From positions 1-53,003 of IMG/VR virus record IMGVR_UViG_3300030101_003060: a stretch of 53,003 nucleotides of DNA; one strand, written 5' to 3'. Of this stretch, positions 1-53,003 are shown piece by piece; the stretch's first letter is position 1; every line of letters starts with the position of its first letter. The position numbers and the translations under genes were made by a program. Below the pieces are notes generated by a model. The model made no database searches. It was given only the letters and a program-made list of their open reading frames with translations, and was not told the origin of the DNA. The DNA comes from a virus. Taxonomy: Duplodnaviria; Caudoviricetes.

Positions 1-530
1 ATCTCTTCTGTCTCTTCAACCTTTGAAGGAACAGGATACATTGCAGACATTGAACCACACTTCTCAGGCTTGATGCCTGAGATAATGAACTCACGCTCTT
101 CCTTGTCCAACAAAGGAAAAGCCTCTTGAACAAGAGAGCCTTCAATGTACCGCTGCAATTCTTTCTCTGTCACATGGATAACCACATACACTTGCTGTTC
201 ATCAGCAGTCATGGGTACAGTCTTACCCAGAATGACAACAGACTCTCTCGGAAACCGCAGGATGTGCATGTTGCCACCCGTAAGTCCCCACAGTGCAGTA
301 CCAATACAGTAATGATTCTCTGAAAGATACCGATCAATCTCGCAATGAATTGCCGCGTCCTCCTCACAAAAGAACGCATCTCTTCCGAGAACTTCACCCG
401 TTATCTTGGACACACCATACTCATCTTCAGGAGCGAGAAACCAATATACTCCATCGTCACATTTCACTCTGCGTGAGTATCCACCACTAGAGTAGATCAA
501 CTTAATACTTACATTTTTACCTGATTTCAT
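1..530 (-). CDS. hypothetical protein (~179 aa), wraps across the window ends; acidic C-terminal tail ...VEETEEIPF
   Basis: Not in the ORF track. The frame is open from ATG at 530 (RBS AGAAAGGAAAGCA) to position 1: MKSGKNVSIK...VQEAFPLLDKEEREFIISG...VEETEE. It closes as IPF-TGA (52999-52990) if the ends are joined at the shared ATCT. Confidence 0.75.
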   Translation of the reverse strand, partial: MKSGKNVSIKLIYSSGGYSRRVKCDDGVYWFLAPEDEYGVSKITGEVLGRDAFFCEEDAAIHCEIDRYLSENHYCIGTALWGLTGGNMHILRFPRESVVILGKTVPMTADEQQVYVVIHVTEKELQRYIEGSLVQEAFPLLDKEEREFIISGIKPEKCGSMSAMYPVPSKVEETEE

Positions 531-552
531 TGCTTTCCTTTCTAAGCAAAGT

Positions 553-598
553 CCACCCCCGCCGCCGGGGGCCGTCTGCCCCGGCGGCGTAGGGGTGG
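553..598 (-). promoter_or_regulatory. GC-rich intergenic hairpin H1 before an RBS
   Basis: CCACCCC-TA-CGCCGCCGGGG...CCCCGGCGGCG-GGGGTGG, followed by TTTGCTTAGAAAGGAAAGCAATG. Confidence 0.7.
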
Positions 599-608
599 TA
601 ATCATCGC

Positions 609-914
609 TCATTCTCCTTTGCACTTGACATCAGCAGGCAAGTACAAGTCCTGCCCACACTTACACACAGTACTGTTCTCATAGGTGTGATCATTCACCT
701 TATCACACCGACCACATGTAATGATCAAGTCATCCATTGCCACATAGAACAGGCGCTCCGCCCATTCTTCAAGGTCACGTTCCGCGTGGGGATCACTGTA
801 TGTAATCGTGTGGAGATAATCATAAATCTCCTGAGCAAGACTACTCTCAAGCTCACCAATACACTGAGTCTGAATCGTGCAACCGTTGAACATGACTTCA
901 TAAGTGTTATTCAT
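609..914 (-). CDS. hypothetical protein with C-terminal Zn-ribbon-like CxxC...CxCG
   Basis: Start reassigned to MNNTYEV (914), which has RBS AGAAAGGAAG. The track's N-terminal extension is the hairpin H2. Motifs CGRC and CKCG. Confidence 0.7.
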   Translation of the reverse strand: MNNTYEVMFNGCTIQTQCIGELESSLAQEIYDYLHTITYSDPHAERDLEEWAERLFYVAMDDLIITCGRCDKVNDHTYENSTVCKCGQDLYLPADVKCKGE

Positions 915-935
915 TTGCTTCCTTTCTAAATGCAA

Positions 936-986
936 ATGCCCGGCTCGGCGGCCGGAGGCTTTGCGTGGCCGCCGAAGACGGGGCAT
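936..986 (-). promoter_or_regulatory. GC-rich intergenic hairpin H2 before an RBS
   Basis: ATGCCC..TCGGCGGCC-loop-GGCCGCCGA..GGGCAT, followed by TTTGCATTTAGAAAGGAAGCAAATG. Confidence 0.7.
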
Positions 987-1049
987 ATAACCTATGTGTC
1001 TTATGTCGGTTCATTACCAGATCCACCTAGAGACACAACAGTACCTAGA

Positions 1050-1079
1050 AAAAAGGGGAGTACCCGAAGGTACCCCCCA
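1050..1079 (-). terminator. intrinsic terminator
   Basis: GGGGGGTACC-TTCG-GGTACTCCCC-TTTTTT immediately after the stop at 1084. Confidence 0.85.
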
Positions 1080-1083
1080 CACA

Positions 1084-1338
1084 TCAGATGAGACCTTCAA
1101 TAGGGGTCTCAACAGACTTAGGCTTGGAAGGGGACTTGGGCTTGTCCCCAGTCCACTTGCACAGCGTGAACACACCCTTGGGATACTCGGACATCTCCCA
1201 GTCCGAGGGAGAACCATCCTCATTGAGGAGCATGATAATGGGACGATTCGTGACCGTCCTACCATCAGCAAACTTACGGGTGGGCTTAGCCGGGGCAACA
1301 ACCAGAACCATCTTCTCGCAAAAGTCATCCATGTTCAT
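1084..1338 (-). CDS. hypothetical protein
   Basis: ORF MNMDDFCEK... with GGAG RBS, followed by a terminator. Confidence 0.7.
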   Translation of the reverse strand: MNMDDFCEKMVLVVAPAKPTRKFADGRTVTNRPIIMLLNEDGSPSDWEMSEYPKGVFTLCKWTGDKPKSPSKPKSVETPIEGLI

Positions 1339-1370
1339 GACGAACTCCAATAAGAGATAAACCACACCCA

Positions 1371-1417
1371 CTCACCGTGAGCGGCTGCGGCCGATAGGCA
1401 GCCGCTCAGACGGAGAG
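1371..1417 (-). promoter_or_regulatory. GC-rich intergenic hairpin H3
   Basis: Perfect 11-bp stem TGAGCGGCTGC/GCAGCCGCTCA plus an outer stem, followed by TTTATCTCTT and an RBS. Confidence 0.7.
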
Positions 1418-1541
1418 AACCAATTAGACTAATACACCTACAGAGATAGACATACCCGTGGATAGATAGGGGGTAGGGTGGCCCCTAGGTGGCTGATCTG
1501 GTAGTAGGAGAAAGACCCCTGCCCTATCAAAATTCCTTGGC

Positions 1542-1785
1542 TGGTACGTTTGGTACAGGTCTGGTACGCCGCAAATCGGCCTTCTTGCCCCCTATACCGG
1601 CGTTTTGTACCGCACGTACCACATGTGCCATACCGCACGCAATTACTACCTACCCTTTATACCCCACTAGATCTCTCTAAGTATGGTACATATGGTACAA
1701 AGTGGTGTAAAGTGTTGTGTGTAAAGAGGTTAGGGGTGTACCACACCCACCCACTGGCATGGTACACCCCTGGTACGTCTGGTAC
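1542..1785. repeat. iteron cluster (TGGTAC), putative replication origin
   Basis: TGGTAC at 1542, 1551, 1562, 1684, 1693, 1760, 1771 and 1780; inverted GTACCA at 1616 and 1738. 11-bp inverted repeat GGGGTGTACCA/TGGTACACCCC. Lies directly 3' of the helicase gene. Confidence 0.75.
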
Positions 1786-1789
1786 GCAC

Positions 1790-3178
1790 CTAGCCCTTAA
1801 GGCTCAAACCCCGCAACCCGCGTTTGCCTCCCCCGCCAATCCGGGTCCTCCGCAGGTCCCAAGTCGTTTCTTGCACCAACTTGTAGACCAACTGGTTCTG
1901 GCTAAGTGGGGGGACACGGAGGCCCTTGCTCCATTCTTTCCAATGATAGAACAAGACCTCGGAACTGACGAATCCAGCGTCCTTAACTTCAAACCGAGAA
2001 GCCAGAAACTCGTCAATCGGGTTGTTGACGGTGTGGTATTCCTCGATCAAGACGTTGGAGTTTTCTGGCATCGGGAACTTCTTCTTTGGGTCCTTCTCTT
2101 CTTCAAGAGTCTTGGCCCCCTGCCAAGCCCAATACGCAATACCGGGCAACTCTTCCAACAACTGCTCTGCAAGTCGATAGTTCTCTCGACCCACAAAGCT
2201 CACCGTAAAGGGTAGAAGTACCATCTTCCCTGACAGCCCAAGCCCCTTGTTGGGAAGCCGGGGGATTTCATTGGACTGCATGACTGGGACGGCTTCCACG
2301 ACCACGTTCCTAAGTGGCTGCTCGAACTTCCGGTTGATGGAGATGGGGTCTTTCCCCACAATCGACTTGATGACTCGACATGCGGCTTCTCCCTCACGAT
2401 TTGAAATTTCCGATACTTCATTAATTGCCATCACCTTTGCCTGCTCAATGCCCCAAAGCCCGAACTGACCAGCGATATCCTCCAGACAAGTACCCATATA
2501 GCCCTCACCAAGGAGAGCCTTCAACACGGACATGATAGTGCCCTTGCCGCCACGAATCTTACCGTACATCAAAAACCACTTTGCGTAGTCCCGATGAGGC
2601 AATAGGCAATACCCAAACATTCGCTGGAGTAGTTTGACCCAATCAGAATCTCCCCCGCTCCACTCCTTCAAACAACGATGCCAGATTGGGCATGTCGCTG
2701 AAGGGTCAAAGCTCACGGGAAGAACATGAGGATCGAAGAAGGTTTCATCTCGCTTGTACTTCATTCCCGTATTGGCATCCATCACCAGATCTTGGAATGA
2801 AATAAGGCTTCGGCATTCCTTGGTCTGGGGAGCCGTCAGCCACACGGGACTCTTTTCATGGGGCAATGTCTGCAAAGCCTGTAAGGCTCTCAGGACCCCT
2901 CTCACCTTCTCGATGGTGGGACCATACCTGACAGACCTCTGGCCGTTCTGGGTCGCTTGCTGGAACGATACGTTCTCCAAAGCAACCCACAAAGCACTTT
3001 CAACCCACTCAATATCGCGGGTTTGCCACTTTTCTCCATACCACTCGTAAAAATTTCCTCTCCAATACCATAATCCGTTTCGATTATTAGGAGTGGAAAA
3101 CCTTGTGTTCAGCAGGTATCGTGCAACCTGCATAGGTTCGGGGGACACCAAGGTGGGTGTTTGTGTCCGGTTAGTCAT
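1790..3178 (-). CDS. P4/D5-family SF3 helicase (primase-helicase C-terminal type)
   Basis: Walker A YGKIRGGKGT, Walker B-like INEVSE, motif C MQSNEIP; CPIWHRCL..W and LQRMFGYCL are typical of the D5 family; C-terminal winged-helix-like end. Confidence 0.9.
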   Translation of the reverse strand: MTNRTQTPTLVSPEPMQVARYLLNTRFSTPNNRNGLWYWRGNFYEWYGEKWQTRDIEWVESALWVALENVSFQQATQNGQRSVRYGPTIEKVRGVLRALQALQTLPHEKSPVWLTAPQTKECRSLISFQDLVMDANTGMKYKRDETFFDPHVLPVSFDPSATCPIWHRCLKEWSGGDSDWVKLLQRMFGYCLLPHRDYAKWFLMYGKIRGGKGTIMSVLKALLGEGYMGTCLEDIAGQFGLWGIEQAKVMAINEVSEISNREGEAACRVIKSIVGKDPISINRKFEQPLRNVVVEAVPVMQSNEIPRLPNKGLGLSGKMVLLPFTVSFVGRENYRLAEQLLEELPGIAYWAWQGAKTLEEEKDPKKKFPMPENSNVLIEEYHTVNNPIDEFLASRFEVKDAGFVSSEVLFYHWKEWSKGLRVPPLSQNQLVYKLVQETTWDLRRTRIGGGGKRGLRGLSLKG

Positions 3179-3230
3179 ACCTTAAATCTCCAAAGTAAAC
3201 AGGGTAAATACCAAACAGGGAATCCTTTCA

Positions 3231-4541
3231 ATGGCAAAGAAACGCCAAGAAGAAAATGAACGGAAGACGGAAGAAGAAAACGCCGCAGGACCTCCAAAGC
3301 AGGAAGCGATTACCCCTGAAGGTACCAGCCCCAATACCAGAAATCCCTTGGCGGATTATGCCGCCTTTATGCGGATGATGGGGCAACAAAACGCCAACAC
3401 CCGTCGATATGAGAGTGTACTCGAAGCGACTCGACGCGCCAACCAAATGATCAATCTTCCACGAGATCCGGTCAAAACAAAAAGAATTGATGATCGTCGT
3501 CGTGCCATGAATGTTTCAGAACATCATGGCAGAAGCCAGTTTATGAAAGATCGGGATGAACGAGTCCGTGAACAAATTTTCATGGACAATCTCGACAAAA
3601 TGGTTGAGAGGAATTGGAGGCGAAGCCAAAGAGATTCCGATGAATCTCTGGACGATCTGAGCCATGAAGAAGTTACGGCAATGATGGAGAGAGCAAAAGC
3701 AAGAGATGCTCAGATGACAGAGGAAGGTCGGGTAATTCGAGGAACACTCCCCGAACACTCTCCCGAGGAAACCGGACCTGAGATGACTCATCCGCCTCAT
3801 TACTCTCCTCCTCCAGTAATGGATCATCCTCCTTACTACGCTCCTCCGACAAACGAAATTCCTCCCGGCATGGAGGCAAACCCTCTTGAACAACTTCATG
3901 GACCCCCAGAAGAAGCACCGCCTTTTACTCTTTACCCTTACCCATCATTTGAAGATTCAACTGTCTTTGACGACACGGACTCTCCTCCCGTGGGCACAGA
4001 GTATGACACCACCCCTGAACCAATGTATGGGTATATGAATCCAAATGTCCATCAACCCCCTCTTGATGCGTCATTTGCTCCTCCTCCGTTCAACCCCATG
4101 GCGGACTTTTATGGTATGAGCAATACCATTGGAGGAATGGCTCAACAAGGACTTGCTGAAGCAGAACAGTTTGCCGGAAGACTTGCAGGACAACAAACAC
4201 ATGGGCAGGGATATCCGCAGATGGCGGCTGATTGGATGGCCCAAAACAACCCCATGCACAACCTCAAGCTCCAAAGTGACATACTGAAACTAAGAGCAAA
4301 GAACCTTAAGGAAATTCACGACGAGGCGGCGCACACAGGTCCAAATGTCATGTACCGGCATTGGCGGGACAATGTTTACGATCCCCGAACCGGAACTCCT
4401 CAAAGAGGTTTTGCTCGTCCGATGACTCATCCGCCTGCTCCTCCGGTACCTACATACGCCCCTCCCACGAATGAAATTCCTCCGGGAATGACTGCACCAG
4501 AAGTTTATCGAAGGCTTCACCCACCAATCCACACTCGATAA
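3231..4541 (+). CDS. proline-rich, probably disordered hypothetical protein with an internal repeat
   Basis: 436-aa ORF; MTHPP...YAPPTNEIPPGM occurs twice. Confidence 0.8.
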   Translation: MAKKRQEENERKTEEENAAGPPKQEAITPEGTSPNTRNPLADYAAFMRMMGQQNANTRRYESVLEATRRANQMINLPRDPVKTKRIDDRRRAMNVSEHHGRSQFMKDRDERVREQIFMDNLDKMVERNWRRSQRDSDESLDDLSHEEVTAMMERAKARDAQMTEEGRVIRGTLPEHSPEETGPEMTHPPHYSPPPVMDHPPYYAPPTNEIPPGMEANPLEQLHGPPEEAPPFTLYPYPSFEDSTVFDDTDSPPVGTEYDTTPEPMYGYMNPNVHQPPLDASFAPPPFNPMADFYGMSNTIGGMAQQGLAEAEQFAGRLAGQQTHGQGYPQMAADWMAQNNPMHNLKLQSDILKLRAKNLKEIHDEAAHTGPNVMYRHWRDNVYDPRTGTPQRGFARPMTHPPAPPVPTYAPPTNEIPPGMTAPEVYRRLHPPIHTR

Positions 4542-4554
4542 GTAGGAGGTTGCA

Positions 4555-6279
4555 ATGGCAAAAAGTCCCCGTCGAAAATTGCAGATAGGCCCCATTAAAA
4601 GAGCTTCTACTTCCGGTCTTTTCGGAGGGGACATGGAGCGTCTTGGTCTGGGGATGCCCGAGCTTGATCCTTTGGAAAGACTTAAGGCTGTCTTGGCGAA
4701 AACAAGCCCTAAAGGCCAAGTCACGGGTTTTGCGTCAGGCATTGAAGTTGAAGAAGCCATTGAGCATTGGCTTAAGGGTCAACCCCGTGACGTTCAAACT
4801 CAAGTAAGACGTTTTCTTCGACAGCAAGAAATTGCCAATCGACAACAAACAGAACTCACCAAGGCTTTTTCTGAAAGCGTAAAGCGTAAGGGGGGGACTA
4901 AAACCCAAGCAGGGCTTCTTGACGTTGATTCTGGGTTTGATTCAAGAGAGGCTGAAATTCGTCGTGCCATGCAGGAGTTTAATCTCCGAGAAGACGACGT
5001 TGCAAAAATGACGCAAGATCATGTTGATGATCTTATGAAGACTCGTCGTAGCCCAGCAGTTGCAAGGGCTATGGCAGATGAGATTTCAGAGCAGTACAAA
5101 GAACAAAGGAAGAGGGATGCAAAAGGTCTAGGAGGTCCAAGCCCTACCGAAGGTAGCGTACAAACCCCAGACGACCTTATGTTTGATGTCCGTAGGCCAG
5201 AATCTAAAGCCGCAAGAGAAGCCGCTTTAGGTAGGGGTCTTACTGATAGAGAACTTGCTCAAAAGTTAAGGGCCAACAACGCTTTTGTGATTAAGAGCCA
5301 CGGCCAAGAATTTCAGTTTAGCCCCACTAAAGCAGGCAAGTGGCGAATTACCCGCAACCGACTCGTCAATGTAGGCAAGGGAAAGTTTAGTCTTGAGCCT
5401 TCAAGTTGGACACAGGGAAGTGTTGAGCAATTTATTAAGGCTCTCCCATGGGGTAAGGCGGATAAAGACAAAGTAGAAGCGGTCAAGAACCATATTAGGT
5501 CAAAACTTCTTTCTCCTAACCCTAAAGGCCGACCTGCTACTGGACCCCAATTTGGTTTTGAAATCAAGAACTCCACTTTGTTGGGGGGTAAAGACCCACT
5601 TAAAAAGAATTTGGGTTTTGCTACTCTTGACGAAAAAACGAAAGCCAAGAAAAAAGCGGGGGTGGATAAGAAGATTCCGGGACGGCCTGTTCGCAGAGCA
5701 ATGACAAACAAGGTCATTAAAACTTTCCACGAAGCGCCTCACACAGATGGGACTATGAGGACATTCCTTCATCACCCCGCAGTAAATGACCTTAAGGGGA
5801 ATAGAACATATTTCCGAACAGACGGAAGCCTTACTCCAGCAGGCATGAAGAAGTACAAGGATCTTTTCTTCGTTTCTGTTATGGATCCCGCAAGACTGGC
5901 TCAATCCAAAGCCTTCCACAAGAAACAAAAGGCTAAAGCCATTGCAGATGTAGACAAGGTTGAAGTTGTTACGATGCAGGACGAGCCTAAGACTCGAAAA
6001 GCAAGCATGAGGGAAATCAATAAGGCTGCGGAACTTGCCAAAACCCCTCCGTCCCCACTTCCAATAGAACACCCTCTTAGGCGTACAGGTCCGGAAAAAG
6101 AAGTTCGACGTGCAAGGCACATGCTTAAGACTGAGCCTCGGAAAGTTTTGAATCGCCCAGAAGTTCGTAGCTTTATTCAGAAGGCTCTTCGCAGGGGAGG
6201 ACCGATGGCCCTTATCGCTCTTGCTTTGCTTACGGGCGGAGGTATGATGTTTGCAGGATCACAAAATGAAGCAGCCTGA
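4555..6279 (+). CDS. basic hypothetical protein with C-terminal hydrophobic helix
   Basis: 574-aa ORF, RBS AGGAGG, C-terminus RRGGPMALIALALLTGGGMMFAG. Confidence 0.85.
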   Translation: MAKSPRRKLQIGPIKRASTSGLFGGDMERLGLGMPELDPLERLKAVLAKTSPKGQVTGFASGIEVEEAIEHWLKGQPRDVQTQVRRFLRQQEIANRQQTELTKAFSESVKRKGGTKTQAGLLDVDSGFDSREAEIRRAMQEFNLREDDVAKMTQDHVDDLMKTRRSPAVARAMADEISEQYKEQRKRDAKGLGGPSPTEGSVQTPDDLMFDVRRPESKAAREAALGRGLTDRELAQKLRANNAFVIKSHGQEFQFSPTKAGKWRITRNRLVNVGKGKFSLEPSSWTQGSVEQFIKALPWGKADKDKVEAVKNHIRSKLLSPNPKGRPATGPQFGFEIKNSTLLGGKDPLKKNLGFATLDEKTKAKKKAGVDKKIPGRPVRRAMTNKVIKTFHEAPHTDGTMRTFLHHPAVNDLKGNRTYFRTDGSLTPAGMKKYKDLFFVSVMDPARLAQSKAFHKKQKAKAIADVDKVEVVTMQDEPKTRKASMREINKAAELAKTPPSPLPIEHPLRRTGPEKEVRRARHMLKTEPRKVLNRPEVRSFIQKALRRGGPMALIALALLTGGGMMFAGSQNEAA

Positions 6280-6739
6280 GTGGGAACACCAAGGGGACGC
6301 AGGTAAGGTCCTTTCATTCTTTGATGCCGATGCAGCAGCAAAAGCACTGGAACTCAACTCCTTCAGTATTGAGGAGGAAGTTTCTACTCTCATTCAGCAC
6401 ATGCGTGATCCAGATGCTAAGATTGCATTGCGTGCCCACAACCAACTCCGTCGAGTCCTTAATGAAGTTGCAAAGGCCAATGGGTTGATTACAACCCAGG
6501 AGTTTACACAGACAAATGAACAAGGAAACCAGAGTGTCAGAATCACCCGCAACCAAAAGCTACTCTCGAACCTCAAAGCCACGACCCACCGATCAAACCT
6601 CCCCGAAAACCCCGACTTCGCTGCTCAGTATCTCCCCCCAGCAGGAAGAGACACTGACCTCAATGAAGAAAATGGGTCCGATGGGACTGGCGAGATCGGC
6701 GGGTCAGGTACTATTCGACTTGGCGATAATGGACATTGA
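6266..6739 (+). CDS. hypothetical protein, terminase small subunit candidate
   Basis: Helical ORF upstream of TerL; start MKQPEW with AGGA RBS. Function assigned by position only. Confidence 0.5.
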   Translation: MKQPEWEHQGDAGKVLSFFDADAAAKALELNSFSIEEEVSTLIQHMRDPDAKIALRAHNQLRRVLNEVAKANGLITTQEFTQTNEQGNQSVRITRNQKLLSNLKATTHRSNLPENPDFAAQYLPPAGRDTDLNEENGSDGTGEIGGSGTIRLGDNGH

Positions 6740-6968
6740 TGGTTTGGTGGGATCTCGGGAACGATTTGGTTCTCTCATCTATTCTTACTACATCCAAAAG
6801 GATGAACCCACCAAGAACTTCTTCCGCAACTGGAAGCACACTTATCCGCATTCCATGGTGAAGAACAACCCCATCTCCTACGTCGCAACTCTTTCCCGTA
6901 TTGCGACTGTCGAACTACTCGCCAAGGGGGAATTGGATGCGAATACGTCGAATACCGACGAGAAGTGA
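6663..6968 (+). CDS. hypothetical protein (start uncertain)
   Basis: Fills the gap between 6739 and TerL; part of track ORF 6516-6968. Confidence 0.5.
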   Translation: MKKMGPMGLARSAGQVLFDLAIMDIDGLVGSRERFGSLIYSYYIQKDEPTKNFFRNWKHTYPHSMVKNNPISYVATLSRIATVELLAKGELDANTSNTDEK

Positions 6969-8874
6969 GGGGAATGAACTTTTCCCCCTTCCCCCTGATT
7001 ATATGGAGTTGTCGAATGACGGCCAGCGTGAAGCTCGCGTAAATGCGTGCAGACAATGGCTCGTACCTGTAACAACTCCACAAGACAAGACTGACCGATT
7101 TATTGGGTCAATGTTGTTTTTTGATCATTGGTATTTGTGTCCTGACGAAGAAGACGATTTCAACCCCATGTTCTATGACGAGGATCCTGTCCCCCTACCA
7201 GACGGACACCTTGGCATCTACAAGGAATGGGCAACCAACAGAGCATCCATTGCCATTGCACCCCGAGGATTCGCCAAGTCCAACTGCATCCGCAAGTCGA
7301 TCCTTCTCCAAATGCTGACAAGGCCCGGCTACTCCTTTATTTACGCAACTTCCACTAACGATAACGCCAAGCAGACCGGCCAGATTATTAAGACCCAGTT
7401 CCAACAGAACTCGCGTATCTTTGATGACTGGTCTCCTGAGTTTGACGATAACCGGATTGTGCCTCGTCGAGGTGAAGCATCGTTTGGTATCGAGTTGATG
7501 TACTTGAAGAATGGATCTTGGTTCCGGGCGATCTCGTCAGAGTCACGTCAGCGTGGTGGTCGCCCTCGATGCTATGTTCTTGATGACCCTGAATACGATC
7601 CCCGTGCCAGCACTTCGATGTCAGTGCTTCGATCCTACATGGACACCTTGCTGTTCAAGGTTGTCATGCCGATGATTACTCGACCCGGCACCAGCCTTAG
7701 ATGGTTGGCTACCTTTGTGAGTCGCCGCCACTATGCGTGGTACGCAATGGAAACGCAGGAGACAGAAAAGGGAACTCGTTCAAGGGATTCTCGATTTGAT
7801 CACTGGTCACGAATGATCATCAAGGCTGCATATAAGGATACCAGCGACAAGTTGATTTCCTGTTGGCCTGAGATGTGGCCGGTAGATAGAGAACAAAAAG
7901 AAAACGATCCTCGCCTCAAGGAACGTATCAGCCTTGAGGAGATCCGTGAACAAATTGGATCCGCCAACTTCGCATCAGAGTACATGGCAGATCCCGGTGC
8001 CAGCGAAGATGCGTTCTTCCCTGAACTGGACGAGTCTCATTCTTGGTGGTTGACCTCTGTTGATGCCAGTTACGGTCTGAATCCAAGAGACTCTTCCACC
8101 CTAATGAACTGGAAAGGTCTGGACGGTAACACCAAGAAGATGCCGATGTCTGACTTCTTAAAGGAGTCGTGGCTCTTTATGACGGTTGATACGTCATGGA
8201 CCTCCACGGGGGATTCCGACTTCAAGGTTTGCACCGTTATGGCGGCCACCCCCGACAACGAACTCTTCGTGATTGATACGTGGGGGGGACAGTGTGATGA
8301 AAACACCCTCATCAAACACATCTTTGAGATAGCCGACAAGTGGAAAGTTCCTTCCATCCACCCCGAAGTGGTTCGTCAGAGCATTGCCCTGTACCAAAAC
8401 TTGGACAGCCTCGTAAAGCAGAGGGCTACTGAGATGTTCGACGTGGCCCATATGCCCAAGATTGTCCCTCTCAAGGTTGGGATGGTGGCAAAATCCACCC
8501 GCATTGCCGCTCTCCAGTTCCGGTTTGAGAACGGACTCATCAAGCTGCCTTTGGAACGAAGAATGGACCGCCATTGGTCGATGTTGTTTGACCAGATTGA
8601 GCAGTTCAACCCTGAAGTAGCAGACGGTGGACTAGCCAAGGACGACCATATCGACACTGTCTCCATGTCAGGCAACATCCTGAAGGGGCGTATTTCACGC
8701 CCAACCTACGATGTGGAAGACGATAGGACCCCCGAAGAACATATTATAGAGGGGGATTTTACGGATGAAGCCGGGATCCCTTGGGCATACAGGCTTCAAA
8801 AGCTGGACCCCTCCCTCTTGGATGCTATTGGAGAAGAACGTGGAAACGAACCTGATAAACCCTCAAGAGTCTGA
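6937..8874 (+). CDS. terL: terminase large subunit
   Basis: Walker A APRGFAKSN, RGGRP followed by Walker B YVLDDPE, RNase H-like nuclease residues TVDTSW...DSDF...DDHIDTVS. Confidence 0.93.
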   Translation: MRIRRIPTRSEGNELFPLPPDYMELSNDGQREARVNACRQWLVPVTTPQDKTDRFIGSMLFFDHWYLCPDEEDDFNPMFYDEDPVPLPDGHLGIYKEWATNRASIAIAPRGFAKSNCIRKSILLQMLTRPGYSFIYATSTNDNAKQTGQIIKTQFQQNSRIFDDWSPEFDDNRIVPRRGEASFGIELMYLKNGSWFRAISSESRQRGGRPRCYVLDDPEYDPRASTSMSVLRSYMDTLLFKVVMPMITRPGTSLRWLATFVSRRHYAWYAMETQETEKGTRSRDSRFDHWSRMIIKAAYKDTSDKLISCWPEMWPVDREQKENDPRLKERISLEEIREQIGSANFASEYMADPGASEDAFFPELDESHSWWLTSVDASYGLNPRDSSTLMNWKGLDGNTKKMPMSDFLKESWLFMTVDTSWTSTGDSDFKVCTVMAATPDNELFVIDTWGGQCDENTLIKHIFEIADKWKVPSIHPEVVRQSIALYQNLDSLVKQRATEMFDVAHMPKIVPLKVGMVAKSTRIAALQFRFENGLIKLPLERRMDRHWSMLFDQIEQFNPEVADGGLAKDDHIDTVSMSGNILKGRISRPTYDVEDDRTPEEHIIEGDFTDEAGIPWAYRLQKLDPSLLDAIGEERGNEPDKPSRV

Positions 8875-9121
8875 ACCCAACACTCAATCCGTAACAATTC
8901 CCTACTTCCTTTATGAAGCCATGGCCCGAGCGTACTATGGGAATAGAGCAAATTCGGATTTACCTGTACCCGAACCCCCTTCTCGTAAGGAGAATCTGAA
9001 TTTAGAGGGGGTTTATTTCAATGGTTTAGATGTACCATCTAATTGGAAACCCGGCGGCGTAGCCGCGAAGGACCCTCGACATGTCACACCAGAAGTTCAA
9101 ACTTCCCAAGAAGAAGGTTGA
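8840..9121 (+). CDS. hypothetical protein
   Basis: GTG start with GGAG RBS; bridges TerL and portal. Confidence 0.55.
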   Translation: METNLINPQESEPNTQSVTIPYFLYEAMARAYYGNRANSDLPVPEPPSRKENLNLEGVYFNGLDVPSNWKPGGVAAKDPRHVTPEVQTSQEEG

Positions 9122-11072
9122 AATCTGTCAGGTCATTCGTGACCACGCCGAAAAGGAAATACAACGTCTTTCCTACCGGCGAATCACTTGGCTCTTGACG
9201 TATTACTATCTCAATGGGATGCGTCGTTTTGACGTGTTTGATCCCAATACCGGCAACTTGTCTCCCCACTATCTTGATGAAGATGGCAACATGGAGTTTC
9301 AGAGTCAGGAAATGCTGTCGGCTATCGACCGTGCATCTGCCCGGCTCTCCTCTATGGACCTTCGTCCCAAGGTTTTAAGGACTGGAACCAGCCTCCCAAT
9401 GATCCGCCAGCGGGCTACGGCCCAACTTCTGGCGGATTCTTTGGTGGCGGATGATCAAATTGCAGAAGTCTCCACCAAGTTTGCCCACCTGTTTACGTCT
9501 TTGGGGTCATGTGGTATTCAGGGGCATATTGTAGATCACCCCACAATCGGACTCACCGCAGACCTTGAGGTTATCCATCCCAAAGAAATCCTTCCTTTCC
9601 CCTCCCTCAACACGGACTACACCAAACAAGCCGGGCTTATTCGCCAGCGTGTTGTCCCGCTTGAAACTCTGATCGAGAAATACGGAGACAAGATCAAGCG
9701 TCACTTGGACGAGATGGAGTTTTATGAGATTGAGATTGGGGATCCACTTGAAGACGTTGACAACAACGAGTCATTGGAAAGCCAAGTCAAAAACCCATTT
9801 AACGATAAGGGGTATAAAGGCGGTGGTGCAGATGCGATGAAGGTAGTGAGGATTCGGGAGCTTTGGATTGATGGCCCCCGAGGAACATGTGATCGTTATA
9901 TCATTTGTTCTGGTGACTACCTTATTGAAGATCAAGATCTCTCTCAGACTCAAACATATTGTCCGATTGGATTCTCTCGTTTCATTGAAAACGGATCTTT
10001 CCATGGGGTCGGACTCTTTGACATGCTGTTTTCCATCAATCGTGAGATGGAGAAAATGTTGAAGTCTCTCTTCAATAATGTGAGAGATATGGATAGGTAC
10101 GGGGTTGTCGTTATGCCGCAAGGATCGTTTAATGAACGATCAGTCCTGCGGGAGGTTGGTAATGGCTTGCGAATGATTTCGTACCAGCCAGACCCCCTCA
10201 ACGAAAAGTTCAGTCCCTTTACGATTGCCCCCCACAATGCGGGAGATATTCCCGGAAAGACTGCGGCTTATGCCAAGCAGTTGATGCAGGGAATCAATCC
10301 GGTCCAAGACCTTATTCAAGAGAAGGGTCGAATCGACTCGGCAACTGGCCTCCAATTCCTAGATGAACAGATCAACCGGGCCATGACAAACCCAACAATG
10401 GGGGTTGTCCAAGCCTTTGGCAAGATGTACAGGAGTATGGTGTCTAATGCCACAAGAGAACTTGTATTGAATCCTCGGCCTATCCCCGTCAAGGCATTTG
10501 ACTTGAATTTGGCAGGGGCAGTTATTGACTTCAATTCAAGCGAGATTTCATTCCAGAACAATCCAATCCCCAATAGTTCCCATCTTACTTATACTGTTCG
10601 TCAGGTCCATCCTCGTTCTGAGGTGGTTCGTAAGCAGGAAGCCATCCAGATGCTACAGTCTGGATTGATGGATCCAGATGGATTTAAGCTCTTTGCTTTG
10701 AAGGAAGGACTTGACTTTGCTATGTGGATTGACGAAGATCAAGCCGCATACGAATTGGTTGTTCAAAATATCCTTACCCTCTTTGGCGATGGAACAGATC
10801 CCGGACAAGTAGTCATTACTCCCCACACTTCACGACCAGAACTTCAACTCCGAGTCCTTTCATCCTTTATGTCTGGACCCATGATGAATCAGGCGGATCC
10901 TGAAGTAGTTGACCAATTCAAAATTTATCGAGAATCACTCATCCAATTCATGGGCCAATCTCTTCCTGAGATGGTTCCAAACCCCGACTCCGCAGCACTA
11001 TTTGCGGAACAACAACCCCAAGCGGGACCTAAGCCCGGTCCCGGCATGATGCAAGGAATGATGAATGTCTGA
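9081..11072 (+). CDS. portal protein
   Basis: 663 aa, between TerL and scaffold/capsid; GVGLFDML..INRE..K and DSATG motifs; Q/P-rich tail. Confidence 0.82.
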   Translation: MSHQKFKLPKKKVEICQVIRDHAEKEIQRLSYRRITWLLTYYYLNGMRRFDVFDPNTGNLSPHYLDEDGNMEFQSQEMLSAIDRASARLSSMDLRPKVLRTGTSLPMIRQRATAQLLADSLVADDQIAEVSTKFAHLFTSLGSCGIQGHIVDHPTIGLTADLEVIHPKEILPFPSLNTDYTKQAGLIRQRVVPLETLIEKYGDKIKRHLDEMEFYEIEIGDPLEDVDNNESLESQVKNPFNDKGYKGGGADAMKVVRIRELWIDGPRGTCDRYIICSGDYLIEDQDLSQTQTYCPIGFSRFIENGSFHGVGLFDMLFSINREMEKMLKSLFNNVRDMDRYGVVVMPQGSFNERSVLREVGNGLRMISYQPDPLNEKFSPFTIAPHNAGDIPGKTAAYAKQLMQGINPVQDLIQEKGRIDSATGLQFLDEQINRAMTNPTMGVVQAFGKMYRSMVSNATRELVLNPRPIPVKAFDLNLAGAVIDFNSSEISFQNNPIPNSSHLTYTVRQVHPRSEVVRKQEAIQMLQSGLMDPDGFKLFALKEGLDFAMWIDEDQAAYELVVQNILTLFGDGTDPGQVVITPHTSRPELQLRVLSSFMSGPMMNQADPEVVDQFKIYRESLIQFMGQSLPEMVPNPDSAALFAEQQPQAGPKPGPGMMQGMMNV

Positions 11073-11952
11073 AGAAACGAACGAAGTCGAACCCACAAAT
11101 GAAGCCCCCCAAGAAACGCCGCAAGAAACCATCGATCTGGACCAAAAGATCAAAGTGGGGGGAGAAGAATACTCGCAACACGAATTGGCAGAAACGGTTG
11201 AGAACTTCGACACCCTTCGTGAATATGCTCAGAATCTTGAGGAATTCCAACAAGCCACAATGAGGCTGATGGATCCAAACACAGACACGGAAGTCAAGAA
11301 AAGAGATGCCCGTAATATCCTTCTTGCTTCAAATTACACCCCAGAGCAGGTAGAGGAATGGGTGAAAATCTATGACGAGAATCCTCCGATGACAGAAGAA
11401 CAACAACAACAGCCTCAGAATGACCCTATGGCCCAGCAAGCCATGGCGAATTCTCAAAGAGTGAATGATGAAGTTTTGAAGTTGCGGGCACAAATGCTGC
11501 AACAAAATATGGAAAAAGAAGTTTCGACTGCACTTTCCAACAATAATGATGGGAAAGTCCTAATGGATTGGCTTGAAACCAATCGACAAGGTGAAGAACT
11601 CAGCACCGTCAAAGAAAGTCTTTCGGAGAGAGTCAGGACTCAGGCCCTCGAAAACCTCCGACAACGACGAAACCACGCCGGTTCGTTTGACGATTCATGG
11701 GTTGGAGAAGAGGTTTCTAAGGCTGCCCAAAAGGTAGCCAAAGACATGCTCACGGTAATCGGTGACACCTCCAAGATTGGACGTGTTTCGGAAACAGAAG
11801 GGCAAACTGAAAATCTGTACCGCAAGGACCCTGTAAAACTGCCCGACACAAAGGGTAAGTCCTTCGGTGACGTTGAAGCCCAGTTGCGTGACTGGACTTC
11901 AGATCAGCTCCTTCGGTCGCTTTCCGATCCCGGTGGCGACACTAAAGCGTGA
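11065..11952 (+). CDS. capsid scaffolding protein
   Basis: Acidic, helical, contains KIKVGGEE motif; directly upstream of the MCP. Confidence 0.7.
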   Translation: MSEETNEVEPTNEAPQETPQETIDLDQKIKVGGEEYSQHELAETVENFDTLREYAQNLEEFQQATMRLMDPNTDTEVKKRDARNILLASNYTPEQVEEWVKIYDENPPMTEEQQQQPQNDPMAQQAMANSQRVNDEVLKLRAQMLQQNMEKEVSTALSNNNDGKVLMDWLETNRQGEELSTVKESLSERVRTQALENLRQRRNHAGSFDDSWVGEEVSKAAQKVAKDMLTVIGDTSKIGRVSETEGQTENLYRKDPVKLPDTKGKSFGDVEAQLRDWTSDQLLRSLSDPGGDTKA

Positions 11953-11963
11953 GGTAATTTCAA

Positions 11964-13523
11964 ATGGCTAATGATGGCGCAACAACGGGACAGCTTTTCG
12001 ATAAGGAAAGCACCCGTATTGAGGAGGTTCTGTCGAAGCAAATCGACACGATCCTCCCGACTATGGACCCAATTTGGCGAGACACTGTTGTCTCGTCGCA
12101 GGGCGTTGGAAGTGTCAGTGAATTCTCTAAGGACTTTGAAGTCAACAAGCTCTATCGCACCGGCATGACCGGCGTGATCGAACAGGGTGATACTGTTGAC
12201 GATTTCTTCCTTTATGGTGACGCAGACGCTACCGAAATGGGTTCTCGTCTTCGTAGAAACTCTGCCACTAAGTTTTTCCCCGATCCGATGGACGGTCCTA
12301 AGCAAAAGACCTTCCGTCTGACCGTGGCTATGCGGGCTATGTACACCAACCTGTCTCTCACTCTTGGTGAGATGCAGATGGATGCAACTCCTGCTGTCGT
12401 GGACTCTGTGATCTCCCCGATCCTTCAGGGTTTCGCTCAGAACCTGTCGCACACTCTGTGCAACTACTGGTACCTGAGCCAGAACGACTCGTACCGTCTG
12501 GGTACCGTTGGCTCTATTGCCACCGGACACACGACCCTTACTGGTTCCGGCGGTCCAACCGACACCGGAGGCAGCATTAAGTCGATCCGCATCAACACTC
12601 AAGAAGGAGCCTATGATCGCTTCTTCACCGGTCAGCGTGTGGACATCTACAACGGTGGTGTTCGTCTTAACGACAACGGCAGTGGTACTTATTACCCCGC
12701 CTATGTCGCAAGCGTTGACGACCTGAAGGGCGAAGTCGTTATCGTCATTCCTTCAGGTGGTTTGTCGGCAGACATCGCTGAGAACCACATCATCTACTAC
12801 GCCAACAGTGGCGAAACGCGAGACAGCACTTCTGCGGCGGCGTTTACCGGCATTGCTGGTGTTAACTCTTGGCTCAAGAATACTGGTAATCTGCTTGGTG
12901 ACGAAGCTCACGGTACGAGTGCTATTGATGTTGATGAGCATCCCGAGTTCAAGTCGTTCTTCAAGAGTGGCGTTGGCGTTCTGACTGAGCATAAGCTCCG
13001 TCAGTATCTCCGTCGTTTCCACGCGGCTAAGGCAAAGCTCGGTCAGACCATTGACAGCCTTGTTGCTTCTGATGGTGTCTGGCTTTCTTACGAAGCCCAG
13101 AAGATCGGTCAGTACCAAATCGACCGTACCGGCAACCTTTCAAACATGAACAATCAGGGTTCCGCTGAGGGCTTTGCGTTCACGTTTGAAGGTCGCACCT
13201 ACAAGGGCAACACTTCGCAGTACGTCGAAGACGGCTCTGTCTACGGTGTGAAGACTTCCGGTAATAACTGGAAGCGGTATGTACCGCCGGATTACAGTGG
13301 TCTTCAGAAGATGGGTGAGGCTCCCAGTCACGTTCCGTTCCGGTTCGTGGTCCCGGCTCTCACCGGCGGCAGCAGTGTGAAGTTCCCGTATCTGAAGAGC
13401 AACGGTCAGCAGATGACTGAAGCTGTTCAGATGCCCGGTATGCTTCGTATGCAGTTGATCCCCGATCAGCCCGCAGGTATGAAGCTCACTGGTGTCACGA
13501 CCGACACGGTCTACGGTGACTGA
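11964..13523 (+). CDS. major capsid protein
   Basis: 519 aa; strong codon bias; RBS GAGGT; FTGIAG HK97-like segment; follows scaffold and is followed by a terminator. Confidence 0.8.
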   Translation: MANDGATTGQLFDKESTRIEEVLSKQIDTILPTMDPIWRDTVVSSQGVGSVSEFSKDFEVNKLYRTGMTGVIEQGDTVDDFFLYGDADATEMGSRLRRNSATKFFPDPMDGPKQKTFRLTVAMRAMYTNLSLTLGEMQMDATPAVVDSVISPILQGFAQNLSHTLCNYWYLSQNDSYRLGTVGSIATGHTTLTGSGGPTDTGGSIKSIRINTQEGAYDRFFTGQRVDIYNGGVRLNDNGSGTYYPAYVASVDDLKGEVVIVIPSGGLSADIAENHIIYYANSGETRDSTSAAAFTGIAGVNSWLKNTGNLLGDEAHGTSAIDVDEHPEFKSFFKSGVGVLTEHKLRQYLRRFHAAKAKLGQTIDSLVASDGVWLSYEAQKIGQYQIDRTGNLSNMNNQGSAEGFAFTFEGRTYKGNTSQYVEDGSVYGVKTSGNNWKRYVPPDYSGLQKMGEAPSHVPFRFVVPALTGGSSVKFPYLKSNGQQMTEAVQMPGMLRMQLIPDQPAGMKLTGVTTDTVYGD

Positions 13524-13530
13524 TGTTAAT

Positions 13531-13563
13531 GGGAGGGGGGCTTAGTCCCCCCTCCCTCCCTTT
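13531..13563 (+). terminator. intrinsic terminator after MCP
   Basis: GGGAGGGGGG-CTTAGT-CCCCCCTCCC then TCCCTTT. Confidence 0.7.
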
Positions 13564-13574
13564 GGGGTTTTGCT

Positions 13575-14447
13575 ATGCCCGGACCCGGAATGTACAATCT
13601 CCCTAGTTACGGTCAAAACCGTAGGCAAGGGACATACGATACCTCTCAGAGGGATCAGGAAATTTCAGATGTTGCTGCTCGTCAGCAACACCAGCAGGAA
13701 ATGATTAAGGAGTTTGGAAGGAATCACCCCCTTACAAACCCGATCCTTAATGTAGATCCAAACCGTCTTCAAAATCCTGAAGCCCGTGAACAATACAGGC
13801 AGGCAGTTACCGCTGCAAATACTGCAAGAGAAGACCTTAGAAATACAATTTGGCAGATGAGAAATCCTCGTCCCGGATCAGGTCCTCAAATCGGTGCTAA
13901 CCCCGATTACCTTGAGGCTCTTGTTTTTGGAGGACAAGGACAACAAGCGGCCAGTAATTGGGCACAGCAATTATCTGATAATAGAGCAAGATATGGCTCT
14001 TCGATACCGACTATGGCGGACAGAGTAGCCGTAGGAAATAGAGCAAACGATGCCCTTCAAGGCATTCCGGGCATATCTGATGCTGCACAATTTACAATGA
14101 TGTCTATGCTTCCTGCGGCAGGACAGGCTTTGAGAACTGCTCCCGTCATTAGTCAAGTTAGAAGCGGACTAGAAAGAGTGGGTAATGTTGCTTCTAGGGT
14201 GCCTGGAGCAACTCAAGCAAATACTCTTGCAAAAAAACTTGATCCAACAGATCTTGGAAAGTTTACAGCAGACGAAGGATTTAAGACTGCACTAAGAGGC
14301 GGAAATCCTTTTGTTAAAGGTGCGGTCATTGAACAGTTAGGAACTTCTCAAGCAGGGCAAAATGTAGCATCTCTTTCCGGTTGGAGGCACGCAATGGGTG
14401 TGCCAAGTCACATGAAATGGATCCCTCTTATAGCGGGATCACAGTAA
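13575..14447 (+). CDS. hypothetical protein (Q/A/G-rich)
   Basis: 290-aa ORF. Confidence 0.75.
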   Translation: MPGPGMYNLPSYGQNRRQGTYDTSQRDQEISDVAARQQHQQEMIKEFGRNHPLTNPILNVDPNRLQNPEAREQYRQAVTAANTAREDLRNTIWQMRNPRPGSGPQIGANPDYLEALVFGGQGQQAASNWAQQLSDNRARYGSSIPTMADRVAVGNRANDALQGIPGISDAAQFTMMSMLPAAGQALRTAPVISQVRSGLERVGNVASRVPGATQANTLAKKLDPTDLGKFTADEGFKTALRGGNPFVKGAVIEQLGTSQAGQNVASLSGWRHAMGVPSHMKWIPLIAGSQ

Positions 14448-14475
14448 ACAAAAGGGTATTAAATTCGGGGGAAAT

Positions 14476-14724
14476 ATGGAGGGGCTTGAAAGTCATATCA
14501 TTGATATTGCCATGACGGCAATAGGGTCAGCGGTATTTGGATTGATCGGCTTTGTATGGAAAATTAGCCACAAGGTCAGCGAGTTGGACAAAAAGGTAGA
14601 AGGTTTAAGAGATCTCCAAGTTACAGATTCTCGTCAATTTAGAAAAGACATTGACTACATATTGAATAAAGTGGACAACCACGGCGACAAGATGTATTCG
14701 ATTGTCAAGAACTTAAAAGATTGA
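14476..14724 (+). CDS. small membrane protein (N-terminal TM plus coiled coil), holin-like
   Basis: IAMTAIGSAVFGLIGFVW followed by heptad repeats. Confidence 0.6.
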   Translation: MEGLESHIIDIAMTAIGSAVFGLIGFVWKISHKVSELDKKVEGLRDLQVTDSRQFRKDIDYILNKVDNHGDKMYSIVKNLKD

Positions 14725-14726
14725 TT

Positions 14727-15389
14727 ATGCCAAAAGAAGGAAGCCAAGAATTGGAGAACCGGCGGCAAGAAGAAAAAGAAGTAGGGTCTCCGAAATGGAG
14801 ATTAAAGGTAGTTGCTGAACTCAAGCAATGGAGTAAGCAAGTGCTGGAACGACCTTCAGACCACTACAACGGTCTGCCTCCTTGTCCTTTTGCCCGTAAG
14901 GCTTGGCTCGACAACAAGGTCAAGATTGACTTTGGTAGCAAGAAAGAAATCATTAAAAACTGCATCAACTGGAATGACGACATTGAACTGTTGATTGTCG
15001 TTGTAGAGGACCCCAAGTGGGGAGATATTGATGATTGGTGCGAAGTCGAAAACGATCAACTGTCAAATGATAATTTGACGCTTATGGCTTTCTGCCATGA
15101 GGGCGATGCGGTTCCTCCGGGTCAGCCAGAAGAAGAATTGGAAGATTGGGATCATCTGATTGATGAGCCTTATTCCATGGTATTTATTCAAAGGCTTTCA
15201 ACCGTAAACGCTGCCAGCGAAAAGTTGGAGCGCCAAGGTTACTACAAGAACTGCACGGCGGAGTTCTTGGAGTATGTTACTGACCGTCGTGAAAGGCAAC
15301 ACAATGGCAGGTATGCGAAACGGAATGGGCAAGGGCAAGAAAAAGGTCATGGGCAAGAAGAAGGCTGCAAAGAAGCCCGCATTTCTTAA
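14727..15389 (+). CDS. DUF1415-like protein
   Basis: LPPCPFARKAW and PYSMVFIQRL motifs; family recalled from memory. Confidence 0.55.
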   Translation: MPKEGSQELENRRQEEKEVGSPKWRLKVVAELKQWSKQVLERPSDHYNGLPPCPFARKAWLDNKVKIDFGSKKEIIKNCINWNDDIELLIVVVEDPKWGDIDDWCEVENDQLSNDNLTLMAFCHEGDAVPPGQPEEELEDWDHLIDEPYSMVFIQRLSTVNAASEKLERQGYYKNCTAEFLEYVTDRRERQHNGRYAKRNGQGQEKGHGQEEGCKEARIS

Positions 15390-15411
15390 GAAGATTAAGA
15401 AGAAGAAATAA
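15304..15411 (+). CDS. 35-aa lysine-rich microprotein
   Basis: MAGMRNGMGKGKKKVMGKKKAAKKPAFLKKIKKKK; AAGG RBS; not in the track. Confidence 0.65.
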   Translation: MAGMRNGMGKGKKKVMGKKKAAKKPAFLKKIKKKK

Positions 15412-15413
15412 TC

Positions 15414-15671
15414 ATGGCAAAAAAAAAGGGTGCTATGAAGGGATGCGGCATCAAGAACAAATGTAAGTCCAAAGCAGGAGGTTTGACTGCTAAGGGCCGC
15501 CGCATGATTAACAAGAAGACAGGTTCTAACCTCAAGGCCCCTCAGCCTGGAGGTGGTTCTCGCAAAAAGTCATACTGTGCCCGATCAGCGGGACAGATGA
15601 AGAAGTTCCCCAAGGCAGCCAAGGATCCGAATAGTCGGCTTCGTAAAGCTCGCCGCAGATGGAAGTGCTGA
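15414..15671 (+). CDS. lysine-rich protein (DUF6321-like)
   Basis: GGLTAKGR...NLKAPQ...SYCARS...KDPNSRLRKARRRWKC, a motif set common in marine phages. Confidence 0.8.
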   Translation: MAKKKGAMKGCGIKNKCKSKAGGLTAKGRRMINKKTGSNLKAPQPGGGSRKKSYCARSAGQMKKFPKAAKDPNSRLRKARRRWKC

Positions 15672-15672
15672 T

Positions 15673-15831
15673 ATGGCTAAGAAGAAGTCAGGCGGCAAGA
15701 AGGATGCTTGCTACCACAAGGTCAAGAGCCGCTACAAGAAGTGGCCTTCTGCTTACGCTAGTGGTGCCCTCGTCAAGTGCCGTAAGAAAGGTGCCAAGAA
15801 TTGGGGCACTGGAGGTAAGAAGAAGAAGTGA
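15673..15831 (+). CDS. 52-aa lysine-rich protein (WPSAYASG family)
   Basis: MAKKKSGGKKDACYHKVKSRYKKWPSAYASGALVKCRKKGAKNWGTGGKKKK; not in the track. Confidence 0.8.
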   Translation: MAKKKSGGKKDACYHKVKSRYKKWPSAYASGALVKCRKKGAKNWGTGGKKKK

Positions 15832-15893
15832 TACCTGCTTCTGAAATGATTTGCTCTCGCTGCGGTAAAAAATGGACGGAGTGTCGTTGCTAA
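15828..15893 (+). CDS. 21-aa Cys4 micropeptide
   Basis: (M)IPASEMICSRCGKKWTECRC; GTGA overlap with the upstream stop and TAATG overlap with the downstream start. Confidence 0.5.
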   Translation: MIPASEMICSRCGKKWTECRC

Positions 15894-16114
15894 TGGCTAA
15901 GAAAAAGACTGGTCTTAAAAAGTGGTTTGCTCAGAACAAGGGCAAAGGTTGGATTGATTGCAAGACTGGTAAGCCATGTGGACGTAAGTCTGCAAAAGGT
16001 GGGAGCAAGCGCCCTTACCCCGCTTGTCGTCCTACCAAATCGCAATGTACAAAGAAAGGCACTTCTGCCAAGAAAGGACCAGGTCGTGTCTCTTGGAAAA
16101 GTAAAAAAAAGTAG
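15893..16114 (+). CDS. lysine-rich protein (DUF5872-like)
   Basis: MAKKKTGLKKWF...WIDCKTGKPCGR...YPACRP. Confidence 0.8.
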   Translation: MAKKKTGLKKWFAQNKGKGWIDCKTGKPCGRKSAKGGSKRPYPACRPTKSQCTKKGTSAKKGPGRVSWKSKKK

Positions 16115-16156
16115 TGCCGTTGCTAAGGGCAAAGAAGAAGAAATAAGGGATTAGTT

Positions 16157-16693
16157 TTGCCTGTTAGAAAATCAGACGGCTCTTACTCAATAAGAACTCC
16201 TTACGCAAGGAAAGAAGAACTTCTTCAAATCATACAAGAAGTTCTTGGTCCTGATCACCCTACTCCAAATTTGCGTATTGAAACACTTCCGGGGCGTGAA
16301 GGGCAAGAGTTTACTGGGAAAAAGCCTAAGCCTCTTGGTGGTTTTCATCGTGGGACGGGAGACATTTATATTGATCCTGACATTATTGATGAAAACGATA
16401 TGCGATATGTTGCTGCTCACGAAGCAGCTCACGCAAAGCACTTAAAAAAAGCAGGCGTAGAAAGGTTCAAACGTACCCCAATACATAAAAGAGAATATAT
16501 CGCAGATGATATGGCGATGAGGTACCATAAAAGCAAAGGCGGAAAACTAGGTGCTTTGATGAAGTTCTTCACAGAACAAGAAGGCCCAAGGGCTAAGAGG
16601 TTTGCAAAGCAAGCAGGTAAGTTTGGGTTGCTTCCTTTGCTTGTTCTATCCTTGCTCCCAATGCTAATGTCCAACTCTAAGCAAGAGAAATAA
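16157..16693 (+). CDS. zincin-like HEXXH metallopeptidase with C-terminal hydrophobic tail
   Basis: LGGF...IYID...VAAHEAAH...REYIAD; tail FGLLPLLVLSLLPMLM. Confidence 0.7.
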   Translation: MPVRKSDGSYSIRTPYARKEELLQIIQEVLGPDHPTPNLRIETLPGREGQEFTGKKPKPLGGFHRGTGDIYIDPDIIDENDMRYVAAHEAAHAKHLKKAGVERFKRTPIHKREYIADDMAMRYHKSKGGKLGALMKFFTEQEGPRAKRFAKQAGKFGLLPLLVLSLLPMLMSNSKQEK

Positions 16694-16697
16694 TGTT

Positions 16698-17222
16698 TTG
16701 ACAGGTGGGGCAGATAAACCTGAAAAGAATAGGAACCCAGATGTTAATGAGCATCTGGGCTTCCTTCGTAATTGGACCATAAAAATGAAGAAGAAGGGGT
16801 ACTTCAGTTTATGGGACAAAGACGAGTTGTTTAATCAGGCTTATTTATGTGCCTACGATCTCTTGTCTCGTAACTACAATCCGAAAAAAGGAACGATCAC
16901 TACGTTTCTAAATTCCTTCCTTTGGTCCCGAGTCGCCTACGCCTATGGAAAATATCACGGCTGGAGACATCGAAAAGAGGGATGGGTTATACTGGAGACA
17001 GCTCTCAACTTAGACACCCACGATATAGGAAAGGAGCTTCACGCAAAGCCAGAACTTCCTCCTGACTTGACTGAAGCAGAACTGGATGTGGTGCTAATGA
17101 GAGTGGGGGGAATGAGCTACAAGAAGATAGCCATTGCTCATGGCTACAAATCCCCCAATACCGTCACTCACTGGATAGAGCATTACATCAAGCCAAAGTT
17201 TAGAAGGGCAGGACTTCTTTGA
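16698..17222 (+). CDS. sigma-70-family RNA polymerase sigma factor-like protein
   Basis: Region 2-like DELFNQAYL..YNPKKGTITTFL; region 4 HTH LTEAELDVVLMRVGGMSYKKIA..GYKSPNTV. Confidence 0.7.
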   Translation: MTGGADKPEKNRNPDVNEHLGFLRNWTIKMKKKGYFSLWDKDELFNQAYLCAYDLLSRNYNPKKGTITTFLNSFLWSRVAYAYGKYHGWRHRKEGWVILETALNLDTHDIGKELHAKPELPPDLTEAELDVVLMRVGGMSYKKIAIAHGYKSPNTVTHWIEHYIKPKFRRAGLL

Positions 17223-17764
17223 ATATTGAGATCATGTTTGACGCTCGTGAACACGCCGCAGGCATGGGGATCACCCTAAACGAGAACCACGAAATCCTTC
17301 CTGATTCCGACTGGATCCTATGGGCCAGACGTTTCAGTGGGATCGACGACCTCTTCGTCTATCGCCACAAGCAGGCGGAAACCTTCGTGTTGGCGAAGTG
17401 GCTCTACCACCCCAAGAAGGACGGGGTAGGAATCCTCATGGAGTTGGAGGCGTTCCCTAATCCCCCCAACTGGCACCCTCCTACTCAAGAGTGGATGAGG
17501 AATCGTCTTCGTCCTGCTCAAGAGATGGCGGAGTCGATGAGGCAGGGGATCCGGGATCGTGCCAAGGCCAAGCGTCGTATGGAACGAGATGCTATTGAGG
17601 AGAAGCATAGAGTTGCGGATTGGGTTAAAGGGCAGGGACAAGAAGAAGCCGCGATGTCTATCCGTAACAAGAAATGGTCCAACAATGACGACCCTGAATT
17701 TGGAGAATTTAAGCAGGATCTCCTCAACTCAGCTAAAGGCCGCATAATCACAGGTGGAAAATGA
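17219..17764 (+). CDS. hypothetical protein
   Basis: 181-aa ORF, coupled to both neighbours. Confidence 0.75.
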   Translation: MNIEIMFDAREHAAGMGITLNENHEILPDSDWILWARRFSGIDDLFVYRHKQAETFVLAKWLYHPKKDGVGILMELEAFPNPPNWHPPTQEWMRNRLRPAQEMAESMRQGIRDRAKAKRRMERDAIEEKHRVADWVKGQGQEEAAMSIRNKKWSNNDDPEFGEFKQDLLNSAKGRIITGGK

Positions 17765-18096
17765 ACCCCCTTACTCTTCTCCAACTTCTTGGTCCCATTC
17801 TTAAGCATCTACCTCCGCAAGCGGCCAGACAACTTATGGCGGGACTTAAAATGGAGGGTCGAGGGTCCGTAAACGCATTTAAGATGTTGCAGCGAGGGGC
17901 AAATCCCGGCAAGTCTGCGATTAGAGATCCTAGCCCAATGTTTGATATGGCTCAAAAAGGAGCCAGACAACAAGACGAAATACTTTCGTTCCTTACAGAA
18001 GATCTAGGGCGGACCTACGACATGAACCAACTTGATGACGCTAGAGACATGATTCAAAACATCATCTCAAACCGTCCTATCTATAGGAGGCGTTGA
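17761..18096 (+). CDS. hypothetical protein with amphipathic N-terminus
   Basis: ATGA overlap with the upstream gene; MNPLTLLQLLGPILKHL. Confidence 0.7.
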   Translation: MNPLTLLQLLGPILKHLPPQAARQLMAGLKMEGRGSVNAFKMLQRGANPGKSAIRDPSPMFDMAQKGARQQDEILSFLTEDLGRTYDMNQLDDARDMIQNIISNRPIYRRR

Positions 18097-19016
18097 TGCA
18101 CAGTTCAGGCTCATTCCTATACACCGTGCTTGAGCGAATCCGGGGCTATCTTGATGACCCTGACTTTGATGCTAAGTACGACAACGACTTTATGATCCGG
18201 CACATCATCTGTCCCACGATGGTTGACGTGATGTCTCGTATCAACATGAACCGCGACGACCCCGTCGTCCTACGTCATGAATTTACCCCCTCAAGTACCG
18301 TGGAGTATTATCAGCTTCCTCCTGCTGTCGGTGAAATTTGGAGAGTCTCCCGTCGTGATAGTGACGGGCATATCATTGACGATATGAAGCCTAGATCTGA
18401 GTTTCATCCAGAAGGCATTGGCTGGGCCATTGAAGGCAACTGCCTTCGCTTCGATCCTAAACTCTCCGACAACACTTGGACTGTTTACTATGTTCCTAGT
18501 GGCGATATCATGCCTCACTACGGAACTACTGGGGAACTCGAAAGCGACCTTTCTTCCTTTACTCTTGCTGCATCCCCTACTCTTGGTTCGATTGATCGAA
18601 GAGAGAATGCTTACGCAGGACAAATCCTCCGACTCCTCCCCGACACCGGATTGGTAGAAGAAAGAGTTATTGCGTCTTACGACACAACTCTTGAATCAAG
18701 CCAAATCACTACTCGCATTCCATTTGAGAACGCCCACAGTAATGTTGGTGCAGCTCTTAAGTACGAGATTGCACCTATTAGAATGCAGTCTCTTTACGAG
18801 GCGATTGCTGCCGGGTCTGCTTTGAAGTTGGGGTCTTACCGCAAGATCACACAAAGCCACTATCAAATGATCCTTCAGCAGTACCGTTCTTCCATCAAGA
18901 CGGCAACCGATAACCTCGCCAACCTTCAGATGCGTACCGGGAAGTCTTGGATGAAGAAGACGGTTGACAATCCCAATTACGATGACATCTTCTACGCTGG
19001 ATCTTGGAGAGCGTAA
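18096..19016 (+). CDS. head-tail adaptor / tail tubular A-like protein
   Basis: N-terminal helix (VLERIRGYLDD), YYQLP, VYYVP, C-terminal helices (LYEAIAAGSALKL); position in the operon. Confidence 0.6.
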   Translation: MHSSGSFLYTVLERIRGYLDDPDFDAKYDNDFMIRHIICPTMVDVMSRINMNRDDPVVLRHEFTPSSTVEYYQLPPAVGEIWRVSRRDSDGHIIDDMKPRSEFHPEGIGWAIEGNCLRFDPKLSDNTWTVYYVPSGDIMPHYGTTGELESDLSSFTLAASPTLGSIDRRENAYAGQILRLLPDTGLVEERVIASYDTTLESSQITTRIPFENAHSNVGAALKYEIAPIRMQSLYEAIAAGSALKLGSYRKITQSHYQMILQQYRSSIKTATDNLANLQMRTGKSWMKKTVDNPNYDDIFYAGSWRA

Positions 19017-19381
19017 TGACCGCACGATTTGACTGGACAATCAATCAGGGCGAGACATCTGAGTTCACCCTTGTACGAACACTGACAAGCAACGGCAGTG
19101 CCGTTAACTTCAACAGCGGTGCAACTTGGGCCTTGAAGGTCAAGGACAAGTATGGGGGGACTGAGAAGTTGTCGTTGACGAGTGCCGCCTCCGGCTCTCA
19201 ATCAGCAGCCCCCTTCACTCACACCAACTCCAGCAATACTGTTGTCGTTACCTTGACGGCGGACCAGACAGCAGCATTTGATGCCCCTGTCAAATATGTT
19301 TGGGATATGCAGGTGATTGAAGGGACATCTAAAACCCGCTTAGTTGAAGGCACATTGATTGTGTCTCCGGGAGTAACTTGA
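19016..19381 (+). CDS. BppU/LtfC-like Ig-fold structural protein
   Basis: TINQG...VTLTADQTA...YVWDMQ...RLVEGTLIVSPGVT. Confidence 0.7.
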   Translation: MTARFDWTINQGETSEFTLVRTLTSNGSAVNFNSGATWALKVKDKYGGTEKLSLTSAASGSQSAAPFTHTNSSNTVVVTLTADQTAAFDAPVKYVWDMQVIEGTSKTRLVEGTLIVSPGVT

Positions 19382-20109
19382 TGTCTGATACCATCACAAT
19401 TACGACTGTCTCTCACACAATTACAATTACTCATGGGACGGCCCAGACTGTCAGCATTACAAAGGCAGCCGAGCAGTCTGCCACTCTATCTACCAATCAA
19501 GGCACGCCCAGCCTTACGGGCCTCACAACTGATGCATTGTCAGAGGGTTCCAGCAATCTATATCACACAACTGGAAGGGCCGCTGCGGCAGCCCCTATTC
19601 AAAGTGTGATTGCCAACACTGGAGTTGCTGATGCGGGCTGCGAGCTAACAACTAGCGAAGCGGGTGTTGCTTCTGTCAAGGTAGTGGACCGTTGTAAAAG
19701 TATCACAATGCCTTCTGGATGGACGGTGGGAACTGTAAACTCTGCGGGCCTTATTGCAATTACAGTTGGCAATGCTGCAACAATCCGAACAGGATTGGGA
19801 GTCACCAATGTAGGTGCTTATACCGGCCAGATCGAAACCGCAGCCAACAAGACGTACACTCTTGATCCTTCTACGGCAACGGCTCGAACCATCACCGGCT
19901 TCTACATTAAGTCCGGCAGTGGCACGGTAACGGCAGAACTCAAGAACGACACCAGCAGCGTCAAGGCCAGCGTCAGCGTTTCAACGTCAAGTGGCGATCA
20001 GTCCTCTTTTTCCAACACCAGCGTTGCCATCAACAAACCAATTACTCTTGTGCTTACCAGCAACTCTTCTGCTACAGACGTTACCTTTGCAGTGGAGTAC
20101 ACAGAATGA
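19381..20109 (+). CDS. tail fibre-like protein
   Basis: T/S/A-rich; TTDALSEGSSNLYHT..RA fibre motif. Confidence 0.65.
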   Translation: MSDTITITTVSHTITITHGTAQTVSITKAAEQSATLSTNQGTPSLTGLTTDALSEGSSNLYHTTGRAAAAAPIQSVIANTGVADAGCELTTSEAGVASVKVVDRCKSITMPSGWTVGTVNSAGLIAITVGNAATIRTGLGVTNVGAYTGQIETAANKTYTLDPSTATARTITGFYIKSGSGTVTAELKNDTSSVKASVSVSTSSGDQSSFSNTSVAINKPITLVLTSNSSATDVTFAVEYTE

Positions 20110-20561
20110 GTAAGTGGTTGTTCTTCCCTACGCCAACGAGTAGCGAAACGGTTAAAGACACTTACACTCAAAGTGCCCAGTGGATTTGGCGTTCGGCTAA
20201 TAATTGGTGGAACAATATTGATGAAGGTACTTGGTCTAGCACAGGCACTACAACGGGTACCTATTTGAAGTTAGATTCGGGCAGCAGAATTGTAACGGAC
20301 AAGGTTGTTTTTTCCGCAGATGATCCTAATCAAGGCGGTCTTGGTGCTGATTGGGAAATTCGTGTAACCATCTCGCCTTCTACAGGAGGAGTAAAAACAA
20401 CTCTTCGTGGAACTAACGCTGGGGCAGGTGATTCCATTTGGAATTGGGTAGATGCTGGTGGAAGCACTACTACTCTTAGTTCTGCTGATATTGAAGATGG
20501 CGGTAACTTTGGGTGGGATAACAGCGACACAATCAAGATTGAACTTGTAGATCCGAGTTAA
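20106..20561 (+). CDS. putative virion protein (Trp-rich beta domain)
   Basis: Coupled ORF within the fibre module. Confidence 0.6.
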   Translation: MSKWLFFPTPTSSETVKDTYTQSAQWIWRSANNWWNNIDEGTWSSTGTTTGTYLKLDSGSRIVTDKVVFSADDPNQGGLGADWEIRVTISPSTGGVKTTLRGTNAGAGDSIWNWVDAGGSTTTLSSADIEDGGNFGWDNSDTIKIELVDPS

Positions 20562-20564
20562 GCC

Positions 20565-21959
20565 ATGTCGTATCTCAACGAGAGTGATCCAAATCTTGCG
20601 TATGGGAAATTGCCGGGCGACAGCGTTCCGGTTCCTCTTGTCACTTGGCCTGATTCAATCCTCAAAGGGTTTAATCAAAACCGCCTTGTGCCAGGAGAAA
20701 TCCGATCAACCCCATACTCTTGGCCGGGCAATTCCTACACTCCCGCAGGACTAGGTGGCAACTCTCAACAAGCCTACAACTTGTTTGAAGGTAGCAACAA
20801 CAGCATCTACAACCCGATCTCTACTTCCTTCAACACCACAATCTTTGAAGGAGCAGAGCCAAACACAAGTTTCGCATCGGTAGTCGCAGGGGGCGATATT
20901 GTTACGGTTTCTTCTGACCCCGAGAATAACTCTGGCAGTAATAGCGTATTATCTAAATACACCATCGACATCGACACGTCAAACGAAGGGCCTTTAGAAA
21001 CAGCCATTAGTGCCATGGGTTTCGTTCAGAGTTCTGGTGGGGGGAGTGCCTCAAACTCTTGGTCTGTCTTCGATGTTGATAGCGGGGGCAACCTTACCGC
21101 TGGTGCTGCAAATCAAACTCTAAACGTCAGCGGAGATGGCACTTACACCCAAACTGAAAACTCCAGTGGCCTTAAGTTAAATTACATTCGTGATTGTTTT
21201 GAGAGGTTTGCAGGAGACAATGCCACCCTTTCCCCGACAGGGCAAAATGAAGTCTTAACTATTGAAGGTGGAACTGGAATTACGACCAGTGCTGCGGGAA
21301 CCACCATTACAATCAATAATGACTTTGCAGACCAAAACGTCTTTACAGTCATCAAGGGTGATAACACAGGTCAAGATGTAACCCCAGACAGCACTACAGA
21401 CACCCTCAAGTTCACCAACGTCACAACAAACGCTATAGTAAAAGCCGCTCTGACTATTGAAACAGACTCTGCCTCTGACGAAGTTCGGTTCAATGTTGTG
21501 CCTCAACCTCATGCAGGTTTTGGTTCCCAACTTGTTGTCATTGAGGGTCCGGGTAGTAGTAGTGGACCACATGAAAACAATACCGTAGACACTCTTCCAG
21601 TAGAAGAACAGATTGATATCCCAAGCGTTGGGATTTTGAAGTATTGGAAGTACACAGTCAAGGCTTTGATTTTTGACGGCCTTAGTCTTGCGGTTGACGG
21701 TGACGGCAAATCTACAAATGTCACATACGAAAGCGGACATCTTTACGACTTTGGAAGGAATAAAATAAACAAGGGAGGCACTGCTGAAGCTCTTGTCTCC
21801 CCTACCAGCACAGCCAACTTAGAAGGACCTACCATCAATGGAGGTGTGCCTAATGGTGCGTTTTGGGAAATAGGTACAGTCCTTCTTGCACAAAAGGTAA
21901 GCGCCAGTGGCGTTTGGGCCATAGGTATGCCCCCCAGACTTAAGGCGGTTTGTGAATGA
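20565..21959 (+). CDS. tail fibre protein
   Basis: Three degenerate repeats of type F..(G)D..(T/P)....TL.(I/V).G(G.GI.T). Confidence 0.65.
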   Translation: MSYLNESDPNLAYGKLPGDSVPVPLVTWPDSILKGFNQNRLVPGEIRSTPYSWPGNSYTPAGLGGNSQQAYNLFEGSNNSIYNPISTSFNTTIFEGAEPNTSFASVVAGGDIVTVSSDPENNSGSNSVLSKYTIDIDTSNEGPLETAISAMGFVQSSGGGSASNSWSVFDVDSGGNLTAGAANQTLNVSGDGTYTQTENSSGLKLNYIRDCFERFAGDNATLSPTGQNEVLTIEGGTGITTSAAGTTITINNDFADQNVFTVIKGDNTGQDVTPDSTTDTLKFTNVTTNAIVKAALTIETDSASDEVRFNVVPQPHAGFGSQLVVIEGPGSSSGPHENNTVDTLPVEEQIDIPSVGILKYWKYTVKALIFDGLSLAVDGDGKSTNVTYESGHLYDFGRNKINKGGTAEALVSPTSTANLEGPTINGGVPNGAFWEIGTVLLAQKVSASGVWAIGMPPRLKAVCE

Positions 21960-24001
21960 GTTACTGGGCTTCTTGTTGCTGCGGGTCGGAGGATATCTTC
22001 TTTGTCAAATGTGAAGATGCCCCTCCTTATGCTGTAAATTTGAAGGGGCCAGAATCAGACTTTGAAGAGGTTGCAGGTAGAGATATTTCCCTTGGTCAAG
22101 TCTGGTATCACCAAACAGAAGAGGGAGAATGCTGGTGCGGGACGTTTCAGACGACAGACCCCACAGACGCTCTTGTGTATAATAAGACAGGATCATGGGA
22201 TGGACCCCAAGACGATTGCGATGACGGCGACTGCGATGCCTGCTACATGTACTTCATCCCTTGCTTTGACCATGTCCACAGCTACGCCATGGCAACGACC
22301 ATTGCAAAATGGAACACTTTGTTGGTCGATTCTTCAGGTTCGGCCTTAAGTATTGACTCCTCAAATGCTTCTACTTATGCAGGGACTTGGTTGTTTGACC
22401 GAAAAATCGGAGACAACAATGACCCTTCAAGCACTCCTTGTTGTCCTGAAGAAGCACAGCCTTGTGTGGCGTTTTGTGGGTATCTGTCGCCCACTCCTCC
22501 CGAAGGCAAGTCGATTTGCCACGACAAGGAAGGAGTCCTACCTGAATGTCCTTGGTGTACTCCAACCAGCAACCAGATTCAAGTTATTGACGGGATTGGG
22601 TATTTAAATCTGGGCGCAAGCAACTTTGAAAACGTAGACGACAATGTCCATTGCGATGAATATGTTGATTTGACTACAACCCCCAACGCAGAACCCAAGT
22701 GCCGAGTCTGCCGCCCACAGGTTTGTGGAGGTCCTACTACTAGATACCTTGAGTATAGAGGCCAGAAAACAATCGTTCTATACTCGAAGATTACTGGAAG
22801 CCACACAAAAACAAACTCAATCCAAAACACTATCGACAGAGTCTTGTCTGCTACAGGCTCTTTCGATATCCAACTTTCTATTGATTATTCTGTTTGGCTG
22901 TCTGTTGATGTAATTCAAAACGATCTTCAATACTTCCCTGACGACCCTAGTTCTCCTGCTGGAACAACCATTCGTTGGGACGAAGAAATCATGAGTGAAC
23001 ACAGTATCACAAGAGGCTGTGTAACCATCAACAACAGTGCGGCTGACATTGTTCAAAGAGGCGAACTTCAAAACGCATGGACCTATACCCACATCGACAA
23101 TGACGATTCAAGCAAAAACTTCACAGAAGAAGTAGAACTTCTTTCTCAATCGGTCACTGTCCCTCCACAAAACGAGTCCCTCCACTCGGGCAGGTACCAA
23201 AGGAGGATAAACCTCTTTGCTGACGGCAGGCAATTTGATCCTGACCCCAACACCAGCACCACCTACGCAGAAGTGTGCAGTGGCTTGGGTAGAGCTTGCG
23301 TTATGAACTGGCTGCAAGCAGGCAATCTTAACATTCAAATAGATGCCGAAGTAAAAGAAACAAGGACTGGGGATGATCCCGGAACATATACCGAATCAAG
23401 ATCTATTCCTATGCCCCTCCAAGTCTCAACCGCAATGGTGGACAAAACGGCAACGGATATTTCCTGCTGTACGACACTACCCCAGTTTGAGGCTTTATGG
23501 TGGACGGATCTGCCAAAGTCTATTGTTACTTTGATGAGAAATGTTAGAAATGCAATTAAACCTGCCGAAATCCATGTGCAGGCAACCGCAAACGCACTTT
23601 CCCCGCAAGAATTTGAACAGCAGATTAAAAACACAGGAACAGAATCAAACCCCTTCTACTCCTACGAGCACCTTTTTAGGCCCGAGCCAGACGGATGGGG
23701 GTTTGGTATTGCCGATGTTCCTTATCTTGTGTGGGATTCTACAAGCCCCAGATATGGTGAGACTGTAGATTCTGGATTTATCTGCCCCAACCTTGACGGG
23801 TCAGCCAATTACCCTACTCAATGGAAATTCAATTTCAACAACACGGCTACAAATCAAACGGGTTATCCTCCCGGACCCGGCATTTCTTCTGTGTTCTCAA
23901 GGAACCATGTGGTCGATATTTCCATTACCGACGTACCCATAAGTTTTACATGCCACAGCAACCTTCCCAGTGCTAGTTGTGCCTCTGGAGAGATCTCATG
24001 A
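21956..24001 (+). CDS. cysteine-rich putative receptor-binding/tail protein
   Basis: N-terminus MSYWASCCCG; many CxC, CxxC and CC motifs in the first ~260 aa. Confidence 0.6.
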   Translation: MSYWASCCCGSEDIFFVKCEDAPPYAVNLKGPESDFEEVAGRDISLGQVWYHQTEEGECWCGTFQTTDPTDALVYNKTGSWDGPQDDCDDGDCDACYMYFIPCFDHVHSYAMATTIAKWNTLLVDSSGSALSIDSSNASTYAGTWLFDRKIGDNNDPSSTPCCPEEAQPCVAFCGYLSPTPPEGKSICHDKEGVLPECPWCTPTSNQIQVIDGIGYLNLGASNFENVDDNVHCDEYVDLTTTPNAEPKCRVCRPQVCGGPTTRYLEYRGQKTIVLYSKITGSHTKTNSIQNTIDRVLSATGSFDIQLSIDYSVWLSVDVIQNDLQYFPDDPSSPAGTTIRWDEEIMSEHSITRGCVTINNSAADIVQRGELQNAWTYTHIDNDDSSKNFTEEVELLSQSVTVPPQNESLHSGRYQRRINLFADGRQFDPDPNTSTTYAEVCSGLGRACVMNWLQAGNLNIQIDAEVKETRTGDDPGTYTESRSIPMPLQVSTAMVDKTATDISCCTTLPQFEALWWTDLPKSIVTLMRNVRNAIKPAEIHVQATANALSPQEFEQQIKNTGTESNPFYSYEHLFRPEPDGWGFGIADVPYLVWDSTSPRYGETVDSGFICPNLDGSANYPTQWKFNFNNTATNQTGYPPGPGISSVFSRNHVVDISITDVPISFTCHSNLPSASCASGEIS

Positions 24002-24249
24002 ATCAATGCGAATATTATACCGATGGCTTTTGCAGAGCAGGCCAGTATAATGGCAAGCCGACAGAAGACGACTGTGCTGTTTGCTCTCACTATCGTGGGC
24101 CAAGCAGGGGCATGGGCGACAAGATCGCTAAAGTCCTTGAGGCAACCAAGATAGATAAAGCAGTGAAGTCTGTATTGAAGGATTGCGGTTGCGGCAAAAG
24201 ACGCGCAGCCTTAAACAAGATATTCCCCAAGGGTTCTACTGATGCCTGA
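23998..24249 (+). CDS. small Cys-rich protein (GxGD...CGC..RR..LN family)
   Basis: GMGDKIAKVL...DCGCGKRRAALN; ATGA-coupled. Confidence 0.7.
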   Translation: MNQCEYYTDGFCRAGQYNGKPTEDDCAVCSHYRGPSRGMGDKIAKVLEATKIDKAVKSVLKDCGCGKRRAALNKIFPKGSTDA

Positions 24250-27200
24250 AGTCAATAGAAGGTGGGTGTACCCCACAATCACAGCCTCCGAAAACAAGGG
24301 CATTGAACGCATTGCCCTGACGGGGGAAGGTACTGCCCACGAAGTAGTAGGCGTTGACGGCAGTCGTCGTTTTGGCTGCCGACCGTCATCAGGCTTTCGT
24401 CTTGCCCACACCCTTAATGTTTATCAGAACTTCCAAGGTTCCAACGCCGCCAACCCCGATGCCTCCCGTCCCTTTTCGGACAAGGCTCCCCCCACTCAGA
24501 CCAAGGCATCTACCGTCCTCGACTGCTTCCCCGTCAACTTCCAGATTCGGGAGGGCGAGTTTGCTCATGGGTTTGTTTACCGAGTCCAAGGGGCAGGGGT
24601 AGCAACCTCCGCCATCTTCATGGACTACTGTCCTACGAATACAGTAGACAGTGCTGCCGGGTGGCGTACAGTTCTCATCAGTGACCACAAGACTCCCGGC
24701 GTTGATTCCGTCAACCACGTTTCCCCCACGGCAAAGATGGACGTTGTCTCAATGGGGAAATACGTCTTTGTGTTGGTGCAGGGACGTAAGCCCCGAGTCT
24801 TCTACATTGAATACGATTCTGTAGGAACAAAGGCTACAGCGACTTTCACGTTTGGGGCTATTGATACTACCGCAGACGCAACTTTGAAACTGATTGATTC
24901 GCAGGGGACAGAGAAGACATACATGATTAGAGCGTCTTCTGCTACTGCTTCAAGTCAGCAATTCTTGCGGGGGGCTAGTGCGACTGAATGTGCTACGAAC
25001 TTCAAGACTTTGGTAGAAAGCTCGAACGGTCATAACGGAACAATCACTGTTCTTGCTAATCAGGTTTCCGCGACTGACTCCACTACCGCCGCAGGCAAGA
25101 TCATTTTGACTCAGGCTACAAAGGGAACTGGCGGCAACACCGCCATCGCTTCTCCCAGCGGTAATTGGAACGACAACACCAGCGTCAACGTAGGCTCGGC
25201 CTTTACTGGTGGGGGGACTGGGGCAACCACCTACTCCCATAAGATTGTCAACGGCGGTCCCGGCGCAAGACCAAAGGTTCGCAACTTCGGGTCTGACTAC
25301 AATTTCCCTGAGAAACTGTACGAACTCAACAATGTTGATGGGGCCGGAGGGAATGACGATAACACCTACGGTCGATATCAACAATCCGTAGTTACTTCTG
25401 AAACAGTCCCATACGGAGAACTCATTGAGTCTGCTGCTGGATCAGATCCCGGCCACGCAAACGACGAAGTAATTTTTCATAAGTTTGCTGCGGGAGGAGA
25501 CTACAGTTTCGCCTACTATCTTTACGACAGTGAAACAGGAAGGCGTACTGCTCTTTGTGATGTCGTTTCCCGAGGGGAAAAGCAGAACAACAAGCTGTCT
25601 GCGGAGAAGTTCATCGGGTTTGCGGTAGAAGTTGACACTGAAAAGTACGATCAAATCTACATCTTCAGGTCTGTTCGCCAACAATCAGCGGGTGGTGTCT
25701 ATTCAGGGACCCTCCTTCACCTTGACACTATCTACAACATCTCAGACAGTGAACCTCTTGGTGCAGTAACCGCAGCATATAAGGGAATTACAGAACTCCA
25801 GTCTCACTTGAATCCCGACTATGGCGATGGGAACAGTACCGGCTGGAAGGTCTTCAATGTCTGGTATCAACTGGACGACATCTCTCTTGCAATGCAAGAC
25901 ATGTATCTGGACAAGACCATAATTGAAGACGAGATGCCTTATGCGGCATCGGGAGTTCCCTTTGACGGCAGCCTTATTGTCTGTGATCCGCAAGGAGAGA
26001 CAACCTTGCTGTCAGACAATCTTGACTCCAAGACAAGAAACATCGGAGAGATTCGATGGTCTTCTTTGACAGAACGAAGTCCTGAACTCTTTCCTATCAA
26101 CAACAAGTACAGTCCAGATGTATACCAGAACAGGGTAGAGCATCTCTCAAAGGCTGGCGAGTTTGCAGTTGGGTTTAGTTCAGACCGTCTTTACCACATC
26201 CGACGTAATGGCATCTACCTCAAGATTGAGGACATGCACGCAGGGTTTGGTCTTGCGTCGGAAAACGGATATGCTTCTGCTGGCCCTCTTTGCTACTTCA
26301 TAACGTCAAAGGGATTGAAGGCAATCGCCAACAACGGCCAGCTTGATGACGTTCAGGCTCTCGATAATCTCCTATTGGAAGATTGGTATTCGGATCTTTC
26401 AAGTGTTCGATTGAGTTTTGATCCGTATGCTTCCTGCCTCTTTATCTTGAATCCCGTCAAGGAGCAGACTGTCTGCATGTGGTTTGGTACAGGCCGGATC
26501 ACAGAACTCCACGACACTGACTTTACAGATATCCGTTCAGGCATCTGGCCCCAAACGTACACCCGAAATACCTACGACGACACTACCCCCACTACAACCA
26601 CAACTACGTCCATGGTTGAAAGAACCTTCTTCCTGCAAAACCATCCGCAGGCAGGAGATCTTTCCAACAACATCACTGCCAACTGGAGGCCCCGAGTCTA
26701 CATCCATGACTTGGATCGAGACAAGGTGACGGTGAACAGCACCGATCTGTCTGCGGGCCAGCCCATGCTTCGGACACTGGACTGCACTGGCGACTCGATC
26801 TTCACGGTCCACACCTCTGTAGCCGGTTCCGGTGTCACCGTCCTCACGCTTAAGAGTGGGGGGACTGGTACAAAGAACCTTTCCACTACTGGAGGCAGCG
26901 GATGGGAGTTGGCAGGGGCCAAGGTTTATGTGATTTCGTCTGATGCCTCTACAAGAGTTGGGACAAAAGCCACTATCGTCACTTGCGGTAAAGGCACAGT
27001 CACTGCTAACGGATCAGGGAGTCAGACCATTACTGTTGATGGGGACGTATCTACCCTCATACAAAAGAACGATGTCATCGCTGTTAGCCCGGTCCTCTTC
27101 CGGTATGTGGGGGGAGCATTGCCGATGGTCAGAACTGAAGACATGAAGGTTCTGACCCGATTTGACCTCTTCCAGAACAAGCAAGTATCCTCCATTGGAT

Positions 27201-27532
27201 GCCACTTCACGGACGTAAGTGGGGGGGTCGCAAACTACAAGTTCTTCAGGGGTTTGGTCTATAACTCAGAATCGGATTCTGTGGCAGTAACCGCATTTCC
27301 GACTAATTTCTCAGGCGAGATAATTGGAGATTCTGTAAAGAACGGGGAATCTGACGATTATGCCGCATTCACGACTACCGGCCTTACGACCAAGGGAAAA
27401 CACGGTATTCAAGACAGCGCCCTTAATCCGGGAATTGAAGTTTTCAGCCCTGATTTGGACTTCAAACTGATGGCGGTTATTTGCCGAGGCAGATCCACCA
27501 ATACTGATACCAGTGATAGGAACACGACATGA
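24242..27532 (+). CDS. tail nozzle / tubular protein B-like with inserted domain
   Basis: 1096 aa, beta-rich; IRWSSL..PELFP motif; precedes the ejection-type genes. Confidence 0.65.
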   Translation: MPEVNRRWVYPTITASENKGIERIALTGEGTAHEVVGVDGSRRFGCRPSSGFRLAHTLNVYQNFQGSNAANPDASRPFSDKAPPTQTKASTVLDCFPVNFQIREGEFAHGFVYRVQGAGVATSAIFMDYCPTNTVDSAAGWRTVLISDHKTPGVDSVNHVSPTAKMDVVSMGKYVFVLVQGRKPRVFYIEYDSVGTKATATFTFGAIDTTADATLKLIDSQGTEKTYMIRASSATASSQQFLRGASATECATNFKTLVESSNGHNGTITVLANQVSATDSTTAAGKIILTQATKGTGGNTAIASPSGNWNDNTSVNVGSAFTGGGTGATTYSHKIVNGGPGARPKVRNFGSDYNFPEKLYELNNVDGAGGNDDNTYGRYQQSVVTSETVPYGELIESAAGSDPGHANDEVIFHKFAAGGDYSFAYYLYDSETGRRTALCDVVSRGEKQNNKLSAEKFIGFAVEVDTEKYDQIYIFRSVRQQSAGGVYSGTLLHLDTIYNISDSEPLGAVTAAYKGITELQSHLNPDYGDGNSTGWKVFNVWYQLDDISLAMQDMYLDKTIIEDEMPYAASGVPFDGSLIVCDPQGETTLLSDNLDSKTRNIGEIRWSSLTERSPELFPINNKYSPDVYQNRVEHLSKAGEFAVGFSSDRLYHIRRNGIYLKIEDMHAGFGLASENGYASAGPLCYFITSKGLKAIANNGQLDDVQALDNLLLEDWYSDLSSVRLSFDPYASCLFILNPVKEQTVCMWFGTGRITELHDTDFTDIRSGIWPQTYTRNTYDDTTPTTTTTTSMVERTFFLQNHPQAGDLSNNITANWRPRVYIHDLDRDKVTVNSTDLSAGQPMLRTLDCTGDSIFTVHTSVAGSGVTVLTLKSGGTGTKNLSTTGGSGWELAGAKVYVISSDASTRVGTKATIVTCGKGTVTANGSGSQTITVDGDVSTLIQKNDVIAVSPVLFRYVGGALPMVRTEDMKVLTRFDLFQNKQVSSIGCHFTDVSGGVANYKFFRGLVYNSESDSVAVTAFPTNFSGEIIGDSVKNGESDDYAAFTTTGLTTKGKHGIQDSALNPGIEVFSPDLDFKLMAVICRGRSTNTDTSDRNTT

Positions 27533-28596
27533 GCATGTTTGGAGCATTTGGAAGTGGCGGGGTTTCTCCTACGGGGAATCTCCCTAATTACACCAACCAG
27601 ACTCCCGGAGGCTTTGGCAACCAACCTGCCCAGCAAAGTCCGTTCGGACAGTATCAGCAGTTCATGCAAGGGGAAGCCGAAAGAGATCCAAATATCCCTG
27701 AAGGCTTTATTCGAGATCCTCAAAACCCAGACATGATGATTGATCGTGGAAGGGGTGGCTTCTACGACGTTCAAACGTATTTGCCTGCTCCACAAGAAGG
27801 TCTTAGTGGCACCGAGCAGTACCAAGGTGCTGCAATGTCGGACTACATGAATCTTGTTGGGGCTAACCAGCAGAACTATGATGCCAAGATGGGTGCCTTT
27901 GGGGACTACCGAGACTCCATCATGGGGGGTGCCGATGCCATGCGACAGTCAGGCCAAGAAGGTCAGGCTCGAATGGATGAAATGGGTCAGAACCTTACCC
28001 AACAAGGTGAGCGATTGTCTGAATTGGGTGCAAGTCTTTACGATGAAACTCTTGCCCGAGGCGACAAGGCAATCGAGTCTTTTGATGATATGAGTGCTGC
28101 CCAGATTTCTTCTTCTAATCGAGGTATGACTCGTCAGCTTCAAAATGAATTCTCCCAAATGTCTGCTGGAGCCAAGATGGGAGATCCTGCCGCAATCCAA
28201 GGATTGGAAGATCTTCGTCAACGTCAGCAGGAATCCACAAACCAGACGATGACCAATATCTTTACTCAAAACAATCAGATGAAGTCAAATCTGATGATGC
28301 AGAATGCAGGTCTTGCTGGTCAAGCGGCAGGCACTCGTCTTGGATTTGAGCAAGGTCGAATGAGTTACGATCAACTCGCCACGTCTGTTCAGCAGTCAGG
28401 GGTTCAAATGGCCCAAGCCGCTGAAGCCCAAGCCGCTAACTTTGAGGCCCAAGGTTTGAGTCGATACGCCGATATGATTGCCGCCAACCCTTTCAGTCCA
28501 GTAGCCTTCTTGCCGACATTGTCTTCCTTCTACCAATTCTGGAGTACGCCGGGATCTGGTAACTTTGAAGGAATTAGTGACGAACTTCTTTTCTGA
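27529..28596 (+). CDS. internal virion / DNA ejection protein candidate
   Basis: Q/G/M/A-rich helical protein directly after the nozzle. Confidence 0.55.
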   Translation: MSMFGAFGSGGVSPTGNLPNYTNQTPGGFGNQPAQQSPFGQYQQFMQGEAERDPNIPEGFIRDPQNPDMMIDRGRGGFYDVQTYLPAPQEGLSGTEQYQGAAMSDYMNLVGANQQNYDAKMGAFGDYRDSIMGGADAMRQSGQEGQARMDEMGQNLTQQGERLSELGASLYDETLARGDKAIESFDDMSAAQISSSNRGMTRQLQNEFSQMSAGAKMGDPAAIQGLEDLRQRQQESTNQTMTNIFTQNNQMKSNLMMQNAGLAGQAAGTRLGFEQGRMSYDQLATSVQQSGVQMAQAAEAQAANFEAQGLSRYADMIAANPFSPVAFLPTLSSFYQFWSTPGSGNFEGISDELLF

Positions 28597-28604
28597 GGTA
28601 ACTA

Positions 28605-30377
28605 ATGAGCCGAATGCCCAATCAACCCCAGCCTATTTCCGCTGTTCCTAATCAAGTGGGACAACAGGTTGCAAGTGCAGGTGGTATGCAGTTGCAGAAG
28701 ATGCAACTTGACCAGCAGGCTGCGGCAGCCCAGAGACAACAGGAACTTGCTCGCCAGAAGATGATGCAAGACCAACAGCAGGCGGATCAAGCCTATGCTC
28801 TTGGCGTTAATCGTCTTAATCTTGCAGCCGCCACAACCGCAGGCGACCTTCAGTCAAAGGCGGAGTATCGTGATCTCCTCAAACAAAGAGCCGATATGGA
28901 GTCTGAGGATAATCGGCTTGCGAGAGAACAAAGAAGAGAGCAGTGGCAACAGGAGTACGACCTGAAAAAGAGCGTTCAAGATCGGACTTTTGCTTTGAAT
29001 CAGGCTCAAAGAGAAATGGAGCTTAAGATTCTTATGGCAGAAGAAGAAGCAGCCGGACCGGCAGCAGAAGCACTTGAACGTGTTCGTTTGGAAAAAGCGG
29101 AACTTGCCAGGAGAACTTACAATGCGGACAGGGAACGAAGGGGCGTTGGGAGAGATGCCAATAGGGAAGTTCGTAATGTTGTCCGAAACATTGAAAGTGC
29201 CCTAGACGGAGTCGATGAGGCCACTTCAAATATGTCCCATAATCTGGCTCAGAATTTGTCAGATACTAATTTTGCCCTTAAGCTCGGTACGTACTCGGAA
29301 TACGAAGATCCTCTTTCTATGGATTATGGTCCGGGGTGGCAAGCACTCTCAGACACTATGCACCAAACTATTGGTACACTTGGCGGAATGATGGGCATGA
29401 AATTGAACGCCCAAGAAATGTCAATGCTTAATGCTCTTAAGGCAGACAGTTGGTCTACTAACCCATTTACGTTAGGGCTTGGAACAGGCGAAGCGTTTAG
29501 TGACCCTTATCGGATAAAGAAAGATTTTGATCCGAAAGCCGAGATGGTGGGAAGAATCTCAAAGACTATTGTTGAGTCAATTCCCGGCATTGAGGGAGAT
29601 CTTCAAGACGAACAAGGCAATACCCGTAGATATGGAGAGGCCACTCTGACTGGTGATTTCCGTAAAGGTATGCTTCAAGCGGCTGTTCGCAGGTTTTATG
29701 GGCAAATGGATAAAGCCCCAAATGATGCAGCCACAGACAAGGCTTGGGCTGAACTGAACAACGCTGCGAAAATTGCAGAAGTTAATCCTCTCGTTCTTCA
29801 AAGAGCGATTGGCATGGCAGCAAGAACCACCAAATCCAAATACCACGCATATTCAAACCTCGGCATCCCGCAGAGTTGGGATAATTATTCTGAAGACGAG
29901 GCTCAGAGAGAATATCAACTGGTACTTAATCCGGGAACAGACGCAGAAACCACCACGGTAATGAATGGCATTGATGCTTGGATTGCCAACAGGTTCTGGG
30001 GAGACAAGGGAAATGTCGAAGGGATCCTTAGAGCAGGTGCTTCCGCTACTGGCTTTGAAGATCTTGAGGCAGTAAGAGATGCTTTTTCTGCTCAACTGGA
30101 CGAGCTTAACGTCGATCAGTACGGTCTTTTGATGGATGAACGTGGCGACTTTTTGGATCAGGTTGGTATTGATGTTGATCCCACCAGTGCCCTCTTTGAT
30201 CGGTTGGGCGAACTCGATAGAACACAACAAGACATTGAATCAGAACAACAGTTGATTGATTTGGATGCTCCCGCAGAAATCAACAGGCTGAAGATAAGCC
30301 AAGATGCCGCAGTAAGACGAGCAACGATTGACGCTTATCGAGAATTGATTGATACCGAACGGGGTCTTGCGCCGTGA
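28605..30377 (+). CDS. internal virion / ejection protein candidate (coiled coil)
   Basis: Q-rich N-terminus, long helices, GAGGT RBS. Confidence 0.55.
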   Translation: MSRMPNQPQPISAVPNQVGQQVASAGGMQLQKMQLDQQAAAAQRQQELARQKMMQDQQQADQAYALGVNRLNLAAATTAGDLQSKAEYRDLLKQRADMESEDNRLAREQRREQWQQEYDLKKSVQDRTFALNQAQREMELKILMAEEEAAGPAAEALERVRLEKAELARRTYNADRERRGVGRDANREVRNVVRNIESALDGVDEATSNMSHNLAQNLSDTNFALKLGTYSEYEDPLSMDYGPGWQALSDTMHQTIGTLGGMMGMKLNAQEMSMLNALKADSWSTNPFTLGLGTGEAFSDPYRIKKDFDPKAEMVGRISKTIVESIPGIEGDLQDEQGNTRRYGEATLTGDFRKGMLQAAVRRFYGQMDKAPNDAATDKAWAELNNAAKIAEVNPLVLQRAIGMAARTTKSKYHAYSNLGIPQSWDNYSEDEAQREYQLVLNPGTDAETTTVMNGIDAWIANRFWGDKGNVEGILRAGASATGFEDLEAVRDAFSAQLDELNVDQYGLLMDERGDFLDQVGIDVDPTSALFDRLGELDRTQQDIESEQQLIDLDAPAEINRLKISQDAAVRRATIDAYRELIDTERGLAP

Positions 30378-30703
30378 GAAACTGGAAGCAAATAGCCCAG
30401 AACACATCTGACTACCACCCTAGTGGGGGGATTGTTCTGGACGCTCCCGAGTTGTCTGAATTGGACCTCCCCGAAGGCTCCGTCTTCTACCGCCATGAGT
30501 CCCCCCACTTTGAGGTGGAGGGGGACGCTCTCCGGCCCAAGGACATCCGCCAGTTCCTTTGGGACCACCGCAACCTCCGGTGCCTTAAAAGAGATCGGGC
30601 TTTTATTTGGTCGGAATACGATTCTAAATCCGATATTTCCCGAGTAGGCTTAGGCACACTTACTGTTGAAGAGGCAGTTGAAAGGCTCGATAATGGCTAC
30701 TAG
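30374..30703 (+). CDS. hypothetical protein
   Basis: GTGA-coupled 109-aa ORF. Confidence 0.65.
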   Translation: MRNWKQIAQNTSDYHPSGGIVLDAPELSELDLPEGSVFYRHESPHFEVEGDALRPKDIRQFLWDHRNLRCLKRDRAFIWSEYDSKSDISRVGLGTLTVEEAVERLDNGY

Positions 30704-31502
30704 AATTCCTGATCTTTCAGGGGAAGAACTTGTCCTCCTTGAAGCACTTTTGTCAGGGAATGATCCTGTAACTCCTATGGGGGCTTTCGGCAGGGGTGGG
30801 GGAATGCCTAGGGGTAGGACCTTGGAGTCCATCCGCCAACTTATAAATGCGGGTGATGAGCCTTTGCTGTTTGCTCAGGAATCACCTCTCCGTACTGGCG
30901 GAGTTAGTGACTTTGAGGCTGCTCTTGAAGAGGCTTCGGAGCCTGCCCGTCGTAGAGGATTCCGGGAAGGTGCCAGAAGGGGCCTTGAGCGAGGGAGAGA
31001 AAAGGGTATTGCCGCAGGCGAAAGGGCTGGCCGAACAGCGGGCCGTCGTGAAATGGCTAAAAGGCTTAAGGCCGGAGGCCGACTCCCTAAACTTGGGGGG
31101 ACTGGAATTGCAGGCAAGCTAGGGATTCCAAAGGGTATTGGAGGAAAACTCCTTTGGGGTGGCGGTGTCCTTGGTACGGCAATGCTGGCCTTTGATATTT
31201 TGAATATGCTCCGTAGCTCAACTACTGATACTCCCACAACTAGGGCAAGAGACTCTTACGGTCAGAATGTTATGGCGGATATGCGTAGGATGAATACGCC
31301 TACGGATCGTCAGCAACTAAGAGATTCCCGACTCTTCAGAGACCTTTCTCAGGCAACTGCCAATCAGAGAGATTCTCCTGTTCCTATGTCTCCTGAACTT
31401 CGTGATTTGATCCGCACAGATCCGAATGTTTTGTATAAGATGCGTCAGCAGATGAACCCCAGTTTGCGTGAAGCCTATGCAAGGGCGGGTCTTATTCAAT
31501 GA
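30693..31502 (+). CDS. R/G-rich putative virion protein with a hydrophobic segment
   Basis: G(F/L)xxG repeats; LLWGGGVLGTAMLAF. Confidence 0.65.
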   Translation: MATRIPDLSGEELVLLEALLSGNDPVTPMGAFGRGGGMPRGRTLESIRQLINAGDEPLLFAQESPLRTGGVSDFEAALEEASEPARRRGFREGARRGLERGREKGIAAGERAGRTAGRREMAKRLKAGGRLPKLGGTGIAGKLGIPKGIGGKLLWGGGVLGTAMLAFDILNMLRSSTTDTPTTRARDSYGQNVMADMRRMNTPTDRQQLRDSRLFRDLSQATANQRDSPVPMSPELRDLIRTDPNVLYKMRQQMNPSLREAYARAGLIQ

Positions 31503-31987
31503 GCAGACTTCGAGGATTAAAAAGTTTCTTTAAGCACGCTGCGGGCTTCGGTCCAAAAGATAGTGCAAGAGGATTTGCACGCAATCACCCGATTGCTACT
31601 GCCGGTCTTGTTGGTACTGGAGGTCTTTTCCTAGGAGAAGACGTTGTTGCTCCTATTGCAGGAGGACTTAACGATCTTATTAATCCCTTGGAGTGGCATG
31701 AAGATGCTCTTAGGGAAACAGAAGCCTTTGATCGTTATCAAGAAACCGCATCCAATAAGATTTCTCGCAAGCTAGAAGCCGAACGACTCAGCAATATGGT
31801 TGAGCGGAACATGGCGGCTGTTGCAAGAAACGATCCTCATCTTTACAAGCAAGTTATGGCGGGGCGTGTCCTGCCTAAAGGTGCCGTTGTCTTGGGAGGT
31901 CCAAGACGGCAAGATCTCATGGAGGAATTGGCCTACGCAATGGGCACCTCCTCGTCCCCAGAGGAATTTACCTCTCTCATTTCGTAG
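31499..31987 (+). CDS. hypothetical protein with a glycine-zipper-like segment
   Basis: ATAGLVGTGGLFLG; ATGA-coupled. Confidence 0.65.
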   Translation: MSRLRGLKSFFKHAAGFGPKDSARGFARNHPIATAGLVGTGGLFLGEDVVAPIAGGLNDLINPLEWHEDALRETEAFDRYQETASNKISRKLEAERLSNMVERNMAAVARNDPHLYKQVMAGRVLPKGAVVLGGPRRQDLMEELAYAMGTSSSPEEFTSLIS

Positions 31988-31998
31988 GAATTTAAATA

Positions 31999-32811
31999 AT
32001 GTCCGCTATTGACAAGAATCAATATCCCGACCTGTTCGATGTAAAGCGTTTTGAAGCCTTCAACCCCGGCGCTGTGGATAACCATGACCTTGATTGGTTT
32101 CACGACAAGGACATTTACATCGACAGTGTTTGGATCAAGTACGGGACTGCTGCGGGCAGTACCTCTGTCGCAGGTCTTGGATGGTCTGCCCCCCACGCCA
32201 CTCTTGACACCAGCACCGAAGACGAGTTCATTACCATGATCGCCACGGGTCGTGATATGAACACCACCACCGACACTTGGGTGGAAGTCACGATGGAGAG
32301 TGGTGGTGCCGCTGCCTCTGGTCAGATCGAGTGTCTTGATGCTACTCCCGGCAACTACACCGGCGACACTCTTGAAATCACTGACGCTCAAGGCACCAAG
32401 AAGACTTACAAGTTTTCAACGAGTGGTGCCGCTGGCGATATCAACGCTGATCACACCATTAACGTCGTTGCTGCCACCGATGCTGCGGGAGTTGCTGCTG
32501 CAATCAAGGCTGCGGTTGAACACGCCAACGGCCACAACGGTACTCTGACAGCGACTGTCTCTACGGCAAAGGTCACTCTCCTCAACACCATTAAGAGTGC
32601 AGGTGGAAACAGCACTGTTCTTGCTCCGAAGATTGTGACTTCTGATGCTGCGGACACTCGTATCAACGAGCAGTTTGGTGGCGGTCGTGATCAGGGCCAT
32701 GAAGGATTCGTCCCTCAGGGTTCGACTCTCCTGCTCGTTGGTACCGCTAACCTTCCGGCCACTCTTGATGAAGTCGAAGTCTTCTTCCGGTACCGCGAAC
32801 GATCCTCCTGA
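31999..32811 (+). CDS. abundant structural (decoration-like) protein with inserted domain
   Basis: MCP-like codon bias; AGGA RBS; shares a domain with the 24242 ORF. Confidence 0.6.
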   Translation: MSAIDKNQYPDLFDVKRFEAFNPGAVDNHDLDWFHDKDIYIDSVWIKYGTAAGSTSVAGLGWSAPHATLDTSTEDEFITMIATGRDMNTTTDTWVEVTMESGGAAASGQIECLDATPGNYTGDTLEITDAQGTKKTYKFSTSGAAGDINADHTINVVAATDAAGVAAAIKAAVEHANGHNGTLTATVSTAKVTLLNTIKSAGGNSTVLAPKIVTSDAADTRINEQFGGGRDQGHEGFVPQGSTLLLVGTANLPATLDEVEVFFRYRERSS

Positions 32812-35800
32812 TGTCAGAACGCTTCGACGAGGAAGGCTTCGTCGCAGGATCGTTTGATCCCATCAAGATCTATGATGCTCCTATGGTGGCATTGTCCCAG
32901 ATCTTTGACGGAGAAGCATCTTGGCGAAGTCTTAAAGATACCTTCTTGGATCCCTCCGCGCTGTCGCCAGCAGAGAGGGACTCCTTTATTGGTCGTATCA
33001 AGCAGTCAACGGGTAACAACCCTCTGACGAATTCCGTCATTGATGTTGCCACTAACCCGTTTGTGTGGCTGTTGTTTGTTACCAGCCCTGCCGCAGCGAA
33101 TGCGTTGAAAAAGGGAGGCAAGGTATTTAGTGGCCTTGCCAAAAAGCATGGAGAGGGGGGCGAGTATTTCCGATTCGTTACGGGACAATACTCCCCCCTG
33201 AAGATGTTGGGGTTGTTGAATGCCCACCAGTTGGGTGCAGGCACTCCTCTTAATCCTCTCCTCCATTCCATCCAGAGTCGTTTCTCTGAACTGGCAAACA
33301 AGGACACGCTAAGTAGGAAGCCTTTCCTTGACGGGGTCCTTGACACCATCTCAAAGAAGTTCGGGGTTGAAGTCACCAGCCTTGATCCCGACCGGGCCGC
33401 AGCAGCCAAGGCTGTAGTGGGGGGAGAAACGGTAACTCTTAAGGACTACCTTAAGAAGGCCAACGTCTACTCTCACATGCACATGGCGGGCATGAATAAA
33501 GACATGCTCAAGTCTTCAGCGGAGTTGGCTGAGAACTTCAAGCTGAAGATGTCTTTGGGGAGCAAGAATTATTCTGCCCCAGTCCCCACCAAGACAAAGG
33601 CCCGCATTGACGATCTCCAAAACAAGATCTGGAATATCCGTAATCAGGTGATGAAGATCATCAAGGAAGAGGGCAGAGATCCTGTAGCATTGACAGCGAT
33701 CCTCAAGCATAGGATCAACCAGCGGAACCGAATAGTCAAAGCCGTCTTCAAGAAAGAAGGAATTGATGTCGGGGATATAGGGATCAGGGATTCTCCTAGA
33801 ATCCAAACCACTCCTATTCTGCCTGACAAGTTTGCCTTTGAAGAAGGAGGGCCTCTTCGAGTCCATTCCGTTCAAAAGGAAGTGCAGGCCATTGACGGTG
33901 AAAATGTCAGTGGCAAGTGGCTTGAACGTGAGGGGTTCATGCCTCTCCTTGACTTCAGTAAGTCGATGCAAAAGTCTCGATACGTTGAATTGTTTGCAGA
34001 CGAGAATGCTTGGGCTGAGACAGGCAAGATCGTCTACGACGAAAACAAAATCCTCCGTATCTTCCATAGTCTTTCTACCAACCCCAACAGCAAGTCGGCG
34101 GTAGAAATCTCAAACGTCCTTGACAAGGAACTCGCAGGACATGTAGGCCCGAACGCCTTCAATAAGATCATAGACATGATCACTCCTGACGAGAAGGGCC
34201 GGGTCAAGATGTCGATTTCTCAGTTCAAAGACCTATTGGTTTCGGTTCGTAGCACTTCCGATGACATGGACAACTACATGTCTCGCAATGTCTGGACCTA
34301 CGTTGAACCCCCCACTGAAGTTATGGGTGGCCCTCGTAAGTACCGTACCGACAGTATTCGTGTTTCCGCCAAAGACCGTAACCCAAGTGTTTCCGGTCGA
34401 GTTCAAGAGCGTATCATTGAAACCCCTTACATTGATACTGACGACCTTAGTATTCTTTGGGATGATTACGAAAAGCTGGGGCTGGCTAAAAGCGATAAGG
34501 CCAACAACCTAAAAAACCAGTTGATCAGGTCAAGAAAATTCGAGTTGAATGCAGGCAGTGCAGAAGGCGGTCGAGTTCAGGTTATGAATCTGGACTACGA
34601 AACCTCCTTTAACCGCTACCTCAACTCCACCCGTAATGACCTTGTGCTTCACATTGATGACGCTTGGCAAGATCGCCATTTGATGTCTGCCCGAGAGCAG
34701 CCCGAATGGGCACAGATGATTAAGTCTGGCCGCCCCGGCACCAGAAGAGTCAAGGCTCGAAGGGCCTTGGAAGCCGAAGGCTCAATGGGCCGTACTAGGT
34801 ATGACCACCTCAAGTTCATCACTGACAGTATGGCTACCACAGATGATATTGCTGGTAGGCGTGGAGGAGAATACACACGCGACTTTGTGATGGACACTCT
34901 CATTGAAAGAATGAGAGGGGCCAAGCCCATGAAGGACATGATAAGCGAACATGCAACCATGTCTGCGGTCAAGGCTGCTGCCACACTTGCAAACAGTAAG
35001 GCGTTCAAAAAGATCGAGAGCATGGGAGGGTACGGGGCAAGGTTCGTACAGAAACTCCGTGAGTATGGAGACATGAACCTCACAGATACCCGAGGCCAAG
35101 AGGCAGGTCGGGGTCTTACGAAGTTGTTCTATCTCTCTCACCTTGGATTCAATCTGTCTTCGGTTGCCCTCAACCTGATGCAACCTCTTCTTTATGCTGC
35201 AAACTGGACTGATCCTGGTGTTCTCATCAAAGCCTACAGCAATGCTTTCAGGCAATACTTTGGGTATATCGCTGACCGAAGGAAGCTCCCTCTAAATGCA
35301 GACAAGGCTCTTGTTGATGAGTTGAGGGGTAAGCATTTCCGCCTGTCCAATGTCTCAAGAGAAGGCGGCAAGTTTGGTGATGATCTCCTTGACATCCGTG
35401 CTACAGACTTTGAACTCTATGACTCTCAAGCCTTTGCAGGCAGTGAAACAAGAGGTCGTACTGGGTTGAGTTGGTGGGCTACTGATGCCCCCATGAAAAT
35501 GTTCACGCACTCAGAACTCTTCAACCGTATCGTTACGGGCGAAGCAATTCTTGAGCAGTCAAAGAAAGCGGGGAGGCTTTCCGGCCTCAACTACGACACC
35601 GCCTCCAAGACCTATCGTGTAGTGGGGGGAGGGAAGTTCTCTGATATCGAGTTGATGCAGAACACAAAGGACATGGTGCAGAACACCCAGTTCGGTTCTG
35701 ACCTGATGAACAGCCCCAAGCTGTTTCAGGATTCAGGATGGGGTGTCCCTTGGGTCCGTCAGTTCTTTACGTTCCCTGTCCGTACCATTACCGCATGGAC

Positions 35801-36755
35801 TGACTCTGCTCCCATGATTGATCAAGGCCGTCGTACATGGGGAGCCTTGGGCTTTACAACCCAAGGACGGTACACGGCAATGGCCCACGATCTCATGAGG
35901 ATGATGGGGACCAGTGCCATCATCTACGAGGTGGGCAAGAATGCAGCGGGCGTGGATATGTCTAGGGGCCTTGCTGGGCAGGCGATGTATGAATCGTCTA
36001 CTGTTGCCCCATTCCTTCTTGAAGAAGAGTCGAACGCCTCCTACAACCTGCCCCTTTCCCCCGCCTTTGATGTAGTCGTTGATTCATTCAGAGCAATAAC
36101 TGATGATGACAAGAGTCTTATTGGATCTCTTGCTCCAAGGTTTATTCCGGGAGGCATTTCATTCTCTCGTATGTTGAATGTTGCCCCTCGAATTGCAGAC
36201 CAAAAGGGCTACCTCGGAGGACTTCAAAGAGAGTCCGCTGATTGGGGAGCCATGAATGAGCAGGGCCAAATCCCAATCTACCGTGCTGACGGTAGCCTCT
36301 TGGAGTATAGGAGTGCAGCCAAAACCATTATGGGGGCTATGGGGTTCGGTACTTATATGTTCCAGAACGACAAGGAGTTGAATTCTTTCCTTGTCAAAAA
36401 CCGCCAAGCAGTCATTGATGAAAGACGTAAGTACCTTGATGCTGTCCTTGCCAACAACATGAGCAAGGCTGCGGGAGTCAAGGCAAACTTCGAGAAGCGA
36501 TTCAAGTTCCCCTTGACCATCACAAAGGATCAGGTGGATCGAGCAATTCAACTCCGTGAAGTTCCGCTCAAGGAACGCATGTACCAAAGGTTGCAGCCTG
36601 ACTTCCGTCCCGTCGTGAAACCATACCTGATGGAACGTATGGAAACACTCAAGGCCCGCAATGAAGAAGAGTTGGATCTGTCTACTGCGGAGAAGGCAAG
36701 GGTCTTGCCCTCTACCTTTGAAACATACGACCCGTATTCTGCGGTTACAGAGTAG
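32811..36755 (+). CDS. large internal virion / ejection protein
   Basis: 1314 aa; LGFNLSSVALNLMQ and TQF....P.....QFFTFP motifs typical of large podoviral core proteins. Confidence 0.65.
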   Translation: MSERFDEEGFVAGSFDPIKIYDAPMVALSQIFDGEASWRSLKDTFLDPSALSPAERDSFIGRIKQSTGNNPLTNSVIDVATNPFVWLLFVTSPAAANALKKGGKVFSGLAKKHGEGGEYFRFVTGQYSPLKMLGLLNAHQLGAGTPLNPLLHSIQSRFSELANKDTLSRKPFLDGVLDTISKKFGVEVTSLDPDRAAAAKAVVGGETVTLKDYLKKANVYSHMHMAGMNKDMLKSSAELAENFKLKMSLGSKNYSAPVPTKTKARIDDLQNKIWNIRNQVMKIIKEEGRDPVALTAILKHRINQRNRIVKAVFKKEGIDVGDIGIRDSPRIQTTPILPDKFAFEEGGPLRVHSVQKEVQAIDGENVSGKWLEREGFMPLLDFSKSMQKSRYVELFADENAWAETGKIVYDENKILRIFHSLSTNPNSKSAVEISNVLDKELAGHVGPNAFNKIIDMITPDEKGRVKMSISQFKDLLVSVRSTSDDMDNYMSRNVWTYVEPPTEVMGGPRKYRTDSIRVSAKDRNPSVSGRVQERIIETPYIDTDDLSILWDDYEKLGLAKSDKANNLKNQLIRSRKFELNAGSAEGGRVQVMNLDYETSFNRYLNSTRNDLVLHIDDAWQDRHLMSAREQPEWAQMIKSGRPGTRRVKARRALEAEGSMGRTRYDHLKFITDSMATTDDIAGRRGGEYTRDFVMDTLIERMRGAKPMKDMISEHATMSAVKAAATLANSKAFKKIESMGGYGARFVQKLREYGDMNLTDTRGQEAGRGLTKLFYLSHLGFNLSSVALNLMQPLLYAANWTDPGVLIKAYSNAFRQYFGYIADRRKLPLNADKALVDELRGKHFRLSNVSREGGKFGDDLLDIRATDFELYDSQAFAGSETRGRTGLSWWATDAPMKMFTHSELFNRIVTGEAILEQSKKAGRLSGLNYDTASKTYRVVGGGKFSDIELMQNTKDMVQNTQFGSDLMNSPKLFQDSGWGVPWVRQFFTFPVRTITAWTDSAPMIDQGRRTWGALGFTTQGRYTAMAHDLMRMMGTSAIIYEVGKNAAGVDMSRGLAGQAMYESSTVAPFLLEEESNASYNLPLSPAFDVVVDSFRAITDDDKSLIGSLAPRFIPGGISFSRMLNVAPRIADQKGYLGGLQRESADWGAMNEQGQIPIYRADGSLLEYRSAAKTIMGAMGFGTYMFQNDKELNSFLVKNRQAVIDERRKYLDAVLANNMSKAAGVKANFEKRFKFPLTITKDQVDRAIQLREVPLKERMYQRLQPDFRPVVKPYLMERMETLKARNEEELDLSTAEKARVLPSTFETYDPYSAVTE

Positions 36756-36763
36756 GTGCTTTC

Positions 36764-37726
36764 ATGTCTGACCGTCGAACTCTTGAAGAACTTAAGTTAC
36801 TGCTGAGGGCTTCCCATGCAGCAGAACAAGAACTTATTTCTAAGAGAAAGGATCTAATTGAAAACCTACGAAACGTAGGCACCCAATGGGCAGACCCGGA
36901 TTTTCAAGTCCCTAGTGATCTTACAAAAGAACAAAGAAGAGTTAAAATTGCTCGATTGTCTGCGTTGAATGATCGTCTAATGGGGAGAGAAGAAGCAACG
37001 ATTGTCGATGAGTTTGACGGAAAACATCAGGTTCTTAAAAAAACGCCTAAAGCATACCGTAAAGGTAAGTTTGAAAGAAGCCGTAGAAAACTTATTGCCG
37101 ACCAACTTCGGCAAGTGAGAAAAGACTTTCCTAATCCCAAACAAGCAGCAGCACATCTTTATGACATTTTAAGAGCAGATGTTGATGCAGGGAAAAAAAC
37201 AGTTTTTGGATTTTCCTCTTCAATTAAAAACCCTTTGATTGATCTTACTCGGGCTATTGACGAGGCTCCTGCTGACGCTTATGACAGTTTAGCGGAAGAA
37301 GATTTCTATCGTAGAAACTACGAAGATGGAGATTCTTCAGACTATGAATTTGATCCTGATGAACACAATAAAGAGATTGATAGGGAGGCAAAGAAAAGAG
37401 AAAAAGAAGAAGTAAACAAGGCCAGAAAAAAAGGTGCATTCTCAAAACGCAATCTTAGAAGAACCCCAACTAAAGATTTGATGAATCTTTTGGGGGTCGC
37501 CTTGTCTCGCATTGATCCTGATGCAGCCCTTTCTGTAACGGAAGAACTTAATAGGAGAGGGATTGATGAAGTTAATCGGGGGATGTCCCGACGTAAGATG
37601 ATTGGAAAAACTGTAGGCCAAGCGGTTAAACCCAACTTGCCTAAGTCAGTCCCCGGTACCGGTGGGGTGGGGGGACAGGTAGCCAAGACGTTCCTTCGTC
37701 TTATTACCCGAGGCCGAGGCATCTAA
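36764..37726 (+). CDS. hypothetical protein (charged, AT-rich gene)
   Basis: 320-aa ORF. Confidence 0.75.
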   Translation: MSDRRTLEELKLLLRASHAAEQELISKRKDLIENLRNVGTQWADPDFQVPSDLTKEQRRVKIARLSALNDRLMGREEATIVDEFDGKHQVLKKTPKAYRKGKFERSRRKLIADQLRQVRKDFPNPKQAAAHLYDILRADVDAGKKTVFGFSSSIKNPLIDLTRAIDEAPADAYDSLAEEDFYRRNYEDGDSSDYEFDPDEHNKEIDREAKKREKEEVNKARKKGAFSKRNLRRTPTKDLMNLLGVALSRIDPDAALSVTEELNRRGIDEVNRGMSRRKMIGKTVGQAVKPNLPKSVPGTGGVGGQVAKTFLRLITRGRGI

Positions 37727-37802
37727 TGGAGCCAGAACAAACAACTGAAGAGAAGCCTGCTCCATGCCATGCTTGTGTCTCGCAAAAGAAGACACAGGTA
37801 AT

Positions 37803-37845
37803 AAAAAGACCCCTACCCCCAGGACCGTTGAAAGGGGGTAGGGGC
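37803..37845. terminator. terminator at the convergence of the two arms
   Basis: CCCCTACCCCC/GGGGGTAGGGG stem with a T-tract on the - strand. Confidence 0.75.
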
Positions 37846-37857
37846 AAGAAAGGAAAA

Positions 37858-38823
37858 TCAATCTGCGTGCTGCATCGCCAGCTTGAAGGCCGTCGAGGTC
37901 TTGTCGTTGCTGGCACCCATCAGCTTGTTGTAAGCCCGCATGTCCGAGTCCTTGGTGCGGTTACGGTTCTGGAGCCAACGACTTGAGGCATTGAAGGCGT
38001 TCCAGTAGGTGGTGCCTGCGACTTCGCGTTCACTGTCGAAGTTGTTGCAGATCTCCCAGATGGAACGACTGGCCCGCTGCTTCTTGTCGTAGTCTGCGTC
38101 GGTCTTGATCTCGGTCGGGATCGTTTCGACGCACTTATTGTACATGTCATAGAAGAAGTTCTCAACTTCTTCCCGCGTAACCTCGGTGTTTCGGAGGTGT
38201 TCGCAGACTTCTTGGAAGTCCTCCAGTCCCCCCAGATACTTGCGGAGTTGGGTGCGTGCCTCGTCTACCCGCGTCATGATGTTCTGGGTGTGGCGGAGGT
38301 TGAAGACCTGCCCCTTCTTGCCCAGTGCCCACGACAACGTGTTGTTGCAGACTACTCGGACAGAGGTGGGTCGAGCCGAGAACGACAGCGATCCATCGTG
38401 ACCGTTGGCGATCAGGACGTATGGTACGACGGGGTCATCGTTACCTACGTCGAAGGTGTCAGCCTTTAACAGGAACCAAAGCCGCTTGCCACTGAAGAGG
38501 GAGCCAGCCGATTCCACCTTAACGACGGTGTCCATCGACAGTTCCTCGCAGAACCGAGCGACGGTTTCGTTCTGAATGGGCTGGTACCCACTCGTTACAC
38601 AACCGAGAACGTCGTTGTTGTCGCTTCGGTAGTTCAACGTCCACCCGTCAGAGTGAACATTGCCATCGCCAACGCCTTCGGTCTGCTTGACTGTCCAGTC
38701 AAGACCGGCGATCTGGAGTGCTTCTTGTGGGGTCGGTGCATCTTCAACGATGGTACCGAGTCCGTGCCATGCTTCTTCCTTGTGAAGGACAAGCCCGTCA
38801 GTGCTAGTAATTTCGTGAGCCAT
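37858..38823 (-). CDS. DUF932 phage/plasmid-like protein
   Basis: MAHEI...AWHGLG...AGLDWTV...YQPIQN...ESAGSL...NGHDGS...RVVCNNTL...RHT...GTTYWNAFNA. Confidence 0.92.
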   Translation of the reverse strand: MAHEITSTDGLVLHKEEAWHGLGTIVEDAPTPQEALQIAGLDWTVKQTEGVGDGNVHSDGWTLNYRSDNNDVLGCVTSGYQPIQNETVARFCEELSMDTVVKVESAGSLFSGKRLWFLLKADTFDVGNDDPVVPYVLIANGHDGSLSFSARPTSVRVVCNNTLSWALGKKGQVFNLRHTQNIMTRVDEARTQLRKYLGGLEDFQEVCEHLRNTEVTREEVENFFYDMYNKCVETIPTEIKTDADYDKKQRASRSIWEICNNFDSEREVAGTTYWNAFNASSRWLQNRNRTKDSDMRAYNKLMGASNDKTSTAFKLAMQHAD

Positions 38824-38826
38824 TAG

Positions 38827-39054
38827 TCAATACTCCGCTACTTGGGTGTGAATGGTAACTTGAACGACAACCTCTGCTTCAAGGATGTCACTTCCAGCGG
38901 GAAGATTTTTAGCGATGTCTTTTTCAATAGAATCGTCGATCAGATCTCTGATCATATCTCTTACGTCAATAGAAAGATGTTCCCAATGAAAAACCCGGTT
39001 CGTTACGACCGGGTGTACTTGCGATTCATCTGGTTGAACGTCATACATTTTCAT
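38827..39054 (-). CDS. hypothetical protein
   Basis: Start MKMYDV with GGAG RBS. Confidence 0.65.
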   Translation of the reverse strand: MKMYDVQPDESQVHPVVTNRVFHWEHLSIDVRDMIRDLIDDSIEKDIAKNLPAGSDILEAEVVVQVTIHTQVAEY

Positions 39055-39490
39055 GGGTGTCTCCAAGTGGAATCCAAACTTCATAGGTTCCAGTGTGATT
39101 GTTACGCAGGCCCACGGGTAGCCTGCCCGGTGTCAGCTTCAGGAGTTGGTGGGGGGAAAGAAACTCCGCCAACTCTGCTTTGTGTTCTTTGGTTATGTGG
39201 AAGTCTATGAATTTGAGAAAACCCCGAACCTGTCTAAACGCCATGACGACTGGTCGCCGTAGTGTCTCAACGGGTCCGGGGTTGTCTCCGACCCTAGCCA
39301 CCAGCCATTGGCCGACGACTGAGATTGTTCCCTCCTGCCTCCAGAATCCCCTTGCGGTGAGATTCAGTAGGTCCAACGGTGGCAGTGGAACTTCCTCAAG
39401 ACCTTGAGTTATACGGATCCTGACAGCCGCATCAAGGTCTTCGTTCTCGCGTACAGGAGAAAGAGTAGACCACAACGAATAGTCTGTCAA
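39041..39490 (-). CDS. hypothetical protein
   Basis: TTG start with AGGAGG RBS. Confidence 0.7.
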   Translation of the reverse strand: MTDYSLWSTLSPVRENEDLDAAVRIRITQGLEEVPLPPLDLLNLTARGFWRQEGTISVVGQWLVARVGDNPGPVETLRRPVVMAFRQVRGFLKFIDFHITKEHKAELAEFLSPHQLLKLTPGRLPVGLRNNHTGTYEVWIPLGDTHENV

Positions 39491-39501
39491 GCCGCACCTC
39501 C

Positions 39502-39716
39502 TAAAAAGCCCCGCTCTCCTTGCAGGGAAAACGGGGCCGAGAGGAGAAAAGATGAAAGGGGTGAGGCCCGTAGCAACGGAAACCTCACCCCGGAAGTGGG
39601 GGGACTAGTTCAGTACCTAGAGTATCCAATGTCCCCGTAGGACACTCCAAGGGAATTGTAAAAATACCCCCTCCCCGACTTCAAGTTGGACCAAGAGGTC
39701 GTAATGGGGAGGGGGC
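39502..39716 (-). ncRNA. structured intergenic region with four tandem hairpins (ncRNA or attenuator candidate)
   Basis: Stems CCCCCTCCCC/GGGGAGGGGG, GGGGAC/GTCCCC, GGGGTGAGG/CCTCACCCC and GCCCCG/CGGGGC; three are followed by U-rich runs. Confidence 0.4.
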
Positions 39717-39725
39717 TGAGTTGGC

Positions 39726-40238
39726 TCAGGATTCTTGGAGGCGTTCGAGGACGGTTTCCTCACCGTAGACCTTGCCGTTCTGTCCAGTGCGAGACTTGCA
39801 GCGGACACGAACGGGGACTTCCTCAACACCAAGGAGTTCCTCGATCTGCATGAGGCCCGCACCCATGGAGGGAACGTCACCAAGGGTCACAGTGAGGGTC
39901 TGCTTCATTCGCTTGAGAGCGATGTCCACACGGATCTGACCGCCCTCAGTCTTGAGTCCAGCCTTGCCACAGTCCGGGAAGACCATGGGACCTCCCTCGA
40001 AGGAGCGGGGGTTGTCGGGCTGCTCATCGTCCGTGAGGAGCCGGTAAGTAAACTTGATGAGAGTGCCGTCGTGGGCCGTGCCGTCCTTCTCCTTGAAGGG
40101 GCAATCCACCTGCACAACGCCGGTGATGAGGGCTTCGTAGGTTCCGTCTTCCGGGAACCAGTCGTTGTAGCCTTCGGAGACTTCTGCTGCTGCGAAGTCG
40201 GTTTCGAAGTTGTCGAATACTGCACGCTTAATGCTCAT
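39726..40238 (-). CDS. DUF669-like single-stranded DNA-binding protein
   Basis: FPEDGTYEALIT OB-fold start; directly follows the Sak4-like ATPase; start MSIKRAVF. Confidence 0.65.
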   Translation of the reverse strand: MSIKRAVFDNFETDFAAAEVSEGYNDWFPEDGTYEALITGVVQVDCPFKEKDGTAHDGTLIKFTYRLLTDDEQPDNPRSFEGGPMVFPDCGKAGLKTEGGQIRVDIALKRMKQTLTVTLGDVPSMGAGLMQIEELLGVEEVPVRVRCKSRTGQNGKVYGEETVLERLQES

Positions 40239-40239
40239 G

Positions 40240-41106
40240 TCAGGAATCCTTGTTTGCGTTATCGAACGCGGTTTCAAAAGAACCCCATGGATCAACAGGA
40301 TCCAGAGGTACGTTGGGCATACGGTTGGTAGTACGGGTACGAATGATACGAGAGAACCGAGGATCATCAAACGCCAACTTGCGGTCGAAGAGGATCTTCT
40401 CGGTGGGTACCTTCCGGTCGATTGTCTTGGTACCAGACTTCACAGTCTTGACTTCCATGACGGTGGTGGACTTGCGATCACAGCAGACGGGGGCAATCAT
40501 CTCGACTGCTGGGGTGAGGCGACGAACCATACCTGCTGAAAGGTTGAGCGTCAACTCTTCCTGCTTGGCACCGTCGTCTGAGACTTGCAGGAACTCACGG
40601 CTCAGGTGTGCGATGAACCAGACACCGTAGCCCACTTGTCGGAGATCGAAGGCGAACGATAGGATCTCGTCGAAGAGTTTGTCGTAGGCGGCTGGGCCAT
40701 GTGCCTGCTCGAAGGAAGTGCGGTCCATCTTCTTGGCGATGTAGGGTTTGAGGAGTCGAACGCATGGCGTAATGGTGTCGAGAACTACGCACTTGGGTCG
40801 AGGCTCGTCTGCCTTAGCCATGTCGATGAGTTGCTGTTTCTTTTCCAGCACCTTGTCCCATGTCAGGACGAGATGCTTGTTGTCGATGTCGATTGGTAGA
40901 CCGGCATCGTCAACACCGGGCCAGATGGTAGCCCTGCATTCGGGTGTGACCGTTGACGAGAGGTCAAGGTTGATGATGAATGCGTCAGGGTTTGACTGAA
41001 ACAGGTACGACTTACCTGTGTTCTGTTCTCCGACAACCATGCCGAAGAGTGCGTTGAGCGGATACTTCATCCGCTGTCCTGAGAAGCCGAGTTTGGTAAA
41101 GCCCAT
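40240..41106 (-). CDS. Sak4-like (AAA_24) recombinase ATPase
   Basis: Walker A VVGEQNTGKS, Walker B VVLDTI, WFIAH. Confidence 0.8.
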   Translation of the reverse strand: MGFTKLGFSGQRMKYPLNALFGMVVGEQNTGKSYLFQSNPDAFIINLDLSSTVTPECRATIWPGVDDAGLPIDIDNKHLVLTWDKVLEKKQQLIDMAKADEPRPKCVVLDTITPCVRLLKPYIAKKMDRTSFEQAHGPAAYDKLFDEILSFAFDLRQVGYGVWFIAHLSREFLQVSDDGAKQEELTLNLSAGMVRRLTPAVEMIAPVCCDRKSTTVMEVKTVKSGTKTIDRKVPTEKILFDRKLAFDDPRFSRIIRTRTTNRMPNVPLDPVDPWGSFETAFDNANKDS

Positions 41107-41135
41107 CGGTTCCCCTTTCATAAAAGTGGTGTGTG

Positions 41136-41495
41136 TCATGCAAGGCCAAACATATCGTTTCGATTAAGACCGGAACGAGGATCTATCATGCTTTCGGAAG
41201 TTGATACCTCATTGTCAAAGACAATTTCTTCTTCCGGCTCTGTCGCCCCGGCCACCGGACGGGGCGAAGAGGCGGTGAATAAACCTTTAATCGTCACGGT
41301 CTTTACGAATTCGATATCCAATGTTTTGAGGTACTCATCGAACTTTGCTGCGGAGATAGGGAATCCTTCCTGCTCCATAAACATGGCTCGAAGTTCTGCC
41401 TTGTTCTTGATGTCGGGGTTATTGCTGACACAGGTCTGTAGCTTGGGTCGGATTACGAGTTCCGCCACATCCTTGTCAAAGTTGTTGTCTGTCAT
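41136..41495 (-). CDS. hypothetical protein
   Basis: 119-aa ORF with GAGGA RBS. Confidence 0.7.
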   Translation of the reverse strand: MTDNNFDKDVAELVIRPKLQTCVSNNPDIKNKAELRAMFMEQEGFPISAAKFDEYLKTLDIEFVKTVTIKGLFTASSPRPVAGATEPEEEIVFDNEVSTSESMIDPRSGLNRNDMFGLA

Positions 41496-41632
41496 CGTTG
41501 TCCTCTTTTCTTGTATCCGGGGCGTGGTTGTGCCTTGGCTTTGGTTCTGTCCTTGGGGTTGTTAGCCATTCCCCTAGCGCATCGAGTCACAGCGTCTTGG
41601 GTCCACTTGCTTCTGTGTTTGTTGTGCTTCAT
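41492..41632 (-). CDS. 46-aa basic microprotein
   Basis: MKHNKHRSKWTQDAVTRCARG...YKKRGQR; ATGA overlaps at both ends; not in the track. Confidence 0.55.
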   Translation of the reverse strand: MKHNKHRSKWTQDAVTRCARGMANNPKDRTKAKAQPRPGYKKRGQR

Positions 41633-42954
41633 TCCTCGAACTCCGAACCGGGTTCTGTGATCACGTCGAACTCAATCTCTTCGGGGATGGGGTCATCCCT
41701 ACGTCGAAGAGTAAAGCCTTCGCTCTGTATCAGCGACGGCCAATCCCCTACAGGCGAAAGCATGAAGGGGGAGTATGTCGAAAAGCGACCCATGTGTGCC
41801 ACACGATCTGGCATGGGGAAGTTCTCGGGGTATGGTTTGCAGAGGGCGTAGTGTTGGACCAGCCGTACACGGTCACGATACCTTTTGTTGATGGTGTCGT
41901 CAAGGATCAGGGAGGCTTTTGTTATGGAAATATTGACTGGGGGGTCCTCGTCCCACTCCGCCCGCTTGTCCTCATAGTCCCCCCTTGCATGGTACCAGTC
42001 GCTACACCGGAGGAGGTAGTTGTCGAACCGGGGTTCGCCCTCGTAGACCTTGGTGTTTCGGGGCAGGCCCTTGCGGGGTCCCGACTTCAGGGGGGTCATG
42101 TCGTAGGTGTAGTCCCGGTCCTTCATACCGAAGTCAATGGTCGGCTTCCGCACTGCAAGGTGCATCATGCCACCGAGGGTAGCGTCCTTGGGAATCTTGA
42201 AGGCTTTCTGGATCTGTCCCGTCTTCATCAGTTCGTTGACGGAGAACATGTAGTGTTCGCATTGGAACTCAATGGGCACCGACGTGAGTCTTGCCTTCGG
42301 TGAGATGGCTGTGGTCTTGAGGTCCACGATCCAGACCGTGTTGTCCTCCTTGTTGTAAAGGAGGAGGTCAGGTTGACAAATGCACCGAATGGGACGAGAT
42401 CTATCGTCGGTCTTGATAGACGTGACGAGTCGATACTCGGTACCCATCCGATGCCATTTGGGGTTGAGTAGGATATCCTCGAACGACTGGCCGTCCAAGC
42501 AGGGGATGGAGCGGGCTGCTTCGTACCAAGCCAAAGAGGAACGCATGTCACGCTCCTCGCGTTCAAGGATAGCTGTTATTCCTGACCCAACCACACCGAT
42601 CTCGTCACATGATTCCCTAAGTTCATCGAACCTAGCCGATAGGCCTTCTTCTAATCGGCTACGGGCATCAAGGGGAGAACGGTGGTAGTGTTGGAACCGG
42701 AGGTGCATCCAAGTTCCACGATTCAAGGCTTTGGTCCACTTGAAAGAGGGGACTATGCCGAGCCGTCTTGCCATGAAGTAGGCGAAGGGATCGCTCAGGC
42801 AAGTGCTGTAGTCACTGCTTCTTAGTGGGGGGACTATCGCGTTCAGGCCGTGGGCCTGAAGATACTCGTAGGCTTCCCGAGACATATTCGTTGGTCGGGG
42901 AGCATTCGTCTTTACAGGCGGCGGCGTGTCGTTCCAGTCGTTCTCTAAGGTCAT
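41629..42954 (-). CDS. PD-(D/E)XK (RecB/Cas4-like) exonuclease
   Basis: SSDYSTCLSDP, RGTWMH, QPDLL...IVDLKT, QCEHY. Confidence 0.85.
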   Translation of the reverse strand: MTLENDWNDTPPPVKTNAPRPTNMSREAYEYLQAHGLNAIVPPLRSSDYSTCLSDPFAYFMARRLGIVPSFKWTKALNRGTWMHLRFQHYHRSPLDARSRLEEGLSARFDELRESCDEIGVVGSGITAILEREERDMRSSLAWYEAARSIPCLDGQSFEDILLNPKWHRMGTEYRLVTSIKTDDRSRPIRCICQPDLLLYNKEDNTVWIVDLKTTAISPKARLTSVPIEFQCEHYMFSVNELMKTGQIQKAFKIPKDATLGGMMHLAVRKPTIDFGMKDRDYTYDMTPLKSGPRKGLPRNTKVYEGEPRFDNYLLRCSDWYHARGDYEDKRAEWDEDPPVNISITKASLILDDTINKRYRDRVRLVQHYALCKPYPENFPMPDRVAHMGRFSTYSPFMLSPVGDWPSLIQSEGFTLRRRDDPIPEEIEFDVITEPGSEFEE

Positions 42955-43120
42955 AGAGTTCCCTCATGGTGGAGTGTGTAAAAGTTTCGATGCTGTGGAT
43001 TACTTCAGCAATGTCTCGAACTTGCCTAAGCATCAACATGAGTTCTTCCTTCTTACTCATCGGAATCCTCATCTCCGCTTCCATCTTCTCTTCCCATTCT
43101 TTCTGGTTCTGCATTTTCAT
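42812..43120 (-). CDS. hypothetical coiled-coil protein (3' end overlaps the nuclease start)
   Basis: Helical ORF MKMQNQKEWEEK with AAGGA RBS. Confidence 0.45.
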   Translation of the reverse strand: MKMQNQKEWEEKMEAEMRIPMSKKEELMLMLRQVRDIAEVIHSIETFTHSTMRELYDLRERLERHAAACKDECSPTNEYVSGSLRVSSGPRPERDSPPTKKQ

Positions 43121-43289
43121 TATCCTTAATCTGCTCAATGACCATAGCAAAACATTCGTCAATCACAATAGGGTGCCAGCAAGAGTTGATCAACTCCCCT
43201 ACTTCGTAGTTGTTTCTAGCCCAGTCACGATACTCCACTTCCTCTTCGTCCGTAAGTTCCTTGAAGAACTTATATCGTTTGTTACTCAT
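43053..43289 (-). CDS. conserved small phage protein
   Basis: FKELTDEEEVEYRDWARNNY...WHPIV motif; GAGGAG RBS. Confidence 0.7.
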   Translation of the reverse strand: MSNKRYKFFKELTDEEEVEYRDWARNNYEVGELINSCWHPIVIDECFAMVIEQIKDNENAEPERMGREDGSGDEDSDE

Positions 43290-43512
43290 AAGCAGACTCC
43301 TCATAAATGTTCCAGTTGTTTTCCCTGGCTTCCTGTATCTTTTTAAGGATACCTTTCCACGTCCAAGGATCAACGATGTTTCGGTAATCAGAACCTTTGC
43401 CCTTACGAAGACAGCTCCATGTGTTCTTGAACATGTCTGTCTGGACAAAGTAATACTTCTCTTTGTGTTCAAAGTCCGCGTCCGGTTCGACGATAGTGAT
43501 CGTTCTGAGCAT
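43282..43512 (-). CDS. hypothetical protein
   Basis: Start MLRTIT with GAGGA RBS. Confidence 0.6.
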   Translation of the reverse strand: MLRTITIVEPDADFEHKEKYYFVQTDMFKNTWSCLRKGKGSDYRNIVDPWTWKGILKKIQEARENNWNIYEESAYE

Positions 43513-43645
43513 CGGCTTCCTCTTTCTGTATCTCAAGGGGTTCCCCTGAGAAGTCAACAGGGTATGGCTCATAGTGGACACAACTTTGGTGGGGGCAAGG
43601 GCCAGAAGGATCACCGCATCCGGGGCAAGGTTTTACTTCAGTCAT
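43469..43645 (-). CDS. small Cys/His-rich protein
   Basis: MTEVKPCPGCGDPSGPCPHQSCVH. Confidence 0.55.
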   Translation of the reverse strand: MTEVKPCPGCGDPSGPCPHQSCVHYEPYPVDFSGEPLEIQKEEADAQNDHYRRTGRGL

Positions 43646-43937
43646 TATCTTCCTTCTTGTCTGCGTCCCAAATCTCGTTGGAAAGACGATCACGAAACGA
43701 GGACTTGTATTCCTCCCAGAAGTCACGGACGATCCGCTCTATGTCTTGGGATACATAATCTGTCATCTGTTGTGCTACCTTGTCAAGCACGTCCTCTTCC
43801 CAGTCAAGGGTCTTCATGTCATCCTTGAAGTGGTTCTGGGTAAGAGGGTTATGTTCTACGTTGATGATGAAGTCTCGTAGCCATTGAGCGGCTGCAACTT
43901 CAAGGTCGTAGCGAATAGGTTCAATGTCAATCTTCAT
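43638..43937 (-). CDS. acidic hypothetical protein
   Basis: AGGAAGGA RBS downstream of hairpin H6. Confidence 0.7.
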   Translation of the reverse strand: MKIDIEPIRYDLEVAAAQWLRDFIINVEHNPLTQNHFKDDMKTLDWEEDVLDKVAQQMTDYVSQDIERIVRDFWEEYKSSFRDRLSNEIWDADKKEDND

Positions 43938-43958
43938 GATATTCCTTCCTGAATGAGA

Positions 43959-43991
43959 TGACCCCGGCCCGCGTAGCGGGGGCCGGGGTCA
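43959..43991 (-). promoter_or_regulatory. GC-rich intergenic hairpin H6
   Basis: TGACCCCGG-CC-CCCGC-TAC-GCGGG-CCGGGGTCA, followed by an RBS. Confidence 0.7.
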
Positions 43992-44017
43992 GCGTTTCTG
44001 GAATGATTAGTTTTTAA

Positions 44018-44152
44018 TCAGGACTTGCGGTTAAACAGACCGGCGAGCTTACTGATTGGGAAGATTTGGCCCGCAACGTAACCGACGACGAAGGCAAGTC
44101 CTGCGAACCAGAGAGATCCGAGGAAGGATTCGAGTGATGCAAGGTGCAGCAT
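44018..44152 (-). CDS. 44-aa single-TM protein
   Basis: FLGSLWFAGLAFVVGYVAG; AAGGA RBS. Confidence 0.7.
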   Translation of the reverse strand: MLHLASLESFLGSLWFAGLAFVVGYVAGQIFPISKLAGLFNRKS

Positions 44153-44263
44153 TGTTGTGTCCTTATGTGAGCTACGAGTTTGAGAATTAATTCTGAGGCT
44201 TGAACGATCCAAAGATCTGAACCCGGCAATGGGTCCTGCATTCTAGCAAATCTAATGACGGCG

Positions 44264-44812
44264 TTAAGTTCTTGATCGTTTATATGCCTCATCGAAATCC
44301 TTGTCTGTTGCACGCCGTACCGCCACATACTCCCGAACAGTAGCAGGACTGTTGTCGTCCATGACTGCTCTGGCAAGTTCGGCTTCTCGACGCTTGGCTC
44401 TGGGTACGAATCCTATCAACCTCTTTAATAGAGATCCGATCCCGGTACTCCAAAGTATCCAAGCAACAGCAATCAAGATGAGAGCCAACAATCCGTATTC
44501 AACAAGAATCATCCAGTAGGGTGCTTGATCCTCAACGGAAGGCAGTGTTTCATTAATCCGATTAACGAGTGATAGTATGTGGGCTTGGTCGGCCTGTCCC
44601 CCCACTGCTTCGCTCTCTATCAGCGGAAGGTTGGGGGTCGATGCCGTGGCTTCGGACTCAATGGTAGCGAAGCGATCCTTCGACGTGGCTGCCGTATTCG
44701 AGATGTCGGTAGCGGTCGTTGCAATTCTCTTCGTAGCCGAGCAACCAAATGCAAAAACTCCGAGAAAGAAAAGGAAGAGAATTCCATTTCCCAACCAAAG
44801 TCTTCGTTCCAG
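44264..44812 (-). CDS. putative lipoprotein with a second TM segment (spanin-like); start uncertain
   Basis: ERRLWLGNGILFLFFLGVFAFG|C signal; TM YGLLALILIAVAWILWSTGIG. Confidence 0.55.
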   Translation of the reverse strand: MERRLWLGNGILFLFFLGVFAFGCSATKRIATTATDISNTAATSKDRFATIESEATASTPNLPLIESEAVGGQADQAHILSLVNRINETLPSVEDQAPYWMILVEYGLLALILIAVAWILWSTGIGSLLKRLIGFVPRAKRREAELARAVMDDNSPATVREYVAVRRATDKDFDEAYKRSRT

Positions 44813-44825
44813 TCTTGCCCATGTC

Positions 44826-45086
44826 TCATTTAGACTCAAGTCTCGACAGCCTGATGCTGAGTTGCTCAAGAATCCTATCATGCTCTGAGTCTTTTGCTGA
44901 AGAAAAGACTTGAGCTTTGACGAGGTCTTCTGCGATCTCTCGGAGTTCCGTGATCTCACTCGTTGCCTCCTGTAGTTGTTGATCCCTAGACCCAAAGGTA
45001 AAGAAGACGGCACCAACACCTAAAACAAGCACAGCCAACTGAAGTATGTTGGTTGCAACTGTCATTTTCTGAAGTGAATCATTCAT
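44826..45086 (-). CDS. TM plus coiled-coil protein (holin-like)
   Basis: ILQLAVLVLGVGAVFFTF followed by heptads ending IRLSRLE. Confidence 0.6.
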   Translation of the reverse strand: MNDSLQKMTVATNILQLAVLVLGVGAVFFTFGSRDQQLQEATSEITELREIAEDLVKAQVFSSAKDSEHDRILEQLSIRLSRLESK

Positions 45087-45318
45087 CGTCAAGAACTTCT
45101 TCTTCTTCATCATCAATAGTGGGGGGATCAAATGCCTCGTAGGCGTAGTCGATCAGGGCACTACAGGTATGAGCATTGCCGTAAGGGATTAGGAATGTCT
45201 CTGTTTTGCCCCGCTTCACCTTCGAGTAAATGACGACAACAGCGTCGGCACCTTCTTCTTCTATGAAGGATCCAATAATCTCTCGGGAAATCTCAAGCCG
45301 AGTCCTTTTCTTTGACAT
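45079..45318 (-). CDS. hypothetical protein
   Basis: Coupled ORF with an acidic tail. Confidence 0.7.
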   Translation of the reverse strand: MSKKRTRLEISREIIGSFIEEEGADAVVVIYSKVKRGKTETFLIPYGNAHTCSALIDYAYEAFDPPTIDDEEEEVLDDE

Positions 45319-45971
45319 CATAAAACCTCCAGATGGGGCTTACCCTCAATTACTACACCGCAGGACAGTATTGGTTTGGCCGGGTGCTTCTCTGCGTACC
45401 TCATGTAGGGATGTTTGATGTCTACTCCGCAGCCCACTGCCATTCCAAATATCTTGAGGCCAGGCTTTTGTACCCACTGGATACCGGAGACACTATGGAT
45501 GTGGCCCATGACTGTGGACTTGAGGGTTGCAAGTGCTGCGTTGTAGTGGGGATACTTACCGCTGAACCCCTCGCCATGAAAGTATCGGACGTTGTCGATC
45601 TCGACTTCGTTCACCCACTCCCATGACGGGGTATCCCATGCGTCGTTGTAGGATTTAATGAGGTTGTCTGGAATACCAACGGAGCGAGCCTGTCGTATGG
45701 CCCGCTCGTCGTGGTTCCCGATTGTCACTTTCGCATTAGGAAAGTTGTCGTGCCACCATTTTATGCGTGACAATGTCTTCTTGTATTCAGCCTGAGTGTC
45801 GGGTGCTTCGTGGTCAGGGTCCCACCTACCCCATCTATGTGAGTCGGTAATGTCACCGATGAAGACAGTGGTGGTGGTCTTGTATTTCTTCTTGACACTA
45901 AGGCAGTGCTGCCGGTACTTCGTGAGATCGGCAGGACAATGGAGGTCCCCTATGACGAGGACTCTACTCAT
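45318..45971 (-). CDS. calcineurin-like metallophosphoesterase
   Basis: GDLH, GDITD, GNHDER, FHG, GHIH. Confidence 0.92.
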   Translation of the reverse strand: MSRVLVIGDLHCPADLTKYRQHCLSVKKKYKTTTTVFIGDITDSHRWGRWDPDHEAPDTQAEYKKTLSRIKWWHDNFPNAKVTIGNHDERAIRQARSVGIPDNLIKSYNDAWDTPSWEWVNEVEIDNVRYFHGEGFSGKYPHYNAALATLKSTVMGHIHSVSGIQWVQKPGLKIFGMAVGCGVDIKHPYMRYAEKHPAKPILSCGVVIEGKPHLEVL

Positions 45972-46306
45972 TCATCTTCCTCTTCCAATTCTAGGATCGC
46001 ATAGACATCAAAGCTAAGATTCCTTCCTCCAATATTAGCAATTCGCATATAAGGGAAAGCAGTGCCTCTTCGTGCTATTCCTGCGGTACTAGTTATATTT
46101 CCTCCTCCACTTAGGATTTCAGCAGTAGGGAGACTATTAAAATTACTATTGTTTATTGATCCCTGTATTGCACAAACCGGGTCTGATCTACCTGTCAATC
46201 CAACGGTATGAGAAATAAATAAGGCTTGAGAACTAGGGACTTCAAAGCTATCACTTGAGCCACCTGCTGTTGCCACCAGTGCTTCTTTGATTTTTACAAA
46301 CTTCAT
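45968..46306 (-). CDS. small beta-rich hypothetical protein (AT-rich gene)
   Basis: IQGSIN...FPYMRI; ATGA-coupled. Confidence 0.65.
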   Translation of the reverse strand: MKFVKIKEALVATAGGSSDSFEVPSSQALFISHTVGLTGRSDPVCAIQGSINNSNFNSLPTAEILSGGGNITSTAGIARRGTAFPYMRIANIGGRNLSFDVYAILELEEEDE

Positions 46307-46566
46307 GATGGGTCTGCCACACGTTCAGCAATAAGAACGGTGTCCCCAGAGCCATTGGTGAAGACGATCTTCGGGAAGTTGTCCATCACCGTGGGTGTGT
46401 CTGCTGAAGGGTTGAGATCGGCAGCCTTGTTGGTGCCGTCCATTGAACCTTGAATAGTGGTTGAAGCAGAGGCCGCTTGAACAATAATCTTTGGGTATTG
46501 TCCAGCGGATTCGTAGGTGTAAGGGCTATCTGAAGACGCGAACGTCTTAGTCGTGATCTTCCATGC
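46303..46566 (-). CDS. small beta-rich hypothetical protein
   Basis: MAWKITT...IQGSMD...FPKIVF (exact start within a few nt). Confidence 0.65.
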   Translation of the reverse strand, partial: AWKITTKTFASSDSPYTYESAGQYPKIIVQAASASTTIQGSMDGTNKAADLNPSADTPTVMDNFPKIVFTNGSGDTVLIAERVADPS

Positions 46567-47074
46567 CATGGGTCAATGATCCATTTACGAGAAGTCTCGC
46601 CACCCATTCTCCGACTGCTCGCCGTGCTGTGGTGGTCGATGAAGGTAGGAGGATGAGAGGCACCTGCCTCTCGAAGAGTATCCTTTGAAAAGAATCTAAA
46701 GCTAGACCCGGATTCTCCACATATTTCGTGGGTCTTTGCAGATCTATGGGGCTTCCTTCCAGTAGGAGGAAGGGCTTCTGACATTCAGATTTCAGGCGGT
46801 CGATCTGAGATATGAATCGTCGGCAGCCATCTTTTCGCAGGCAGTATCCTGCCACTTCTCGTAGGGATCCCTTACGCTCCACGAGGACGTTGTCTTCGTA
46901 GCCAAGGAGGCAGTAGTCACCTGTCTTGAGGGGATGTGTCTCCGTCCGTATACGGACCCGTGTGGGCTTCCTGTGCCACGGCGGCTTTGCGTCATCCAAG
47001 AACGACAGCGTTTCGGGGAAGATCAGAGGCTTCTTTTCCCGTGAGTCTTGGAGGATGACGAACTCTTTCTTCAG
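46547..47074 (-). CDS. ERCC4/XPF-domain nuclease (probable CTG start)
   Basis: ILQDSREK, LKTGDY, VERKGS, LLLEG. Confidence 0.85.
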   Translation of the reverse strand: MKKEFVILQDSREKKPLIFPETLSFLDDAKPPWHRKPTRVRIRTETHPLKTGDYCLLGYEDNVLVERKGSLREVAGYCLRKDGCRRFISQIDRLKSECQKPFLLLEGSPIDLQRPTKYVENPGLALDSFQRILFERQVPLILLPSSTTTARRAVGEWVARLLVNGSLTHGMEDHD

Positions 47075-49218
47075 TCGAGAACCTCAAGGTCGTGCTTTAG
47101 GGTGACTTCTCTGCCGTAGTGCCATTGGAGATCGGCCCAATAGCCCTCATCTATAACCTCTTTTACTGCGGTGTCTACTGCATTTCTTGCAGATTCCTCC
47201 ATATTTTCTGGACAATCTATGTAGATAGCGTCGTAGATCTGCAAGAACATCAGGCATTTGGGGTCAAGATTACGCATAAGCCTGTGCTGGATGGCAAGAG
47301 TTAGGTTGCCTGCCGTGGTTTGGACAGGGAAGTTCACGATTTCTGAGCGTGACTTACCAATATCTCCGAAGAAGGTACGAGATTGTCCGGTCAAGGGTAG
47401 AAGAATCCGGTGTTGCACCTTGGCTTTGTGGAGTAGGGACCTCTGCCATTTGGTAAGGGTGGGCCGAACTGATGCCCTCAGTGCCACAACATCCTGATAG
47501 AACTCCAGGGGTAGGTCGATATCACCTGAGCTTTGGGCATATACCTGTTCCTTCATGGTATTGGCAGAGGAGAGGAATAGGTCAGCGAAGTTCATCATCT
47601 TGCCGACCTGCCTACGTTGGTGTTGGGAGTCTGGCAGTTCGTCGTAGTCCTCCCATAGTGTGCGTGCCCTCTCTGCATGGAGGTCCCGCCCTTCGTTGTA
47701 TGCAGAGATCATGGACTTTTCGCCTGACAGTAGAGCAGCAACCCTGAGTTCTGCTTGAGACAGGTCCATTGCAAGGATGGTTCCTCTTGAAAACCTAGAC
47801 CGTATGCACTTCTTGATTGGCTTTGGGAAGGTCTGTGCTGACGGTTGCTTGCATGTGATGCGGCCTTGGATGGTGCCGCCTGCCGAGCCAGTATCGTTCT
47901 TGATATGGCTGGGAGTTACATACCATGTGGGATAGGCGATGGAGTCTGCCAGTCTTGATGATCGTAGTGATCCGAAGCGAGCGTCTGCCTGCAACTTCTT
48001 GACGACCGGATCTTCCTTCATGTCGGCAGCATCCACTCGCTCTGCTGGCGTGTGGTAAAGCGTTATCTCTTCAGGACTTGCAGACGTTGCGTATGGACCA
48101 CACAAGTTCTTGTTGGTAGGGATAATGATGGAAGACATATCCTCTGGCTTGTTACGTCGGTGGTAAAGGAGAGGATAGCAGTAGGAGGAGATTAGTTTTA
48201 GTGCTTCGGAGTGAGTGTTGGCTAGTTCGAGCGCGTGTTGGTATCCGGCTGTGTCGTCTACCTGACTCAGTTCTTCCAGCAGGGTGGTCCTGTTCTTCTT
48301 GGTGAAGGACACCTTCTTGGTCTTGGGCGTGACATCCATACGATCAAGGATGTCGGGGTTGGATGTCTGTGCAATGAGGGTGATGACTTCATCGAGGAAC
48401 TCATCCTTGGAGGTAGCAGAGCCGGGTCCTTGGAGGATGAGGTCTTGATCTTTCGCCAACTCGATTGCTTCGCCTGAAGTCTTGGAGCATTGCTCGTGCA
48501 ACGATTGCAATCGTTTCGACGACATGGGCACACCATTCTCCGACATCATAATAGTGGCCCAGATGCTATCACTGTAGAAGCGGAGACAGTAGAAGCCATA
48601 GTTGTCGTCCTTGAACTTCTCGTTTAGAAGGCGACGTGACAGTTCTGCTATTGCAAGCAGGGTGTTGTGTGTGTCCTGAGCGTTGTAATCGTGGAGTTTC
48701 TCGTCGGTCGAACGTCGGAACCGTGTCGTCGCCAGTGTCTCTGAGTAGGCATGGGTGCCGAGGACTGGACCCAAGGCTTTGAGGCTACGCTCTTCCCGTA
48801 GTTCAGAGTGAAGGTAATTGAGGACTGAGAGATCGACAAGAGTTTTAGTGGGGGGAATATCAAACCCCACATACCGTAGGTATTGAAGGTCGAACTGTAG
48901 GTTCATGCCGAGGATTGTGTCGGCATGGTCAAGCCAGTCTTGCAGTTGTTGTCGTTGCTCAGGGATATGGAGTTGAAAAACAAAGGTTTCTCCTGGCTCC
49001 ATGTATGACAGTTGTTGGAAGTCTATGTTGACGGCGTGGATGTTGGGGACAGTAATTGCCACCGTCAAAACCATGTCGTCGTCTTTCACTCTGTCAATGT
49101 AGCTTGACTTCTGTGGGTGGAAAACGGTTTGCTTGGGAAGGAAAACGCCAAGATGATTTGTCTTGGCGGCACCGTAGGTTTCGATGTCAAGGCTGATGAT
49201 GTTGCTGTCATTCGTCAT
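47071..49218 (-). CDS. polA: family A DNA polymerase with 3'-5' exonuclease
   Basis: Exo motifs SLDIET, NLQFD, YNAQD; motif A MDLSQAELR; motif B RQVGKMMNF; motif C QIYDA. Confidence 0.92.
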   Translation of the reverse strand: MTNDSNIISLDIETYGAAKTNHLGVFLPKQTVFHPQKSSYIDRVKDDDMVLTVAITVPNIHAVNIDFQQLSYMEPGETFVFQLHIPEQRQQLQDWLDHADTILGMNLQFDLQYLRYVGFDIPPTKTLVDLSVLNYLHSELREERSLKALGPVLGTHAYSETLATTRFRRSTDEKLHDYNAQDTHNTLLAIAELSRRLLNEKFKDDNYGFYCLRFYSDSIWATIMMSENGVPMSSKRLQSLHEQCSKTSGEAIELAKDQDLILQGPGSATSKDEFLDEVITLIAQTSNPDILDRMDVTPKTKKVSFTKKNRTTLLEELSQVDDTAGYQHALELANTHSEALKLISSYCYPLLYHRRNKPEDMSSIIIPTNKNLCGPYATSASPEEITLYHTPAERVDAADMKEDPVVKKLQADARFGSLRSSRLADSIAYPTWYVTPSHIKNDTGSAGGTIQGRITCKQPSAQTFPKPIKKCIRSRFSRGTILAMDLSQAELRVAALLSGEKSMISAYNEGRDLHAERARTLWEDYDELPDSQHQRRQVGKMMNFADLFLSSANTMKEQVYAQSSGDIDLPLEFYQDVVALRASVRPTLTKWQRSLLHKAKVQHRILLPLTGQSRTFFGDIGKSRSEIVNFPVQTTAGNLTLAIQHRLMRNLDPKCLMFLQIYDAIYIDCPENMEESARNAVDTAVKEVIDEGYWADLQWHYGREVTLKHDLEVLD

Positions 49219-49531
49219 CTCCAAGGACTTTCCTTTCCTGATCCATGTCAACCTGATGATTGACTTCGTAGGCTTCGGCGGTGTCATGGATTTCTTCACG
49301 GATACCAGATTCATTTTCCATGATCATCTGTTCACCGTAAGTTTCAATCATGGCATTAAACTGTGAGGCGAGTTCGTCCTTCTTGACCTCTGCGCCTACA
49401 ACCTCAACATTACCATCCACGATCTGGAAATCAATACTTGCGTCCACATCTTCGTATTGAGATTCTATCTCTTCCCCGTCAACAAACATAGTGAAACCAA
49501 TTTTGATTGTCTTGGTGATGTAGTCCATCAC
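49208..49531 (-). CDS. acidic hypothetical protein
   Basis: Coupled ORF of 107 aa, D/E-rich. Confidence 0.7.
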   Translation of the reverse strand: MMDYITKTIKIGFTMFVDGEEIESQYEDVDASIDFQIVDGNVEVVGAEVKKDELASQFNAMIETYGEQMIMENESGIREEIHDTAEAYEVNHQVDMDQERKVLGDDE

Positions 49532-49731
49532 ATGTATCCTTCTGCTTTAAGAGCTTCCTCGACGATCTTTTGCAGGAGGTTGTTAACGGTTCTTCGTTCA
49601 TCCTTTGCATACTTCTTCAATGCAAGAATGACTTTCTTTTCTGGGGTTCTGAATGCGTAGACGTATTGCCCGTTCAACTGGCCGGGCAAGGTCTTGGTTG
49701 CGCGAACGTAACTTTTCTTCTTAGCAGGCAT
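49528..49731 (-). CDS. ribbon-helix-helix (Arc-like) DNA-binding protein
   Basis: YAFRTP...LKKYAKDERRTVNNLLQKIVEEAL; AAGGAG RBS. Confidence 0.7.
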   Translation of the reverse strand: MPAKKKSYVRATKTLPGQLNGQYVYAFRTPEKKVILALKKYAKDERRTVNNLLQKIVEEALKAEGYM

Positions 49732-50419
49732 AATTGCTCCTTGGTGAACGTGGTTGTTGCACGTTCGGTCGTGAGGGTGTGGGGAGTTTACCGTTCAAAG
49801 CATTGGACAGTAACTCCATGTGATCAGAGACAGGGTAAAGGTACCGCTTGTTGCGAAGGATTGCTGCGGGATGGAAAGTCGTATAGATCCGCAGCATGTT
49901 GGCGGGACCTTCAATGTTTGCTTGGCCTTGGTTGTTAAACCCATGTCGTAGTGGGTGTGACTTGCCAAGGTAAGCACGAGAGACTGTGTCGTATGCGTCG
50001 GCACCTAGACACAGTATGTGTGCTATGTGGGGGGAGTGTGCATCAAGTATCTTATTGATGTCGTTATCGGTGTACCCCCAGCATTCCCGGTAATGTCGTC
50101 GTTTGGGTTTCTCTTCGTTACCTAATGTTGCGCAACGTGCTGCGTTTGTTAAATAGATTGGGTGCTTTAGTATCTCGTCGTGTGAGAGATATACGTTTTC
50201 CAACAATCTACCTGAAGGTCCAACGAAACATTTGTTTTCTTTGTCTTCCATTGTGCCGGGGTTCATCCCAACAACAATAAGAGGAGAGGTTGATTGAGAT
50301 AACGACTCGTCAAAGAAACGAGTCGCTATGCCGGGGTTCTTTACGTTGGAAGAAAGCTCACATTTGAAACATGAAGGATGAGATTCAAATTGTGGAAGTG
50401 TTAGAGTTCCCACATCCAT
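49721..50419 (-). CDS. uracil-DNA glycosylase family 4-like protein
   Basis: CFKC, VGMNPG..ED...FVGPSG, TNAARC, LG, TFHPAAILR. Confidence 0.88.
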   Translation of the reverse strand: MDVGTLTLPQFESHPSCFKCELSSNVKNPGIATRFFDESLSQSTSPLIVVGMNPGTMEDKENKCFVGPSGRLLENVYLSHDEILKHPIYLTNAARCATLGNEEKPKRRHYRECWGYTDNDINKILDAHSPHIAHILCLGADAYDTVSRAYLGKSHPLRHGFNNQGQANIEGPANMLRIYTTFHPAAILRNKRYLYPVSDHMELLSNALNGKLPTPSRPNVQQPRSPRSNYAC

Positions 50420-50667
50420 TCTCCTTGTAGGTTTTCAGGAGGTTCTATTTTATTCATAAGTGGGTAAAGAGCAGGAGTTACCATAAGGCCAAATGGTATG
50501 TAGGCATTGCCTCCTGTTTCTTCTACGTCCACTAAGATGCAAAGGACTTGGAGATCCCGGCCCTTTGAATCTTTGCATGACACCAAAGAAACATCTTTGT
50601 TCTTTGCTGCACGCATGAATGTTTCAAAGTTTACTTGGCATTCCTTGCGGATCATTGTGTCTCCCAT
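50401..50667 (-). CDS. hypothetical protein
   Basis: AGAAAGGAAAG RBS downstream of hairpin H5. Confidence 0.7.
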   Translation of the reverse strand: MGDTMIRKECQVNFETFMRAAKNKDVSLVSCKDSKGRDLQVLCILVDVEETGGNAYIPFGLMVTPALYPLMNKIEPPENLQGEWMWEL

Positions 50668-50713
50668 AAGACTTTCCTTTCTTGTGGGAATCTAGTTCAG
50701 ACAAAAAAGAGAT

Positions 50714-50770
50714 TGTTGGGCGGTTGGCACGCCGCCCGTAGGGCGTGGCGTGCCACCGCAAAAATCAACA
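50714..50770 (-). promoter_or_regulatory. GC-rich leader hairpin H5
   Basis: GCGGT-GGCACGC-CA-CGCCC-TAC-GGGCG-GCGTGCC-A-ACCGC, then ATCTCTTTTTT. Confidence 0.7.
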
Positions 50771-50773
50771 GCA

Positions 50774-50802
50774 ATAATAAGTCGGCAAAACTTCCTGGTC
50801 AT
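50774..50802 (-). promoter_or_regulatory. sigma70-like promoter candidate
   Basis: ATGACC-N17-TATTAT located between a terminator and H5. Confidence 0.45.
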
Positions 50803-50816
50803 CAGTTGATCCTCAT

Positions 50817-50857
50817 AAAAAAAGGGCAGGTAATCTTGCGAACAAGACTACCCACCC
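50817..50857 (-). terminator. intrinsic terminator
   Basis: GGGTGGGTAGTCTTG-TTCG-CAAGATTACCTGCCC-TTTTTTT. Confidence 0.88.
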
Positions 50858-50881
50858 TATATATGGAGGCATGTATAACAC

Positions 50882-51088
50882 TCAATGTTTGAGAGACATC
50901 AAGATATTTTTCATGGTATTGTAATACGACTCTGCAATACCATCAGGCAGGTTATGCAACATAACCTGTATTCTATCCTTAGTGACAAGAGGTAGCTCAG
51001 GCTCGAAAGACTTATAGTCGGGATGTTCAGACTCAATCCCAACCAAACGATTGTCCAAGTAAGTAAGCCTGAAACTAATCACTATCAA
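50882..51088 (-). CDS. hypothetical protein
   Basis: 68-aa ORF followed by a terminator. Confidence 0.6.
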   Translation of the reverse strand: MIVISFRLTYLDNRLVGIESEHPDYKSFEPELPLVTKDRIQVMLHNLPDGIAESYYNTMKNILMSLKH

Positions 51089-51587
51089 CCCATTCCATGA
51101 AACTAATGGACTGAGTTCCTCTAAGATCCAAGATCTGTTTCAAAGGATAAGGTACACCATCAATAACAACACACTTGGTAGTACCCAATTCAGGACACAA
51201 CTGATATTCATATTCAACATGCGGTCCGTCATGAATGATCTCGCGTTGAACAGCAAGTGCGATCTCTTCCATAGCTTCCGCAAGTATTTTATTCGCAAGA
51301 GTAATCAACCTCTCACGACTGTATCGAACAAGAGTCAAGGTTCCCTGTCTATCAACAAGGACTGTCGTAAGAAAGCGACCGTCCCTATCAGGACTCAAAC
51401 CATCAAGGACACCTTCATTAGTAGTTGAAGGTCCATAGAAATACAACTCTTCTAGTATGTCTGACTGCTCATCAGATGGTTCACCTACGTGTTGGAAACC
51501 ATAGTCTAGTTCCCAAGGCACGTTACTCATACCAGCCTGTTCATGGACATCACCTTGTCTGATGTCCGAGAGTCTTATCAATGTCAT
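51075..51587 (-). CDS. hypothetical protein
   Basis: 170-aa ORF. Confidence 0.7.
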   Translation of the reverse strand: MTLIRLSDIRQGDVHEQAGMSNVPWELDYGFQHVGEPSDEQSDILEELYFYGPSTTNEGVLDGLSPDRDGRFLTTVLVDRQGTLTLVRYSRERLITLANKILAEAMEEIALAVQREIIHDGPHVEYEYQLCPELGTTKCVVIDGVPYPLKQILDLRGTQSISFMEWVDSD

Positions 51588-51649
51588 GCTGTTTGCATCC
51601 CTGCAAAAAGAGCAAGGGGACCGAAGTCCCCCATGCCCTATTGGAGTTG

Positions 51650-52267
51650 TCAGATAATGGAATCGCCATCCTCTTCACCGATGGGAGTAACAGCATCCTC
51701 CCGACGAGTGGCACGCTTGCGAACACCTTCCAAGTGGATCTTGAGGTCAAGATCACTGGCCCCAAAGCATTCACGATTATCATTCAGAGACAGAGTAAAA
51801 GTCTCTTCATCTTCAAAGTCAAGGAGAGGGAACTTAAAAGCAACACGATCCACCTTGTCATTGCCCTTGACAATTCCAGTGCGAGGACAAGTAACACACA
51901 AGCCAATAAAACCTCTGCACTCATCAGCCAGAGTGTCACGATCAAACCCAAGCCACTTGGGAATATCCTCAACACCAAAGGCATCCAAGAGAGAGATCAA
52001 CTGGATCTGACCAAGAGCAAAAGCCTTACGCTTCTTCTTCCCATCACGATCAATGTATGCAGTGGGATTAAGTTTAGCACCCATAGTGTATGTCCAAAGA
52101 ATGGACTCATGGATTTCCTCACTGTTGCTAACATCATCAGGATGCTTGAAGATGAAAGTAACAGACTTGTTGTTCTTCTTACTAGCAACAACATTAGACA
52201 GACAAACAACCTCAGTGACAGGCACAATCAAGTCACTACCGCACATATCCAAGAAGTCAAGATTCAT
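51650..52267 (-). CDS. hypothetical protein
   Basis: Start MNLDFL with AGAAAGGAAAA RBS, downstream of H4. Confidence 0.75.
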   Translation of the reverse strand: MNLDFLDMCGSDLIVPVTEVVCLSNVVASKKNNKSVTFIFKHPDDVSNSEEIHESILWTYTMGAKLNPTAYIDRDGKKKRKAFALGQIQLISLLDAFGVEDIPKWLGFDRDTLADECRGFIGLCVTCPRTGIVKGNDKVDRVAFKFPLLDFEDEETFTLSLNDNRECFGASDLDLKIHLEGVRKRATRREDAVTPIGEEDGDSII

Positions 52268-52312
52268 TTGCGTTTTCCTTTCTTTCAACGCAATTTAAAA
52301 AAAGAGATAAAG

Positions 52313-52371
52313 CGACGACCACCGTAGTGGCCGCTGCCTCCGGCGGGGGCAGCGGTCCGGAGGTGGGCGGC
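52313..52371 (-). promoter_or_regulatory. GC-rich intergenic hairpin H4
   Basis: CCGCTGCC/GGCAGCGG core with CCACC/GGTGG outer stem, then TTTATCTCTTTTTTT. Confidence 0.65.
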
Positions 52372-52695
52372 TTATGATCCATCAAGATATTTAGCCAAAA
52401 GATATTCAACAAAGACATCACGCATTGCTTCTTCAGTAAGAGCTATAGGTGTAGCTCTATATTTATGTCGATGGTCATAGTCGTAGCCCAACGGACCATA
52501 CAACTGATGAACCGTTGTCTCGGAGGAGAATGTCCTTCGACCATTCGACACCTCAATACTTTGAATCCTGAATCTATCGCCCTTGTACTTGGCGATGATC
52601 CACTGATGTACTTCAAGACCATCATCAATCTCCTCATCCTTCATAATGGGAGAGAACTCAATGTCTTGAATGATCTTGCTTCTGATGCTACTCAT
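52372..52695 (-). CDS. hypothetical protein
   Basis: Start MSSIRSK with GGAG RBS. Confidence 0.7.
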   Translation of the reverse strand: MSSIRSKIIQDIEFSPIMKDEEIDDGLEVHQWIIAKYKGDRFRIQSIEVSNGRRTFSSETTVHQLYGPLGYDYDHRHKYRATPIALTEEAMRDVFVEYLLAKYLDGS

Positions 52696-52936
52696 TGTCT
52701 GACTCCCTACTAATAGATACGCCTCCGTACTTTGCAAGGAAGTGAAAGCAAACAGCAAGAGTGCAAAGATCCCCACGATTAAGTATGACTTCTTCATCTA
52801 AGTCTTGAAGAGAATGACTGGTTTCAATGTCGTTTTCCATTTGATCCTCAAAGGGGGAAAGGATCTCCATAGATTTAGCCATCAATGCAAGCATCATTAC
52901 ACCTTCATTTGGAATGTCATCTTGTTTCATAATCAT
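52688..52936 (-). CDS. hypothetical protein
   Basis: GGAG RBS; 82 aa. Confidence 0.65.
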   Translation of the reverse strand: MIMKQDDIPNEGVMMLALMAKSMEILSPFEDQMENDIETSHSLQDLDEEVILNRGDLCTLAVCFHFLAKYGGVSISRESDNE

Positions 52937-52949
52937 TTTTTCTCCAATG

Positions 52950-52984
52950 AAAAGAATGGGGTGTTGACCGAAGCCAACACCCCT
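52950..52984 (-). terminator. intrinsic terminator after the wrapped ORF
   Basis: GGGGTGTTGGC-TTCG-GTCAACACCCC-ATTCTTTT. Confidence 0.75.
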
Positions 52985-53003
52985 TTGAATCAGAATGGGA
53001 TCT

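Follow-up and report, generated by a model that had tools for sequence, protein, structure and literature searches.

The window analyzed here is a complete IMG/VR virus record of 53,003 bp. A TARA scaffold of 5.4 kb, 99.96% identical to the record, runs continuously from window position 1168 through position 1 to 52999 and on to 48811. Because this scaffold crosses the record junction unbroken, the record is circular or circularly permuted, with ends that overlap by 4 nt. The terminase and virion genes form an arm on the + strand, and the - strand arm extends from the primase/helicase gene across the record junction, past the family A DNA polymerase gene and onward to 37858 (Table 1). A search for the nearest cultured phage gave no DNA-level relative of window positions 1-8000 among 50,697 cultured-phage records; at the protein level, the matches of the DNA polymerase to Vibrio, Bacillus and Roseobacter phages are distant (22-30% identity, in stretches from a third to less than half of the protein). 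Genes were called by a simple ORF-plus-RBS heuristic that made errors near the first three hairpins described below, and the starts used were checked by eye. Two marine metatranscriptome runs contain 12-14% of the sampled words and are kept as contigs of 150-380 nt that carry no transcript ends; among the exact contigs listed for the early arm, the pieces fall mostly in 38.7-52.2 kb and none was seen to span H4, H5 or H6.

The - strand arm contains six GC-rich imperfect hairpins (H1-H6), all of them at or within a few bases of the places given in the initial annotation. Both strands were folded in sliding stretches of 60 nt (mean -12.3 kcal/mol, sd ~4.6), and the six rank among the ~10 most stable places of the - strand. 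Each is also much more stable than its own dinucleotide shuffles, of which at most 1/200 is as good (Table 1). The stems have 14-21 predicted pairs and are 65-90% G+C; their bulges are small, and a central internal loop is lacking. Each had been described as lying ~20-50 nt upstream of a start, and the measured distances agree (21-52 nt for all six). Open frames that begin at an upstream ATG extend over H1 (ORF 3..605) and H2 (ORF 609..986). No Rfam 15 family matches at gathering score anywhere in the window, on either strand.

Table 1. Hairpins and neighboring features, in window coordinates unless a contig is named (folds in kcal/mol; z and shuffles from 200 dinucleotide shuffles each; distances in nt)
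Feature	Position	Strand	60-nt fold	Own fold	z	Shuffles as good as native	Stem end to ATG	Description and context
H1	553-598	-	-41.6		-5.6	0	22	19-bp GC hairpin with 2-nt 5' bulge; between 101-aa gene and ~180-aa gene
H2	936-986	-	-30.1		-4.2	0	21	bulged GC hairpin; ~70 nt past UUCG/T-run terminator, 19 nt past CCGACAT motif, before 101-aa ORFan gene
H3	1371-1417	-	-29.2		-4.3	0	32	end of 450-nt non-coding stretch behind primase gene; before first small gene
H4 (element P3)	43959-43991	-	-33.7	-29.1 (shuffle test)	-5.3	0	21	26 nt past stop of conserved 44-aa gene; before window-specific 99-aa gene
H5 (element P2)	50720-50759; 50714-50770 with weak outer stem	-	-33.3	-32.3	-4.7	0	52	after terminator and -10-like motif; before 88-aa gene, UDG-like gene and DNA polymerase operon
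H6 (position P1)	52310-52373	-	-31.5	-33.8	-3.4	1	42	composite hairpin; begins at stop codon of 107-aa gene; UUUAUCUCUUUUUUU behind; before conserved 205-aa OB-fold gene
RBS AGAAAGGAA behind H1	535-543	-						exact copy
RBS AGAAAGGAA behind H2	919-927	-						exact copy
RBS AGAAAGGAA behind H5	50674-50682	-						exact copy
RBS AGAAAGGAA behind H6	52275-52283	-						exact copy
RBS AGGAAGGAA behind H4	43942-43950	-						
CCGAC-N7-TG motif	50772-50785	-						AT-rich N7 fits a -10 hexamer
Terminator preceding H5	50823-50858	-						canonical T-run terminator (terminator scan)
Terminator	1055-1078	-						canonical, UUCG-type loop and T-run (scan)
Terminator	51615-51632	-						canonical, UUCG-type loop and T-run (scan)
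Terminator	52958-52983	-						canonical, UUCG-type loop and T-run (scan)
Primase/helicase gene	1790-3178	-						start of - strand arm
Family A DNA polymerase gene	47071-49314	-						- arm, past record junction
Terminase and virion genes	3231-37726	+						+ arm
P0 hairpin of relative L004	L004 11780-11814							
P0 hairpin of relative L005	L005 11724-11770							
P0 hairpin of relative L011	L011 11781-11842							

The hairpins share parts of their surroundings. The motif AGAAAGGAA occurs in five exact copies in the window, four of which lie on the - strand and are the RBSs behind H1, H2, H5 and H6. H1 and H2 have a common 3' flank, as quoted in the initial annotation. The heptamer ATCTCTT, which occurs 24 times in the genome against 9.8 expected, had been placed behind H3, H4 and H5, with an ATCTC-A-TT variant behind H6. 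It is indeed found behind H3 and H5, but the other two labels were swapped: H6 has plain ATCTCTT and the variant belongs to H4, the tail of which is ATCTCATT. On the - strand, three copies of ATCTCTT fall within ~12 nt behind hairpins, far above what the genome rate predicts. Similarly, the UAC triloop on a short apical stem that had been attributed to both H5 and H6 occurs in H5 but not in H6; H4 has it instead, and in H6 a UACG forms the loop of an alternative 3' sub-hairpin.

All six are G+C-rich stem-loops, as intrinsic terminators are; the initial annotation had set them apart from the terminators of this genome. Canonical terminators with UUCG-type loops and T-runs occur in the same arm (Table 1). 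As a class, the leader-type hairpins are different. In eight contigs, the 37 distinct GC-rich hairpins that lack a T-tail have median values of 16 pairs and 74% G+C, with 4 T among the 10 nt that follow and the next start 40 nt away; for 18 T-tailed hairpins, the values are 14 pairs, 67% G+C, 7 T and 113 nt. The T-tailed hairpins end transcription units and leave room for a promoter, and the others stand directly before starts. Behind H1, H2 and H4 there is no space for a promoter (21-22 nt). No U-run adjoins the stem (at 0-2 nt) in H1-H5, where the following 10 nt contain 2-5 T, and a terminator scan picks only short sub-stems in H2, H3 and H6 and nothing in H1, H4 or H5. The distinction thus holds for the class but not for H6, which is not clearly distinct from a terminator because its outer stem is followed by the U-rich UUUAUCUCUUUUUUU and the scan picks its sub-hairpin. 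With this tail, H6 looks terminator- or attenuator-like and is best seen as an attenuator ahead of an SSB-like gene. H6 and several of the hairpins that occupy the same position in relatives, which have T-rich tails, may be plain terminators.

Extending this to all six, the hairpins would be partial intrinsic terminators that stop part of the polymerases between early genes and so set product ratios, with read-through feeding the next gene. Besides H6, T-rich tails are seen at relatives' hairpins of the H6 position in L005 (TTCTTTTTTTT), L011 (TTTT) and L042 (T8 after 7 nt), and the pyrimidine-rich ATCTCTT / TCATCTCAT-type motif is also present behind clear terminator-like hairpins (39560-39600, L023, L024). 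The promoter-early stem-loops (PeSLs) of T4-type phages terminate as well, according to the available extracts of PMC2839356. A general attenuator role is nevertheless unlikely: the adjoining T-run is missing at H1-H5, the genome has clean UUCG/T7 terminators at unit ends, and the H5 element lies just behind a promoter-like motif, with no T-rich tail at all in L004, L011 and L009. Were they plain attenuators, the hairpins would be an ordinary finding.

For comparison, ~10 related viral contigs and 20 metagenome loci were recovered via the primase, the polymerase and two small early proteins; overlapping loci were stitched, and their genes were called by a simple heuristic and grouped by BLASTP. 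GC-rich hairpins recur at fixed syntenic positions in these relatives, the proteins of which are 35-89% identical. Position P0, that of H3, is the first hairpin site beyond the non-coding stretch that lies behind the primase gene, and the P0 hairpins of relatives (Table 1) are unrelated in sequence. Position P1 lies directly before the conserved ~205-aa gene and is occupied by H6 and by hairpins in L004, L005, L009, L011, L018, L019 and L042. P1 hairpins differ widely in sequence, are only loosely alignable (MAFFT) and frequently have T-rich tails. At both positions, the sequence is swapped outright between relatives and a hairpin persists. The model of the ~205-aa gene's product (pLDDT 81.7) shows an OB fold and an acidic tail that is disordered. 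Its best structural match is PrgE, with a Z of 8.2 that is borderline by the tool's note, followed by the OB domains of RPA, Teb1 and Cdc13; the modeled protein is probably an SSB.

H1 is a second P1-type hairpin, like one before the SSB-like gene in L004. Comparing H1 with L004:14085-14136, 15/15 pairs are kept, with 3 double changes and 0 single-sided ones. H1 is absent at the homologous junction of L042, and H2 has no counterpart among the relatives examined. Because relatives keep hairpins at the same places, the hairpins are probably functional RNA signals that shape the early messages.

The H5 element (P2) precedes the conserved 88-aa gene, the UDG-like gene and the polymerase operon, and is always ~50-100 nt past a T-run terminator. 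In the window and 28 further loci, a terminator followed by the hairpin is found within 345 nt upstream of the 88-aa gene in 20 cases; in 7 loci another gene intervenes and the hairpin is further upstream, L056 has no hairpin and L053 is too short. In 13 distinct versions of the element, the core of the 3' arm is invariant and the 5' arm nearly so, and the outer stems and loops vary. The H5-type alignment has 13 invariant columns, with the core ...GGGCGGCG in 12/12 aligned sequences; the loops vary in length and sequence (CAAG, CGTTG, CGTCCG, UAC).

Folded alone, each H5-type sequence forms 13-21 pairs. A 12-sequence covariance model reaches 38-51 bits at one place per source, the 24/24 hits all falling in different sources. 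In the model-fitted alignment of the 13 distinct sequences, 71% of cells are paired compared with 64.3 +/- 1.9 in shuffles (0/500 reach the native value), and at most 52% are paired when partners are slid. The value is as low as 71% because the covariance-model alignment forces one register while the bulges differ in register. For the same reason, bulges lying in different registers, RNAalifold on a MAFFT alignment of the H5-type hairpins returned only 4 pairs and was replaced by the covariance-model alignment. Double changes are seen in 7/15 pairs. The initial annotation had treated the six hairpins as one dispersed family, which the H5 model speaks against: at E <= 1 it matches only H5 in the window and none of H1-H4 or H6. 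The hairpins comprise three or more separate orthologous elements, besides lineage-specific ones, and are not one homologous repeat.

Upstream of the P2 hairpin, by 8-18 nt, lies a CCGAC-N7-TG motif that is conserved in 8 distinct relatives. In the window, the promoter scan marks ATGACC-17-TATTAT at this motif (50802-50774), adjoining H5, in a scan whose totals are no higher than in shuffles. The same consensus scan finds no sigma-70-like promoter at H1-H4 or H6, and non-canonical promoters would escape it. The candidate role of CCGAC-N7-TG as a general phage promoter was rejected, since the motif is not enriched in the window (the search pattern was one base too long). As the H5 element is always 8-18 nt behind the -10-like motif and past a T-run terminator, it would sit at a transcript start, and the hairpin would begin within about the first dozen bases of the predicted transcript.

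The H4 element (P3) follows the conserved 44-aa gene, and the genes downstream of it differ between L018, L019, L013 and the window. The 22-nt H4-type core of the relatives is letter-identical in 9 viral contigs that represent 6 distinct contexts, and the flanks are alike only from about -15 to +12. In a six-sequence alignment, 97.4% of cells are paired, vs at most 64% when slid. Of the 12 pairs in the main helix, 9 are constant, and double changes are seen in two pairs in all; bulges switch sides between genomes. In L021, where the polymerase is 46% identical, the matching distance behind the polymerase gene is occupied by a hairpin whose apex is similar and whose outer stem is different, with ATCTCAT as its tail ahead of the RBS. 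The sequence conservation of the H4 type, as read from these alignments, is greater than a purely structural element needs. The 22-nt core was also searched in 185,579 species genomes as a clue to the host, but it gave a single chance hit, in a G+C-rich MAG contig unrelated to the phage. Nor is it a general feature that the 5' flank of this hairpin occludes the RBS: folds show this in the window, L013 and L021, and by eye it is absent in L018, L019, L061 and L064.

Because the H4 and H5 cores are invariant, binding sites for a sequence-specific factor stay in play, at least for these two elements. The factor, a phage or host protein, could act on a translational operator, as an antitermination or processing factor on RNA, or as a repressor on palindromic DNA at the transcription start. 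The constant H5 core amid changing outer stems, the exact H4-type core with its short alike flanks, and the persistence of a similar apex and ATCTCAT tail in L021 would all fit such a site, as would the overlap of the H5 element with the predicted transcript start. Yet loops vary freely, bulges change sides between genomes, and the complementarity of the outer stems, which a DNA operator does not need, is kept. No candidate protein was found, and the P0 and P1 hairpins have no conserved sequence; as an account of the hairpins, such a factor appears unlikely.

Taken together, relatives show the structural conservation or covariation on which the initial annotation had made its proposal depend, with hairpins at the same syntenic positions and compensatory changes in their stems. 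The comparative sequence evidence indicates that the hairpins are genuine and conserved, and that selection acts on their structure. Conserved positions, covarying stems and the contrast with T-tailed terminators support a cis-regulatory role encoded in structure. We infer that the hairpins act as RNA and affect the stability or processing of message ends. Quite possibly, though short of probably, they are cis-acting RNA elements that, from 5' leaders and intercistronic gaps, protect mRNA ends or define them, a reading that draws on analogy with known systems.

According to this end-protection reading, the hairpins would form in the early mRNAs and act in cis, immediately 5' of the regions where translation starts. 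For H2 and H5, and probably for H3, this would mean a place within about the first dozen transcript bases, past a terminator-plus-promoter junction, with the 5' end capped by a very stable stem. Between cistrons, where H1, H4 and H6 would lie, cleavage in the stem or in the A/U-rich linker may leave the message upstream with a protective hairpin on its 3' end and the message downstream with a short leader. With its U-rich tail, H6 would probably also terminate part of the transcription ahead of the SSB-like gene. Protection or definition of ends would be the simplest mechanism because it covers both the unit-start and the between-cistron settings.

T7 early RNase III sites and REP elements leave protective 3' hairpins. 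The T7 sites, together with the lambda N leader site, are among the nearest parallels: they are imperfect hairpins of about two turns, found in the 5' leader and between cistrons of early phage operons just upstream of RBSs, and a cut would leave a stabilizing 3' hairpin. All six hairpins of the window are likewise in sense-strand gaps before starts, within an early region that is presumably co-transcribed. Their predicted stems (14-22 bp, with a median of 16 bp in the class) approach the ~22 bp duplex that RNase III holds, as given in the available part of PMC6212723. In contrast to the T7 sites, they are 65-90% G+C with small bulges and lack a central internal loop, and cleavage is putative. 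T7 also makes one long early transcript, whereas canonical terminators divide the early arm here. Nearly all-GC stems are poor substrates of E. coli RNase III, which would count against cleavage of this kind.

REP elements are host elements present in hundreds of copies with a consensus, and they block 3' exonucleases and so stabilize the upstream cistron. Like them, the hairpins are imperfect G+C-rich palindromes (35-50 nt) in transcribed intergenic gaps; unlike them, they are phage-borne, few and different in sequence. Apart from the one unrelated hit, the 185,579 species genomes contain no REP-like copies of the H4-type core, the only core searched. For H5 and H2, the predicted geometry resembles the ompA leader and the T7 late-gene leader, where a stable stem at the transcript start is followed, tens of bases later, by a strong RBS. 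Here, however, the starts are predicted from the -10-like motif only, the stems are much longer and the core is conserved. H6 alone may be likened to the translational operator of T4 gene 32, in that a structured element and then a U-rich unstructured leader precede the gene of an acidic-tailed OB-fold protein. H6 is a hairpin and not a pseudoknot, the SSB assignment rests on the Z of 8.2, and the operator role is putative. The invariance of the H4 and H5 cores is a further property of these elements, and one that a mere stabilizer would not need.

The PeSLs of T4-type phages also resemble the hairpins: in both, a stem-loop with G/C runs is followed by a Shine-Dalgarno sequence and ATG in an ORFan-rich early region, and the flanked genes differ between relatives. 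As described in the accessible text of PMC4122927 and PMC2839356, a PeSL has a strong sigma-70 promoter, is conserved over ~100 bp and occurs in many copies per genome. In the window, a promoter-like site adjoins one of the six hairpins only (H5), common flanks extend over 11-25 nt, and the best conserved elements are single-copy.

As proposed for PeSLs, the hairpin-plus-RBS blocks could serve as linkers at the DNA level, that is, as short homologies for the swapping of ORFans. The genes behind H1-H4 are unique to the window or only weakly conserved in relatives, and the hairpin position stays constant. The H4-type hairpin stands between different neighbors in L018, L019, L013 and the window. 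H1 and H6, both P1-type, bracket a three-gene block in place of which L042 has 1.4 kb of other genes. The 3' flanks common to H1/H2 and to H3/H5/H6, and the lack of a pairing bias toward the sense strand, would also suit a DNA-level role. However, the common flanks are short next to the ~100 bp of PeSLs (in the extracts of PMC2839356), the H5 element is single-copy per genome, 5/6 elements have no promoter-like site, and gene gain and loss fall at gene borders anyway. Linkers of this kind are improbable.

A joint reading, distinctly unlikely in our estimate, is that each hairpin forms a cassette with a pyrimidine-rich linker and a genome-specific strong RBS in a small loop, and that this cassette has a role in RNA as well as in DNA. 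As RNA, it would be recognized through the conserved G+C apex of the H4 and H5 types by a dedicated factor, of phage or host origin, and this factor would time the replication genes. On the DNA level, the cassettes would provide the short homologies where phages swap ORFan genes. If true, this would be a PeSL-like system of independent origin in a marine podovirus-like lineage.

To our knowledge, almost nothing is known of gene control in uncultured marine phages. The hairpins add a short list of conserved non-coding elements that lend themselves to experiment and have no Rfam entry, and their positions probably indicate the starts, ends or cut sites of early transcripts. Conservation in the H4 and H5 types is high enough for their use as lineage markers and as bait for a factor that reads them. 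If they prove to be strong stabilizers or insulators, they would be useful parts for expression design.

At all six hairpins of the window, the more stable fold is that of the + strand, the template strand of these genes. This would be consistent with N4-type promoters, in which DNA hairpins of the template strand serve a phage-borne RNA polymerase, and so would the short apical stems and 3-nt loops of H4 and H5 and the location of all six just upstream of early genes. The stems of N4 promoter hairpins are 5-7 bp, vs 14-22 bp here, and in relatives the sense strand is equally often the more stable. Such promoters are unlikely because no RNA polymerase gene was found: none of the 26 proteins scanned against PHROGs or the 25 against Pfam is an RNA polymerase. 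Two large proteins of 1314 aa and 1096 aa have no PDB relatives, and the former resembles "large polyvalent protein" clusters; overall, N4-type promoters are highly improbable.

In a set of 16 leader-type hairpins, selected on their sense-strand fold, nearly all pairs are Watson-Crick. The sense folds contain 12 G-U pairs and the antisense folds 9; the sense fold is the stabler one in 8 hairpins and the antisense fold in 7. There is no asymmetry between sense and antisense, and the hairpins may therefore also act at the DNA level. In a single case, which speaks for a role as RNA, an A-to-G change between the window and L042 turns a U-A pair into U-G, so that pairing is kept on the sense strand only.

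A recurrent arrangement in the window and its relatives encloses the RBS in the loop closed by a small stem whose end is the start codon (table). The stems are unlike in sequence (UUGC/GCAA, UUGCGUU/AACGCAA, UGCGUUU/AACGCA, CCAUGG/CCAUGG, UCCCA/UGGGA), and folding gives them energies of -2.4 to -14 kcal/mol, with z as low as -4.0. The fifth exact copy of the RBS sequence, AGAAAGGAA, lies on the + strand (37809-37855), where it directly follows the hairpin of the convergent arms (37809-37843); this copy is not itself followed by an ORF start.

Two of the GC-rich hairpins found 5′ of early genes, H1 and H2, are contained in reading frames that stay open from an ATG upstream of them into the gene that follows (605-530 and 986-914, respectively, - strand). 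The ATG at 605, upstream of H1, has an AAGGAG to itself and corresponds to where the next gene starts in the related contig L042, which has no hairpin there. H1 and its RBS look as if they had been inserted at this junction between genes. Directly 5′ of the hairpins resembling H4, three related loci (L061, L062, L067) carry three tandem copies of the 8-nt unit ACGAAACT, one copy in L067 reading ACAAAACT; the unit is single and degenerate in the window, L018 and L069.

Further hairpins occur elsewhere in the window (table). The tandem pair, which is also found in the related locus L013, has the tails UUUCAUCUUUUCUCC and UUUUUAGGAGG, so the pyrimidine-rich "ATCTC" type of tail follows terminator-like stems too. 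The hairpin in the 119-aa gene recurs in L018, L019 and L024 and may merely reflect a conserved Pro/Gly-rich peptide.

Hairpins in the window and RBS-holding stems in the window and related contigs
Position	Strand	Feature	Location
9391-9450		Strong hairpin, -34 kcal/mol on both strands	Within 663-aa + strand gene
39494-39605	-	Two tandem terminator-like hairpins	Between 170-aa and 149-aa genes
41234-41275	-	GC hairpin, -27 kcal/mol	Within coding region (119-aa gene)
528-552		RBS-in-loop stem	Window
912-935		RBS-in-loop stem	Window
52265-52296		RBS-in-loop stem	Window
50665-50690		RBS-in-loop stem	Window
1606-1640		RBS-in-loop stem	L042
13380-13412		RBS-in-loop stem	L011
1455-1500		RBS-in-loop stem	L025

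The two ends of the record (1-4 and 53000-53003) overlap by 4 nt, AGAT, and the junction is spanned by L041, a TARA scaffold 99.96% identical to the window. With the ends joined in this way, the gene running off at position 3 therefore stops at the TGA at 52990-52992, just ahead of a terminator (52958-52983). One metatranscriptome contig fuses 52960 straight to position 1, omitting 39 nt (52961-52999) that are present in the DNA scaffold L041. The missing segment contains the terminator hairpin, which has an 8-nt direct repeat, CCCATTCT, on its two sides; the gap reflects natural variation or else reverse transcriptase skipping the hairpin.

Directly behind the primase/helicase gene, GTACCA occurs ten times within 244 nt (1542-1785), eight times on the - strand and twice on the + strand; the entire window holds 40 copies vs. 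16.3 expected. The cluster includes a hairpin of -35 kcal/mol (1734-1793) and overlaps a promoter-like TTTACA-17-TACCAT; in L003/L004, L007, L010 and L021, too, this motif is clustered behind the primase gene. The cluster has the appearance of origin iterons or of an operator array.

The conserved 205-aa early protein (51650-52267, - strand) has no match in Pfam or PHROG. Its structure model shows an OB fold and, at the C-terminus, a disordered acidic tail; PrgE is the best structural match (Z 8.2), with RPA-type OB domains next. The protein is probably a phage SSB.
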